Assembly (NCBI GenBank): GCA_964600735.1 | Contig: CAZRLL010000002.1 | Coordinates: 1 to 24,000, forward strand | Reading direction: 5' to 3' | From: an uncultured archaeon | GTDB lineage: Archaea > Asgardarchaeota > Heimdallarchaeia > Heimdallarchaeales > Kariarchaeaceae | DNA length: 24,000 nucleotides | In this document: positions 1 through 24,000 of the stretch, in pieces | Layout of the letters: each line of letters starts with the position of its first letter | Numbering within the stretch: position 1 is the stretch's first letter | Made by a program: the position numbers and the translations under genes | Notes under the pieces: generated by a model | Database searches by the model: none | Seen by the model: the letters and a program-made list of their open reading frames with translations, nothing else | Told to the model about the DNA's origin: nothing

Positions 1-295
1 TAATAGGCACCCCTATAAATCAAATAGTTGATTTTTTAAGTGCTGAATGTGAGATAAATCATTGATTGTTGTACATTTATAAAACTCATAATCAACCAAA
101 AAACTTAGTTTTCAATATTTATCTTATAGCGATATGAGATCGCGTCTAATTCTTCAGATTTAGGATTTTCCAGAATTTAATTTATTGGATTAATACTTAT
201 AAACATAAAAAATAAAGCTGTATTAATATAAATTAAAGCTCATACCAACTATTTTTTAACTGATAAAACAATAATAATATTAGGGCAATAAGAAA

Positions 296-829
296 ATGAG
301 TTTCGATCCCTTTGAAAATCTCCCGGATAATATAAAAGATGCAATTAAAGAGATATTACGTCGAATTGAGCACATAGATCCAGATGAAATTACGGAAATT
401 ATGTCTCAACTTTTGGGGAAGGACTTTATTGACAAGTTAAAAGATTTGATCAAAGGAGATAACAAAAATTTTGCTTTCCCATTAGATCCAAATATGGCAA
501 AAAATTTTGAAATTGTGTTAAAAGACCTTATTGGTGGCGAACCTAATACTGTAAGTCAGAATTATGAAACAATCGAGGAAGAAACACCTTATTATGAGAT
601 TATCCCCCCGACCGATCGACGTGGACAAATAGTTGTGGACCTTCCGGGTATAACAGATGTTCGACAAGTTTTTTGGAAAAGGGTAAATAATAATCTTGAA
701 TTAATAGCTTCTACATCAGGCATTAAATACAAAGTTAATATCCCACTCAGAGAAAAGTTGAAAATACTTGACATGTTCGCAGAAGTAAAAAATTCAGTAT
801 TGATTATACCTTTACAATTCAGCGATTAG
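296..829 (+). CDS. Small heat-shock protein-like (Hsp20/alpha-crystallin-type C-terminal domain) with an unassigned helical N-terminal half
   Basis: 177-aa ORF. The C-terminal ~90 aa (YYEIIPPTDRRGQIVVDLPGITDVRQVFWKRVNNNLELIAS..YKVNIPLREKL..AEVKNSVLIIPL) follows the alpha-crystallin pattern (VDLPG[VI]..., L.I.A, I.LP, NGVL.I.LP). The N-terminal half is acidic and helical with no recognisable family. Confidence 0.5.
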   Translation: MSFDPFENLPDNIKDAIKEILRRIEHIDPDEITEIMSQLLGKDFIDKLKDLIKGDNKNFAFPLDPNMAKNFEIVLKDLIGGEPNTVSQNYETIEEETPYYEIIPPTDRRGQIVVDLPGITDVRQVFWKRVNNNLELIASTSGIKYKVNIPLREKLKILDMFAEVKNSVLIIPLQFSD

Positions 830-861
830 AAATATTTGCATTGCAATATCTTGGTGTGACA

Positions 862-1410
862 ATGAATTTTATTTTGGATAAAATTAGTAAAAATCGCTCG
901 ATTAGTAATTTGCAGAAATATGATATTATTAAATTGTCTACTAATGATAATCAAATTGACTGTTATATGGTGTATGAAATTGAAAAGGATATGAACATAC
1001 CAGCTGTATTGCTTCAATTATGGAAATTTGAAGGAGGGTATGATCATATGTTTATTAATACATTGGAAAATGATCTGAACATAAATATACATGTTCCTGT
1101 GATGATACCCTTGAAAATATATGGAAAAATAAAAAAAATCACATCTTATCGACCCGAAAAATCGGGATTAACTGAAAAAGAGGAGTTTTTCTTTGATGTT
1201 TGGCCAAAATCAGAATCTCCCAAGATTGATAATGTCCATACATTACCATATAAATGCAAGATCACTTACCAAGATCAAATTAAGGAATTAATTTTACCGA
1301 GTTGGACACCCCTTCAAAAATTGCCCTTAGACAAAATAAAAATTGGCAGTGTTCTCGAAATTTGGGAAACAGATGACATTAGCACAATTGTTAAAGTCCA
1401 AAAACTGTAA
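862..1410 (+). CDS. Hypothetical protein, no recognisable family
   Basis: The long ORF is listed from a TTG at 841. The ATG at 862 is preceded by GGTGTGA (SD-like), so I prefer it. I recognised no motifs. It sits 12-33 nt downstream of the sHSP-like gene on the same strand. Confidence 0.4.
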   Translation: MNFILDKISKNRSISNLQKYDIIKLSTNDNQIDCYMVYEIEKDMNIPAVLLQLWKFEGGYDHMFINTLENDLNINIHVPVMIPLKIYGKIKKITSYRPEKSGLTEKEEFFFDVWPKSESPKIDNVHTLPYKCKITYQDQIKELILPSWTPLQKLPLDKIKIGSVLEIWETDDISTIVKVQKL

Positions 1411-1477
1411 TTATTAAAAAAGAAGGTTTTCAGGCCATTAAAGATATTAGATAGAATAAATTTCTTAGTATTGGTAA

Positions 1478-1882
1478 TTAACTGGCTAATATCCCTTTCA
1501 AGGGTTCTGCAAAATCACGTATAGTGTTTAGAGTGATTCCTACAGAATGGAGTTCTTTAGAAGCACCAATAAGTATATGTTCACCTGCAGTAACCAATAT
1601 TGTAAAACCAATTTCACCTCTAATTAACATTGCTTGTAGTTGACCATGATTCATCCTAGAGGTTACCATCGTTCCAGTAGACATCACTGCGGCGGATATT
1701 GCAGATAATAAATCTGGATCAGCACCTGCTTGTACAAAAAATGCGAGCGTTATACCCTCCCGAGTGATGATTCCTAACGCTTCTAATTCACATTGTTTTG
1801 AGATAGATGTAAGGAGTTTTACCAATTCTTGTTTTTGTTTTGCATTAATCTCTGTGGACATCCGATATCTATTTCTTTTCAT
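1478..1882 (-). CDS. Roadblock/LC7 (MglB-like) domain protein
   Basis: The core QELVKLLTSISKQCELEALGIITREGITLAFFVQAGADPDLLSAISAAVMSTGTMVTSRMNHGQLQAMLIRGEIGFTILVTAGEHILIGASKE matches the Robl/LC7 alpha-beta-alpha pattern (gv.ga.lv..dGl.la..., then i......l......g..L.v.a). The start is uncertain: TTG 1924, ATG 1882 or ATG 1861. The N-terminus is a short basic extension. Confidence 0.65.
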   Translation of the reverse strand: MKRNRYRMSTEINAKQKQELVKLLTSISKQCELEALGIITREGITLAFFVQAGADPDLLSAISAAVMSTGTMVTSRMNHGQLQAMLIRGEIGFTILVTAGEHILIGASKELHSVGITLNTIRDFAEPLKGILAS

Positions 1883-2051
1883 ACTAGGTTTAGTATTTTT
1901 TCTTGAACCATATTGAGGATTCAATTAAAAATTGTTTAATTAAGGTGATTTTTGCATGATATCAATAAACGTTATTTCTTGAAATCCCATCTAAATCTGA
2001 GATGACATGTCATGTATCCAAAAGACAATAAATATTTATAAGAAAAAATAG

Positions 2052-2126
2052 TGGGCCCGGCCAGATTTGAACTGGCGACCTTCTCGGTGTAAACGAGACG
2101 TTATAACCAGGCTAAACCACGAGCCC
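2052..2126 (-). tRNA. tRNA-Val (anticodon TAC), no intron
   Basis: The minus-strand read GGGCTCG TG GTTTAGCCTGGTTATAAC G TCTCG TTTACAC CGAGA AGGTC GCCAG TTCAAAT CTGGC CGGGCCC A folds as a cloverleaf. It has a 7-bp acceptor stem (one G-U), a 5-bp anticodon stem and the loop TT-TAC-AC. A T-run follows on the minus strand. Confidence 0.85.
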
Positions 2127-2449
2127 TTTTTTTGCAAATTAACTTAACTACATTGTTGAAATCAAATATTAAGTTATTAAAATTCACGTTTTAAAACAAA
2201 AATTTGAAGGGAGTTGTCATTTAATTATTAGAACAGAATTGTATTATTTTCACGTTTTGATTTCAATTATTGATTATGGATTAATAATTTGACTAAATTT
2301 TTTTTCTAAGGCCAATGTTACCTCAATTATGTTCATGGATATATTTTTTGAGCATATTTTATAATGTGCAAGACATTACCTAGAAACTTAAAACTAAAAA
2401 AAAGAAAAGAAAATTAGTTTATAATTTAAAGATATGCTATAAACTACTC

Positions 2450-2554
2450 GCCCCGATGGTGTAGCCAGGCCAATCATCCTACAATGTATATGCATTTGGG
2501 ATTGAATTTTGGGCTTTCATCCCAAAGACTCGGGTTCAAATCCCGGTCGGGGCA
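2450..2554 (+). tRNA. tRNA-Glu (anticodon TTC) interrupted by a ~30-nt intron at a non-canonical position (5' of the anticodon stem)
   Basis: The acceptor stem is GCCCCGA...TCGGGGC plus discriminator A. The D-arm is GGTGTAGCCAGGCCAATCAT, as in archaeal tRNA-Glu. The anticodon stem-loop is TTGGG-CTTTCAT-CCCAA (2509-2525, anticodon 2516-2518) and the T-arm is TCGGG TTCAAAT CCCGG. About 31 extra nt (about 2478-2508) lie between the D-arm and the anticodon stem. I did not resolve the exact junctions. Confidence 0.75.
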
Positions 2555-2570
2555 TTCTTTTGTTTTTGTT
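2555..2570 (+). terminator. T-rich archaeal-type terminator after tRNA-Glu
   Basis: TTCTTTTGTTTTTGTT lies immediately 3' of the tRNA discriminator base. Oligo-T tracts are the usual archaeal termination signal. Confidence 0.4.
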
Positions 2571-2642
2571 AATAATTAAATTGAATGCCCCATGGCGGTT
2601 AAAAATCATAATTGGAACAATTTGTTATCAATTAGAATAATA

Positions 2643-2733
2643 TGGGCCTGGTGAGATTTGAACTCACGACGAACCGGTGTCTCAATGAAAAATTATGAGC
2701 CAGCCACTCTAACCAGGCTGAGTTACAGGCCCT
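2643..2733 (-). tRNA. tRNA-Met (anticodon CAT; elongator type, or tRNA-Ile2 if C34 is modified) with a ~15-nt canonical 37/38 intron
   Basis: The minus-strand read is GGGCCTG TA ACTC AGCCTGGTTA GAGT G GCTGG CTCATA[ATTTTTCATTGAGAC]A CCGGT TCGTC GTGAG TTCAAAT CTCAC CAGGCCC A. The acceptor, D and T stems are perfect. The insert (about 2679-2693) lies directly 3' of the anticodon. It is not initiator-like: it lacks the AGCGGG 5' end and the three G-C pairs at the anticodon stem. Confidence 0.75.
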
Positions 2734-2936
2734 AGAGCGGTCAATTTGATAATTGACTAATTTTATATAATTATTCAATCACTTAAAAATTATGATTGGG
2801 TCTTGTTAACCCAACTTCAAAGGTTTTATATTGAATTGTTAAAAATCTACTTTATAATCATTATGTATTGATGATCCAGAATGAATTGTATTCTAATAAC
2901 AAGTTTTTTACATTTAGTATATATTAATCAATTTGG

Positions 2937-3284
2937 ATGGAATTTTGCGAAGAATGCGATTCATTATTGTTACCCAAAAAAATAAACAACCGAGTTGTTC
3001 CATTTTGTCCCGATTGTAATGAGAGCAAAGAAGAGGGGAAGCTAGGTAAGATTTCTTTTGAAGATGATGAAAGAAAAAAGGATCCTGAAGGTGGAAAATT
3101 ACTTGTGATAGAGAGTGATTCAAATGCGGTTGTTGGTAGACCAAGAAAAGATATGTTATGTCCAAAATGTCAATCTATCCAAGAAATCGAATATTGGGAA
3201 ATACAGACACGAAGTGCAGATGAAGCCCCTACACGCTTCTTCAGGTGTATGAATTGCGACAAAAACTGGAGAGAATACGATTAA
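2937..3284 (+). CDS. tfs: Transcription factor S (TFS; TFIIS/RpoM-like transcript cleavage factor)
   Basis: The N-terminal Zn-ribbon is CEECDS...CPDC. The C-terminal TFIIS-type Zn-ribbon is CPKC...(QTRSADEAPT acidic hairpin)...RCMNCDKNW. The 115-aa length is typical. Confidence 0.9.
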   Translation: MEFCEECDSLLLPKKINNRVVPFCPDCNESKEEGKLGKISFEDDERKKDPEGGKLLVIESDSNAVVGRPRKDMLCPKCQSIQEIEYWEIQTRSADEAPTRFFRCMNCDKNWREYD

Positions 3285-3303
3285 AAGATTGTAGGGTGAA
3301 GAT

Positions 3304-3633
3304 ATGACATCCCGCGTAAGACCTAAACCTTCAATAGATTTTACGATAATTGATATACCTGAGGGAAATTCATCTATCAGAATAATTTCATCGGTAGTAG
3401 TGTGTTCAGGTAATTTCCTTATCTTAAATGATGGTACAAGTCAAATTACAATAGCGCTTGGACCATATCATTGTTCTCAATTTTCTATAGGTAAGTTATA
3501 CCGTTTTATCATTTCAATTACCAAATTAGAGGATAAAATTGAGGGGATTTTGATATCTTACAACAGTATTACAAAAAATCAAGCCCAACGATATAAAAGA
3601 TTGGTAAGACTTGAAAAACGAAATCAAAAGTAA
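3304..3633 (+). CDS. Small beta-rich hypothetical protein, possibly OB-fold; likely co-transcribed with tfs
   Basis: 109-aa ORF starting 20 nt after the tfs stop, with GGGTGA (3294-3299) 4 nt upstream of the ATG. The alternating hydrophobic beta-strand pattern (IRIISSVVVCSGNFLILNDGTSQITIAL...LYRFIISITKLEDKIEGILISY) resembles small OB-fold proteins. I have no firm family assignment. Confidence 0.4.
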   Translation: MTSRVRPKPSIDFTIIDIPEGNSSIRIISSVVVCSGNFLILNDGTSQITIALGPYHCSQFSIGKLYRFIISITKLEDKIEGILISYNSITKNQAQRYKRLVRLEKRNQK

Positions 3634-3677
3634 TGAATTATTAATAATTAAATTATTAGTCAAATGAGGTTCTATTA

Positions 3678-4511
3678 ATGACTGTAAAAATTTTTCTTGA
3701 TCAAGGCAAATTGATGAAAACGATTGTTGATGCGATGGTTTCAGTATCAGAAGATGTCACCATAGAGATAAGCGAAAACGGTTTTCGGGCTCAGGCAAGG
3801 GATATCGGAAATGCAATTGTGGTGGATACATTTCTGGATAAGCAAATATTTTCTAAAATTGATGCTCCATCATCAGGGATTTTTCACATTGATTTAGAAG
3901 ATTTTTCAGATTTTATAAAAACATCAAAAAGTGACGATTCCTTGAAAATTGAGGATAATACTGATAGAGGAACTCTAGATCTGGAGCTAAAATCATCAGA
4001 AATTACAAAACGCATACAATTGAGGTTAAACGACGTAAAAAACCATAGATTTATGAAAATTATTGACCGAAAATTCTTATCTGGTTGCGAGATGGATGCA
4101 GGTTTATTTGCAGATGCGGTTAAAGCTGCAGAATTGGGTGATGAACATGTTACATTAACTCATGATAAAGAAAAATTACATTTTACCGCTGCCTCAAATA
4201 CACGTTCTGCAGAAGCAACTATACATTATATCGATAATAACAAAGTTGGAAATGTAAATTTCGAAACTGGGACCTATCAAAACCGAAGTGGTGATACAGT
4301 GCAAATACCTGAAGTTCACGAAGCTACCTTTGGTTTGAAGTTTCTTAAACGAATATCAAAAATAGGAAGATCAGGTCAAACACTAAAATTAAGTATGACT
4401 AATAGTGAACCGTTAAGGATCATATACACTATTGATGATGAAGATAATGAAGAACAGGGGTATGTTGCATTTGCTGTGGCTCCCAGAGTTCTTGAAGATG
4501 ACATCATGTAA
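3678..4511 (+). CDS. pcn: DNA polymerase sliding clamp PCNA
   Basis: The N-terminus (...LMKTIVDAMVSVSEDVTIEISENGFRAQARDIGNAIVVDTFLDKQIF) and C-terminus (YVAFAVAPRVLEDD) match the PCNA pattern (GI...amD.shValv.l.l / f.lAPrie). At 277 aa it is slightly longer than usual because of an insertion in the C-terminal half. The SD-like TGAGGT lies 7 nt upstream. Confidence 0.85.
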   Translation: MTVKIFLDQGKLMKTIVDAMVSVSEDVTIEISENGFRAQARDIGNAIVVDTFLDKQIFSKIDAPSSGIFHIDLEDFSDFIKTSKSDDSLKIEDNTDRGTLDLELKSSEITKRIQLRLNDVKNHRFMKIIDRKFLSGCEMDAGLFADAVKAAELGDEHVTLTHDKEKLHFTAASNTRSAEATIHYIDNNKVGNVNFETGTYQNRSGDTVQIPEVHEATFGLKFLKRISKIGRSGQTLKLSMTNSEPLRIIYTIDDEDNEEQGYVAFAVAPRVLEDDIM

Positions 4512-4543
4512 TAAAAATATAGAAAATTAGGGAAATTGGTTAT

Positions 4544-5095
4544 ATGACTATTTATGAAATATTGGTTGCTTCATGGAAAAGGGAAAAAGAGGGATTGCAA
4601 TTAAATACGATGGATACTAATTTTTTTGAAAAATGTAGGGCCTACATTAACCACCTTGAAACGCAAGCAAGTAGTGAAACAGACATTTCAATAGCAAAAT
4701 TATTTAATAATCGATGGGTACGAGTTAACTATCTATTTAACGATCTAATTACTCTTAGATTACAAAAACAATTTCAAATTATCATTAATGGAGATAAATC
4801 ACCCAGTCCAATTCCCTTTGAGGAAGAGCATTTGAGAAATCAACTGATCAATTTACTTTTAACATATAGAGATGAAGTCATCGGGATTAAAACAAAAATT
4901 CAAAATGAGAATGATCAAGATGAAGGTGACAATTATGAATTGGTTCATTTTTCTCAAAATGAGAATTTGCAAACGGTAGGAGTCGATTTAAGAAAATATG
5001 GACCTTTTGAAAAAGGTGATTTGGCAATTATACCAAAAGAAAATATGAGATACTTCATGAAAAGATCTAAAGTAGATCACATCAAAATCGATTAA
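4544..5095 (+). CDS. GINS complex subunit, Gins51 (Gins15)-type
   Basis: The A-domain is at the N-terminus (YEILVASWKREKEGLQLNTMDTNFFEKCRAYINHL...LITLRLQKQ). The small beta B-domain is at the C-terminus (ELVHFSQNENLQTVGVDLRKYGPFEKGDLAIIPKENMRYFMKRSKVDHI). That A-then-B order marks the Gins51 family. It lies adjacent to PCNA. Confidence 0.7.
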   Translation: MTIYEILVASWKREKEGLQLNTMDTNFFEKCRAYINHLETQASSETDISIAKLFNNRWVRVNYLFNDLITLRLQKQFQIIINGDKSPSPIPFEEEHLRNQLINLLLTYRDEVIGIKTKIQNENDQDEGDNYELVHFSQNENLQTVGVDLRKYGPFEKGDLAIIPKENMRYFMKRSKVDHIKID

Positions 5096-5175
5096 TAATT
5101 AATAGTCTGTTTAGAGTTATAATTATAGCCGCCATGATAATAAATTATAGACTCTAATAGCTCTTATTCTTTTAT

Positions 5176-5196
5176 ATTTGTTTTTTTCTTTTTATC
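5176..5196 (+). terminator. T-rich terminator region downstream of GINS
   Basis: The TTTGTTTTTTTCTTTTT tract lies in the convergent intergenic region. Confidence 0.3.
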
Positions 5197-5241
5197 TACA
5201 GAAATTTATCATAGGCAGTTGAATTATTAATTATCCTAAAT

Positions 5242-5433
5242 TTAATTTAATATATCTATAACCTCTGCATGTAAACGAGCTTTACCACCCATTGGTTCGG
5301 CGATTAGTGCATTGCAATCATTTGATGAGCATTCAATTTTTGTTTTTGCGTGATCAAAAACTATCATCTCATTTTCACACTCGGAACATTTTACTCTAAG
5401 AAAACTGGAATTGGGTTTTGGGATCAAATTCAT
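5242..5433 (-). CDS. rps27e: Ribosomal protein eS27 (S27e)
   Basis: 63 aa with the C4 zinc ribbon FLRVKCSECENEMIVFDHAKTKIECSSNDCNALIAEPMGGKARL, which is characteristic of S27e. Confidence 0.9.
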   Translation of the reverse strand: MNLIPKPNSSFLRVKCSECENEMIVFDHAKTKIECSSNDCNALIAEPMGGKARLHAEVIDILN

Positions 5434-5692
5434 AATTCAAAAATGAACTTTTAGCAATTAAATCTATAGATAACGCGTCAAGTACGAAAAGAATTTTCCG
5501 TTTGAATTGATACGAATTAAGTCAGGAAACCCTAATTATCAAATGGGATAATTATTTAACAAGTTAGTAAAGGATTTAAAATAATATAGATAATGATGTT
5601 GGATGTAATCACATGGTGTTTGGATTCAATAATAATATATGCTGTAAACCAATACCTAATTAACCTCATTGTGTCTTTTAATTTAATGTAAT

Positions 5693-7186
5693 ATGTCTCT
5701 GGAAATAACTCCTCTTAGATTAATTATGTTTACATCAGAAACTTGTGTATACTGTCCACCAATTGAAACAATAGTGAGAGAAGTTGTTGGATCTGGTATG
5801 CAGGATCTGGTTCATGTATCAACAATTGATATTGACGATGATCATGAAGCTAGTTCTCGATATCAAATTCAATCTCTTCCAACCTTAGTCATAAATGATG
5901 AAATTGTCTTGCAGGGTGGAATGGATGATGATTCAGTTAGAGATCTATTGTGGTCAACATTATTAAATCAAGCGATAACTTCAGAACAGGCAATTACGTT
6001 GACGAAAAATTCTTTACTTGCACTTACTATGAACGCAATGGATTCTCTCAATGGTTCAAAAGTATTAAGACCATCGGTAGGAGACTATACTCATATCGGT
6101 GTATTTCAGCAATATCTTTTGAGTCTTTATAGCTTAGATCCATTAATTCCACATTTGTTGTACAAAGCAGGCTATCAATTGGGAATGTTTGGGATGATGC
6201 ATCATGTGTTGACATTACTCAATCCTAAACTTGGCAGAACCCCTAAAAGAGATCTAAGATTCAAACACTTAGCCTATGCTTTAACTCTCTATTTTTCGGA
6301 TAGGGAGATTCTTCCAACATTACTTGCAGAATCTGCGAACGTTGTTAAAATTACAGACACCCAGATAGATCTCCGAGTAAATGACATGGCTTCAGCGTCT
6401 ATTAGGATCGATGTAGGTGAACCCATGTGTGGATTTTTTGCTGGACAACTTGCTGGAGTTACTGCTGCGGTTATGGGGATGTCTGGAACTGCTGCTAGTT
6501 GTGAAGAATTAATTTGTATGGCTAATGGTGGTGAATATTGTCTATTCCAAATATCTATTGCTGGGGAAGAATTAGCAGAAAAACCACTTCCTCCACTTGA
6601 AAATAAGGAGGAACGTGCAGGAAGGAGGCAAAACTTCTATGAAGTCATTCATGAAATGACAAATATTATTCAAGATAGTAATTTGATGATTAAAACTCAA
6701 CGAGTTAAAGTTAGAGACTTCATTCACATATCTGTTTTACAACCAATAATAATATCAATTAAATTCCTAGATAGATTTTCAGGGACAATTTTGTATAATG
6801 GAGGAAAAGAATTGGGAGTATTTGGACCGGGGAAACAGTTACTAATTCGATTGGTTCAAGAGGAAGGAATACAAGTTCCCGTGCCTCTAGAAAAAGCTGT
6901 AAATCTATTATTGGCATATTTAAGACACCCGACAACCATGCTTGGGAGAGAACATGGTCTAGTTAGGCTGAATCACGAAGACGATGACAGTTATACCTTA
7001 GAAATTGATGATAGTGTAAGTATCGCCGGAATGCAGACAGCAGAACTTAATAAAACATTTTGTGATTTTCAAGCTGGATTTATTGCTGGTAGATTATATA
7101 TTCTTGTTGGAAAGGATCCAATAGTGAAAGAAATAGAGTGCCAAGGAACTGGACATCAAACTTGCAAATATCGAATTACGGTTTAA
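5693..7186 (+). CDS. Fusion protein: N-terminal thioredoxin/glutaredoxin-like domain (CVYC) followed by two V4R (4-vinyl-reductase / Bet3-like) domains
   Basis: The Trx-fold signature is RLIMFTSETCVYCPP...SLPTLVIND (CxxC at 5744-5755). There are two copies of the V4R C-terminal signature: CGFFAGQLAGV...CEELICMANGGEYCLFQISI and CDFQAGFIAGRL...IECQGTGHQTCKYRITV. Confidence 0.7.
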   Translation: MSLEITPLRLIMFTSETCVYCPPIETIVREVVGSGMQDLVHVSTIDIDDDHEASSRYQIQSLPTLVINDEIVLQGGMDDDSVRDLLWSTLLNQAITSEQAITLTKNSLLALTMNAMDSLNGSKVLRPSVGDYTHIGVFQQYLLSLYSLDPLIPHLLYKAGYQLGMFGMMHHVLTLLNPKLGRTPKRDLRFKHLAYALTLYFSDREILPTLLAESANVVKITDTQIDLRVNDMASASIRIDVGEPMCGFFAGQLAGVTAAVMGMSGTAASCEELICMANGGEYCLFQISIAGEELAEKPLPPLENKEERAGRRQNFYEVIHEMTNIIQDSNLMIKTQRVKVRDFIHISVLQPIIISIKFLDRFSGTILYNGGKELGVFGPGKQLLIRLVQEEGIQVPVPLEKAVNLLLAYLRHPTTMLGREHGLVRLNHEDDDSYTLEIDDSVSIAGMQTAELNKTFCDFQAGFIAGRLYILVGKDPIVKEIECQGTGHQTCKYRITV

Positions 7187-7401
7187 ACGGATATTTTTAA
7201 TAAATCAAATATTAAATAAAATAATTAAATTTAATTTTGATATCCGAACTTTAAATGTTAATGATATCATCATTATTTTTTCACTTTCATTATTATTAAA
7301 GAAAAAATGATAAAATACCTTATTTTCCAATTGAATAGCATACCAGAGCTGATATTAATGAATAATCATTTAAACTATGAATCACAAATAGTTATGTAAG
7401 C

Positions 7402-7770
7402 ATGGCCCGCCGTCGTAAAAGATCATTCGATAGTTTGGATGATCTGCTACCTAATGAATTAATTGAATCAACAAGTGGCTCGACTGTGGTAGAACTTAAA
7501 GCAATTGTGAATCAACTTGAAAAACAAATGCAAGATATGATTGATAAATATGAGAAGCAAATTGAACAACTATCTGAAAGATTAGAATCAATCGAAAGTG
7601 ATTTTGGTCAAGTTGTTGAGACACTAAAATCACCTGATGCTTCTTCAGGGGGTCAATCTATTCCTTCTAGTCCGGTTAGTAGTTCAATGCCGCCACCAGC
7701 AGCAGCCACTACACCACCATCAACCACTCCCCCACCATCAGGGGGACCCAAACCTCCATCTTTAGGTTAA
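7402..7770 (+). CDS. Hypothetical coiled-coil protein with a Pro/Ser/Thr-rich low-complexity tail
   Basis: 122 aa. It has a basic N-terminus (MARRRKR), a heptad-like stretch (LKAIVNQLEKQMQDMIDKYEKQIEQLSERLESIESDF), then SSMPPPAAATTPPSTTPPPSGGPKPPSLG. That tail is encoded by a locally GC-rich patch (~7688-7760). I saw no SD, and coding status rests on ORF length only. Confidence 0.4.
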   Translation: MARRRKRSFDSLDDLLPNELIESTSGSTVVELKAIVNQLEKQMQDMIDKYEKQIEQLSERLESIESDFGQVVETLKSPDASSGGQSIPSSPVSSSMPPPAAATTPPSTTPPPSGGPKPPSLG

Positions 7771-8020
7771 CTTTCAAATCATCACAATGTAAAATAGAAA
7801 ATTAATTAATTATATCAATTAATGAATGTTTAATTTTTTATAAGGCTTCAATCAAAATTATTTCATTGGAAAATTATCGCCAAAATTTTTAATATCTAAA
7901 AATTACCCAGATAGTTATCCTAACAGTTATAGATTACAAAATGTTGGAGTTAATATTGGGTAATCGATCTTTGGAGATTAGTTAATCCCATCCTTTCTGA
8001 CCATTTTCGGACGGTACTAG

Positions 8021-8554
8021 ATGACATCAATTTCAGAAGAGCAACGTCAAACACTTTTGAGTATGGTAGAAGATGTAGCTGGACCAGAAGTTCGAGAGGT
8101 AACTATTATTTTGCTCTCCCATAAAGGAGAGTTAACAGATGAAATTATTGCAGAAGAGTTGGATATAAAACTAAATCAAGTTCGAAAAGCCCTATACCGA
8201 CTCCACGATCTGGAATTAGCAACTTTCCGCAGGATTAGGGATAAAACTACAGGTTGGTTCATATTTTATTGGAAGTTGCATCCTGAAAAAATAACAAGTC
8301 TTGTATTCACAAAACAACGAAATGTTTTGGAGAAAATTCAGACTCGATTGAGTTATGAGGAAGGTAACATGTTTTTCAGCTGTTTAACACCCAGTTGCAA
8401 CAGAGTGACTTTTCAGAATGCTATGGAACAAGATTTTATCTGTGTAGACTGTGAAGAAAGATTGGAATCTTTTGATAATTCAAAAATAATTAAAGTACTA
8501 AGATTAAAGGTCGAACAACTAAATAAAATCCTAATAGAAGAAGATAGGGAATAA
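8021..8554 (+). CDS. tfe: Transcription factor E alpha (TFE; TFIIE-alpha homologue)
   Basis: The winged-helix region is LTDEIIAEELDIKLNQVRKALYRLHDLELATFRRIRDKTTGWFIFYWKL. It is followed by a Zn-ribbon-like segment, FSCLTPSCNRVTF...FICVDCEERL. The 177-aa length is typical of TFE-alpha. Confidence 0.85.
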   Translation: MTSISEEQRQTLLSMVEDVAGPEVREVTIILLSHKGELTDEIIAEELDIKLNQVRKALYRLHDLELATFRRIRDKTTGWFIFYWKLHPEKITSLVFTKQRNVLEKIQTRLSYEEGNMFFSCLTPSCNRVTFQNAMEQDFICVDCEERLESFDNSKIIKVLRLKVEQLNKILIEEDRE

Positions 8555-8573
8555 GGAAAAAGTCTTCACTAAG

Positions 8574-9242
8574 TTATTTGTCACTACTGCCTAATTCTTC
8601 CTTCAAAGATTTTAATTCATCTTCAAGATCATTTGTTGACTCTTTTTTCTCATTTTCACCTGAAGTAGATGGAGTCGTAAGCATGCCGGCTTCGGGCAAG
8701 TCACCATGAGATTCGGATTGCATTTCCAATTCAAGAGCAGCTAGCTGATCATCGATTGAATCAGCAAATTCACCATCCAGATCCATTTCAAGACTTGAAA
8801 CATCTGATAACGATTCAGTCATCATAGAAATCCTGTCCCGTTGATCATCCATCTCAACTATGGTCCTTTCAACGTCTAATGGAGATATTTGTTCTAATGT
8901 ATCTTCAACAACTTGACTACCTACTTTCAAAGCAGTTACTGTTTCTGCTGTTGATTTTGCAGTTGAGATTGTATCAATTTGAGTTGATAAATTTAAACTC
9001 ATATTTTGACTTTGATTGTATTTTTGCATATACAAGCTGCTTCGCGTTAGAGCTTGTCTGGCACCAACCTTGTTCCCAGATTGAACCATAGATTTGGCAA
9101 CTTGCTTTTGTTCTTCGGATTTTCTAAGAAGATTCCGCCCTTCTACTTCCAAAGAGTTAAGTTGTTTTTTTAACTTCTGGAGCGCTTCAGCCTCCTTATT
9201 ATCACTCTTACCCTTACCAAATAACCATGATTTGATACCCAA
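8574..9242 (-). CDS. ESCRT-III subunit, Snf7 family, Vps20/32/60 (CHMP4/6)-like
   Basis: It has an N-terminal membrane-insertion-like motif (GIKSWLFGKGK) and a basic helical hairpin (LQKLKKQLNSLEVEGRNLLRKSEEQKQVAKSMVQSGNKVGARQALTRSSLYMQKYNQ). The C-terminal half is acidic and ends in a MIM-like helix (DLEDELKSLKEEL). The start is a TTG, with GGAGG (9251-9255) 8 nt upstream and no alternative start that keeps the conserved N-terminus. Confidence 0.85.
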   Translation of the reverse strand: MGIKSWLFGKGKSDNKEAEALQKLKKQLNSLEVEGRNLLRKSEEQKQVAKSMVQSGNKVGARQALTRSSLYMQKYNQSQNMSLNLSTQIDTISTAKSTAETVTALKVGSQVVEDTLEQISPLDVERTIVEMDDQRDRISMMTESLSDVSSLEMDLDGEFADSIDDQLAALELEMQSESHGDLPEAGMLTTPSTSGENEKKESTNDLEDELKSLKEELGSSDK

Positions 9243-9245
9243 TTT

Positions 9246-9857
9246 TTATTCCTCCTTTTTCCTTAAAGATTCTATTTCTTTCTCTAATTCTGATGTTTTC
9301 GTTGTAGGCATTGGTAATCCAACAGAAGCAGTTATTCCAACTTCTGCACCATATTCCTGGAGTAGATTGTCAATTTCCCCCTCATCGGTATCAGATTCAA
9401 ATAGTTGATCCATGCTGTCTTCCATAATTTCTGATGTGTCTTCAATGCCTTCAAGAGCTTGATTCATGTCGCCAACCAAATTATCAATCTCAGGTAGGTT
9501 TAAAGCGTTGTTTGCATCAATCAATGATTTTGAAACACCTCTCATTTCCTTTGCGATATCTTGGACAGCATCGGCTCGCTCTAACTTGAAAATAAGTCCA
9601 TCAATCTTGCTAATGAGAGATTGATATCCTCTCCCCCATTTTCTTGAACGCACGGTATCTTGTGCATACATACGTGCAGCCTGCATATCTCCTTTTTGAA
9701 TTGCTGCTCGAATTTTTCGTTCAGTTTTCTTTTCTTGATTTTCAAGCTTACGCTGAGATTTTGTCAATCTTCGATTGACAAGTTTCAAATTTAAAGTGTT
9801 GTCACGACTGGATCTTGTACTTTTACCTCCAACAAGCCATCCTAGTATATCTCTCAA
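9246..9857 (-). CDS. ESCRT-III subunit, Snf7 family, Vps2/24/46 (CHMP1/2/3)-like
   Basis: The N-terminus is RDILGWLVGGK. The core KLVNRRLTKSQRKLENQEKKTERKIRAAIQKGDMQAARMYAQDTVRSRKW matches the Vps2/CHMP2 pattern (Rel.r....le.qekk....IKka.kkG....Aki.A.d.vr.r). The C-terminus is acidic and ends in an amphipathic MIM-like helix (SELEKEIESLRKKEE). The start is a TTG, the first start-type codon after an in-frame TAA at 9885-9887. Confidence 0.85.
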   Translation of the reverse strand: MRDILGWLVGGKSTRSSRDNTLNLKLVNRRLTKSQRKLENQEKKTERKIRAAIQKGDMQAARMYAQDTVRSRKWGRGYQSLISKIDGLIFKLERADAVQDIAKEMRGVSKSLIDANNALNLPEIDNLVGDMNQALEGIEDTSEIMEDSMDQLFESDTDEGEIDNLLQEYGAEVGITASVGLPMPTTKTSELEKEIESLRKKEE

Positions 9858-10140
9858 TTTTAATTCACTCGTATTATATTGTGCTTACATTAATTATTAA
9901 TTTTCCCTTTAATAAAAACTTCCTATTGGAATGTCATAATGATCGCGCGAATTTGGCTCGAAAATACTTTAATTCATATCATACAATTATAAATATTGTA
10001 CTTGATTGATTTGTGTCCATTGTAATAATTGCTGTAACTAATATTGGGAATTTTCCATCCAGTCATTATTATCAGACAAAGGTATTTATCAAATGAAAAA
10101 TATTTTTTATTTTGTAGCAGTAACCAGAGTGGGTGATTTA
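9858..10140. promoter_or_regulatory. Divergent promoter region between the ESCRT-III operon (-) and the Vps4-Vps25 operon (+)
   Basis: This is a 283-bp AT-rich spacer between divergently oriented genes. It has a TATA-like ATTTATCA at 10084-10091 and an SD-like GGTGAT at 10132-10137. An isolated perfect GC palindrome, TCGCGCGA, sits at 9943-9950. The exact elements are unverified. Confidence 0.3.
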
Positions 10141-11289
10141 ATGAGTCAAAATTTATATGCAAGAGCCAGAGTACTTGCTGAGCAAGCAGTCGAAGCTGAT
10201 AATGCACAGAAATATGGGGATGCACTTAACATGTATCTCCAAGCTGCAGAAATCTTGCTCGAGATGACCAAATTCACATCGAATTCCAGACTCGTTGACA
10301 CCTATGAAAGCAGGGCGAAAGAATATATTGCTCGTGCCAAGGTCCTTAAGCCATTGAGTCTGCAGAAAAAAAGTATAAAATCAGATAGATCAAGTGATTC
10401 ATCAGATGATTCTGAACTTGACAGTTCATTGGAGGATGCAATTGTTTCAGAGATACCTGATGTTACATTAGATGACGTGGCAGGACTTACCGATGCTAAA
10501 ACCGCTTTGCGAGAAGCGATTGTTTTACCATTACTTCGACCTGATTTATTTACAGGATCGAGACAGCCTTGGAGAGGTATATTATTGCATGGACCCCCCG
10601 GTTGTGGAAAAACTATGATTGCTAAAGCTACTGCTGGTGATGTTGAGGCAACATTTTTCAATATTTCTGCAGCTACTTTGGTAAGTAAATGGCTGGGAGA
10701 GAGTGAGAAGTTAGTAAAAAGGTTATATGAAATTGCAAAAGATAAGCAACCCTCAATAATTTTTATTGACGAAGTCGATTCCCTGACCCAAACGAGGGGA
10801 GAGGGAGAAAATGATGCGATGAGGAGAGTTAAGACTCAATTATTAACAAGCATGGAAGGATTGTCATCAAAAAAAGGAGATCGAGTAGTCACAATCGGAG
10901 CAACAAATATTCCATGGGAAATTGATTCTGCTTTTAGGCGAAGATTCCAGAGAAGAATATACGTTTCATTACCCGATATAGAGGCAAGGGAAGTGATCTT
11001 CAAAATTAATTCCAAAGGGATTGAACTTAACCCTGACATCGATTTCAATGAACTTGCGAAAATGACAGAGGAATATTCTGGATCGGATATTGCAAATATT
11101 TGCCGTGAAGCAATAATGAAACCGATACGCGATTTAGATACTAGTGATTTAATTTTGGATTTGGAAACAAAAGCAAGACCTGTTGTCCACAGTGACTATA
11201 TTAGTGCACTTGAAAATGTTCGCAAGTCGGTATCTGCCTCAGAATTGGCAAAATTTGATGAATGGGACAATGAATTTGGAGCAGGCTAG
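10141..11289 (+). CDS. vps4: Vps4-type AAA+ ATPase (MIT domain plus a single AAA cassette)
   Basis: The N-terminal MIT-like three-helix region is ARVLAEQAVEADNAQKYGDALNMYLQAAEILLEM...YESRAKEYIARAKVL, followed by a Ser/Asp-rich linker. Walker A is GPPGCGKT (10591-10614) and Walker B is IIFIDEVD. The second region of homology is ATNIPWEIDSAFRRRFQRRIYVSLPD, and the Vps4-type C-terminal helix is ELAKFDEWDNEFG. The ATG at 10141 is preferred over 10093 because of the adjacent SD-like motif. The extra 16 aa from 10093 are hydrophobic and not MIT-like. Confidence 0.93.
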   Translation: MSQNLYARARVLAEQAVEADNAQKYGDALNMYLQAAEILLEMTKFTSNSRLVDTYESRAKEYIARAKVLKPLSLQKKSIKSDRSSDSSDDSELDSSLEDAIVSEIPDVTLDDVAGLTDAKTALREAIVLPLLRPDLFTGSRQPWRGILLHGPPGCGKTMIAKATAGDVEATFFNISAATLVSKWLGESEKLVKRLYEIAKDKQPSIIFIDEVDSLTQTRGEGENDAMRRVKTQLLTSMEGLSSKKGDRVVTIGATNIPWEIDSAFRRRFQRRIYVSLPDIEAREVIFKINSKGIELNPDIDFNELAKMTEEYSGSDIANICREAIMKPIRDLDTSDLILDLETKARPVVHSDYISALENVRKSVSASELAKFDEWDNEFGAG

Positions 11290-11293
11290 TTTA

Positions 11294-12016
11294 ATGTCAG
11301 TAAAAGAGCGTCCTGATAAGAAAAAAGAAAAAGAAAAAGTAGATAATTATAGTGCAAAAAATGAGGATAAATCGATAGAAGACTGGTTGGATAACGTTTC
11401 GCTTGATCCTCCCGAACAAACTCCTAAAACGAGCTCTGAAGACCCCCATATCGCACAATCAAAAGAAGAAATTCAGATAGTGTCCCAGGATAAGCACCAT
11501 GAATTCATTGTTTCATTACCATCTTGGATTTCTAAACCCTGGATGTATGTTCAACCAACCCATCAAAATCAGTTGGAATCGTGGTTGGATTCGTGGAAAA
11601 AAGTAATTGTAGATTATTCGCGTATTTTAACTTTACATGTCATTAACATATCGGAGTTGATCAACCAACACCCGTTTAATAATCACGAACTCAATAAAAG
11701 ATTAACAGGAGATATTATTAATAATATCTTTGAACATATGATACAAGATGGGTTAGCGAAATGGCTTGACGAGAATCATATTTTAGTACGAATATATTAT
11801 AAAACTAATGAACAGTGGAGTTCAATTATTATGGAATATTTGATAAATACCGGACTAGCAGCTGAAGTCTTAACACTTTATGAGGTGGAAAAATTAGAAC
11901 AAGAATGGAGTTCAATTCCTCGTAATGAATTGGTGGAAATATTTGACATTCTAGTAACCAAAAAAAGAGCAGGATGGGTGGGAGATACCAAAGACACACT
12001 AACGTTTCATTTATGA
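11294..12016 (+). CDS. ESCRT-II subunit, Vps25-like (tandem winged-helix) with an ~85-aa charged N-terminal extension
   Basis: FIVSLPSWISKPWMYVQPTHQNQLESWLDSWKKVIVDY aligns with the Vps25 hallmark F.WP....FPPFFTLQPN..TR..QL..W..LIL.Y. It is followed by ...ELINQHPFNNHELNKRL... and ...EQWSSIIMEYLINTGLAAEVLTLYEV..., as in Vps25 WH1/WH2. The ATG lies 4 nt after the Vps4 stop. The ORF-track start at 11183 overlaps Vps4 and is rejected. Confidence 0.8.
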   Translation: MSVKERPDKKKEKEKVDNYSAKNEDKSIEDWLDNVSLDPPEQTPKTSSEDPHIAQSKEEIQIVSQDKHHEFIVSLPSWISKPWMYVQPTHQNQLESWLDSWKKVIVDYSRILTLHVINISELINQHPFNNHELNKRLTGDIINNIFEHMIQDGLAKWLDENHILVRIYYKTNEQWSSIIMEYLINTGLAAEVLTLYEVEKLEQEWSSIPRNELVEIFDILVTKKRAGWVGDTKDTLTFHL

Positions 12017-12100
12017 TTGATGATTGAATTTCTTGTTAATAATATTTATTGTTGAATCTAGTGTACTATTGATATTTCACTTTTAATTCGCTTTTTTCGA

Positions 12101-12826
12101 TCATTGTTGTCCAAGACTCGGGAACCAGTATTTTATTCCCTCATGGTATGATTCGTCCTTTAAGGTTATTCCCTCTTTAATTAATTCTTCAATTACTCTT
12201 GTCACCCTTTCAGGAGGCCAACCAGTATACATAATAAGTGATTCTTTTGTTAGGAATCCGTGTCGAGCTGCCAAATCGAATACATTTTGTTGGTCTTTAG
12301 ATAATTCGATTGCAATAAATTCAACAATCAAGACACCAGATGGTAATTTTCTCAAAGGTTGGATTAATTTTGAATCAACTAGAGAGTTTAATGACCGTAT
12401 TGCATCCTTGGGTGGTACCAATTTTCCAGGGCGAGATTTATTAATTTTTATAACTAATTCAGCAACAGATATTAAACCCCCTGTATCTTGCACAAATGAT
12501 TTTCCTAATTCAAGTATTTCATTTGCGAGTTGATCAAAATAACCCTTACCTCTGATTCGATCCATAACTGATGGACTCTCTTTCCAATCATAAATTCCAA
12601 CTTCTTCCGGTAATCCCAATTCTTCACGAATAACCGCGATTTTTTCGTAATAATCCTTATTATTTCGAATTTCTTTTCCATGTTTCTTTTCGAATTTCTT
12701 TAACTGTTCTTTAAGAGTTTCAACATTTTCGATAAGATTATCCAACTCAAGTAGCATCATTTCTGCTTCTTTGCGCTGATATGCGCTTTTGGATTTGATC
12801 TTCCTCTCGATATCTCTTAATCCCAT
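12101..12826 (-). CDS. ESCRT-II subunit, Vps22/Vps36-like (EAP30 domain)
   Basis: An N-terminal helical/coiled-coil segment is followed by an EAP30-like tandem winged helix: DTGGLISVAELVIKINKSRPGKLVPPKDAIRSLNSLV...LPSGVLIVEF...LTKESLIMYTGWPPERVTRVIEELIKEGITLKDES..GIKYWFPSL. Compare the Vps22/36 pattern GGmi.l.d.y...R...vSp.Dl..A...l...sG..v.q...ws..ra...L...G..w.D....yw.p. The start ATG overlaps the Vps28-like stop (TAATG). Confidence 0.8.
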   Translation of the reverse strand: MGLRDIERKIKSKSAYQRKEAEMMLLELDNLIENVETLKEQLKKFEKKHGKEIRNNKDYYEKIAVIREELGLPEEVGIYDWKESPSVMDRIRGKGYFDQLANEILELGKSFVQDTGGLISVAELVIKINKSRPGKLVPPKDAIRSLNSLVDSKLIQPLRKLPSGVLIVEFIAIELSKDQQNVFDLAARHGFLTKESLIMYTGWPPERVTRVIEELIKEGITLKDESYHEGIKYWFPSLGQQ

Positions 12827-13437
12827 TACAATTCCTTCAAATGTCTGCGAAATTCGTTTAACCAGCGTACTGCGTCAAATTCTAACTTCTCACACTGCTC
12901 ATCGGATAGAACCATTGTGGGTTTCTCATCTAGTAGTGTCTTTCGCCAACCGTTTAATTCAATGATGGACCAATGATCTTCACCTAATTTTGGAAAATTT
13001 ATCAAAATATTGTACATGTCATCTAATAAAGGTACGAGATATTCCACTTTAGCTACCGTTCTTAATTTTAATAAATCAATCAACTCAATTGCATTTGCTA
13101 CATAATCAGCAGATTTTACAGGTAATTCCTTTAGTTCTTTATACTCTAGTGATATTGCATCAGAGTCTAATCCTTCAACAAGATCCAATCTTCTCATTCC
13201 TTCAGGGAACTTGTTGGTCAAATCTTCACGTTCAATAAAATCTGTCAGATTGAAACCTTGTCTTTCCAATTGTAATCTGGCTTTGAAAACATCAGAAATG
13301 CATGACTTCAATTGTCTTCGATAAAGCGTCTCTTCAACCAATCCCTTATCAAAATATTTTGATAATTGGTCCATTGTAGCAATGGCAGCATATAGGTCTG
13401 CTTCAACTTGTAATGGGTCTTTTTGTCTTCTCTGCAT
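12826..13437 (-). CDS. ESCRT-I subunit, Vps28-like
   Basis: The N-terminal core LYAAIATMDQLSKYFDKGLVEETLYRRQLKSCISDVFKARLQL matches LYsii.t.e.LEkay.kd.i...eY...c.kLl.Q.k. The C-terminal four-helix-bundle region EYLVPLLDDMYNILINFPKLGEDHW..LNGWRKTLLDEKPTMVLSDEQCEKLEFDAVRWLNEFRRHL matches the Vps28 CTD pattern (..W...L..m.a.deL.e.q.rql.fDle.aY..F...L). Confidence 0.8.
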   Translation of the reverse strand: MQRRQKDPLQVEADLYAAIATMDQLSKYFDKGLVEETLYRRQLKSCISDVFKARLQLERQGFNLTDFIEREDLTNKFPEGMRRLDLVEGLDSDAISLEYKELKELPVKSADYVANAIELIDLLKLRTVAKVEYLVPLLDDMYNILINFPKLGEDHWSIIELNGWRKTLLDEKPTMVLSDEQCEKLEFDAVRWLNEFRRHLKEL

Positions 13438-14107
13438 AATTAGGTCCCTCTATTTGTAATAATTCTCGGGTCGCAATGTATAGCTCACGGATGTATTTTC
13501 GATATAATCTAAAGAAATCAACTTGGTCAATATCCGCTTCCTCAAACTTAATGGTTATTAATTCCAGCAGATCATTAATGGCAAGTACCTGGCATTCTGC
13601 ATCCATTTGTCTCGATATTTTAAATGACCCACCAACTGCGACATCAACTCCTGCCTTTTGGAGTTGATCAGTTTTTATTTCAGCTATTTTTCGGTTATAT
13701 TCAGCTATTTGTTTCTGAAGAGAAACGATTTCCTGTTCCAGCTTGCCCTCGAGCATCGAAATATCTTTTACACCACGTGTTATGGATGTTCTAGAACGAA
13801 TGAATAACCGACGAGTTGTAGATATCACATCTTTTAATCGATATGTAGGTTCCCACTCGTCCAATAATTGCAGGGCTAGTGTCTTATTTGAATTAATATT
13901 AGGATGACGAATTTCTGTTAATACGTTGACATCAGGCCTGATTACTGGATAAAATTCCGGTAAAGTAATTCGAATTCTGATGTCGTCACCTGATGCCGTT
14001 CTTCCAACCTTTCCGACGAAGGCATTTCCATGTGCTTGAAAGGTTGGTTCATTTCGAAAAATCCAATCAAGCTCTTGAGCAATAATTTTTCCTGTGTCAA
14101 TATCCAT
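13403..14107 (-). CDS. ESCRT-I subunit, Vps23/Tsg101-like: UEV (catalytically dead E2 fold), coiled coil and steadiness-box-like C-terminus
   Basis: The E2/UBC-fold core is IRITLPEFYPVIRPDVNVLTEIRHPNINSNKTLALQLLDEWEPTYRLKDVI. It keeps the HPN motif (13904-13906), but the catalytic Cys position is Ala (GCC, 13874-13876). A coiled coil follows (LEGKLEQEIVSLQKQIAEYNRKIAEIKTDQLQK), then a C-terminal helical hairpin (INDLLELITIKFEEADIDQVDFFRLYRKYIRELYIATREL). The ATG at 14107 has AGGTGG (14120-14125) 12 nt upstream. The ORF track extends to a TTG at 14185. Confidence 0.7.
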   Translation of the reverse strand: MDIDTGKIIAQELDWIFRNEPTFQAHGNAFVGKVGRTASGDDIRIRITLPEFYPVIRPDVNVLTEIRHPNINSNKTLALQLLDEWEPTYRLKDVISTTRRLFIRSRTSITRGVKDISMLEGKLEQEIVSLQKQIAEYNRKIAEIKTDQLQKAGVDVAVGGSFKISRQMDAECQVLAINDLLELITIKFEEADIDQVDFFRLYRKYIRELYIATRELLQIEGPNYAEKTKRPITS

Positions 14108-14334
14108 TTTGCTTACTGACCACCTACTCTCATGTATTTCCCAATGTAAATAATTACGATTGTACAAGATAATAAGGTTAAGCAATTTGATAGTTACTTT
14201 TGTTAGAATTATTTATTATTTTGCTCAAGAATTTTCGATCCACTCTTTATGACAGTCAGATATGATATGATCTTTTTATAATATTTTGAAAATATTACTC
14301 CTAAAACTAATTTTGTATTAAATCAATTAACCCA

Positions 14335-16305
14335 TCATTCGTCAATTATAGGTAGAAAACGAACCTCTGGAAAAGACCAAAACACATTTCCATCCGTTAC
14401 CTGACGAAGAGTATCAGCTAATTTGGAACTATTTTTGACTGGAATGATTGCTTTAATATTACATTCGTCCTCTGTACTTACCTCTTCAATAGATGCTCTA
14501 TATTTCTGTAATTCATGTAAGGTGTTACCTAAGTAGGTATCTCCCACATTAATATCAATTGTATAATATGGTTCATGTTGTGTACTTTTCGTAAAAACCA
14601 ATGCTTCTCGGATCAAAGTTGATGCAGTGATCATTCCACTCTCATAACTGGGAGAAGACTTAGTAATAAGATAGGATTCAACTATTAACGTAAAATTTTT
14701 AATCCTGCCGCCCGAAATAGGGGATATCCTCATGGTCTGCTTGAATACATCAATAAAACCTTCTAATACTTCTTTTTCTATATCACAATGAAGAACAAGT
14801 TGATTCGAATGATTATCTTTGAAAAAAATATTCCTTTCATCAACTTGGGTAAATTTTGACGACCTCCCTGCGTGAATCGAAATTTTAGGATTTTTAGAAA
14901 ATACGAACATGGATTCCATCAAGGGCATCTCAAATTGTAAAATAATTGGATCAGAAACTTCAATTTCAAAATCCATATTTTTCAATTCAGATGCTAGAAC
15001 ATCTAATTGTAACGTGCCTACTCCGAGGAGAAGTAATTCGCCAGTATCTTGATTTGATTCAAATTCTAAACCGGGTGTTGCCTGAACTAATACTTCAATC
15101 ACCTCTTGTAATCGGCTAATGTCATTAATTTTAAGTGGTTCAATACTAATTGCAACAACTGGATCCTGAACATAGGAAATATTTTTTAAAAAAAAGTTCT
15201 TCTCTTTCGGAGGAACAAGTAAATCACCAGGCATTATGGGTTTATTAACAATTAGTCCCCCAATTTGACCAGCTGTTAACAGAGGCACATCTTTACTAGA
15301 TCTACCATGTAACTCGATAATTCGCATAATGCGTAAATTTTCACTATTAAGGGAAGATTGAAGTTTCTGACCTCGTTTCAATGTTCCCGATGCCACTCGT
15401 ACAATGGATGCCCATTGTTTGCCATGATCCAGCCTTACAAACCGTCCAACTATTGTGATCGGAACACCTAATTTACTACATGAATGCAATTCTGCTAGTA
15501 AACCATCTGGAATTTTATTTAATAGCATGTTTGGAAATTTATATTTTTGACCCTCAATTGGGGAAGGAAGATTTTCAACGATACATCGGGTTAAAGTGGC
15601 AGCGAGATTTGTATTATCAGGAAACTTGTTAATTGTATCATTTTGGTAGATTTCAACAACATCACTTAATTTTCCATTCTCCTTCACAAAAAAATTATCC
15701 ATCGCCCAACCATCAGTTGCAGAGCCAATAATAACAGATCCTACTGAAAATTTCGGTAAAAATTGTTTTTCAAAACCGTAATGCTCACAAATTGTGTGAA
15801 TCTCGCTAATTATTCGTTCTAATCGTTGTTGAATTGTTATTATTGGTAACTCTAACTCGTTAATTAAACGATCTACTTTGTTTATGAATAAAACAAGTTT
15901 AAGTTTCTCTCTGATTGCTTGACGTAGTACTGTCCTTGTCTGAGCCATTATACCCTCAACCGCGTCAACAAGAATTAATCCTCCATCAACAAGTCTTAGA
16001 GATTCTGCTACTTTCCCTGAAAAATCAACATGACCTGGAGTATCAATTAAATTGATATGATAGTTTTTATTATTATATTCTAATTGAAAAGTTGCTAGAG
16101 TTGTTTCAATGGTAATACCTCTGCGCTGCTCTTCTGGTAAAAAATCCAAGGCTCGTAATGTACCTGCTAAATGTGAGGGTATCATTCCTCCAGAAGCTAT
16201 TAGATGATCAGAAAGAGTTGTTTTTCCATGATCCACATGAGAAATAATTGATAAATTTCTGATGAGTTGAACGTTATTATTATCAATTGGTTTTTTGTTT
16301 TTCAT
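14335..16305 (-). CDS. Elongation factor 2 (EF-2/EF-G family) paralogue, short and lacking the diphthamide-acceptor His motif
   Basis: The GTPase motifs are G1 SHVDHGKTT, G2 RGITI, G3 DTPGHVDF and G4 NKVDR. Overall collinearity is with aEF-2, including the domain V-like C-terminus (HEPYYTIDINVGDTYLGNTLHELQKYRASIEEV...IKAIIPVKNSSKLADTLRQVTDGNVFWSFPEVRFLPI). It is only 656 aa. Where EF-2 has H-x-D-x-x-H-R-G, this protein has ITKSSPSYESGM (14632-14667). Confidence 0.85.
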   Translation of the reverse strand: MKNKKPIDNNNVQLIRNLSIISHVDHGKTTLSDHLIASGGMIPSHLAGTLRALDFLPEEQRRGITIETTLATFQLEYNNKNYHINLIDTPGHVDFSGKVAESLRLVDGGLILVDAVEGIMAQTRTVLRQAIREKLKLVLFINKVDRLINELELPIITIQQRLERIISEIHTICEHYGFEKQFLPKFSVGSVIIGSATDGWAMDNFFVKENGKLSDVVEIYQNDTINKFPDNTNLAATLTRCIVENLPSPIEGQKYKFPNMLLNKIPDGLLAELHSCSKLGVPITIVGRFVRLDHGKQWASIVRVASGTLKRGQKLQSSLNSENLRIMRIIELHGRSSKDVPLLTAGQIGGLIVNKPIMPGDLLVPPKEKNFFLKNISYVQDPVVAISIEPLKINDISRLQEVIEVLVQATPGLEFESNQDTGELLLLGVGTLQLDVLASELKNMDFEIEVSDPIILQFEMPLMESMFVFSKNPKISIHAGRSSKFTQVDERNIFFKDNHSNQLVLHCDIEKEVLEGFIDVFKQTMRISPISGGRIKNFTLIVESYLITKSSPSYESGMITASTLIREALVFTKSTQHEPYYTIDINVGDTYLGNTLHELQKYRASIEEVSTEDECNIKAIIPVKNSSKLADTLRQVTDGNVFWSFPEVRFLPIIDE

Positions 16306-16596
16306 AAATCCTCAACTATTTACTCTTTCAGAAAACGATATAGGTAAAATACCTCTTAATTATATTGATCCTACTAATGAAACATAAAAACATTAGTGGT
16401 TTATTAATTAATTCTTCCTATATTTATATGACTAAATTTTTCTATAATATTCTTCTAAATCCAAATAAGCTCCTTAAAACAAGAGAAATTTTACTTATTT
16501 TCCCCTGTAACTAGAGAGTGTTTCATTTTCTTTTATCTCTTGATATTCCGTAAAGGATTTCTATATGACATAGTATTGCATATTTAGTAGCATTTT

Positions 16597-17535
16597 ATGA
16601 TTACAAATCACCTGTTGATCAATAAATTAGCATTGAAATATGATACAAATCGGGATCTGGTTAAATCACTTAGTACATGGTTTGGAGTAACCGAAACTGA
16701 AAACATGTTGAAAATGAAACCATCAAACCTTCAAAAAACGATCCGTGTAAATATTACTAAAATTTCTCGGACTGAAATGATAGATAAATTGGCAGATGAC
16801 AATATCAAATGTAGTCCGTTAACTGGGGTTCCAGAAGGAATTTTGGTAAAATCGGGCTGGAAAAAAATTGGAAGCCACATTTCTTACTTAAACGGTGAAT
16901 TTATGCCCCAAGGTTATGGATCAATGTTGGCAGTACACGCATTAGATCCATTACCCGGAGAAACAATACTGGAAATGGCAGCTGCACCTGGAGGAAAAAG
17001 CTGTTTTATTGGCGAAAGATTACAAGGGAAAGGTATATTAATTGCTAACGATCGTTCTATAAAAAGAATATCAGCATTAATAGGAAATCTAGCCCGTCAT
17101 GAAATAGAAAATGTAATAGTAACATTACAAGATGGAATGAATTTGGAAATTCAATCAGTTGATCGTATTTTATTGGATGCACCCTGTACAGGTGAGGGAT
17201 TAATTGTATCGAAAATTAATCGAAGAAAATCGAAAATAATTCATGAAAATTACAAAATGCAAAAAGTTCAAATTGGACTATTGAATAAAGCAATAAACCT
17301 TCTAAAACCAGGTGGTACCTGCGTATACTCAACATGTTCATTGACACCTATAGAAAATGAACAAGTTATCGAAAAAGTATTGAATAAAGTTACTATCGAG
17401 AAATTGCAAGTTGAAGGTCAGGAGGGGTTTTCAAGTATTCATCCCGAATTCATAAAAACTAAACGATTATTACCCTCAGTCCATATGTGCGATGGGTTTT
17501 TTATAGCAAAATTAGTAAAGGTTGAACCACAATGA
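16597..17535 (+). CDS. NOL1/NOP2/Sun-family RNA cytosine-C5 methyltransferase (Nop2/Trm4/RsmB-like)
   Basis: The SAM-binding motif I is LEMAAAPGGKS. Motif IV is LLDAPCTGEG with the catalytic Cys, and motif VI is VYSTCSL (TC). The 312-aa length is typical of archaeal Nop2/Sun proteins. Confidence 0.88.
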   Translation: MITNHLLINKLALKYDTNRDLVKSLSTWFGVTETENMLKMKPSNLQKTIRVNITKISRTEMIDKLADDNIKCSPLTGVPEGILVKSGWKKIGSHISYLNGEFMPQGYGSMLAVHALDPLPGETILEMAAAPGGKSCFIGERLQGKGILIANDRSIKRISALIGNLARHEIENVIVTLQDGMNLEIQSVDRILLDAPCTGEGLIVSKINRRKSKIIHENYKMQKVQIGLLNKAINLLKPGGTCVYSTCSLTPIENEQVIEKVLNKVTIEKLQVEGQEGFSSIHPEFIKTKRLLPSVHMCDGFFIAKLVKVEPQ

Positions 17536-17978
17536 TCAGAAAGGAAAAAAAAGATGTGGAACAGCTGATCAGAGATCTTCTTAGAATTAAAATTGAATTA
17601 CTTGAGAGGGATTATTATCTGGTTCAACAAAGGAAAAATATGTATACGATAAATTATGCAAATTTAAATTTCCCAATTCCAGACCTATCAAATATTGTCT
17701 CTATTGGGGTTCCAATCATTACAGGGAATCCTAGTAAAATTACACTCTTACCAAGTATTTTGAATTGTTTAGATGAGAAAATAAGAAATTATAAAATTAA
17801 TAAATCTGAAGTCAACCGAGTTAGTCATGGCTATTCAATTAGCATTGATACTCAAGATCGACTGTTAATTTTAATTGATAAATATAACAGAAGAATTGCA
17901 TTTGGTAAGGTCGAAGACAAATATTTCAAGCCAATTGCAGATATTGGTTTGTATTTAAGAAATGAAAAACTCTTCTGA
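17532..17978 (+). CDS. Nip7-like (UPF0113) protein with a C-terminal PUA-like domain
   Basis: The start overlaps the methyltransferase stop (ATGA at 17532-17535). The C-terminal segment VNRVSHGYSISIDTQDRLLILIDKYNRRIAFGKVEDKYFKPIADIGLYLRNEKLF resembles the Nip7 PUA end (...lG.g......v..qADIGEYLR.E), as I recall it from eukaryotic and archaeal Nip7. The N-terminal half is weakly conserved. Confidence 0.55.
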   Translation: MIRKEKKDVEQLIRDLLRIKIELLERDYYLVQQRKNMYTINYANLNFPIPDLSNIVSIGVPIITGNPSKITLLPSILNCLDEKIRNYKINKSEVNRVSHGYSISIDTQDRLLILIDKYNRRIAFGKVEDKYFKPIADIGLYLRNEKLF

Positions 17979-18198
17979 TAAAATTGCAATTAAAGCAAGC
18001 AAGTTAGATGGTAAAATTCCTTCCATTTTCTAAGTTATTATTTGAGCAAAATTTGAATTTGATGTAATCGATTCATTATTACAAAAATTTCTAGATTGAA
18101 ATCGATAAATTAATGATATTTAAGAAAAATTTTTCATTTATTATGGAAATCAAACGAGTTTCATCACGGCTTACCAGTTGAATTAGAAATCGAGAAAC

Positions 18199-18369
18199 CT
18201 AGGTGGAATAAAATGTACAAATTAATACATGATTATAAAGCTTTGAATGAACGGTTGATTTTCCAGTACAAGCTTTTCCTTGTATTAAAATTGTGCGGTT
18301 CTTAATCAATCCTCCATCCAATAAGGAATCTAACCCTTCTATACCTGTATTAATTTTTGTTGTTTCCAT
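18199..18369 (-). pseudogene. Truncated KaiC/RadA-like (RecA-superfamily) ATPase fragment: N-terminus plus Walker A only
   Basis: This is my own translation of an ORF below the track's length cutoff: METTKINTGIEGLDSLLDGGLIKNRTILIQGKACTGKSTVHSKLYNHVLICTFYST*. The first ~40 aa match the KaiC-like N-terminus (I.TGI.GLD.lL.GGl..g...li.G.pGtGKt). The reading frame stops after 56 aa, and I saw no continuation of similarity in other frames. It starts 14 nt downstream of the TrmB-like gene. Confidence 0.45.
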
Positions 18370-18382
18370 ATCAATACTTCCT

Positions 18383-19147
18383 TTACTTTATAGCTCTTGT
18401 AAAATCTATAATACTTGATTTCACAAGAGGTGAAATTTGTATACATACTGCTGTGTATTCACCAGCAGTGTATTTACCACCCTGAGTTTCCACAATACTA
18501 ATTTGAGCAAAATCGTCAAATATAAAAGTTGTAGCTGTACCGATAGTAGACACAATTTTAATTTTGTAATGGTCCAGTTCTTCAACGGGTTCATCTGTTT
18601 GGATAATAATATCTATCCCTTGGAGATCAGATAGCATATTACTAAATTTTGTGACTAATAATTTAGAATTACCTGAAGATATTCTCAATACCGATCTTGT
18701 ACTTGCTAATAGAGATGAAACTTTGGATATTATATTTGCCAAACCTACATAGGTCCATACCCCCTGCTCATCCGATATATCAGGACGAGATGTTTTATAT
18801 AATTTTAGTAATTCAGGTAATACTCGATTAACTAGCTCTTCCCTCCTTTTCTGTTTTGTTTTCCATTCCATCTCGATTGACTTTAACAGATTTAGGATAG
18901 CTCGTTCAGGATTATTGCATTTAAATTTGCGAGGTCTACCCTTATCTCCTGTAATCAATTCCTTCGAATATTCTAAACTTTCCAAAACCTGATACACTTT
19001 TGCATAAGGGATTGATGAGCGGTCACTAATTGCTCGGGCAACGATCGTTCCACCTTCTAAAACTGTTAAATATGCTCTGGTCTCATATTCATTCAGACCC
19101 AATTCAGATAATACTAGTGTAGTTGTTTCTTCAGTGATATCAGACAC
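18383..19147 (-). CDS. TrmB-family transcriptional regulator
   Basis: The N-terminal winged-helix is LSELGLNEYETRAYLTVLEGGTIVARAISDRSSIPYAKVYQVLESLEYSKELI, which is typical of TrmB. The C-terminal ~150 aa are an effector-like domain. The start is a GTG; the upstream ATG is out of frame and immediately stopped. Confidence 0.8.
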   Translation of the reverse strand: MSDITEETTTLVLSELGLNEYETRAYLTVLEGGTIVARAISDRSSIPYAKVYQVLESLEYSKELITGDKGRPRKFKCNNPERAILNLLKSIEMEWKTKQKRREELVNRVLPELLKLYKTSRPDISDEQGVWTYVGLANIISKVSSLLASTRSVLRISSGNSKLLVTKFSNMLSDLQGIDIIIQTDEPVEELDHYKIKIVSTIGTATTFIFDDFAQISIVETQGGKYTAGEYTAVCIQISPLVKSSIIDFTRAIK

Positions 19148-19289
19148 AATATATTACTTCATTTGGTGGGAAAAAAAATTATTTACTGTTGAGTTAAAAA
19201 AAAGTAAAATATATCATAAAAGTTACTTAAATTCATATTGTGATTAATAAATTTTATTTGTTTTTTGAAATGCAGAGCCAATTAGATCA

Positions 19290-21416
19290 ATGAAAAAAGA
19301 GTCACAGTATTATATTATTGCATTAGTTGTATTATTCTTGTTGAATCCTACTACAATTCAGATGGGAGCTAAAACGGATGCAAACCATGATCAGTCATTA
19401 TCTCCTGAAAGTTATAATCCCAAATTTGATCTGTTCAACATAAGAGATCAAATGACACTCACACCAATCTTTACTCCCGATAATGCCTTATCTTCGCATA
19501 TTGGATGGATTAACCAAGCAAATTCAACAATTGACATCCAGAATCAATATATCAAATTTTTTGATTCTTATGATGATTGGGAAACAAATCCCACTCCATT
19601 TGTAGCAGCTTTATTAAATGCAAAATTACGAGGAGTGAGTATCCGGGTACAATTAAGAGATAATGAAAGTAATGAGATCGAACCTTTTCTTTTGAATAAG
19701 GGAATTTCTGTAAAGTACATGGGGTCTTTAATTAGCAATACAGATGATGACGACTGGTTATCGAATACTCATAATAAGTTAATGATTATAGATGAAAGTG
19801 TAATACTTATATCATCAATTAATTTTGGAAGTGGATTTATAAACAGTAGAGAAGCAGGTATTGTTGTTCAAAACGCTCAAGCTGCAAATTACTTCACTTC
19901 AATTTTTGAAAATGACTGGGTGGATGGAGAAGTTCCTGTTTTTCGATTAACTGATCCTGGAATTATATCAGAGAAAATTGTTACAAACAGTGTGGATTAT
20001 CCCAGTCATACCAATATTCCTAAGACAAATTTTACTGGAATATACAACATTACTCTTTTTACTAACCCGGACAATGCTGATGGGGTGATTTTTAATTTCT
20101 TGAAAGCAGCAAAAAAATCGATTTATGTTTCAATGTATACAATTTCTAGACCCGATTTCAATAACACACTAATTAATCTCAAAAAAGCCAATCCCTCGAT
20201 TGATATACAAGTATTAATTTCCAGTCGACGAGTTGGTAAATATGAAAATATTGATACATGGTCTGCAGTTAAATCATTAGTAGACAATCTAATTCCGGTA
20301 TATAATGCATCTGTGGATACTTTTATTGATCAAGCTGGGTTTTACCATAATAAATATTGGATAATTGATGGTGAACATACCTTCGTTTATAGTGGTAATT
20401 GGAGTCCCAGAAGTGTAACACCTGTGGAAACACAATATTCTTCCGATGAGGGAAATAGAGATATGGGAATAGTAATCCATGATGCCACTGATATTGCTGA
20501 TTTTTACAAGAATGTATGGGATCAAGATGTTTTAGTTGCAGATAAGTGGGAACTCCCAATTGGGATTAAGCAGACTAGTTTTCAAACTGCTGATGTTGTT
20601 TATGGTTCAATCACTCTTTCGGCAAATATTAACGGTTTAAATAATCCAACTGTTTCATATCGTTGGGGGAATGGGGATTATCATCAGGTGAGTTTAACCA
20701 ATAACACATTTTCTGAAGAATTTGATACAACAACATTCGAAAATGGAATTACAACATTTGAGGTCAGAGCAGAAGAAGTAACTCAAGTTTTTACCGATAA
20801 AGTGATTATTAATGTGGTCAACTTGGTCGAGAATGATAACTGGAGATTTTTAATAACTGAATTGTTACCAAATCCTGAGGGTACAGACTCCGTTGCCGAA
20901 TTTATTGAATTAACGAATAGCTTTCCATTTGATTTATTGATTGAAGACTGGCAGATTGGTGATGATAGTGATTTGTTCTCTTTTAAGGGGGGAACGAAAA
21001 TAAAATCATATTCTTCGATAATATTGGCAAAGGATAAATCAGGATTTGAAAGCACATTTAGTATAACTGCGGATTATGAATTTAGATTTACTCTGAAAAA
21101 TACCGATGGAGACTATGTACGATTGCTGGACAATCATGAAGAATACATGGATGTCGTTGCCTATGGATTGGATGCACCTGATGGCTCTGAAAAATTATCA
21201 ATTCCAGATTCAGGAGAATCAATCTTGAGAATAAACTTACATATAGACACTGATGAAGCAGCAGATTTTACATTTGGTGAACCAGATCCCAAGGGAGAAG
21301 TTCCACAGATTTCTATGGGGATTTTAGAAACAGACGAGACAGCTGCACCTATTATAACTCCATGGATATTTCTAATAATCTCGATGCTCCCAATTTATTT
21401 GAAGAAACAAAAGTAA
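19290..21416 (+). CDS. Secreted/membrane-anchored phospholipase D-superfamily enzyme (two HKD motifs) fused to a lamin-tail domain (LTD)
   Basis: The N-terminal signal/anchor is MKKESQYYIIALVVLFLLNPTT. HKD motif 1 is HNKLMIIDESVILISSINFG (from 19770) and HKD motif 2 is HNKYWIIDGEHTFVYSGNWS (from 20346). The LTD signature is ITELLPNPEGTDSVAEFIELTNSFPFDLLIEDWQIGDD. The C-terminal hydrophobic segment with a basic tail is PIITPWIFLIISMLPIYLKKQK. Confidence 0.8.
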   Translation: MKKESQYYIIALVVLFLLNPTTIQMGAKTDANHDQSLSPESYNPKFDLFNIRDQMTLTPIFTPDNALSSHIGWINQANSTIDIQNQYIKFFDSYDDWETNPTPFVAALLNAKLRGVSIRVQLRDNESNEIEPFLLNKGISVKYMGSLISNTDDDDWLSNTHNKLMIIDESVILISSINFGSGFINSREAGIVVQNAQAANYFTSIFENDWVDGEVPVFRLTDPGIISEKIVTNSVDYPSHTNIPKTNFTGIYNITLFTNPDNADGVIFNFLKAAKKSIYVSMYTISRPDFNNTLINLKKANPSIDIQVLISSRRVGKYENIDTWSAVKSLVDNLIPVYNASVDTFIDQAGFYHNKYWIIDGEHTFVYSGNWSPRSVTPVETQYSSDEGNRDMGIVIHDATDIADFYKNVWDQDVLVADKWELPIGIKQTSFQTADVVYGSITLSANINGLNNPTVSYRWGNGDYHQVSLTNNTFSEEFDTTTFENGITTFEVRAEEVTQVFTDKVIINVVNLVENDNWRFLITELLPNPEGTDSVAEFIELTNSFPFDLLIEDWQIGDDSDLFSFKGGTKIKSYSSIILAKDKSGFESTFSITADYEFRFTLKNTDGDYVRLLDNHEEYMDVVAYGLDAPDGSEKLSIPDSGESILRINLHIDTDEAADFTFGEPDPKGEVPQISMGILETDETAAPIITPWIFLIISMLPIYLKKQK

Positions 21417-21670
21417 AAAAAAAGGATTCAGAATCTCTAACATGGGAAAATAGAAGGGAGTTAATGCAAAATCTTGTGAAACAAAGTTTAATAAATTAAG
21501 AGGAATTATCTGATGATTTCATAATATGCAATCACAACTTCATCCTATAACACAATTTTGATGACAACTTTTTTCATTAGTGGCGTTAAAAATATAGAAT
21601 GACGCGTTATTGGAAACTCCGATTGATCTACTCATCGCTGAATGCTTGTCAATATTTAATTCTCACGGAT

Positions 21671-22558
21671 TTAATATCGAGTAATTTCGGTACTTTGAAC
21701 TAATTCGGGAATTGCTGGAGACATCGCGGCACCTATCGCCCCAGGACCGACATGGGCACCTATTGTGGGTCCAATTTTTGCAGGAATTAAATCAATAATA
21801 TTGAAATTATTTAAGATCTCATTATTAAGATTAGCTGCATAACTTGGATTCATTGAATGCATAACTGAACATATAAATGGTTGATCCTGGTCAAAATGTT
21901 GATAATGGATTTTAAAACGATCAATAATCATCTCAATTCCTTTTTTCAATCCTTTCGGAGTGTCCACAGCTTCTGTTTTACTATCATTTACTTCAAGTAA
22001 TGGTGTGATACCCAAAATACTACCTAATTTTCCCTTGCTAAGAGGAACTCTACCCCCCCTAATCAAATAGTCAAAAGTTTCTGCAACTGCAAATAATATC
22101 GTATTGGGTGTGATTTGATTTAGCTTATCGATAATCGCATTCAATGAATAACCCATCTTAGCCAATCTAGCAGCTTGTATAACCACTAACCCTTGATACA
22201 TCGAAATACCTGTCGAATCAAAAATATGATAGTTTACACTACTAGTAAATTTTACCGCAATTTCTGCTGATTCTCTAAATTTTGATACTGAAAGCGGTAA
22301 TGTTATGATTAGAATATCTTCTTCCGATTGCTCGATTTTCTTAATTACTCTATAAAAGGCAAGAGGGCTGGCTTGTGTTGTTAATGGGTGATATCGATGA
22401 GTTTTTAATTTATTGTAAAAATCATTTGTTTGTAAGTCCACACCGTCTAAATAGACTTCCCTACCAAATAGGATACGTGCGGGAACTACTGATATATCCA
22501 GATTAAATGCAATATTATGTGGTATATCAGAAGCAGAATCAGTGATGATTTTTACCAT
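21671..22558 (-). CDS. DegV-family (fatty-acid/lipid-binding, FakB-like) protein
   Basis: MVKIITDSASDIP... is the canonical DegV N-terminus. TTQASP (the S/T-Q-x-S-P motif) and ...GPTIGAHVGPGAIG near the C-terminus are also DegV hallmarks. The ATG at 22558 is preferred over the TTG at 22567. Confidence 0.85.
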   Translation of the reverse strand: MVKIITDSASDIPHNIAFNLDISVVPARILFGREVYLDGVDLQTNDFYNKLKTHRYHPLTTQASPLAFYRVIKKIEQSEEDILIITLPLSVSKFRESAEIAVKFTSSVNYHIFDSTGISMYQGLVVIQAARLAKMGYSLNAIIDKLNQITPNTILFAVAETFDYLIRGGRVPLSKGKLGSILGITPLLEVNDSKTEAVDTPKGLKKGIEMIIDRFKIHYQHFDQDQPFICSVMHSMNPSYAANLNNEILNNFNIIDLIPAKIGPTIGAHVGPGAIGAAMSPAIPELVQSTEITRY

Positions 22559-22602
22559 TTTGTACAATTGATAATTAATATATTCTTTTTTTTAATATTG
22601 TG

Positions 22603-23355
22603 TTAATTGTTTGATATTACACGTCGAACAATATTTTTTAGCGCGTCTATTCGTTTTGTAAATAATTCTCCAACTTCTTCATGTGATATTGATTCTTGTA
22701 ATCCAGCCGCAAAATTTGTTACAACAGCGATTGTGGCATACGGGATTTCGAGTTCTTTGGCTAGAAACACTTCAGGTGCTGTAGTCATACCAACAAAGTC
22801 ACCACCAAGAATAGAATAAGCTTTTATTTCCGCCGGTGTTTCAAATCTGGGGCCATTACAGACTACAATTGTACCTTTAGGAATAATTTCTTCATTCGTT
22901 GGGCTGCTTGAATGAATTATCTCCTCTCGCACAATTTTATTAAAGGGGTTGGTAACATCTGTATGCACAACTCCTGTAAGTGTTTTTCCTGTTCGAGTAC
23001 TAACAGTTAATTCACCTCCATCGAAAAACGTTGTTTTACGGTCAGATGTAAAATCTATTATTTGGTCCGGAATCGCAAATGAGCCAGGTGGGATTTCTAG
23101 CTGTAAACTTCCAACAGCATTGGTTGCGATTATTTTTGCTAAGTTCAATTTATGTGCAGCGAAAATATTTGCCCGATAATTGATATTACTAGGTAAAATT
23201 GAATGATTTTTACCATGTCTAGGTATGAAATATACTTTTTTCCCCTTCACGACACCGAATTCAAATACTACTTCACCAAATGGAGTTTCAATGGTAATTA
23301 CTTCTGGATTTTCTAGAAAATTGTAAAAACCAGATCCTCCAATAATTCCTATAAT
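22603..23355 (-). CDS. mtnP: 5'-methylthioadenosine / purine nucleoside phosphorylase (MTAP family); 5' end anomalous
   Basis: FIPRHGKNHSILPSNINYRANIFAAHKLNLAKIIATNAVGSL and ...VCNGPRFETPAEIKAYSILGGDFVGMTTAPEV are MTAP/PNP signatures. The ORF track starts at GTG 23250. The same frame stays open to 23361 and encodes the conserved phosphate-loop N-terminus, (Y)EIIGIIGGSGFYNFLENPEVITIETPFGEVVFEFGVV. There is no ATG, GTG or TTG in frame upstream of that motif (see findings). Confidence 0.85.
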   Translation of the reverse strand: MIGIIGGSGFYNFLENPEVITIETPFGEVVFEFGVVKGKKVYFIPRHGKNHSILPSNINYRANIFAAHKLNLAKIIATNAVGSLQLEIPPGSFAIPDQIIDFTSDRKTTFFDGGELTVSTRTGKTLTGVVHTDVTNPFNKIVREEIIHSSSPTNEEIIPKGTIVVCNGPRFETPAEIKAYSILGGDFVGMTTAPEVFLAKELEIPYATIAVVTNFAAGLQESISHEEVGELFTKRIDALKNIVRRVISNN

Positions 23356-23459
23356 TTCATATCACCCGATTCTTTCTCATTAAATTAGGTCAATATTCCA
23401 ATTTTTATAAATTATTATTATCCTAAGTTAGATAGAGAAATTTATCATTTTAATATCAG

Positions 23460-24000
23460 TCAGATTTTTCCAACTGAACTGTGCTTTTCAATAAATTTAA
23501 TCATTTTTTCTTTGTAAGAATCAATTACTATGGGTGTGAAATAAGAAAAATGATCTCCTGATACATTTAGAATACTTAATAGACCATCAACATCAATAGA
23601 ATTTCGTTGCCATGCTTGATCATTCTCTGTTAAAATAAATAATGAAGGTACTACAATTTTTTTTAAAGGAATTTTAATCATATCAGAATCATCTGCAAAC
23701 CATGAATTAATCATATCCAACATTACTTCCCAATTAGGTCCATGATCCCTTTTGATATTTCGTAACAATTTAGATTGTTTATAGGTATTAACTGAGAAAA
23801 ACCACCTAATTTTTCTTAGATTAGACTCATCAAATGTTGTACCACAACCCATGTAGATCGCGAAATGAAAAGGTGGCTCTTTAATTCTCATAGCAAACAG
23901 ACCACTTAGAGAAAATCCAATGAACCCTACCTTTGTAATTTGATTTTTCTTTCTCACTCTTTTTAGAGCATTGTTCATAGTGTCTATCAGGTCATGAAAT
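23460..24000 (-). CDS. Alpha/beta-hydrolase-fold protein (partial; 5' end lies beyond the window)
   Basis: The nucleophile-elbow motif is GFIGFSLSGLFA (G-x-S-x-G). The frame remains open upstream of the listed Met (..FHDLIDTMNNAL..) to the window edge, so the gene is truncated by the window. Confidence 0.55.
   Translation of the reverse strand, partial: FHDLIDTMNNALKRVRKKNQITKVGFIGFSLSGLFAMRIKEPPFHFAIYMGCGTTFDESNLRKIRWFFSVNTYKQSKLLRNIKRDHGPNWEVMLDMINSWFADDSDMIKIPLKKIVVPSLFILTENDQAWQRNSIDVDGLLSILNVSGDHFSYFTPIVIDSYKEKMIKFIEKHSSVGKI

Follow-up and report, generated by a model that had tools for sequence, protein, structure and literature searches.

What might a protein do that carries a thioredoxin fold and two V4R domains in a single chain, and how does it relate to the Bet3/TRAPP-type proteins of Asgard archaea? 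The question is raised by an open reading frame at positions 5693–7186 (plus strand) of a stretch of 24,000 nucleotides from an uncultured archaeon of the Kariarchaeaceae, hereafter called the window. The list of open reading frames and the translation give a product of 497 amino acids (P0001) that begins with an ATG, the first possible start downstream of an in-frame stop.

Domain architecture and phyletic spread

Along the chain, a thioredoxin fold with a CVYC motif and a cis-proline is followed by two homologous V4R modules of about 200 amino acids each. This order (Trx-V4R-V4R), first proposed in an earlier note made from the DNA letters alone, is recovered by Pfam as Thioredoxin_3 plus V4R in two stretches and is shared by 37 homologues with identities down to 33%. 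Because of these homologues and the match of the two modules to each other in hhalign (probability 100%, E = 1.2e-44 over 186 columns), the architecture is far beyond chance, and both it and the underlying duplication are directly established. The predicted structure is compact and has high confidence values (pLDDT 87.6, pTM 0.87), with the pTM speaking for a defined overall arrangement and nothing more specific.

The architecture occurs in 88 of the 400 Asgard genomes searched, which belong to Heimdall-group archaea and a few other families, and was not found in any of the 135 genomes from family f20 (Lokiarchaeota/Promethearchaeota). Among 1.84 billion representatives, about 30 near-full-length clusters show it. 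Members carry the JGI label "predicted hydrocarbon binding protein". The earlier note knew of no characterised protein that combines these domains; database and literature searches found none either, and the latter returned no publication on the architecture. We describe the Trx-V4R-V4R protein of Asgard archaea as conserved and uncharacterised.

A thioredoxin domain with an invariant active site

The N-terminal domain (amino acids 8–90; positions 5714–5962, plus strand) is a thioredoxin fold resembling MJ0307, with 33.5 bits against Pfam Thioredoxin_3 (PF13192; cut-off 24.8) over amino acids 15–84 and with 1fo5 as its closest PDB match (E = 7e-12). The MJ0307-family equivalog TIGR00411 reached 49.8 bits against a cut-off of 92.75 and was rejected, marking the domain as part of a related but different protein. 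Direct reading of the sequence places the CVYC active-site motif (residues 18–21, with C18 and C21) at positions 5744–5755 and the cis-proline, P63 in SLPTLV and an invariant column, at 5879–5881, both on the plus strand. The earlier note had made its redox reading depend on whether CxxC is kept, and both cysteines together with the cis-proline are indeed unchanged in all 16 diverse orthologues compared; in alignment A1, C21 is invariant and C18 is absent solely from one N-terminally truncated sequence. Since CxxC is so strictly conserved, redox chemistry would seem to be central to the protein rather than accessory. The same genome encodes a genuine thioredoxin reductase (399 bits, cut-off 343) on contig C86 at 12964–13875.

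Two V4R modules with predicted metal sites

Pfam V4R (PF02830) matches the protein with 65.6 bits (cut-off 31; E = 4.3e-18) in two stretches (nucleotides 6410–6556 and 7001–7180) that score 43.4 and 29.1 bits when taken singly. Around the first of these Pfam cores, module 1 (amino acids 93–292; 5969–6568, plus strand) is delimited by the secondary structure of the model, the V4R match and profile hits, and includes a long modelled helix (79–119) that continues from the thioredoxin domain. Module 2 (amino acids 303–497; 6599–7183, plus strand) is defined by the second core, the model and its homology to module 1.

Each module carries a conserved C-x-F-x-A-G motif (C246GFFAG and C457DFQAG, respectively) and a later, likewise conserved cysteine pair (C275/C283 and C483/C491). 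The earlier note had treated the latter as pairs in their own right; they are present and conserved, but instead of forming a free dithiol they are part of a four-ligand C...E-x2-C-x7-C motif in each module that lines up with the zinc site of MopR. On the plus strand, the predicted metal site of module 1 (6428–6541) comprises C246 (6428–6430), E272 (6506–6508), C275 (6515–6517) and C283 (6539–6541), and that of module 2 (7061–7165) comprises C457 (7061–7063), E480 (7130–7132), C483 (7139–7141) and C491 (7163–7165). Both predictions are based on conservation and on alignment with the zinc ligands of MopR, for module 2 also those of PoxR, and the positions of both modules align with MopR C155, E178, C181 and C189 as well as with the PoxR ligands. 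The three cysteines of MopR have been named as zinc-coordinating (PMC9556785), and the metal of the sites described here is probably zinc.

Across the ortholog alignments, E-x2-C-x7-C is found without exception in both modules, and the first ligand is cysteine or, in families f5 and f32, aspartate (in module 1 as the sole substitute and in one family, in module 2 in f5). The V4R cysteines, whose conservation the earlier note had proposed to check, are thus retained in orthologues. An exchange of cysteine for aspartate at the first ligand preserves the predicted metal binding, and its occurrence in f5 and f32 would argue against disulfide chemistry at this position.

The zinc site of MopR is considered to have a purely structural role (PMC9556785), so that the metal sites of the Trx-V4R-V4R protein need not be a switch. 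One could thus imagine a plain ligand-binding V4R protein whose thioredoxin fold is structural, or guards the zinc-thiolates during folding, and has no signalling role, and the varying gene neighbourhoods among families would fit this picture. We nonetheless regard it as very unlikely, given that CxxC and cis-proline are invariant in orthologues down to about 33% identity and that Lokiarchaeia keep a dedicated thioredoxin gene beside their V4R gene (see below).

Relationship to prokaryotic V4R and Bet3/TRAPP families

Judged by their sequences, the modules belong to prokaryotic V4R domains of the MsvR, MJ1460 and PoxR type. The V4R similarity that the earlier note had made checkable by profile searches is confirmed by the Pfam score above and by the PDB matches of the module profiles, which at E ≤ 10 are MJ1460, PoxR and MopR only and include no TRAPPC3 chain. 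The best of these at the sequence level for both modules (E ~ 5e-7) is MJ1460 (PDB 2osd/2oso). This archaeal V4R protein, which stands alone and has no known function, differs in having a single module, no thioredoxin and histidine as its first metal ligand. At the fold level, the best V4R hits are the sensor domains of the phenol-responsive NtrC-type regulators MopR, PoxR and DmpR (Foldseek TM 0.5–0.6), which also share matching C/E/C/C zinc-ligand positions. These sensor domains act as dimers. They are bacterial and come with AAA+ sigma-54 activator and HTH domains and no thioredoxin, whereas the Trx-V4R-V4R protein has neither AAA+ nor HTH domains.

The earlier note had further linked the modules to the Bet3 family of TRAPP subunits, and this relationship holds for the fold and fails for the sequence. 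Target-normalised Foldseek TM scores to TRAPPC3 chains (6aq3, 7b6d_A) of 0.51–0.59 indicate a Bet3-type fold but are no better than those to MopR (0.60) or PoxR, and PF04051 (Bet3) is not among the Pfam hits of the protein at E ≤ 1. A PF04051 search of its own genome also gave no match, which is weak evidence as the control genomes are unable to show a eukaryotic family. Likeness to Bet3/TRAPPC3 is thus at fold level only. With Thor-TRAPPC3 and the TRAPPC3/Bet3 family the modules share a two-layer alpha/beta fold that is zinc-bound in Asgard members, and the family forms dimers via N-terminal helices and has internal cavities; Thor-TRAPPC3 itself binds zinc and dimerises like TRAPPC3/C6 (PMC10933270). 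A connection with Rab GTPases is functional for the eukaryotic members and hypothetical for those of Asgard archaea. However, the metal ligands of Thor-TRAPPC3 are four cysteines instead of C/E/C/C, the zinc site is lost in eukaryotic TRAPPC3, and the family shows neither a thioredoxin fusion nor a tandem pair in one chain.

For the V4R region, the best NCBIfam match (the second-best of the whole protein) is the C-terminus of MsvR (NF053755), which was rejected as an assignment with 49 bits against a cut-off of 220 and coverage of only model positions 163–236, the V4R part. BchJ, the bacteriochlorophyll 4-vinyl reductase (TIGR02019), was likewise rejected (13 bits against 74.3, E = 0.07). MsvR resembles the Trx-V4R-V4R protein in its V4R domain with conserved cysteines, which switch it upon oxidation by H2O2 and are re-reduced by the thioredoxin system (PMC7278568). 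It differs in combining a winged-helix DNA-binding domain with a single C-terminal V4R domain and in using thioredoxin in trans, whereas the Trx-V4R-V4R protein has no DNA-binding domain (the Pfam scan found no HTH family), two V4R modules and a fused thioredoxin.

A candidate redox switch with its own reductant

These features are best explained, at about even confidence, by a soluble sensor or adaptor protein of the cytoplasm in which a V4R pseudo-dimer with a zinc-thiolate redox switch is reset by its own thioredoxin and may work with a GTPase partner. The two V4R modules, each held by its Cys/Glu/Cys/Cys metal site, would form a single-chain pseudo-dimer to whose N-terminus the redox-active thioredoxin is rigidly joined. 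Oxidants would attack the zinc-thiolates, causing loss of the metal or formation of disulfides, and the V4R pair would change its shape and with it the binding of a hydrophobic ligand in the cavity or of a protein partner. Once recharged by the thioredoxin reductase of the cell, the tethered CxxC thioredoxin would reduce the cysteines and reset the switch, amounting to the mechanism of MsvR plus thioredoxin within one polypeptide. The likely downstream partner would be the Rab-like GTPase encoded nearby in Kariarchaeaceae and, next to split genes, in Lokiarchaeia. Identity of the metal, redox switching, ligand and GTPase coupling are the parts of this scheme that we infer. The redox control suggested in the earlier note gains support from the adjacent thioredoxin and V4R genes of Lokiarchaeia and from the re-reduction of MsvR by thioredoxin (PMC7278568).

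A Rab-like GTPase gene beside the fused gene in Kariarchaeaceae

In 7 of 9 assessable Kariarchaeaceae genomes and on three metagenome contigs, the V4R gene is followed by a gene for a Rab-like GTPase and then by a coiled-coil gene, and the flanks of this conserved order differ among loci. The linked GTPases form one orthologous group in the tree, and in the PDB they come closest to Thor-Rab, Ypt7, Rab11, Ypt31/32 and Rab1. No GTPase gene adjoins the Trx-V4R-V4R gene in the window or in genome G053; its counterpart in the genome of the window has been relocated to a different contig (C13, 21397–21936). What is left in the window is the coiled-coil gene (7402–7770, plus strand), which encodes a basic, proline-rich coiled-coil protein of 122 amino acids with orthologues in 8 loci. 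In related genomes this gene is the operon partner of the GTPase gene downstream of V4R (gap of 6–96 bp), and in the window it comes 215 bp past the V4R gene, without an intervening GTPase gene. The V4R and GTPase genes are separated by 155–697 bp and are therefore probably transcribed separately.

Such an adjacency could also speak for a TRAPP-like platform that mainly regulates or localises the Rab-like GTPase as GEF, GDI or effector scaffold, with the V4R pseudo-dimer acting as a Bet3-family dimer and the thioredoxin as no more than a modulatory add-on. TRAPP itself has a GEF surface that depends on longin subunits. This alternative can draw on the fold similarity to TRAPPC3 (TM 0.51–0.59), the TRAPPC3/C6-like dimer of Thor-TRAPPC3 (PMC10933270), the GTPase adjacency that is conserved in Kariarchaeaceae and recurs beside the split genes of Lokiarchaeia, and the resemblance of the linked GTPase to the TRAPP substrates Rab1, Rab11 and Ypt31/32. 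We nevertheless consider it unlikely, since the PF04051 signal is absent, no longin gene adjoins the Trx-V4R-V4R gene, the adjacent GTPase is missing from the window and most families with the fused gene, and strict CxxC conservation suggests a central rather than modulatory redox chemistry.

Split genes in Lokiarchaeia and a possible ancestral module

Lokiarchaeia encode thioredoxin and V4R as separate genes that adjoin each other between genes for Rab-like GTPases (GTPase–Trx–V4R–GTPase; consecutive NCBI accessions MCK4686895-97). In all five Lokiarchaeial genomes tested, one gene is the best genome-wide match to the profile of the thioredoxin domain and its neighbour is the best or only match to the profile of each V4R module, which points to gene fusion or fission. 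These matches were taken from Pfam and profile searches instead of a single-sequence search, which with module 2 had given one weak match across 61 Lokiarchaeial genomes. The order of thioredoxin, V4R and GTPase genes is colinear with that of Kariarchaeaceae, while the Lokiarchaeial cluster differs in its separate genes, its single V4R module of about 160 amino acids and its second GTPase gene upstream. Our literature search found no publication on this cluster.

It is tempting to view the thioredoxin, the V4R (Bet3-fold) protein and the Rab-like GTPase as a signalling module ancestral to Asgard archaea, with its parts encoded separately in Lokiarchaeia and in fused form in Heimdall-group archaea. 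A redox-gated V4R dimer would then directly control the nucleotide state or localisation of the GTPase. We consider this reading unlikely. In comparison with the Kariarchaeaceae-linked GTPases, those of the Lokiarchaeial cluster rank about 2nd to 10th by score, and in a tree of 88 rows the former fall into a Heimdall-side expansion apart from the latter. An AU test did not reject joining the two groups (p = 0.434); orthology of the Heimdall-side and Loki-side linked GTPases is nonetheless not apparent from the tree.

Asgard archaea encode Rab-like GTPases by the dozen as well as several folds of the TRAPP type, yet to our knowledge it is not known which regulator pairs with which GTPase, and the genome layout of MK-D1 was no help in matching them (Tran et al. 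2024; PMC10933270). Given the split-gene counterpart in Lokiarchaeia and the conserved neighbour in Kariarchaeaceae, the Trx-V4R-V4R family offers a concrete and testable pairing of a V4R/Bet3-fold protein with a thioredoxin and a Rab-like GTPase, so that a connection of the fold with redox state and GTPase signalling is amenable to experiments. If the V4R pair regulated a GTPase under the control of redox state or a ligand, this would reveal the role of the Bet3 fold before TRAPP, and an ancestral module would amount to a prokaryotic precursor of the TRAPP–Rab relationship older than eukaryotes. If the protein does not regulate a GTPase, it would represent a compact, previously uncharacterised design of thiol/zinc sensor, a switch of the MsvR type with its reductant attached.

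Neighbourhoods in other families and candidate ligands

Within 5 kb on either side, no GTPase gene adjoins the fused gene in families f3, f4, f5, f6, f7, f13, f28, f32 and f33, and the sole GTPase gene in this range lies 1.7 kb upstream at one f3 locus (L050) with other genes between. Small GTPases are plentiful, with at least 35 in the genome of the window and about 70–90 candidates in Lokiarchaeial genomes. Both their number and the lack of adjacency in most families with the fused gene count against the GTPase link, as does the spacing of the V4R and GTPase genes in Kariarchaeaceae. In family f7, the gene downstream of Trx-V4R-V4R on this strand encodes a Bcp-type peroxiredoxin, which speaks for the redox switch proposed above, and past it come genes for a phosphatidylserine decarboxylase and a CDP-alcohol phosphatidyltransferase.

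This neighbourhood would suit a small-molecule oxidoreductase or carrier whose V4R cavities would contain a ligand of hydrophobic or thiol-reactive nature (such as a lipid, quinone or persulfide-type compound) and whose thioredoxin would reduce this ligand instead of the cysteines of the protein itself. We know of no catalytic V4R domain, and this counts against such a role. Phenols and palmitate are bound by V4R and Bet3 cavities (PMC10933270), each module has conserved polar R-x3-GD-x2-H...Q motifs outside its metal site, and the hydrocarbon-binding annotation by JGI points the same way. However, the lipid-gene neighbourhood is limited to f7 and the sequence allows no conclusion about a ligand, making an oxidoreductase or carrier improbable in our view compared with the thioredoxin-reset switch.

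An ESCRT cluster is found near the gene only in the window and at locus L007 and in no other family, and we did not take it as a functional hint. The same applies to Roadblock genes, whose linkage is too sparse, with a divergent neighbour in part of f5 and a gene 3.8 kb away in the window.

A thioredoxin domain joined to two V4R modules of prokaryotic type

Archaeal information-processing genes and a full ESCRT cluster of Asgard type lie in the AT-rich window (about 30–38% GC). Its ORF at 5693–7186 (+), for which the ATG at 5693 is the earliest possible start downstream of an in-frame stop, encodes a 497-aa protein in which Pfam detects Thioredoxin_3 at aa 15–84 (33.5 bits, cut-off 24.8) and V4R in two stretches (nt 6410–6556 and 7001–7180; 65.6 bits, cut-off 31, E=4.3e-18) that are the only V4R matches in the window's genome. 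An earlier note had described a thioredoxin (Trx) domain fused to tandem V4R domains, and this architecture is confirmed: the CVYC motif lies at nt 5744–5755 as claimed, and the cis-proline motif SLPTLV, both C-x-F-x-A-G motifs and both later cysteine pairs are all present. The accompanying interpretation is supported in part; the proposed relation to Bet3/TRAPP holds for the fold and fails for the sequence (PF04051). The top NCBIfam matches are an MJ0307-type thioredoxin and MsvR (its C-terminal V4R part only), both rejected as equivalogs because they score under the respective cut-offs.

The two modules (aa 93–292 and 303–497), each roughly 200 aa long, align with each other over 186 columns (hhalign probability 100%, E=1.2e-44, 23% identity); they are homologous, the product of an old internal duplication. 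The AlphaFold2 model of the full protein, with the family alignment as input (pLDDT 87.6, pTM 0.87), gives both modules similar helix-and-sheet patterns and opens module 1 with a 41-residue helix continuous with the last Trx helix. In Foldseek searches against the PDB, the N-terminus matches thioredoxins, and a single module matches the sensor domains of MopR, PoxR, and DmpR (TM 0.5–0.6) as well as TRAPPC3 (TM 0.51–0.59) and MJ1460 (0.53). By sequence, the module profiles match only MJ1460 (about 5e-7), PoxR, and MopR in the PDB, and Bet3 (PF04051) gives no signal in a Pfam scan of the protein or in the window's own genome, so that by sequence the modules are V4R of the prokaryotic MsvR/MJ1460/PoxR type; their likeness to Bet3 is confined to the superfamily and fold level. 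In its published structure (Tran et al. 2024, PMC10933270), Thor-TRAPPC3 forms a Zn-bound homodimer that resembles TRAPPC3/C6 and encloses internal cavities; that study mentions neither a thioredoxin fusion nor tandem V4R domains.

Phyletic distribution

Of 400 Asgard genomes, 88 contain a match to the family profile, with near-universal presence in the window's own family Kariarchaeaceae (f1, 9/11) and in the families labeled f3 (30/31), f4 (3/3), f5 (18/22), f7 (12/12), f6, f13, f28, f32, and f33, and no match in f12, f19, or the 135 genomes of f20 (Lokiarchaeota/Promethearchaeota according to their source names). Searched exhaustively with a profile, 1.84 billion representatives yield only 42 clusters at E<=1e-30, of which about 30 are near full length; the weaker matches are V4R proteins that either are tandem but lack Trx or have a single V4R. 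A word-index search retrieves 37 proteins at 100–33% identity, nearly all of about 480–510 aa and with the same domains; those named come from Candidatus Kariarchaeaceae, Heimdallarchaeota, and Borrarchaeum and are annotated as "V4R domain-containing protein" or "predicted hydrocarbon binding protein". Within the V4R sensor family, the Trx-V4R-V4R protein is a genuine and conserved variant, confined to Asgard archaea and so far uncharacterised.

Conserved residues and a possible redox switch

In an alignment of 33 sequences, C21 of the CxxC motif and the cis-proline P63 are invariant, and C18 is absent only from one N-terminally truncated sequence. Equally invariant are C246, E272, C275, and C283 in module 1 and C457, E480, C483, and C491 in module 2, which also share an R-x3-GD-x2-H...Q motif. 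Among more diverse orthologues, CxxC and the cis-proline are retained in 16/16, and E-x2-C-x7-C is invariant in both modules of 19 genome-derived sequences; in f5 orthologues, the Trx domain ends with an extra insertion of ~20 aa.

The C/E/C/C residues align with C155/E178/C181/C189 of MopR, whose three cysteines coordinate zinc (PMC9556785). The nearest working precedent is MsvR: H2O2 oxidises the cysteines of its V4R domain, and re-reduction by the thioredoxin system restores function (PMC7278568). From this precedent, we read the V4R pair as a putative zinc-thiolate pseudo-dimer with its own reductant attached, so that the protein would act as a redox switch based on thiols and zinc, perhaps ligand-gated too; we infer the switch, the metal, the ligand, and any GTPase coupling. 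Two points argue against a switch: the MopR zinc site is termed structural (PMC9556785), and the first ligand position, otherwise Cys, is Asp in f5 module 2 (loci L053, L055, and L057) and f32 module 1 (L064), a replacement that would still be compatible with the predicted metal site. The window's genome also encodes a genuine thioredoxin reductase.

Linkage to a Rab-like GTPase

In the window, the gene is flanked by divergent rpS27e on one side and, on the other, by a gene at 7402–7770 (+) for a 122-aa basic, coiled-coil, Pro-rich protein, followed by TFE and then the ESCRT cluster. In 7/9 assessable Kariarchaeaceae genomes, the Trx-V4R-V4R gene, a Ras/Rab-family GTPase gene (185–190 aa; best PDB matches Thor-Rab, Ypt7, Rab11, Ypt31/32, and Rab1), and the orthologue of the 122-aa gene follow each other on one strand, and three additional metagenome contigs share this order with varying outer flanks. 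Gaps in these related loci are 155–697 bp before the GTPase and 6–96 bp after it, making the coiled-coil gene its tight operon partner there; the coiled-coil protein may be a GTPase effector or adaptor.

No GTPase neighbours the V4R gene in the window or in genome G053, yet one is in place at locus L007, which is syntenic with the window (TFS...GINS...S27e...V4R...TFE...ESCRT). The orthologue in the window's genome (78% identity, 182 aa) lies on contig C13 (G000:C13:21397-21936 (-) = L008:1495-2043) between unrelated genes for an epimerase-like protein and a P-type ATPase, and in the tree it nests within the linked-GTPase orthogroup; the window is therefore a natural example of a module whose GTPase gene moved elsewhere. 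The 7402–7770 gene still follows the V4R gene here. The block shared by window 2937–8554 and L007:5293-11391 comprises TFS, a 109-aa ORF, PCNA, GINS51, rpS27e, V4R, coiled-coil, TFE, and ESCRT, with the TFS-to-S27e segment inverted in L007.

Other families with the fused gene have no adjoining GTPase within +/-5 kb; in L050 (f3) alone, a GTPase gene lies 1.7 kb upstream, separated by intervening genes. Neighbours are instead a small membrane protein gene (f3), DHDPS and LeuA-like genes (f28/Borrarchaeum), a divergent Roadblock gene and rhomboid (part of f5), or Bcp peroxiredoxin followed by phosphatidylserine decarboxylase, CDP-alcohol phosphatidyltransferase, and a KaiC-like ATPase (f7). The f7 genes follow on one strand (e.g., L068:6497-9520), forming a redox and membrane-lipid neighbourhood. 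The f5 Roadblock/LC7 gene is immediately upstream (L056:3922-4305 (-), L057, L058, and L084); that of the window, at 1478–1924 (-), is 3.8 kb upstream.

A split-gene counterpart in Lokiarchaeia

Among 30 V4R loci found by Pfam in 25 f20 genomes, seven have the order GTPase, Trx (about 99 aa, with CxxC), V4R (about 160 aa, a single module), GTPase, while an eighth (L107) has the downstream GTPase only; these loci span four genera, and one cluster has consecutive NCBI accessions (MCK4686895-97). In 5/5 genomes, the cluster Trx gene is the best genome-wide match to the Trx-domain profile (E 1e-13 to 1e-17; runner-up 1e-9 to 1e-11), and the cluster V4R gene is the best or sole match to each module profile. 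Two adjacent genes in Lokiarchaeia correspond to one chain with duplicated V4R in Heimdall-group archaea, a fusion/fission relation. We find neither the fused protein nor this cluster described in full-text literature that links V4R to Asgard archaea, thioredoxin, or a GTPase.

From Trx through V4R to GTPase, the cluster runs colinear with the Kariarchaeaceae arrangement, and in both groups the output is plausibly a Rab-like GTPase. Their linked GTPases sit apart in the tree, but joining the two sets is not rejected by an AU test (p=0.434). Against such coupling stand the missing adjacent GTPase in most families and in the window, the abundance of GTPases, and the wide intergenic gaps. In MK-D1, GTPase genes generally do not share operons with those for Roadblock, longin, or TRAPPC3, which makes partners hard to predict (PMC10933270). 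The upstream GTPase of one Lokiarchaeial cluster (L098:269-781; G178:C43:72707-73213) has an in-frame TAG that may reflect a pseudogene, a sequencing error, or recoding, and in the same genome a TBP gene follows the cluster.

Follow-up and report, generated by a model that had tools for sequence, protein, structure and literature searches.

A probable minimal ESCRT pathway in three tightly packed gene units of a Heimdall-group Asgard archaeon

Seven adjoining open reading frames at positions 8574-14185 of a metagenome-derived contig raise the question of whether an archaeon encodes an ESCRT pathway of the eukaryotic kind, and of which archaeon that would be. A sequence-only reading of the window (the whole 24-kb stretch of DNA analysed here) had proposed seven contiguous genes in this region; the reading frames lie where it placed them, although the UEV, Vps4 and Vps25 starts need trimming, and all seven family assignments are borne out by profile searches, in which every protein scores above the curated Pfam gathering cut-off for its claimed family. 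The region is very probably an ESCRT locus belonging to an Asgard archaeon of the Heimdall group, most likely of the Kariarchaeaceae or a close relative, and encodes the whole pathway in its minimal Asgard form, in three tightly packed units. We describe what the seven proteins are and which domains they contain, the order of their genes and its conservation in related metagenome-assembled genomes (MAGs).

Layout of the locus

The first unit, on the minus strand, comprises two genes with TTG starts: ESCRT-IIIA of the Vps2/24/46 (CHMP1-3) class (9246..9857, 203 aa) and, downstream of it, ESCRT-IIIB of the Vps20/32/60 (Snf7) class (8574..9242, 222 aa). The gap between them is 3 nt, and the ESCRT-IIIB start is preceded by GGAGG. 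An AT-rich divergent intergenic region (9858..10140), read from the sequence, lies between ESCRT-IIIA and the plus-strand gene for the Vps4 AAA+ ATPase (10141..11289); given the gene arrangement alone, it presumably carries the promoters of both divergent units. The most likely Vps4 start is 10141 (382 aa; the full frame, 10093-11289, would give 398 aa), because homologues align from residue 14-17 only and are called at 383 aa, with GGTGA just upstream. Four nucleotides separate the Vps4 stop from Vps25 (11294..12016, plus strand), which starts at 11294 (240 aa) rather than at 11183, where the full frame (11183-12016, 277 aa) begins. The 84-bp convergent intergenic region between the ends of Vps25 and the EAP30 gene (12017..12100) has T-runs on the plus strand and is a putative terminator.

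The third unit, again on the minus strand, comprises the genes for a UEV-Vps23-like protein (13403..14107), Vps28 (12826..13437, 203 aa) and a Vps22-like EAP30 protein (12101..12826, 241 aa). The gene call in L001 and the alignment of homologues place the UEV start at ATG 14107 (234 aa) rather than at the end of the frame at 14185 (13403-14185, 260 aa). The 3' end of the UEV gene shares 35 nt (13403..13437) with the start of Vps28, read in a different frame, and Vps28 joins EAP30 through a TAATG overlap. The gene spacing supports three predicted co-directional units, and the short spacers, overlaps and Shine-Dalgarno-like motifs suggest a translational coupling that would fix subunit ratios.

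The seven proteins

Vps4 matches the Pfam families AAA (140.5 bits), MIT (45.6 bits, cut-off 30), AAA_lid_3 (49.6 bits) and Vps4_C (29 bits, cut-off 21.3), all above cut-off, and yeast and human Vps4 align to it over both the MIT and the AAA domains (E 2.5e-88). It contains Walker A (GPPGCGKT), Walker B (IIFIDEVD), pore loop (KWLGESEK) and RRRF motifs, and its MIT domain scores higher with eukaryotic VPS4A/B than with crenarchaeal CdvC.

The two ESCRT-III proteins (Pfam Snf7, 58.2 bits for ESCRT-IIIB and 85.7 bits for ESCRT-IIIA, cut-off 27.3) are set apart as B-type and A-type by their best PDB matches, in agreement with the types and order proposed from the sequence, the A gene lying upstream and the B gene downstream. 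ESCRT-IIIB is closest to the Heimdallarchaeota AB_125 ESCRT-IIIB (9ftl, E 1.9e-48), has yeast Snf7 as its next match, and reaches only E 2.7e-07 with 9fn1, the other PDB chain named Vps20/32/60-like, the source organism of which was not determined; its N-terminus, (M)GIKSWLFGKG, is kept in L002 and L003 together with the TTG start. ESCRT-IIIA matches CHMP1B (E 2.7e-21), CHMP1A, CHMP2A, Vps24 and CHMP3, and conserves both an N-terminal hydrophobic segment, (M)RDILGWLVGG, and a C-terminal tail, TSELEKEIESLRK.

The calls that distinguish an ESCRT-I and ESCRT-II locus fall at 11294-13437, where the profile check gives scores of 79.7 bits for Vps25 (Pfam ESCRT-II, cut-off 27), 81.3 bits for EAP30 (cut-off 26.8) and 49 bits for VPS28 (cut-off 24.5). 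Both Vps25 and the Vps22-like protein have matches among solved ESCRT-II chains of Asgard and of eukaryotic origin. For Vps25 the PDB matches are 9uyv (E 5e-20, 'ESCRT-II complex subunit'), 7pb9 (E 2.6e-17, 'Tandem WH domains of Vps25') and 3cuq_C (E 5e-9, human VPS25); its N-terminal extension, charged and about 80 aa long, lies outside every match. The EAP30 profile spans residues 2-225 of the 241-aa protein, which leaves no space for a GLUE or NZF domain; human SNF8/VPS22 (E 5.8e-15) is a better match than VPS36 (E 3e-7), and on sequence the protein appears closer to Vps22 than to Vps36.

Vps28 is full-length, the Pfam match spanning profile positions 2-187 of 188. Foldseek comparisons of its AF2 model (pLDDT 85) identify the C-terminal half as the Vps28 C-terminal domain (2j9w, with TM 0.87 and rmsd of 1.5 A; further matches are 2g3k and 2j9v). 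The N-terminal half matches chains from two structures, the human ESCRT-I headpiece (6vme) and yeast's Vps23-C:Vps28-N subcomplex (2f6m).

The 234-aa UEV protein scores 38.6 bits with Pfam UQ_con (cut-off 27). Its AF2 model consists of a UBC fold (1-104), a helix (119-151) and a hairpin (166-187/195-219). The catalytic cysteine is replaced (HPNINSNKTLALQLL versus HPNV..SICLDIL in Ubc13) and is found in none of 16 UEV homologues; ordinary E2 enzymes are closer to the domain than TSG101 is. The protein is read as a UEV domain followed by a stalk helix and a hairpin of helices, both predicted, and most probably as an ESCRT-I subunit of UEV-Vps23 type. It could instead be a member of the Asgard 'UEV_X' group, described in Gerd-, Heimdall- and Kariarchaeia (Lu et al. 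2023, 10.1101/2023.07.25.550441), or a degenerate E2 that happens to lie beside vps28. The homologues are named 'ubiquitin-conjugating enzyme E2' at NCBI, the window copy matches neither Pfam Vps23_core nor Pfam UEV, and a profile of its C-terminal half returned only coiled-coil noise from the PDB. This alternative is nevertheless improbable. Vps23_core is the sole Pfam family that recurs at the C-terminal hairpin of the homologues (8 of 15, all sub-threshold, with family-level scores of 13-19 bits against a cut-off of 26.8), and GvpG (PF05120) was not found there; the modelled stalk and hairpin are Vps23-like; the same parts are fused to Vps28 in Heimdallarchaeota AB_125; and the gene overlaps the start of vps28, in a UEV>Vps28>Vps22 linkage that is kept in L002, L004, L006 and L007.

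Composition and proposed pathway

A rival account would be a Cdv-type division locus made up of ESCRT-III and Vps4 only, with four unrelated winged-helix, helical and E2 proteins as neighbours. ESCRT-III and Vps4 do act in division in other archaea, and the best named NCBIfam models are CdvC for Vps4 (310 bits) and CdvB for ESCRT-IIIA (18 bits). Those scores, however, fall far under the respective equivalog cut-offs (650 and 370), no CdvA-like gene was found in the window, Vps25, EAP30 and VPS28 exceed their Pfam cut-offs with structural and PDB matches specific to ESCRT-I and to ESCRT-II, and these genes stay linked to Vps4 from one MAG to the next. A Cdv-type locus is therefore very improbable. 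What this evidence excludes is a Cdv-type composition; the system as a whole may still act in division. With the crenarchaeal Cdv system (CdvA, CdvB, CdvC) the window shares an ESCRT-III homologue and a Vps4-type ATPase with MIT-tail recognition, and it differs from that system in having ESCRT-I and ESCRT-II genes and no CdvA.

The preferred reading, an ESCRT locus, shares its protein families and inferred order of action with the yeast and human pathways, as well as a two-domain Vps28 and an ESCRT-III split that corresponds to the division into CHMP1-3 and Snf7 classes. The description 'complete eukaryote-type', proposed from the sequence, is overstated, since the 24-kb window contains no Vps37, Mvb12 or Vps36 (GLUE/NZF) and no ubiquitin, E1, E2 or E3 genes, as in a minimal Asgard set. 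ESCRT-0 and Bro1 are likewise missing relative to eukaryotes, the ESCRT-III paralogues number two instead of about eight or more, and the genes, unlike those of eukaryotes, stand in operon-like units. The reduced composition is the one reported for Asgard archaea by Hatano et al. 2022 (PMC9192718), and the published groupings (vps25 with vps4 and ESCRT-III; vps22 with vps23 and vps28) match the window. The earlier expectation that the class is already known is right. The accompanying view that, among prokaryotes, components of ESCRT-I and ESCRT-II are known from Asgard archaea alone is dated, since archaea outside the Asgard group are reported to have proteins resembling those of ESCRT-I and ESCRT-II (Makarova et al. 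2024).

Heimdallarchaeota AB_125 (Hatano et al. 2022, PMC9192718; Souza et al. 2025, PMC11804906) has, like the window, ESCRT-III A and B, Vps4, Vps25, one Vps22-like EAP30 protein and ESCRT-I parts. Its UEV, Vps23 and Vps28 form one fused protein encoded near ubiquitin, whereas in the window UEV-Vps23 and Vps28 are separate and no ubiquitin gene was found nearby. Separate UEV-Vps23 and Vps28 proteins, with a Cys-less UEV, stalk and steadiness-box-type hairpin, are also features of the Asgard UEV-Vps23 family (Lu et al. 2023) and of Odinarchaeota ESCRT-I. Ubiquitin linkage is reported to be lacking in Kari-, Gerd- and Heimdallarchaeia, and in Kariarchaeia ubiquitin is not clustered with UEV-Vps23 (Lu et al. 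2023); the window agrees, and no ubiquitin or ubiquitylation genes were found in the scanned flanks of L004 and L007.

The functional cascade proposed here draws on experimental work with homologous proteins (Hatano 2022, Lu 2023, Souza 2025, Espadas 2025). By analogy, the UEV-Vps23-like protein would recognise ubiquitin through its Cys-less E2 domain and bind Vps28, probably 2:1, by means of its stalk and its hairpin (steadiness box); for the UEV-Vps23 of other lineages, both the binding of ubiquitin and ubiquitylation of the steadiness box have been shown, and the steadiness box of the window is predicted from the model and the sub-threshold matches of homologues. The C-terminal four-helix bundle of Vps28 would provide the link to ESCRT-II (a Vps22-like dimer with Vps25), and Vps25 would recruit ESCRT-IIIB, which would polymerise on the membrane and then recruit ESCRT-IIIA. 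ESCRT-IIIA, with its N-terminal amphipathic helix, would tubulate and cut the membrane, and Vps4, gripping the ESCRT-III C-terminal tails by its MIT domain, would remodel the polymer by ATP hydrolysis. Candidate cellular processes are division, vesicle budding or protein sorting.

Source organism and conservation

The genomes closest by Vps4 are Candidatus Heimdallarchaeota MAGs (79, 75, 72 and 71% identity), followed by Atabeyarchaeia (51%), and the closest named homologues of Vps28 (84, 80 and 77%) and of the UEV protein (66%) belong to 'Candidatus Kariarchaeaceae archaeon'. The names of these best matches make a Heimdall-group Asgard archaeon, of the Kariarchaeaceae or a close relative, the most likely source. 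Of the earlier reading as an Asgard and Loki-like archaeon, the first part holds and the second does not. The low GC (about 33%) and the ESCRT clusters known in Lokiarchaeia would fit a Lokiarchaeon, but the relatives of all three proteins carry Heimdallarchaeota or Kariarchaeaceae names, ESCRT-IIIB is far nearer to AB_125 than to 9fn1 (source organism not determined), and UEV-Vps23 is reported missing from Lokiarchaeia; the chance of such an origin is slight indeed.

The seven-gene order is identical in L002, and rearranged but still linked clusters occur in L004, L006, L007 and L082-L084; since the cluster recurs across independent MAGs, chance can be set aside. Other samples yielded the same TFS-PCNA-V4R-TFE-ESCRT neighbourhood in independent assemblies (L001, L082-L084). 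The contig is archaeal and Asgard. The same cluster stands beside the same archaeal housekeeping genes in independent Heimdall-group MAGs, which excludes the eukaryotic chimera that had been named as a concern. Eukaryotic DNA misassembled onto an archaeal contig, a thought prompted by gene families typical of eukaryotes on a metagenome-derived contig, has a negligible probability in view of that recurrence, the uniform GC of the window (0.29-0.39), the 20 bp from the TFE end to ESCRT-IIIB, and intronless genes that overlap or are separated by 3-4 nt, as well as TTG starts and motifs of Shine-Dalgarno type.

The out-of-frame overlap of UEV-Vps23 and Vps28, where AB_125 has a fusion instead, is a notable small local feature. 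Read in one frame, the shared bases give the end of UEV (...AEKTKRPITS*); in another, they give the beginning of Vps28 (MQRRQKDPL). The overlap is absent from L002, and a homologous overlap of 47 nt, with the stop at the same position, is present in L004 and L006.

The seven-gene locus

Seven contiguous ORFs occupy positions 8574-14185 in the strand pattern that the sequence-only reading had claimed. Family membership was judged against the Pfam curated cut-offs, and all seven family calls of that reading held in the profile search it had called for, with every ORF above its cut-off. On the minus strand, the B-type ESCRT-III gene (ESCRT-IIIB, Vps20/32/60 class; 8574-9242, 222 aa; Snf7 58.2 bits, cut-off 27.3) lies next to the A-type gene (ESCRT-IIIA, Vps2/24/46 class; 9246-9857, 203 aa; Snf7 85.7 bits, cut-off 27.3). 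On the plus strand are Vps4 (10093-11289, 398 aa; MIT 45.6 bits against 30, AAA 140.5, AAA_lid_3 49.6 and Vps4_C 29 against 21.3) and Vps25 (11183-12016, 277-aa ORF; ESCRT-II, PF05871, 79.7 against 27). The remaining three genes are again on the minus strand: an EAP30 protein (12101-12826, 241 aa; EAP30 81.3 against 26.8, over residues 2-225), Vps28 (12826-13437, 203 aa; VPS28, PF03997, 49 against 24.5, with the full profile covered) and a UEV-Vps23-like protein (13403-14185, 260-aa ORF; UQ_con 38.6 against 27). A lack of significant matches to VPS28, EAP30 and Vps25 had been named as the outcome that would count against the locus, and the scores of these three families (49, 81.3 and 79.7 bits) all exceed their cut-offs.

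The start of the UEV gene is corrected to 14107 and that of Vps25 to 11294, and the Vps4 start is probably at 10141. ESCRT-IIIA and ESCRT-IIIB are separated by 3 nt, with a GGAGG upstream, and Vps4 and Vps25 by 4 nt; Vps28 and the EAP30 gene share a TAATG overlap, and the UEV and Vps28 genes overlap by 35 nt. Because of these short gaps and overlaps, the gene spacing supports an arrangement in three putative translationally coupled units. Both ESCRT-III genes begin with a TTG start codon (9855-9857 and 9240-9242), which is kept in two related MAGs (L002 and L003). The exact window proteins also occur, without protein names, on an 87,448-bp NCBI contig and in an independent ENA assembly, and all but one of them are the lone member of their own 90%-identity cluster.

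ESCRT-III, Vps4 and ESCRT-II

The sorting of the two ESCRT-III proteins into A and B types agrees with comparison to solved structures. The best PDB matches of the 203-aa protein, encoded by the upstream gene, are CHMP1B, CHMP1A, CHMP2A, Vps24 and CHMP3, which places it in the A-type, and the 222-aa protein of the downstream gene is B-type, matching best the ESCRT-IIIB of AB_125 (E 1.9e-48), a Heimdallarchaeota with a studied ubiquitin-ESCRT system, and then Snf7. Their N-termini are hydrophobic and conserved, (M)RDILGWLVGG and (M)GIKSWLFGKG, and their C-terminal tails are acidic and Leu-rich; these are candidates for a membrane-inserting amphipathic helix and an MIT-interacting motif, respectively. 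In contrast to AB_125, the window ESCRT-III proteins lack residues F2 and F5 of the 'Hofund' helix.

Vps4 has the full architecture of its family, comprising the MIT domain, a single AAA+ cassette, the lid and the Vps4_C helix, as judged by Pfam and motif search. Walker A and B, the pore loop KWLGESEK and the RRRF motif were all found, and yeast Vps4 aligns to the window protein across residues 25-360; human Vps4 aligns as well, spanning the MIT and AAA domains. By score, the MIT domain is nearer to eukaryotic VPS4A/B than to the crenarchaeal CdvC. That the locus might instead be a crenarchaeal-type Cdv system (CdvA, CdvB and CdvC) is suggested by NCBIfam, which names just two of the proteins, Vps4 as CdvC and one ESCRT-III as CdvB. 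This identification was rejected because the scores fall far short of the equivalog cut-offs (310 against 650 for CdvC and 18 against 370 for CdvB); nor does the window contain a CdvA-like ORF.

The ESCRT-II assignments also find counterparts among solved structures. For Vps25 these are 7pb9 ('Tandem WH domains of Vps25'), 9uyv and human VPS25 (3cuq_C). The EAP30 protein is better matched by human SNF8/VPS22 (E 5.8e-15) than by VPS36 (E 3e-7). Its EAP30 domain fills the whole protein, which therefore has no GLUE or NZF module, the part specific to Vps36. Since this part is missing, the protein is, as judged from its sequence, Vps22-like, in agreement with Hatano et al. 2022 (PMC9192718).

ESCRT-I and the proposed cascade

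A phmmer search of PDB sequences with Vps28 matched no Vps28 chain. An AlphaFold2 model was built on 32 homologues (pLDDT 85) and compared by Foldseek. Its C-terminal domain resembles 2j9w (TM 0.87, rmsd 1.5 A), and its N-terminal half resembles chains from two ESCRT-I structures, the human headpiece (6vme) and the yeast Vps23-C:Vps28-N subcomplex (2f6m). Because the model matches both the headpiece and the C-terminal domain structures, the protein is a full-length Vps28, with a headpiece hairpin domain followed by a C-terminal four-helix bundle. Some homologues of Vps28 are longer (302 and 348 aa); they were considered as possible UEV fusions and rejected, as their extensions are only disordered N-terminal segments.

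The UEV domain has the UBC fold without the catalytic Cys. Alignment with Ubc13 places an Ala at the catalytic position of the window protein, and none of the 16 homologues of this protein has a Cys in that column. The structural model (pLDDT 77.5) contains the UBC fold, a 33-residue helix (119-151) and a helical hairpin (166-187/195-219). Vps23_core (PF09454) falls on the hairpin in eight of 15 homologues at sub-threshold scores (13-19 bits against 26.8); in the window copy, Pfam gave no Vps23_core match, and a profile search of the PDB with the C-terminal half of the family returned only coiled-coil noise (RevCC, Mre11 tail and Csm1). Since Foldseek retrieved ordinary E2 and Mms2 structures and did not single out TSG101/Vps23, the UEV call rests on the missing Cys and the gene context. 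In this E2-fold protein, which we name UEV-Vps23-like, the modeled steadiness box is the least secure element. The NCBI labels of the homologues (P0011, P0025, P0030, P0032 and P0036) are uninformative for Vps28 ('hypothetical protein') and misleading for the Cys-less UEV-Vps23 proteins ('ubiquitin-conjugating enzyme E2').

The UEV-Vps23 and Vps28 genes overlap out of frame at 13403-13437, where 35 nt are coding in two frames. A homologous overlap of 47 nt is present in two related loci, L004 (about 6576-6622) and L006 (about 6570-6616), and the stop codon within the overlap lies at the homologous position in all three lineages; L002 lacks the overlap. The conserved UEV tail KTKRPITS is an alternative-frame reading of the Vps28 N-terminus. 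Within the overlap, which most relatives conserve, there is also an A-run (ACAAAAAGA), and the frame of Vps28 is +1; it was for these reasons that we considered whether a fraction of ribosomes might shift by +1 to yield a fused UEV-Vps23-Vps28 protein, such as the one that AB_125 encodes in a single gene. If so, split and fused ESCRT-I would both be made from one locus, but the idea, though conceivable, is unsupported and we regard it as highly improbable. It is more likely that the overlap may represent the state from which a one-base change gave the AB_125 fusion.

Ubiquitin binding by the UEV domain and its assembly with Vps28 have been demonstrated for Heimdall and Odin homologues (Hatano et al. 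2022, PMC9192718; Lu et al., 10.1101/2023.07.25.550441). From the gene overlap and the linkage to vps28, we infer by analogy that the window UEV-Vps23 would behave in the same way. Experiments on homologues likewise suggest how the whole cascade may operate. UEV-Vps23, probably as a dimer, and Vps28 would form a ubiquitin-binding ESCRT-I; the C-terminal domain of Vps28 would connect to a Vps22-like dimer with Vps25; Vps25 would bind ESCRT-IIIB; ESCRT-IIIB would form membrane arrays and recruit ESCRT-IIIA; and ESCRT-IIIA, through its N-terminal helix and together with Vps4 and ATP, would cut membrane tubes.

Vps37, Mvb12, Vps36, a linked ubiquitin and an E1, E2 or E3 gene were looked for among the window ORFs and in flanking stretches of L004 and L007 (an Atabeyarchaeia locus), and none was found; a search for a deubiquitinase gene, covering the window and flanks of related loci, likewise gave none. 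Two other proteins were considered as ESCRT components and rejected. The first is a 122-aa coiled-coil protein (7402-7770, plus strand) with a Pro/Ser/Thr-rich tail containing PSSP and no family match; as a UEV ligand or ESCRT partner it was dismissed, since its retained place in relatives, with the V4R-thioredoxin gene on one side and TFE on the other, belongs to a larger block of conserved genes, and since the Pro-rich tail is missing in its 80-90-aa homologues. The second is the product of an additional 342-aa gene that, in related MAGs (L082, 8505-9533; L083, 4583-5611; L084, 4593-5621), stands between the Vps25 and EAP30 genes; it is not ESCRT-like and is absent from the window. This protein has no Pfam match and has, by eye, an HDLIH motif; the hydrophobic segments at both of its ends are suspected to be a signal peptide or membrane anchor.

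Lineage, neighborhood and significance

The genes flanking the locus are archaeal, encoding TFS, PCNA, Gins51, eS27, TFE, two tRNAs, an EF-2 paralogue and a Roadblock protein, and the GC content is even over the window. By Vps4, the nearest genomes are Candidatus Heimdallarchaeota MAGs (79, 75, 72, 71 and 61% identity), followed by Atabeyarchaeia (51%), and for Vps28 and the UEV protein the nearest named homologues belong to Candidatus Kariarchaeaceae (84% and 66%, respectively). According to Lu et al. (10.1101/2023.07.25.550441), Loki- and Thorarchaeia have no UEV-Vps23, and in Kari-, Gerd- and Heimdallarchaeia ubiquitin does not share a cluster with it; the window agrees with both statements, as UEV-Vps23 is present and ubiquitin-system genes are absent. 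Because the best matches are to the Heimdall group and the window fits both statements, the 'Loki-like' origin proposed from sequence inspection is unsupported, and by best hits the contig belongs to the Heimdall group, probably to the Kariarchaeaceae.

Comparison of related loci shows that the ESCRT cluster is a feature of the lineage. L002 carries the identical seven-gene arrangement, and L004 and L006 have UEV, Vps28, EAP30, Vps4 and Vps25, in this order, on a single strand. The Atabeyarchaeia locus contains the same genes as these two with a TnpB-like gene inserted; this gene (L007, 10763-12025, minus strand, in a complete genome) encodes a 420-aa protein with a Cas12f1-like TNB domain and lies between EAP30 and Vps28. 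L003 retains only ESCRT-IIIB and ESCRT-IIIA, divergent from Vps4, followed by an EF-2 paralogue, and in L082-L084 the entire TFS-PCNA-V4R-TFE-ESCRT neighborhood is present. The recurrence of this synteny in L002-L004, L006, L007 and L082-L084 rules out a chimeric assembly with eukaryotic DNA, which had been raised as a way in which the reading might fail.

The seven families are thus confirmed as a real locus of a well-described type, and the substance of the sequence-only reading was right, its lineage wrong and its completeness overstated. The term 'complete eukaryote-type' is too strong because, unlike the eukaryotic ESCRT system, the window set is without Vps37, Mvb12, Vps36 and ESCRT-0. 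The statement that, of all prokaryotes, only Asgard archaea have ESCRT-I and ESCRT-II subunits is also out of date. ESCRT loci of Asgard archaea are central to the evidence that the membrane-remodeling and ubiquitin-sorting machinery of eukaryotes is older than the eukaryotes themselves, and the Heimdall group comprises the lineages placed nearest to eukaryotes. The present locus is one more compact, apparently intact example from this group (Kariarchaeaceae-like), in which ESCRT-I is split into separate UEV-Vps23 and Vps28 proteins, in contrast to the fused ESCRT-I of AB_125; it could aid comparative or biochemical work, for instance on split versus fused ESCRT-I. The same composition and grouping, vps25/vps4/ESCRT-III and vps22/vps23/vps28, have been described (Makarova et al. 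2024; Hatano et al. 2022, PMC9192718). Earlier publications had already covered the composition, the gene grouping and the absence, in this lineage, of ubiquitin linkage, and the current picture is unchanged.

Several other features of the neighborhood deserve mention. The EF-2 paralogue (14335-16305, minus strand, 656 aa) points the same way as the UEV-Vps28-Vps22 unit and lies directly upstream of it; the aEF-2 model gives it 360 bits (cut-off 738), and it has no EFG_IV match in Pfam. Its adjacency to ESCRT genes is repeated in L003 (9208-11157) and may be either functional or inherited synteny. The second tRNA (2643-2732, minus strand, 90 nt) was missed by ARAGORN and matches the full 71-position Rfam model, consistent with an intron-containing archaeal tRNA. 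A 497-aa protein with a thioredoxin-like domain at its N-terminus and two V4R domains (5693-7186, plus strand) keeps its position in the related loci L082 and L085. Finally, a 708-aa protein with two phospholipase-D domains and a lamin-tail domain (19290-21416, plus strand) and the Roadblock/LC7 protein (1478-1924, minus strand) may both be Asgard features related to membranes or GTPases.

Follow-up and report, generated by a model that had tools for sequence, protein, structure and literature searches.

A probable Vps23/Tsg101 orthologue with a cysteine-less, E2-like domain overlaps vps28 in an ESCRT gene cluster of a Kariarchaeaceae archaeon

The UEV-Vps23 proteins of Asgard archaea are already known, and members from archaea related to the one studied here have been biochemically tested. 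In the work of Hatano et al. (2022, PMC9192718), UEV domains from Heimdall and Odin archaea bound the hydrophobic patch of ubiquitin, and Odin Vps23 assembled with Vps28 at a ratio of 2:1. Lu et al. described the family as asCOG005829 and asCOG007313, found in Kariarchaeia, and reported UEV-ubiquitin and Vps23-Vps28 binding by SPR in Asgard relatives (bioRxiv 10.1101/2023.07.25.550441; the reference list of PMC10936438 gives this 2023 work as Cell Rep, doi 10.1016/j.celrep.2024.113781). The same study tied a PxxP motif in the Vps23 linker to autoinhibition and found that the ubiquitin genes of Kariarchaeia are not clustered with UEV-Vps23. The co-direction of vps22, vps23 and vps28 has also been noted (PMC10936438). 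Through Asgard ESCRT-I, ubiquitin signalling is linked to the remodelling of membranes before eukaryotes arose, and the ESCRT-I genes are therefore important to models of eukaryogenesis. The argument has been made, and biochemically tested, with Heimdall, Odin, Loki and Hel proteins. The locus described here adds one more compact and complete example from the Kariarchaeaceae, with separate, apparently translationally coupled vps23 and vps28 genes and an unusually E2-like UEV domain.

We analysed a window of 24,000 nucleotides from contig CAZRLL010000002.1, the features of which are collected in Table 1. We read its vps23 as a Vps23/Tsg101 orthologue of the UEV-Vps23 family from a Heimdall-group (Kariarchaeaceae) Asgard archaeon, working by the mechanism proposed below, with a probability of about 85%. 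The architecture and setting are those of Asgard UEV-Vps23: an E2 domain without its Cys, a coiled-coil stalk and a predicted steadiness box, encoded with vps28 and vps22 in an ESCRT cluster of the Heimdall-group lineage. Eukaryotic Vps23/Tsg101 likewise has the domain order UEV, stalk, steadiness box and a Vps28 partner gene, although the window protein is much shorter than Tsg101 (234 aa against 390 aa). In the full-length AF2 model (mean pLDDT 77) a truncated UBC core is followed by the stalk helix and then the hairpin.

The open reading frame around vps23 spans 13403..14185 on the minus strand. In the alignment all 19 orthologues begin at the ATG at 14107, and the public gene call gives an identical 234 aa; this ATG is thus the real start, and the longer TTG start at 14185 is ruled out on the same grounds. 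One NCBI/ENA record (P0001) is 100% identical to the protein. Named homologues are from Candidatus Kariarchaeaceae or Heimdallarchaeota, and all come from Heimdall-group (Kariarchaeaceae) genome bins. No NCBIfam family was found for the Vps23, Vps28, Vps22 or Vps25 products.

Table 1. Positions in the window of vps23, its parts and the neighbouring ESCRT genes.
Feature	Position	Strand	Evidence
Probable ESCRT-I Vps23/Tsg101 orthologue, UEV-Vps23 gene (234 aa)	13403..14107	-	ORF, orthologue N-termini, public gene call
UBC-fold (E2 variant) domain, residues 1 to about 110	13778..14107	-	Pfam UQ_con, AF2, Foldseek
HPN motif, residues 68-70	13898..13906	-	Direct reading; invariant in 19/19 orthologues
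Ala78 at the E2 catalytic Cys position	13874..13876	-	Alignments to Ubc13
Heptad-repeat stalk helix, residues 119-151	13655..13753	-	Heptad pattern, conservation, AF2 single helix
Steadiness-box-like helical hairpin, residues 166-220	13448..13612	-	AF2, Foldseek, family-level profile matches
vps23/vps28 overlap, 35 nt	13403..13437	-	ORF coordinates; vps23 tail EKTKRPITS then stop
Vps28, 203 aa, full length	12826..13437	-	PF03997, E 8.4e-13, 49 bits, profile positions 2-187 of 188
ESCRT-II Vps22/Vps36-family protein (EAP30)	12101..12826	-	PF04157, E 1.1e-22
ESCRT-II Vps25-like protein, 240 aa	11294..12016	+	PF05871, E 3.2e-22; length from public gene call
Vps4 ATPase (MIT + AAA + Vps4_C)	10093..11289	+	Pfam scan
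ESCRT-III (Snf7-family) gene 1	9246-9857	-	PF03357, E 3.9e-24
ESCRT-III (Snf7-family) gene 2	8574-9242	-	PF03357, E 1.1e-15

A preliminary description of the locus had proposed an E2-like fold for roughly residues 1-120, and the Pfam, Foldseek and hhalign comparisons of this region returned the UBC fold rather than another. Pfam UQ_con matched the protein at profile positions 47-110 of 140, and as the score of 38.8 bits (E 8.7e-10) exceeds the cut-off of 27 bits the match is not due to chance. AF2 modelled a helix at residues 5-19, four strands and helices at 80-85 and 91-104; the two helices that end a full E2 are missing from both this model and the UQ_con coverage. Foldseek searches of the PDB returned many E2 structures, with a probability of 1.0 to UbcH5 and Ubc13, superposing at an rmsd of about 3 Å over about 108 columns. 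The closest PDB sequences were again Ubc13 and UbcH5, and for residues ~35-105 sequence and fold alike matched Ubc13/UBE2N and UbcH5/UBE2D best, with the HPN motif in common.

Likeness to the Tsg101 UEV was far weaker, with an hhalign E-value of 0.015 as against 3.6e-11 to Ubc13. Pfam UEV (PF05743) did not match the window protein at E up to 10 and gave only below-threshold matches in 5 of the 19 orthologues (best E 7.5e-4), and Tsg101 UEV was absent from the top 50 Foldseek matches of the domain. Tsg101-type UEVs are marked by loss of the two C-terminal E2 helices, an additional N-terminal helix and a long beta-hairpin tongue; in the model there is no extra N-terminal helix, and the tongue is not obviously extended. 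The domain qualifies as a UEV in the broad sense, an E2 without the Cys; that it is Tsg101-type is not demonstrable, its sequence being far closer to active E2s such as Ubc13. The HPN motif, which Tsg101 does not keep, had been reported earlier and is indeed present, but the coordinates given for it (13904-13906) cover the His codon only, the whole motif running from 13906 to 13898. With HPN retained, the Vps23 UEV of the Kariarchaeaceae lineage is still almost an E2.

The active site itself has been lost. HMMER alignments placed HPNINSNKTLALQLL opposite HPNV(N/D)K LG(S/R)ICLDIL of Ubc13, with Ala78 on the catalytic Cys, and hhalign to Ubc13 kept the same register; the substitution of Ala for the active-site Cys, also part of the preliminary description, was thus confirmed against Ubc13. 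Across the orthologue alignment the column reads AADADDADNDDDEADSAAD, being A, D, N, E or S in the 19 orthologues and Cys in none. In the window protein the UBC domain is entirely free of Cys, the sole Cys among the 234 residues being residue 172, outside the E2-like domain. Without a catalytic Cys the domain cannot form a thioester. Like the window protein, Tsg101 has a residue other than Cys at the catalytic position, and in the hhalign alignment the Ala78 column falls on its Tyr110.

These data bear directly on whether the gene encodes an active E2 ubiquitin-conjugating enzyme, as might be supposed from its UQ_con score, the invariant HPN, the active E2s that are its nearest PDB sequences and the database records that call several orthologues 'ubiquitin-conjugating enzyme E2' or 'ubiquitin-protein ligase'. 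With Cys in 0 of 19 orthologues that reading is refuted by sequence, and we regard it as extremely improbable. Active E2s also possess the two C-terminal helices missing from the model here, and they do not carry an ESCRT-I stalk and headpiece. The public label "ubiquitin-conjugating enzyme E2" borne by several orthologues is wrong because the domain lacks the catalytic Cys, and correcting such annotation is the practical value of this locus.

Loss of the catalytic Cys is shared with Mms2/Uev1, and the protein could instead be a cofactor of that type, pairing with a Ubc13-like E2 to build ubiquitin chains, with its ESCRT linkage secondary. The domain is much nearer to Ubc13 than to Tsg101, and Mms2 (rank 28) and Ube2V1 (rank 42) were among its Foldseek matches in the PDB. 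However, a stalk and a Vps23-type hairpin follow it in the same protein, its gene appears translationally coupled to vps28 in four loci, tblastn of the window found no E2 gene nearby, and published relatives act as ubiquitin receptors in ESCRT-I (PMC9192718). We therefore consider such a cofactor very unlikely and retain the reading of the protein as Vps23.

The regions that follow the UBC domain resemble those of Vps23. A heptad-repeat region had been proposed here, and residues 120+7n are E, I, I, I and Q, with hydrophobic Ile at 127, 134 and 141, whilst residues 123+7n (123-144) are L, L, Y and I. Q131 does not vary in the orthologue alignment and I127, I134 and I141 hardly do, and AF2 predicted one continuous helix. 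A Pfam DCD match at residues 130-187 (E 5e-4, 20.5 bits, cut-off 27) was treated as coiled-coil noise. The only prolines beyond residue 110 are P222 and P231. Between stalk and steadiness box the protein thus lacks the PxxP motif that Lu et al. tied to autoinhibition. It differs from Tsg101 in having neither a Pro-rich linker nor PTAP.

The C-terminal hairpin, proposed from the outset to be steadiness-box-like, was modelled by AF2 as helices 166-187 and 195-220, with pLDDT of 91-97 when the C-terminal half was modelled alone. When this model was compared with 350,542 PDB chains using Foldseek, Vps23 and Tsg101 chains took ranks 1-3, 5, 6 and 8. The best matches were yeast Vps23 (2p22_A, 2f66_A, 2f6m_C and 2caz) and the human Tsg101 headpiece (6vme), at rmsd 0.9-1.1 Å and target TM-scores of 0.87-0.92, although Foldseek E-values were no better than 0.1-1 and the helical hairpin is a common fold. 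The fit to 2f6m_C was 0.9 Å over 60 columns with a target TM-score of 0.92, and 2f66_A likewise superposed at about 1 Å.

Sequence comparison pointed to the same family through relatives of the window protein. Pfam Vps23_core (PF09454) did not match the protein itself at E up to 10, but matched 12 of the 19 orthologues below threshold (12-22.5 bits against a cut-off of 26.8); in the eight orthologues inspected, residues ~167-223 aligned with profile positions 12-64. A profile of stalk and hairpin retrieved just 43 representatives among 1.84 billion proteins. It reached P0036 (28.6 bits) and P0051 (31.8 bits), both above the Vps23_core cut-off, and the more distant relative P0042, at 40.5 bits against the Pfam UEV (PF05743) cut-off of 27, and its matches included UEV-Vps23-Vps28 fusions such as P0028. 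Alignment of the C-terminal profile with the Tsg101 C-terminus by hhalign was weak (E 0.018, probability 2.6%), with the register as expected. When a profile of the C-terminal half was searched against PDB sequences, only coiled-coil noise came back, without Vps23 or Tsg101, and BLASTP of the window protein against the Tsg101 headpiece gave no significant match. The assignment of a steadiness box is supported by the predicted fold together with this family-level and transitive sequence evidence.

The genetic setting is that of ESCRT. As first described, vps23 lies directly upstream of a Vps28-like gene and overlaps it; the latter matches the Vps28 family over its full length. A Shine-Dalgarno-like GAGGG lies just upstream of the vps28 start, inside vps23, and the vps28 stop shares one base with the start of the Vps22-type (EAP30) gene. 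Three orthologous loci (L001, L002 and L003), whose Vps23 proteins are 53-58% identical to that of the window, keep the order vps23-vps28-vps22 and the overlap, which in them is 41-44 nt long with AGGTGA or AGGAG, whilst their outer flanking genes differ. Judged from these sequences, vps23 is translationally linked to vps28 within a complete ESCRT-I/II/III/Vps4 cluster. Heimdallarchaeota AB_125 differs in having Vps28 fused rather than encoded by a separate overlapping gene. No Vps37 or Mvb12 gene was seen; as in Odinarchaeota (PMC9192718), a homodimer of Vps23 probably takes the place of Vps37.

From these relatives and the published work we infer how the window protein may function. Its N-terminal E2-like domain, unable to form a thioester, would serve as a non-covalent ubiquitin receptor. 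The heptad stalk would dimerise Vps23, as the Odinarchaeota Vps23 dimer that binds one Vps28 suggests. The steadiness-box hairpin would pack on the homologous N-terminal hairpin of Vps28 to form ESCRT-I, and the C-terminal domain of Vps28 would in turn recruit the ESCRT-II (Vps22-type and Vps25), ESCRT-III and Vps4 proteins encoded alongside. The orthologue alignment shows no variation at G32, G35, R36, G40 and I43 of the beta2-beta3 hairpin loop or around the vestigial active site, a pattern compatible with a conserved ubiquitin surface.

Any gene for that ubiquitin would lie outside the sequences searched. In keeping with the preliminary description, neither a ubiquitin gene nor a second UBC-like gene turned up in the window when it was searched by tblastn with the human ubiquitin and Ubc13 sequences and its larger ORFs were scanned with Pfam, and the flanks of the three orthologous loci contained no ubiquitin gene; the lack of clustering matches that reported for Kariarchaeia. 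It also leaves room for a different role, in which Vps23 is an ESCRT-I scaffold whose UBC-fold domain mainly binds a proline-rich peptide, another ubiquitin-like protein or an E3. The Tsg101 UEV binds P(T/S)AP peptides as well as ubiquitin, the latter through its Ile44 patch, and nearby, at 7402-7770, lies the gene of a conserved coiled-coil protein whose tail is Pro-rich. In addition, a Helarchaeia UEV binds a RING E3, and ubiquitin genes are unlinked across this lineage (bioRxiv 10.1101/2023.07.25.550441). Against this, all Asgard UEVs assayed so far bind ubiquitin (PMC9192718; bioRxiv 10.1101/2023.07.25.550441), and the invariant loop and vestigial-site region are compatible with a ubiquitin surface. 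A mainly non-ubiquitin ligand is thus very unlikely, and a ubiquitin receptor remains the preferred reading.

A related and speculative idea, which we think improbable, is that this E2-like UEV in a Vps23 without PxxP is recruited by a short proline-containing ligand besides, or instead of, free ubiquitin signals. If true, such recruitment would give archaea a counterpart of the P(T/S)AP / ESCRT-0 step, for which no archaeal equivalent is described in the literature cited here. One candidate ligand might be the 122-aa conserved product of 7402-7770, whose N-terminus is basic and whose coiled coil is accompanied by a Pro-rich tail with PSSP and, at its very end, GGPKPPSLG; another might be the protein's own C-terminal tail, conserved as EKTKRPIT(S/N). 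The latter is dual-coded with the conserved N-terminus of Vps28, so conservation alone does not tell which frame is under selection. The 7402-7770 product was also considered as a free-standing steadiness box and rejected, as hhalign aligned only 17 coiled-coil columns.

The hairpin was also compared with that of CdvA, from the archaeal Cdv cell-division system. The N-terminal domain of CdvA is a PRC-barrel and not a UBC fold. Homology between the helical hairpin of CdvA and the steadiness box has been proposed (bioRxiv 10.1101/2023.07.25.550441; PMC10936438). With the C-terminal model of Vps23 as the Foldseek query against the PDB, S. islandicus CdvA (9s9i_A) ranked 34, a far weaker match to the hairpin than Vps23 and Tsg101.

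Within the minus-strand ORF 13403-14185, the start in use is the ATG at 14107, since the corresponding Met starts each of the 19 homologues and a public gene call on an ENA contig gives an identical product of 234 aa. These relatives, found at E < 1e-47 in a search of 5.8 billion proteins, are 216-252 aa long, and one of them matches the window protein at 100% identity. For those that are named, the source is a genome bin of Candidatus Kariarchaeaceae or Heimdallarchaeota, and all 19 carry the E2 Pfam family UQ_con. Public names of the orthologues P0003, P0004 and P0017 include 'ubiquitin-conjugating enzyme E2' or 'ubiquitin-protein ligase', although the catalytic Cys is missing from every orthologue; 'E2 variant' is the public name of P0012 alone.

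The window protein matched UQ_con at E 8.7e-10 (38.8 bits, cut-off 27), and tblastn with Ubc13 gave a single matching region in the window, the E2-like part of this gene. The preliminary description had placed an HPN motif at 13904-13906 and Ala at the E2 active-site Cys position. The motif is present, spanning 13906-13898, and the former coordinates cover its His codon only; the Ala (Ala78, 13876-13874) lies where it had been placed. When aligned to Ubc13 structures by HMMER, HPNINSNKTLALQLL falls opposite HPNV(N/D)KLG(S/R)ICLDIL, which sets Ala78 on the catalytic Cys. Across the alignment of relatives HPN is invariant and the catalytic column is A, D, N, E or S, never C; the window protein has a single Cys, at position 172 within the C-terminal hairpin. 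An active E2 is thus refuted by sequence, and the proposed catalytically dead E2 fold stands. An AlphaFold2 model of the full protein (19-sequence alignment, mean pLDDT 77) shows three helices (5-19, 80-85 and 91-104), four strands and the HPN loop in its N-terminal part, a predicted UBC core lacking the last two E2 helices. In line with the UBC-like fold expected earlier, Foldseek matched it in the PDB to active E2s (UbcH5, Ubc13; probability 1.0, rmsd about 3 Å). Mms2 ranked 28 and Ube2V1 42, and the Tsg101 UEV was not among the top 50 PDB matches.

Judged by sequence, the domain is markedly closer to canonical E2s than to Tsg101. With hhalign, the family profile matched Ubc13 at E 3.6e-11 (probability 97%) and the Tsg101 UEV at E 0.015, the latter alignment placing the catalytic column on Tyr110, the residue that stands in for the Cys in Tsg101. 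The Tsg101 sequence used was verified against 1KPP and that of Ubc13 agrees with the Ubc13 segments in the HMMER alignments. Unlike textbook Tsg101, the window protein keeps HPN and has neither a Pro-rich linker nor PTAP, and neither an extra N-terminal helix nor a clearly extended tongue is visible in its model. Its only prolines beyond residue 110 are P222 and P231, and the PxxP motif that Lu et al. connected with autoinhibition, located between stalk and steadiness box, is missing (bioRxiv 10.1101/2023.07.25.550441). The protein is thus an E2 variant and a member of the Asgard UEV-Vps23 family, but does not belong by sequence to the Pfam Tsg101-type UEV family.

After the UBC core the model has a single long helix, 119-151, followed by a helical hairpin (166-187 and 195-220). 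The helix bears out the heptad-repeat region noticed earlier, with clean 3-4 hydrophobic spacing (L123/L130/Y137/I144 in one heptad position and I127/I134/I141 in the other, the latter set nearly invariant among relatives). The steadiness-box Pfam family Vps23_core did not match the window protein, and was found below threshold in 12 of the 19 orthologues (best E 1.1e-4, 22.5 bits, cut-off 26.8); in the eight inspected individually it lay at residues ~167-223, profile positions 12-64. With hhalign, the C-terminal profile weakly matched the C-terminus of human TSG101 (E 0.018; the sequence used was verified as that of PDB 6VME_B and agrees with 3IV1) in the expected register, ECQVLAINDLL... against LYAEENAIEDTI.... 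When residues 118-234 were modelled separately, pLDDT over the hairpin was 91-97. Among 350,542 PDB chains, Foldseek ranked first 2p22_A (yeast Vps23 in the ESCRT-I core), then 2f66_A and 2f6m_C (the Vps23-C:Vps28-N subcomplex; rmsd 0.9 Å over 60 columns, target TM-score 0.92), with 2caz at rank 6 and 6vme chains of the human Tsg101 headpiece at ranks 5 and 8. E-values were only 0.1-1, as expected for ~60 helical residues, but the ranking is specific, and at the level of predicted fold the suspected C-terminal hairpin matches a steadiness box. An exhaustive HMMER search of 1.84 billion proteins with the stalk and hairpin profile yielded, at E up to 1e-3, no more than 43 representatives. Pfam scans of ten of these found two above the Vps23_core cut-off (P0036, 28.6 bits; P0051, 31.8 bits), giving a transitive sequence link from the window family to such proteins, and one above that for Tsg101-type UEV (P0042, 40.5 bits). 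The scans also show P0028 (473 aa) as a fusion of UEV-Vps23 with Vps28, and P0024 (388 aa) as an apparent second one, with Vps28 below threshold (19.1 bits, cut-off 24.5); this architecture has been reported for Heimdallarchaeota AB_125.

Features of the window and their counterparts at three other loci (L001-L003) carrying orthologues
Feature	Position	Strand	Remarks
Vps28, full-length	12826-13437	minus	downstream of vps23; PF03997, E 8.4e-13
Vps22/Vps36 family (EAP30)	12101-12826	minus	after vps28; E 1.1e-22
Vps4	10093-11289	plus	
Vps25	11294-12016	plus	
Two Snf7-family ESCRT-III genes	within 8574-9857		
Dual-coded Vps23 tail/Vps28 start	13403-13450		L001 10674-10714; L002 8578-8621; L003 10668-10708
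122-aa conserved protein	7402-7770	plus	L001 8872-9249; no Pfam family
EF-2/EF-G-like GTPase, 656 aa	14335-16305	minus	GTP_EFTU, EFG_III, EFG_C; directly upstream of vps23
708-aa protein	19290-21416	plus	two phospholipase-D-like domains, Lamin Tail Domain
497-aa protein	5693-7186	plus	thioredoxin-like domain fused to two V4R domains
tRNA, 90 nt	2643-2732	minus	Rfam 49.6 bits; missed by ARAGORN
tRNA-Val(TAC)	2051-2126	minus	
Roadblock/LC7-domain protein	1478-1924	minus	further such genes in L001 and L002

As first described, the gene lies directly upstream of vps28 and overlaps it, by 35 nt; the vps28 stop and the EAP30-gene start have one base in common, and the Vps4 and Vps25 genes converge on this trio. 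The order UEV-Vps23, Vps28, EAP30 is kept at the three other loci (orthologues 53-58% identical, overlaps 41-44 nt), where the outer flanking genes vary. A Shine-Dalgarno-like element (GAGGG, AGGTGA or AGGAG) precedes the vps28 ATG by a few bases at each of the four loci, still inside the 3' end of vps23, which suggests that two subunits of one complex are translated in a coupled manner. Just downstream of this site, the conserved Vps23 tail EK(T)K(R)PIT(S/N) shares bases, in another frame, with the conserved Vps28 N-terminus (RRxKDPLQVEA). The Vps23/Tsg101-type reading of the gene is thus supported by a Cys-less E2 variant, a stalk, a Vps23-like hairpin and an ESCRT operon. A role as an Mms2-like cofactor for chain building is unlikely, because the domain is joined to the stalk and headpiece of ESCRT-I and the gene is coupled to vps28.

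The most likely working mode draws on the fold, Cys loss, Vps23-like hairpin, operon and coupling found here and, for the binding steps, on published experiments with relatives. By analogy with these, the Cys-less domain would be a non-covalent ubiquitin receptor, the stalk would mediate dimerisation and the hairpin would pair with the N-terminal hairpin of Vps28, giving ESCRT-I, whose Vps28 C-terminal domain would hand the signal on to ESCRT-II, ESCRT-III and Vps4. Heimdall and Odin UEV domains bind ubiquitin at its hydrophobic patch, and the Odin Vps23-Vps28 complex has 2:1 stoichiometry (PMC9192718); UEV-ubiquitin and Vps23-Vps28 binding was measured by SPR for several Asgard lineages (bioRxiv 10.1101/2023.07.25.550441). 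The family is present in Kariarchaeia, where ubiquitin genes are not clustered with it (bioRxiv 10.1101/2023.07.25.550441), and vps22, vps23 and vps28 are co-directional (PMC10936438). Consistent with the earlier reading, Pfam scans of ORFs and tblastn found no ubiquitin, E1, second E2 or RING gene in the window, nor was one present among the called genes of the other three loci. A ligand other than ubiquitin is unlikely for the UEV and would run against every Asgard UEV tested so far. The family has been described before, together with its architecture, gene neighbourhood and biochemistry, and for this lineage as well. That this UEV clade is so very E2-like might merit further attention, as might two candidate ligands that contain proline.

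The dual-coded Vps23 tail is a possible proline-containing ligand, as is the 122-aa protein, which might be an ESCRT adaptor or UEV ligand. The N-terminus of the latter is basic (MARRRKRS..LLPNELIE), a coiled coil lies at about residues 25-77, and the tail is rich in Pro/Ser/Thr, with PSSP and a conserved terminal GGP(K/R)PPSLG. Against the Vps23 stalk and hairpin profile, hhalign found coiled-coil similarity only. Its gene adjoins TFIIE-alpha near ESCRT genes both here and in L001.

The GTPase may be an EF-2 paralogue, since its length appears to fall short of that usual for archaeal EF-2; in L002 a 655-aa gene adjoins an RsmB-like methyltransferase, as also seen for the GTPase. Public annotation places a ribosomal S27e gene on the opposite strand just before the thioredoxin-V4R gene. 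With its 90 nt, the tRNA at 2643-2732 may contain an intron or have a long variable arm.

Follow-up and report, generated by a model that had tools for sequence, protein, structure and literature searches.

A diphthamide-less EF-2 paralogue beside an ESCRT locus in a Kariarchaeaceae genome, probably a short-form aEF-2p

Introduction

Paralogues of EF-2 can act outside translocation. In eukaryotes, EFL1/Ria1 carries a large extra insertion and, together with SBDS, evicts eIF6 from the large subunit. Snu114 carries an N-terminal extension and has a spliceosomal role.

The closest described archaeal system is aEF-2p, an EF-2 paralogue of dph-lacking Asgard archaea, Korarchaeota and Bathyarchaeota (Narrowe et al. 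2018, Genome Biol Evol 10:2380, PMC6143161), described again by Eme et al. 2023 (PMC10307638). In the surveyed genomes aEF-2p is a second copy alongside canonical aEF-2, and some dph-lacking lineages have no paralogue; none was found in Heimdallarchaeote LC2 in 2018, where the authors suspected that it was simply unassembled (PMC6143161). The dph pathway has been lost in all Heimdallarchaeia other than Hodarchaeales (PMC10307638, Supplementary Information 4.1.2). Published trees trace EFL1 to a duplication, within eukaryotes, of an EF-2 of the LC3/Hodarchaeales type (PMC6143161). In Sulfolobus, the GTPase aEF-2 frees aIF6 from 50S, a release that SBDS inhibits rather than helps (PMC8024482). 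The literature contains no experiments on any member of the aEF-2p family.

In this study, we analysed a 24-kb stretch of DNA from a member of the Kariarchaeaceae (Heimdallarchaeia; Heimdallarchaeales), hereafter the window, in which an EF-2-family gene lies beside an ESCRT locus.

Results

The gene encodes a protein of 656 amino acids. Its domains, the five GTPase motifs (assigned by motif position) and the domain-IV tip are as follows.

14335..16305, minus strand: gene of the EF-2-family translational GTPase paralogue, very probably aEF-2p, 656 aa (ORF with ATG start, stop codon counted in)
15679..16263, minus strand: G domain, residues 15-209 (Pfam GTP_EFTU, 4.8e-52)
16216-16242, minus strand: G1, SHVDHGKTT, residues 22-30
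Residues 62-66: G2, RGITI
16030-16044, minus strand: G3, DTPGH, residues 88-92, including the catalytic His92
15871-15882, minus strand: G4, NKVD, residues 142-145
Residues 194-197: G5, GSAT
15250..15435, minus strand: domain II, residues ~291-352 (Pfam EF-G_D2 sub-threshold, 21.4 bits where the cut-off is 27)
14959..15165, minus strand: domain III, residues 381-449 (Pfam EFG_III, 2.4e-12)
14581..14943, minus strand: domain IV, shortened and divergent, residues ~455-575 (~32, 4 and 2 residues deleted in comparison with canonical aEF-2)
14632..14667, minus strand: domain-IV tip ITKSSPSYESGM, residues 547-558, replacing the diphthamide loop HxDxxHRG (alignment with canonical aEF-2)
14641-14646, minus strand: conserved Y554-E555 inside the tip (column conservation)
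14374..14577, minus strand: domain V, residues 577-644 (Pfam EFG_C, 6.9e-11)

The G1-G5 columns are invariant or near-invariant in an alignment of 107 sequences (A2). A pseudogene was rejected on the grounds of the intact ORF and these invariant motifs. The Pfam search gave no EFG_IV match in the protein, and only 12 residues follow domain V before the C-terminus, where the aEF-2 C-terminal helix is absent (alignment A1, columns 731-760). The AF2 model (pLDDT 89.8, pTM 0.82) predicts a beta-barrel at residues 283-353, corresponding to domain II, and its best Foldseek match is the aEF-2 of M. nitroreducens (6u43/6u44, TMq 0.76-0.79). The EF-2 fold is complete in all five domains, and the GTPase centre is intact.

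The nearest relative comes from a Kariarchaeaceae MAG (63% identity), and the homologue search returned about 80 proteins of 633-690 aa from MAGs labelled as Heimdall-, Kari-, Thor- and Bathy-type. The public annotation "GTP-binding protein" is given to the paralogue and to many true Asgard aEF-2 alike.

The losses relative to canonical aEF-2 are concentrated in domain IV and at the C-terminus. In the MAFFT alignment, the canonical "LHEDAIHRGPAQ" stands opposite "LITKSSPS--YESG", a loop with a 2-residue deletion and no His at any position, so a shifted diphthamide His was rejected. The second decoding-centre loop, SPNKHN, is lost through a 4-residue deletion ("SKSPNKHNKL" opposite "SKNP----KIS"). 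A further ~32 aa of domain IV are absent (A1 columns ~520-552), and the C-terminus is short by ~15-30 aa, with the LxxIRxRKGL helix gone. The tip itself is conserved among the short paralogues: its two key columns hold Y/F in 75 of 77 and E in 76 of 77 proteins, while the same columns read R-G in all 21 canonical proteins. Because this [Y/F]-E pair is kept and the G motifs are invariant, the pattern of conservation points to purifying selection for a new function.

These results bear on an earlier note made from this DNA. Its protein length of 656 aa and its intact G1-G4 were borne out, with G5 present as well, and the tip peptide that it put in place of HxDxxHRG falls exactly on 14632-14667. 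It took the diphthamide His to be lost, subject to an indel that might have shifted it, and the MAFFT alignment shows no His in the loop; the shortening of domain IV, which it proposed to check, is seen in the deletions of ~32, 4 and 2 residues. Its EF-2-like domains II-V agree with EFG_III, EFG_C and the predicted EF-2 fold; EF-G_D2 is sub-threshold and EFG_IV unmatched.

Homology to aEF-2 is far above chance, given the NCBIfam aEF-2 match (1.5e-107) and the best hit of the PDB sequence search, P. horikoshii aEF-2 (5h7j, 8.7e-94, 318 bits). The similarity is uneven. Residues 13-474 (G domain, II and III) align well to 5h7j (296 bits), and residues 511-650 reach only 20 bits against aEF-2. The TIGR00490 equivalog model gives 360.5 bits, short of its cut-off of 738.45, with a best stretch of residues 12-473 only. 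Canonical aEF-2 (TIGR00490; 5h7j, 6u43) is thus the best match in both sequence and structure (TMq up to 0.79), but the window protein is ~70-95 aa shorter and lacks the HxDxxHRG loop, the SPNKHN loop and a Pfam EFG_IV match.

The two EF-2 types also differ in conservation. Identities between loci are 63% and 47% for aEF-2p, against 78-88% and 70-73% for the neighbouring ESCRT/TFE proteins, and by this measure the neighbour genes evolve far more slowly than the paralogue. A representative search with canonical aEF-2 retrieved an Asgard protein of the HxDxxHT type (P0143, "HEDPRHTS" and "SLNTHN"), whose motifs agree with the published description of Loki aEF-2. The best 120 matches of P0143 are all at least 72% identical to it and mostly Loki/Promethearchaeota-labelled, with Loki-, Thor-, Odin-, Hermod- and Heimdall-type labels; none of the 120 could be placed by accession number in a MAG bearing a short aEF-2p.

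It is very unlikely that the window protein is the housekeeping translocase, because both decoding-centre loops are absent and the score is 360 bits against a 738-bit cut-off. On this point the earlier note is upheld. The protein could still be the only EF-2 of the organism, a translocase independent of diphthamide, since the 24-kb window shows no second EF-2 gene. We regard this as highly improbable: besides the lost loops, the missing C-terminal helix and the low equivalog score, the gene evolves faster than its neighbours, unlike the strongly conserved Asgard aEF-2, and aEF-2p has been reported as a second copy in surveyed genomes (PMC6143161).

A neighbor-joining (NJ) tree on A2 placed the protein inside a monophyletic group of short (633-690 aa) proteins that lack the His, while the canonical sequences, which carry HRG, fall outside it; the tree is a crude distance method with long branches, and the published Narrowe reference sequences are not among its sequences. 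The loop losses with intact G motifs, the missing EFG_IV match, half of the trusted aEF-2 score, the EF-2 fold and the NJ grouping all support membership in aEF-2p. So does the published description (PMC6143161), which fits at every point, and so does the lack of dph in non-Hodarchaeales Heimdallarchaeia (PMC10307638). Like the aEF-2p of Narrowe et al., the protein has a five-domain EF-2-family fold (Pfam, AF2, Foldseek), conserved G1-G5 with GTP hydrolysis presumably retained, a diphthamide loop with its His and an SPHKHN/SPNKHN loop that are both not conserved, a long branch and a place in a non-Hodarchaeales Asgard archaeon. It differs in its short form (633-690 aa), the ~32-aa domain-IV deletion and the missing C-terminal helix, and in a tip that is conserved after all as a near-invariant [Y/F]-E.

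We are therefore confident, short of certainty, that the gene belongs to the published aEF-2p family and encodes a GTPase-competent protein that has lost both decoding-centre loops and would serve a GTP-dependent ribosome step other than translocation. As a class, aEF-2p is already known and the protein is not new. The divergent EF-2 paralogue without the diphthamide His that the earlier note described equals this class, and the EF-2 duplication and dph loss that it mentioned for some Asgard archaea and Korarchaeota match PMC6143161.

No dph gene lies within the 24-kb window, which is a small part of the genome. A clade-specific peptide, GVGTLQLD[VI]L, back-translated and searched against metagenome contigs, matched 3 short contigs, none encoding aEF-2p. 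A scan of genome contigs with the canonical and paralogue alignment, keyed on the generic G-domain peptides H[VI]DHGKTT and NLIDTPGH, gave unrelated archaeal and bacterial GTPases among the matches listed. Of the proteins at the two ends of the window, the left one matched a 1.3-kb contig only, and the right one had no record.

Narrowe et al. suggested a helper in the translation cycle that offsets the missing diphthamide, for instance as a back-translocase or a fidelity/rescue factor on 70S (PMC6143161). The distribution of aEF-2p tracks dph loss (PMC6143161, PMC10307638), the predicted fold keeps all ribosome-binding domains (AF2, Foldseek), and ligands in the A site are possible contacts of the conserved [Y/F]-E tip. 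However, some dph-lacking lineages have no paralogue, and the shortened domain IV may fall short of the decoding centre. We consider such a helper unlikely.

The genes on one side of the paralogue form an ESCRT locus, recognised by Pfam matches.

8574..14185, both strands: ESCRT locus beside aEF-2p
8574-9857, minus strand: two Snf7/ESCRT-III genes
10093-11289, plus strand: Vps4
11183-12016, plus strand: Vps25
12101-12826, minus strand: Vps22/36-like EAP30
12826-13437, minus strand: Vps28
13403-14185, minus strand: UEV/E2-like gene

ESCRT genes accompany aEF-2p in 4 of 10 loci of the clade (the window, L001, L002 and L095/96). The same block adjoins the gene in L001. In L002, Snf7-Snf7-Vps4 lies directly upstream; Vps4 and aEF-2p share a strand there and are 28 bp apart. 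In L095/96 the whole block is inverted, three genes away. The other six clade loci and the Heimdallarchaeaceae-type locus L004 have no ESCRT genes nearby. A GTPase functionally coupled to ESCRT, either co-expressed with Vps4/ESCRT-I or regulating ESCRT, would find support in the L002 and L095 arrangements and in the adjacent, co-directional UEV-Vps28-EAP30 genes of the window and L001. Against it stand the six loci and L004, the inverted orientation between genomes, and the gap of 149 to ~230 bp between aEF-2p and UEV, which is AT-rich and contains a TATA-like sequence. The published ESCRT synteny study is also silent on such a gene, and all domains of the protein are ribosome-binding domains. 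Such coupling is hardly credible to us. The ESCRT genes are a lineage-specific syntenic neighbour and not part of the aEF-2p system; the flanking reported in the earlier note is real in the window (Pfam) but not general in the family.

On the other side, two genes are divergently transcribed from the paralogue.

16597..17535, plus strand: Nop2/NSUN1-like rRNA m5C methyltransferase, divergently transcribed (Pfam Methyltr_RsmB-F, 2.2e-44)
17532..17978, plus strand: putative Nip7-like PUA protein, 148 aa, translationally coupled to the methyltransferase

The best PDB matches of the methyltransferase are human NOP2/NSUN1 (8fkt, 5.3e-43) and the Nop2 of S. pombe and yeast. In 7 of 10 clade loci (the window, L001, L003, L089, L093, L095 and L098), aEF-2p has a Nop2-like gene no more than about 4 kb away. 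It is the most consistent neighbour of the clade, steadier than ESCRT. The 148-aa protein matches the Pfam UPF0113 PUA domain only below threshold (E 0.0015) and has no PDB match by sequence or profile search; the domain was matched in 4 of 6 orthologues (best 2.6e-4), and orthologues lie near aEF-2p in L001, L089/90, L093, L095 and L098. The Nop2-Nip7 pair once proposed here thus holds for Nop2 (human NOP2, 5.3e-43), and its Nip7 half depends on a sub-threshold PUA match.

Other genes near the paralogue are also linked to translation. EF-1alpha, S7 and L10e lie within about 6 kb in L001, L002, L089 and L093, and Rio2, Emg1, an eRF1-like gene and Drg/RsgA-type GTPases occur near aEF-2p in other loci. 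Neither the window nor any of the loci examined showed an SBDS gene, and among these loci aIF6 occurs only in L089, ~10 kb away within a separate r-protein cluster. Both Nop2-like and ESCRT genes are absent nearby in the clade loci L005 and L091/92. The neighbourhood signal is synteny inside a single lineage, and common descent rather than function may account for it.

Discussion

Nop2 and Nip7 are partners in 60S biogenesis in eukaryotes, and EFL1 matures the 60S subunit there. An earlier reading, which took the neighbouring Nop2-Nip7 pair as suggestive, called the window protein possibly EFL1-like. The resemblance would be one of functional analogy: EFL1 is likewise a non-diphthamide EF-2 paralogue that keeps its GTPase and acts outside translocation. 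Sequence and structure lend the proposal no support. In the PDB search EFL1 (5anb_K) scored 168.5 bits, with its best stretch limited to the G domain (residues 10-172), against 318 for aEF-2. The EFL1 chain has 1120 aa against 656, and the window protein has no insertion relative to aEF-2 (alignment A1). EFL1 membership was rejected on these grounds, and EFL1 also descends from another EF-2 lineage (PMC6143161). "EFL1-like" is left standing as a functional idea only, and as a guess.

Snu114 was likewise rejected on length (PDB chains of 853-972 aa), on the mere 12 residues ahead of the G domain (alignment A1) and on its score of 151 bits in the PDB search. Bacterial EF-G resembles the protein in overall length, and residues 238-640 are colinear with EF-G 239-633 (1zn0_B). 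The ribosome-protection proteins Tet(M)/Tet(O) and EF-G2 are also translational GTPases whose domain-IV loops have been reshaped for work other than translocation, but the window protein is archaeal in origin, has no resistance context and scores lower against them. An EF-G or Tet origin was rejected on the much lower scores, with 169 bits for tet_protect where aEF-2 reaches 360.

We propose that aEF-2p would dock on the factor-binding site of the ribosome (sarcin-ricin loop, P-stalk) and hydrolyse GTP there. Normal tRNA-mRNA translocation would be beyond its ability and would fall to a distinct canonical aEF-2, strongly conserved and encoded at another site of the genome, with aEF-2p performing another GTP-dependent ribosome step. 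Our guess, drawn from the neighbourhood and from precedent, is that this step may be maturation or licensing of the large subunit, for example removal of an anti-association or maturation factor.

One specific form of this idea makes aEF-2p an EFL1 analogue dedicated to aIF6 release from nascent 50S, with or without SBDS, which took over a moonlighting task of canonical aEF-2 after duplication. Canonical aEF-2 has this activity in Sulfolobus (PMC8024482), the Nop2-like and possibly Nip7-like genes are conserved neighbours, and a GTPase-competent, translocation-incompetent architecture would suit the role. On the other hand, the protein has neither special similarity to EFL1 nor its extra length, SBDS is missing from the loci examined and inhibits the release in Sulfolobus (PMC8024482), and aIF6 lies nearby only in L089. 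Dedication to aIF6 release is possible, though rather unlikely. Quite doubtful is the broader proposal that short-form aEF-2p, with its near-invariant [Y/F]-E tip, evolved independently into an archaeal equivalent of EFL1, a dedicated large-subunit licensing GTPase (for instance for aIF6 or maturation-factor release) tied to the Nop2-like gene and, in some Heimdallarchaeia, co-expressed with Vps4/ESCRT. If true, the co-expression would hint at ribosome licensing coordinated with cell division or membrane remodelling.

The gene fits the published pattern that non-Hodarchaeales Asgard archaea carry a second, diphthamide-less EF-2-like GTPase, and its value lies in being a well-preserved short-form aEF-2p in a clear genomic context. 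To what is known of aEF-2p it makes two small additions, the near-invariant [Y/F]-E tip and the faster evolution than neighbouring genes. As a practical caution, this protein means that EF-2 should not be treated as a marker present in one copy. The [Y/F]-E tip, the fast evolution relative to neighbours and canonical aEF-2, and the recurrent Nop2-like neighbour could serve as leads for the first functional work on these proteins.

Results

The archaeal EF-2 paralogue (aEF-2p) of the window is encoded by an uninterrupted ORF.

14335-16305 (-), ATG start, 656-aa product

Pfam recognized GTP_EFTU (4.8e-52), EFG_III and EFG_C in this protein, with EF-G domain 2 below threshold and no match to EFG_IV. 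The top NCBIfam model was archaeal aEF-2 (TIGR00490, 1.5e-107); its score of 360 bits is below the trusted cut-off (738), and the good match was confined to residues 12-473. The GTPase motifs are all present and occupy invariant or near-invariant columns in a 107-sequence alignment.

GTPase motifs of the window aEF-2p
G1, residues 22-30
G2, residues 62-66
G3, residues 88-92, catalytic His included
G4, residues 142-145
G5, residues 194-197

The canonical sequence 'LHEDAIHRGPAQ' (Methanocaldococcus and others) aligned to 'LITKSSPS--YESG' of the window protein. The aligned loop contains no His, which bears out the earlier note's reading that the diphthamide His is missing; an indel, the note's own alternative of a shifted residue, cannot restore one. 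The tip peptide ITKSSPSYESGM (residues 547-558, nt 14632-14667) lies where that note placed it. The second decoding-centre loop (SPNKHN), a stretch of about 32 residues of domain IV and the C-terminal LxxIRxRKGL helix are also absent in the alignment with canonical aEF-2, and these losses account for the short length of the protein. Since residues 238-640 are colinear with residues 239-633 of bacterial EF-G (1zn0_B), the trimmed protein is EF-G-sized. The AlphaFold2 model, built with 107 homologues, was confident (pLDDT 89.8, pTM 0.82); its closest structures were those of Methanoperedens aEF-2 with bound GMPPCP (TMq 0.76-0.79), and behind them came chains of other aEF-2, eEF2 and Snu114. The analysis showed that the protein has the fold of EF-2, that its GTPase centre is complete and that domain IV is truncated and lacks its loops.

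The R-G columns of the canonical HxDxxHRG motif hold R-G in 21/21 canonical proteins; among the short paralogues the same columns hold Y or F (75 of 77) and E (76 of 77). In the model, this [Y/F]-E dipeptide starts the helix behind the tip loop. The aEF-2p tip is not simply degenerate, and the pattern suggests that it has been selected for a new contact.

The protein database contained about 80 clusters of relatives of 633-690 aa, all of which lack both domain-IV loops. The nearest, P0002 (63% identity), is annotated 'GTP-binding protein' in a Candidatus Kariarchaeaceae MAG; the others are labelled Heimdallarchaeota, Heimdallarchaeaceae, Thorarchaeota or Bathyarchaeia. In a neighbour-joining tree, the short relatives formed a single group apart from the HRG-bearing canonical aEF-2, with P0002 as sister of the window protein. 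His-less paralogues of near full length (694-730 aa) were also observed: P0094, P0135 (Helarchaeota), P0082, P0147 (Odin) and the Bathyarchaeia-like P0077/P0081/P0088/P0116. Their tips differ (e.g. 'LQSETSQLNL', 'LSRNPEERGY') and have no [Y/F]-E, and His-less EF-2 proteins thus appear to comprise several paralogue lineages, independent or anciently diverged. Many genuine 750-aa Asgard aEF-2 (HxDxxHT[G/S]) share the public name 'GTP-binding protein' with His-less paralogues (P0267-P0384, P0002-P0074), so the product name cannot tell aEF-2p from genuine aEF-2. Single 90% clusters carry mixed taxon labels, such as Heimdallarchaeota with Promethearchaeota, or Hodarchaeota with Lokiarchaeota and Thorarchaeota.

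In the PDB sequence search, archaeal aEF-2 (5h7j) ranked first with 318 bits and eukaryotic eEF2 second with about 190 bits. EF-G scored about 168 bits, EFL1 168 bits with a top-scoring stretch in the G domain only, and Snu114 lower still (151 bits). The window protein departs from canonical aEF-2 in score and domain IV, and has none of the extra length of Snu114. The earlier note's 'EFL1-like' label was unsupported speculation: the protein has neither the extra length of EFL1 nor full-length similarity to it, and its evolutionary origin is different. The broader reading, a divergent EF-2 paralogue that is very probably not a translocase, holds in view of the lost domain-IV loops and the TIGR00490 score.

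The paralogue evolves fast, in contrast to canonical Asgard aEF-2. The best 120 matches to one Asgard canonical aEF-2, with Loki-, Thor-, Odin-, Hermod- and Heimdall-type labels, were all at least 72% identical to that query.

Protein identity to the window at two related loci
L001: Vps28, Snf7, Vps4, EAP30, TFE and V4R, 78-88%; aEF-2p, 63%
L002: Vps4, 73%, and Snf7, 70-72%; aEF-2p, 47%

Gene neighbourhoods were compared across the window, nine other distinct loci of its clade and one Heimdallarchaeaceae-type locus (L004).

Genes near aEF-2p in related loci (L numbers)
ESCRT genes within three genes: window, L001, L002, L095/96 (one locus); 4/10 clade loci
Nop2-like m5C methyltransferase within about 4 kb: window, L001, L003, L089, L093, L095, L098; 7/10 clade loci
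Neither: L005, L091/92 (one locus); 2/10 clade loci
EF-1alpha, S7 and L10e within about 6 kb: L001 1988-4592; L002 15520-18017; L089 1714-6401; L093 48-4429 (four loci)

The steady theme is translation and ribosome biogenesis, with the ESCRT block as a movable neighbour, as judged from the recurrence of the Nop2-like and ribosomal genes and the lower ESCRT count. In L003, the methyltransferase and aEF-2p are in tandem, 10 bp apart. The top PDB matches of the methyltransferase were human NOP2/NSUN1 and fungal Nop2, and its usual companion is a protein of 140-150 aa that gives a weak Nip7-type PUA signal.

17532-17978, 148-aa ORF, with a 4-nt overlap at the stop of the Nop2-like gene

This ORF is kept beside the Nop2-like gene in five other loci (invariant residues G59, P74, G125 and D137-x-G-x-Y-x-R143). 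Its 'Nip7' label derives from a sub-threshold Nip7 PUA (UPF0113) signal, and a PDB sequence search gave no match. Rio2, Emg1, an eRF1-like gene and Drg/RsgA-type GTPases were found near aEF-2p in other loci, and in L004 the paralogue adjoins S10 (8948-9262). In the classical archaeal str-type cluster, the neighbours of EF-2 are EF-1alpha, S7, L10e and S10; aEF-2p, rather than canonical aEF-2, may therefore sit at the ancestral EF-2 position.

The ESCRT locus of the window lies between TFE-alpha and aEF-2p.

8574-14185, complete ESCRT locus without ubiquitin: UEV/E2-like, Vps28, EAP30 (Vps22/36-like), Vps25, Vps4 and two Snf7 genes (counterparts: L095 2770-8119; L001 10424-15852)

As listed, with a TTG start, the Vps25 ORF shares 107 nt with the 3' end of Vps4, which has the same orientation (11183-11289); since the Vps25 Pfam match begins only at residue 121, translation probably starts further downstream. 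The order aEF-2p-UEV-Vps28-EAP30 is shared by the window and L001, and in L002 aEF-2p follows Vps4 by 28 bp. In L095/96, the entire block has the opposite orientation to that of the window; the flanking V4R-thioredoxin protein, TFE, Nop2-like gene and aEF-2p are unmoved. The adjacency to ESCRT genes emphasized in the earlier note is thus real in the window, but at 4/10 clade loci it is lineage-specific synteny and not a general property. In the window, AT-rich DNA that includes a TATA-like sequence lies between aEF-2p and UEV (149 bp counted from the UEV TTG start, about 230 bp if UEV begins at the likelier ATG), which makes a separate promoter plausible. The aEF-2p gene goes unmentioned in the published study of ESCRT synteny. 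An ESCRT-linked role of aEF-2p is very improbable.

Other features of the window were as follows.

1478-1924 (-), Roadblock/LC7 protein
2937-3284 (+), TFS (TFIIS zinc ribbon)
3678-4511 (+), PCNA
4544-5095 (+), Gins51
5693-7186 (+), thioredoxin-V4R fusion
2051-2126 (-) and 2643-2732 (-), tRNAs (Rfam)
19290-21416 (+), 708-aa protein: N-terminal hydrophobic segment, two PLD-like domains, lamin-tail domain (LTD, 2.6e-10), C-terminal hydrophobic anchor

The first five, informational and ESP genes, lie as a set upstream of the ESCRT locus, and two of them (Roadblock and TFS) also have counterparts close to aEF-2p in L003. ARAGORN reported only tRNA-Val(TAC) at 2051-2126; the other match is 90 nt long and the model has 71 positions, so that an intron may be present. 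The 708-aa protein has the predicted architecture of a surface enzyme, which is unusual.

Discussion

Narrowe et al. 2018 (PMC6143161) described aEF-2p as a second EF-2 in dph-lacking Asgard archaea, Korarchaeota and Bathyarchaeota, with GTPase motifs retained and domain-IV loops lost, and predicted that it is not a translocase. Eme et al. 2023 repeated the point, and their supplement reports loss of dph in all Heimdallarchaeia except Hodarchaeales. We found no later paper characterising aEF-2p. The window protein has every sequence-level feature of this published class; the finding is therefore real, yet already described.

From what is established for EF-G and EF-2, docking at the factor-binding site and triggering of GTP hydrolysis would be retained by domains I, II, III and V, and translocation would be severely impaired without the domain-IV loops. 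It is highly doubtful that aEF-2p is the sole translocase. Canonical aEF-2 has side jobs: in Sulfolobus it releases aIF6 from the 50S subunit (PMC8024482), and in Methanosarcina it acts in 50S dimerisation with PurH (as cited in PMC13324472). After duplication, one of these could have passed to the paralogue. Among specific roles we place large-subunit maturation or licensing first, though with low confidence, because a Nop2-like gene adjoins; the documented side jobs also favor it. The idea of Narrowe et al. 2018 that aEF-2p is a translation-cycle helper making up for the missing diphthamide ranks second and is somewhat less likely. The conserved tip motif and the linkage to the Nop2-like gene are the leads for the aEF-2p family.
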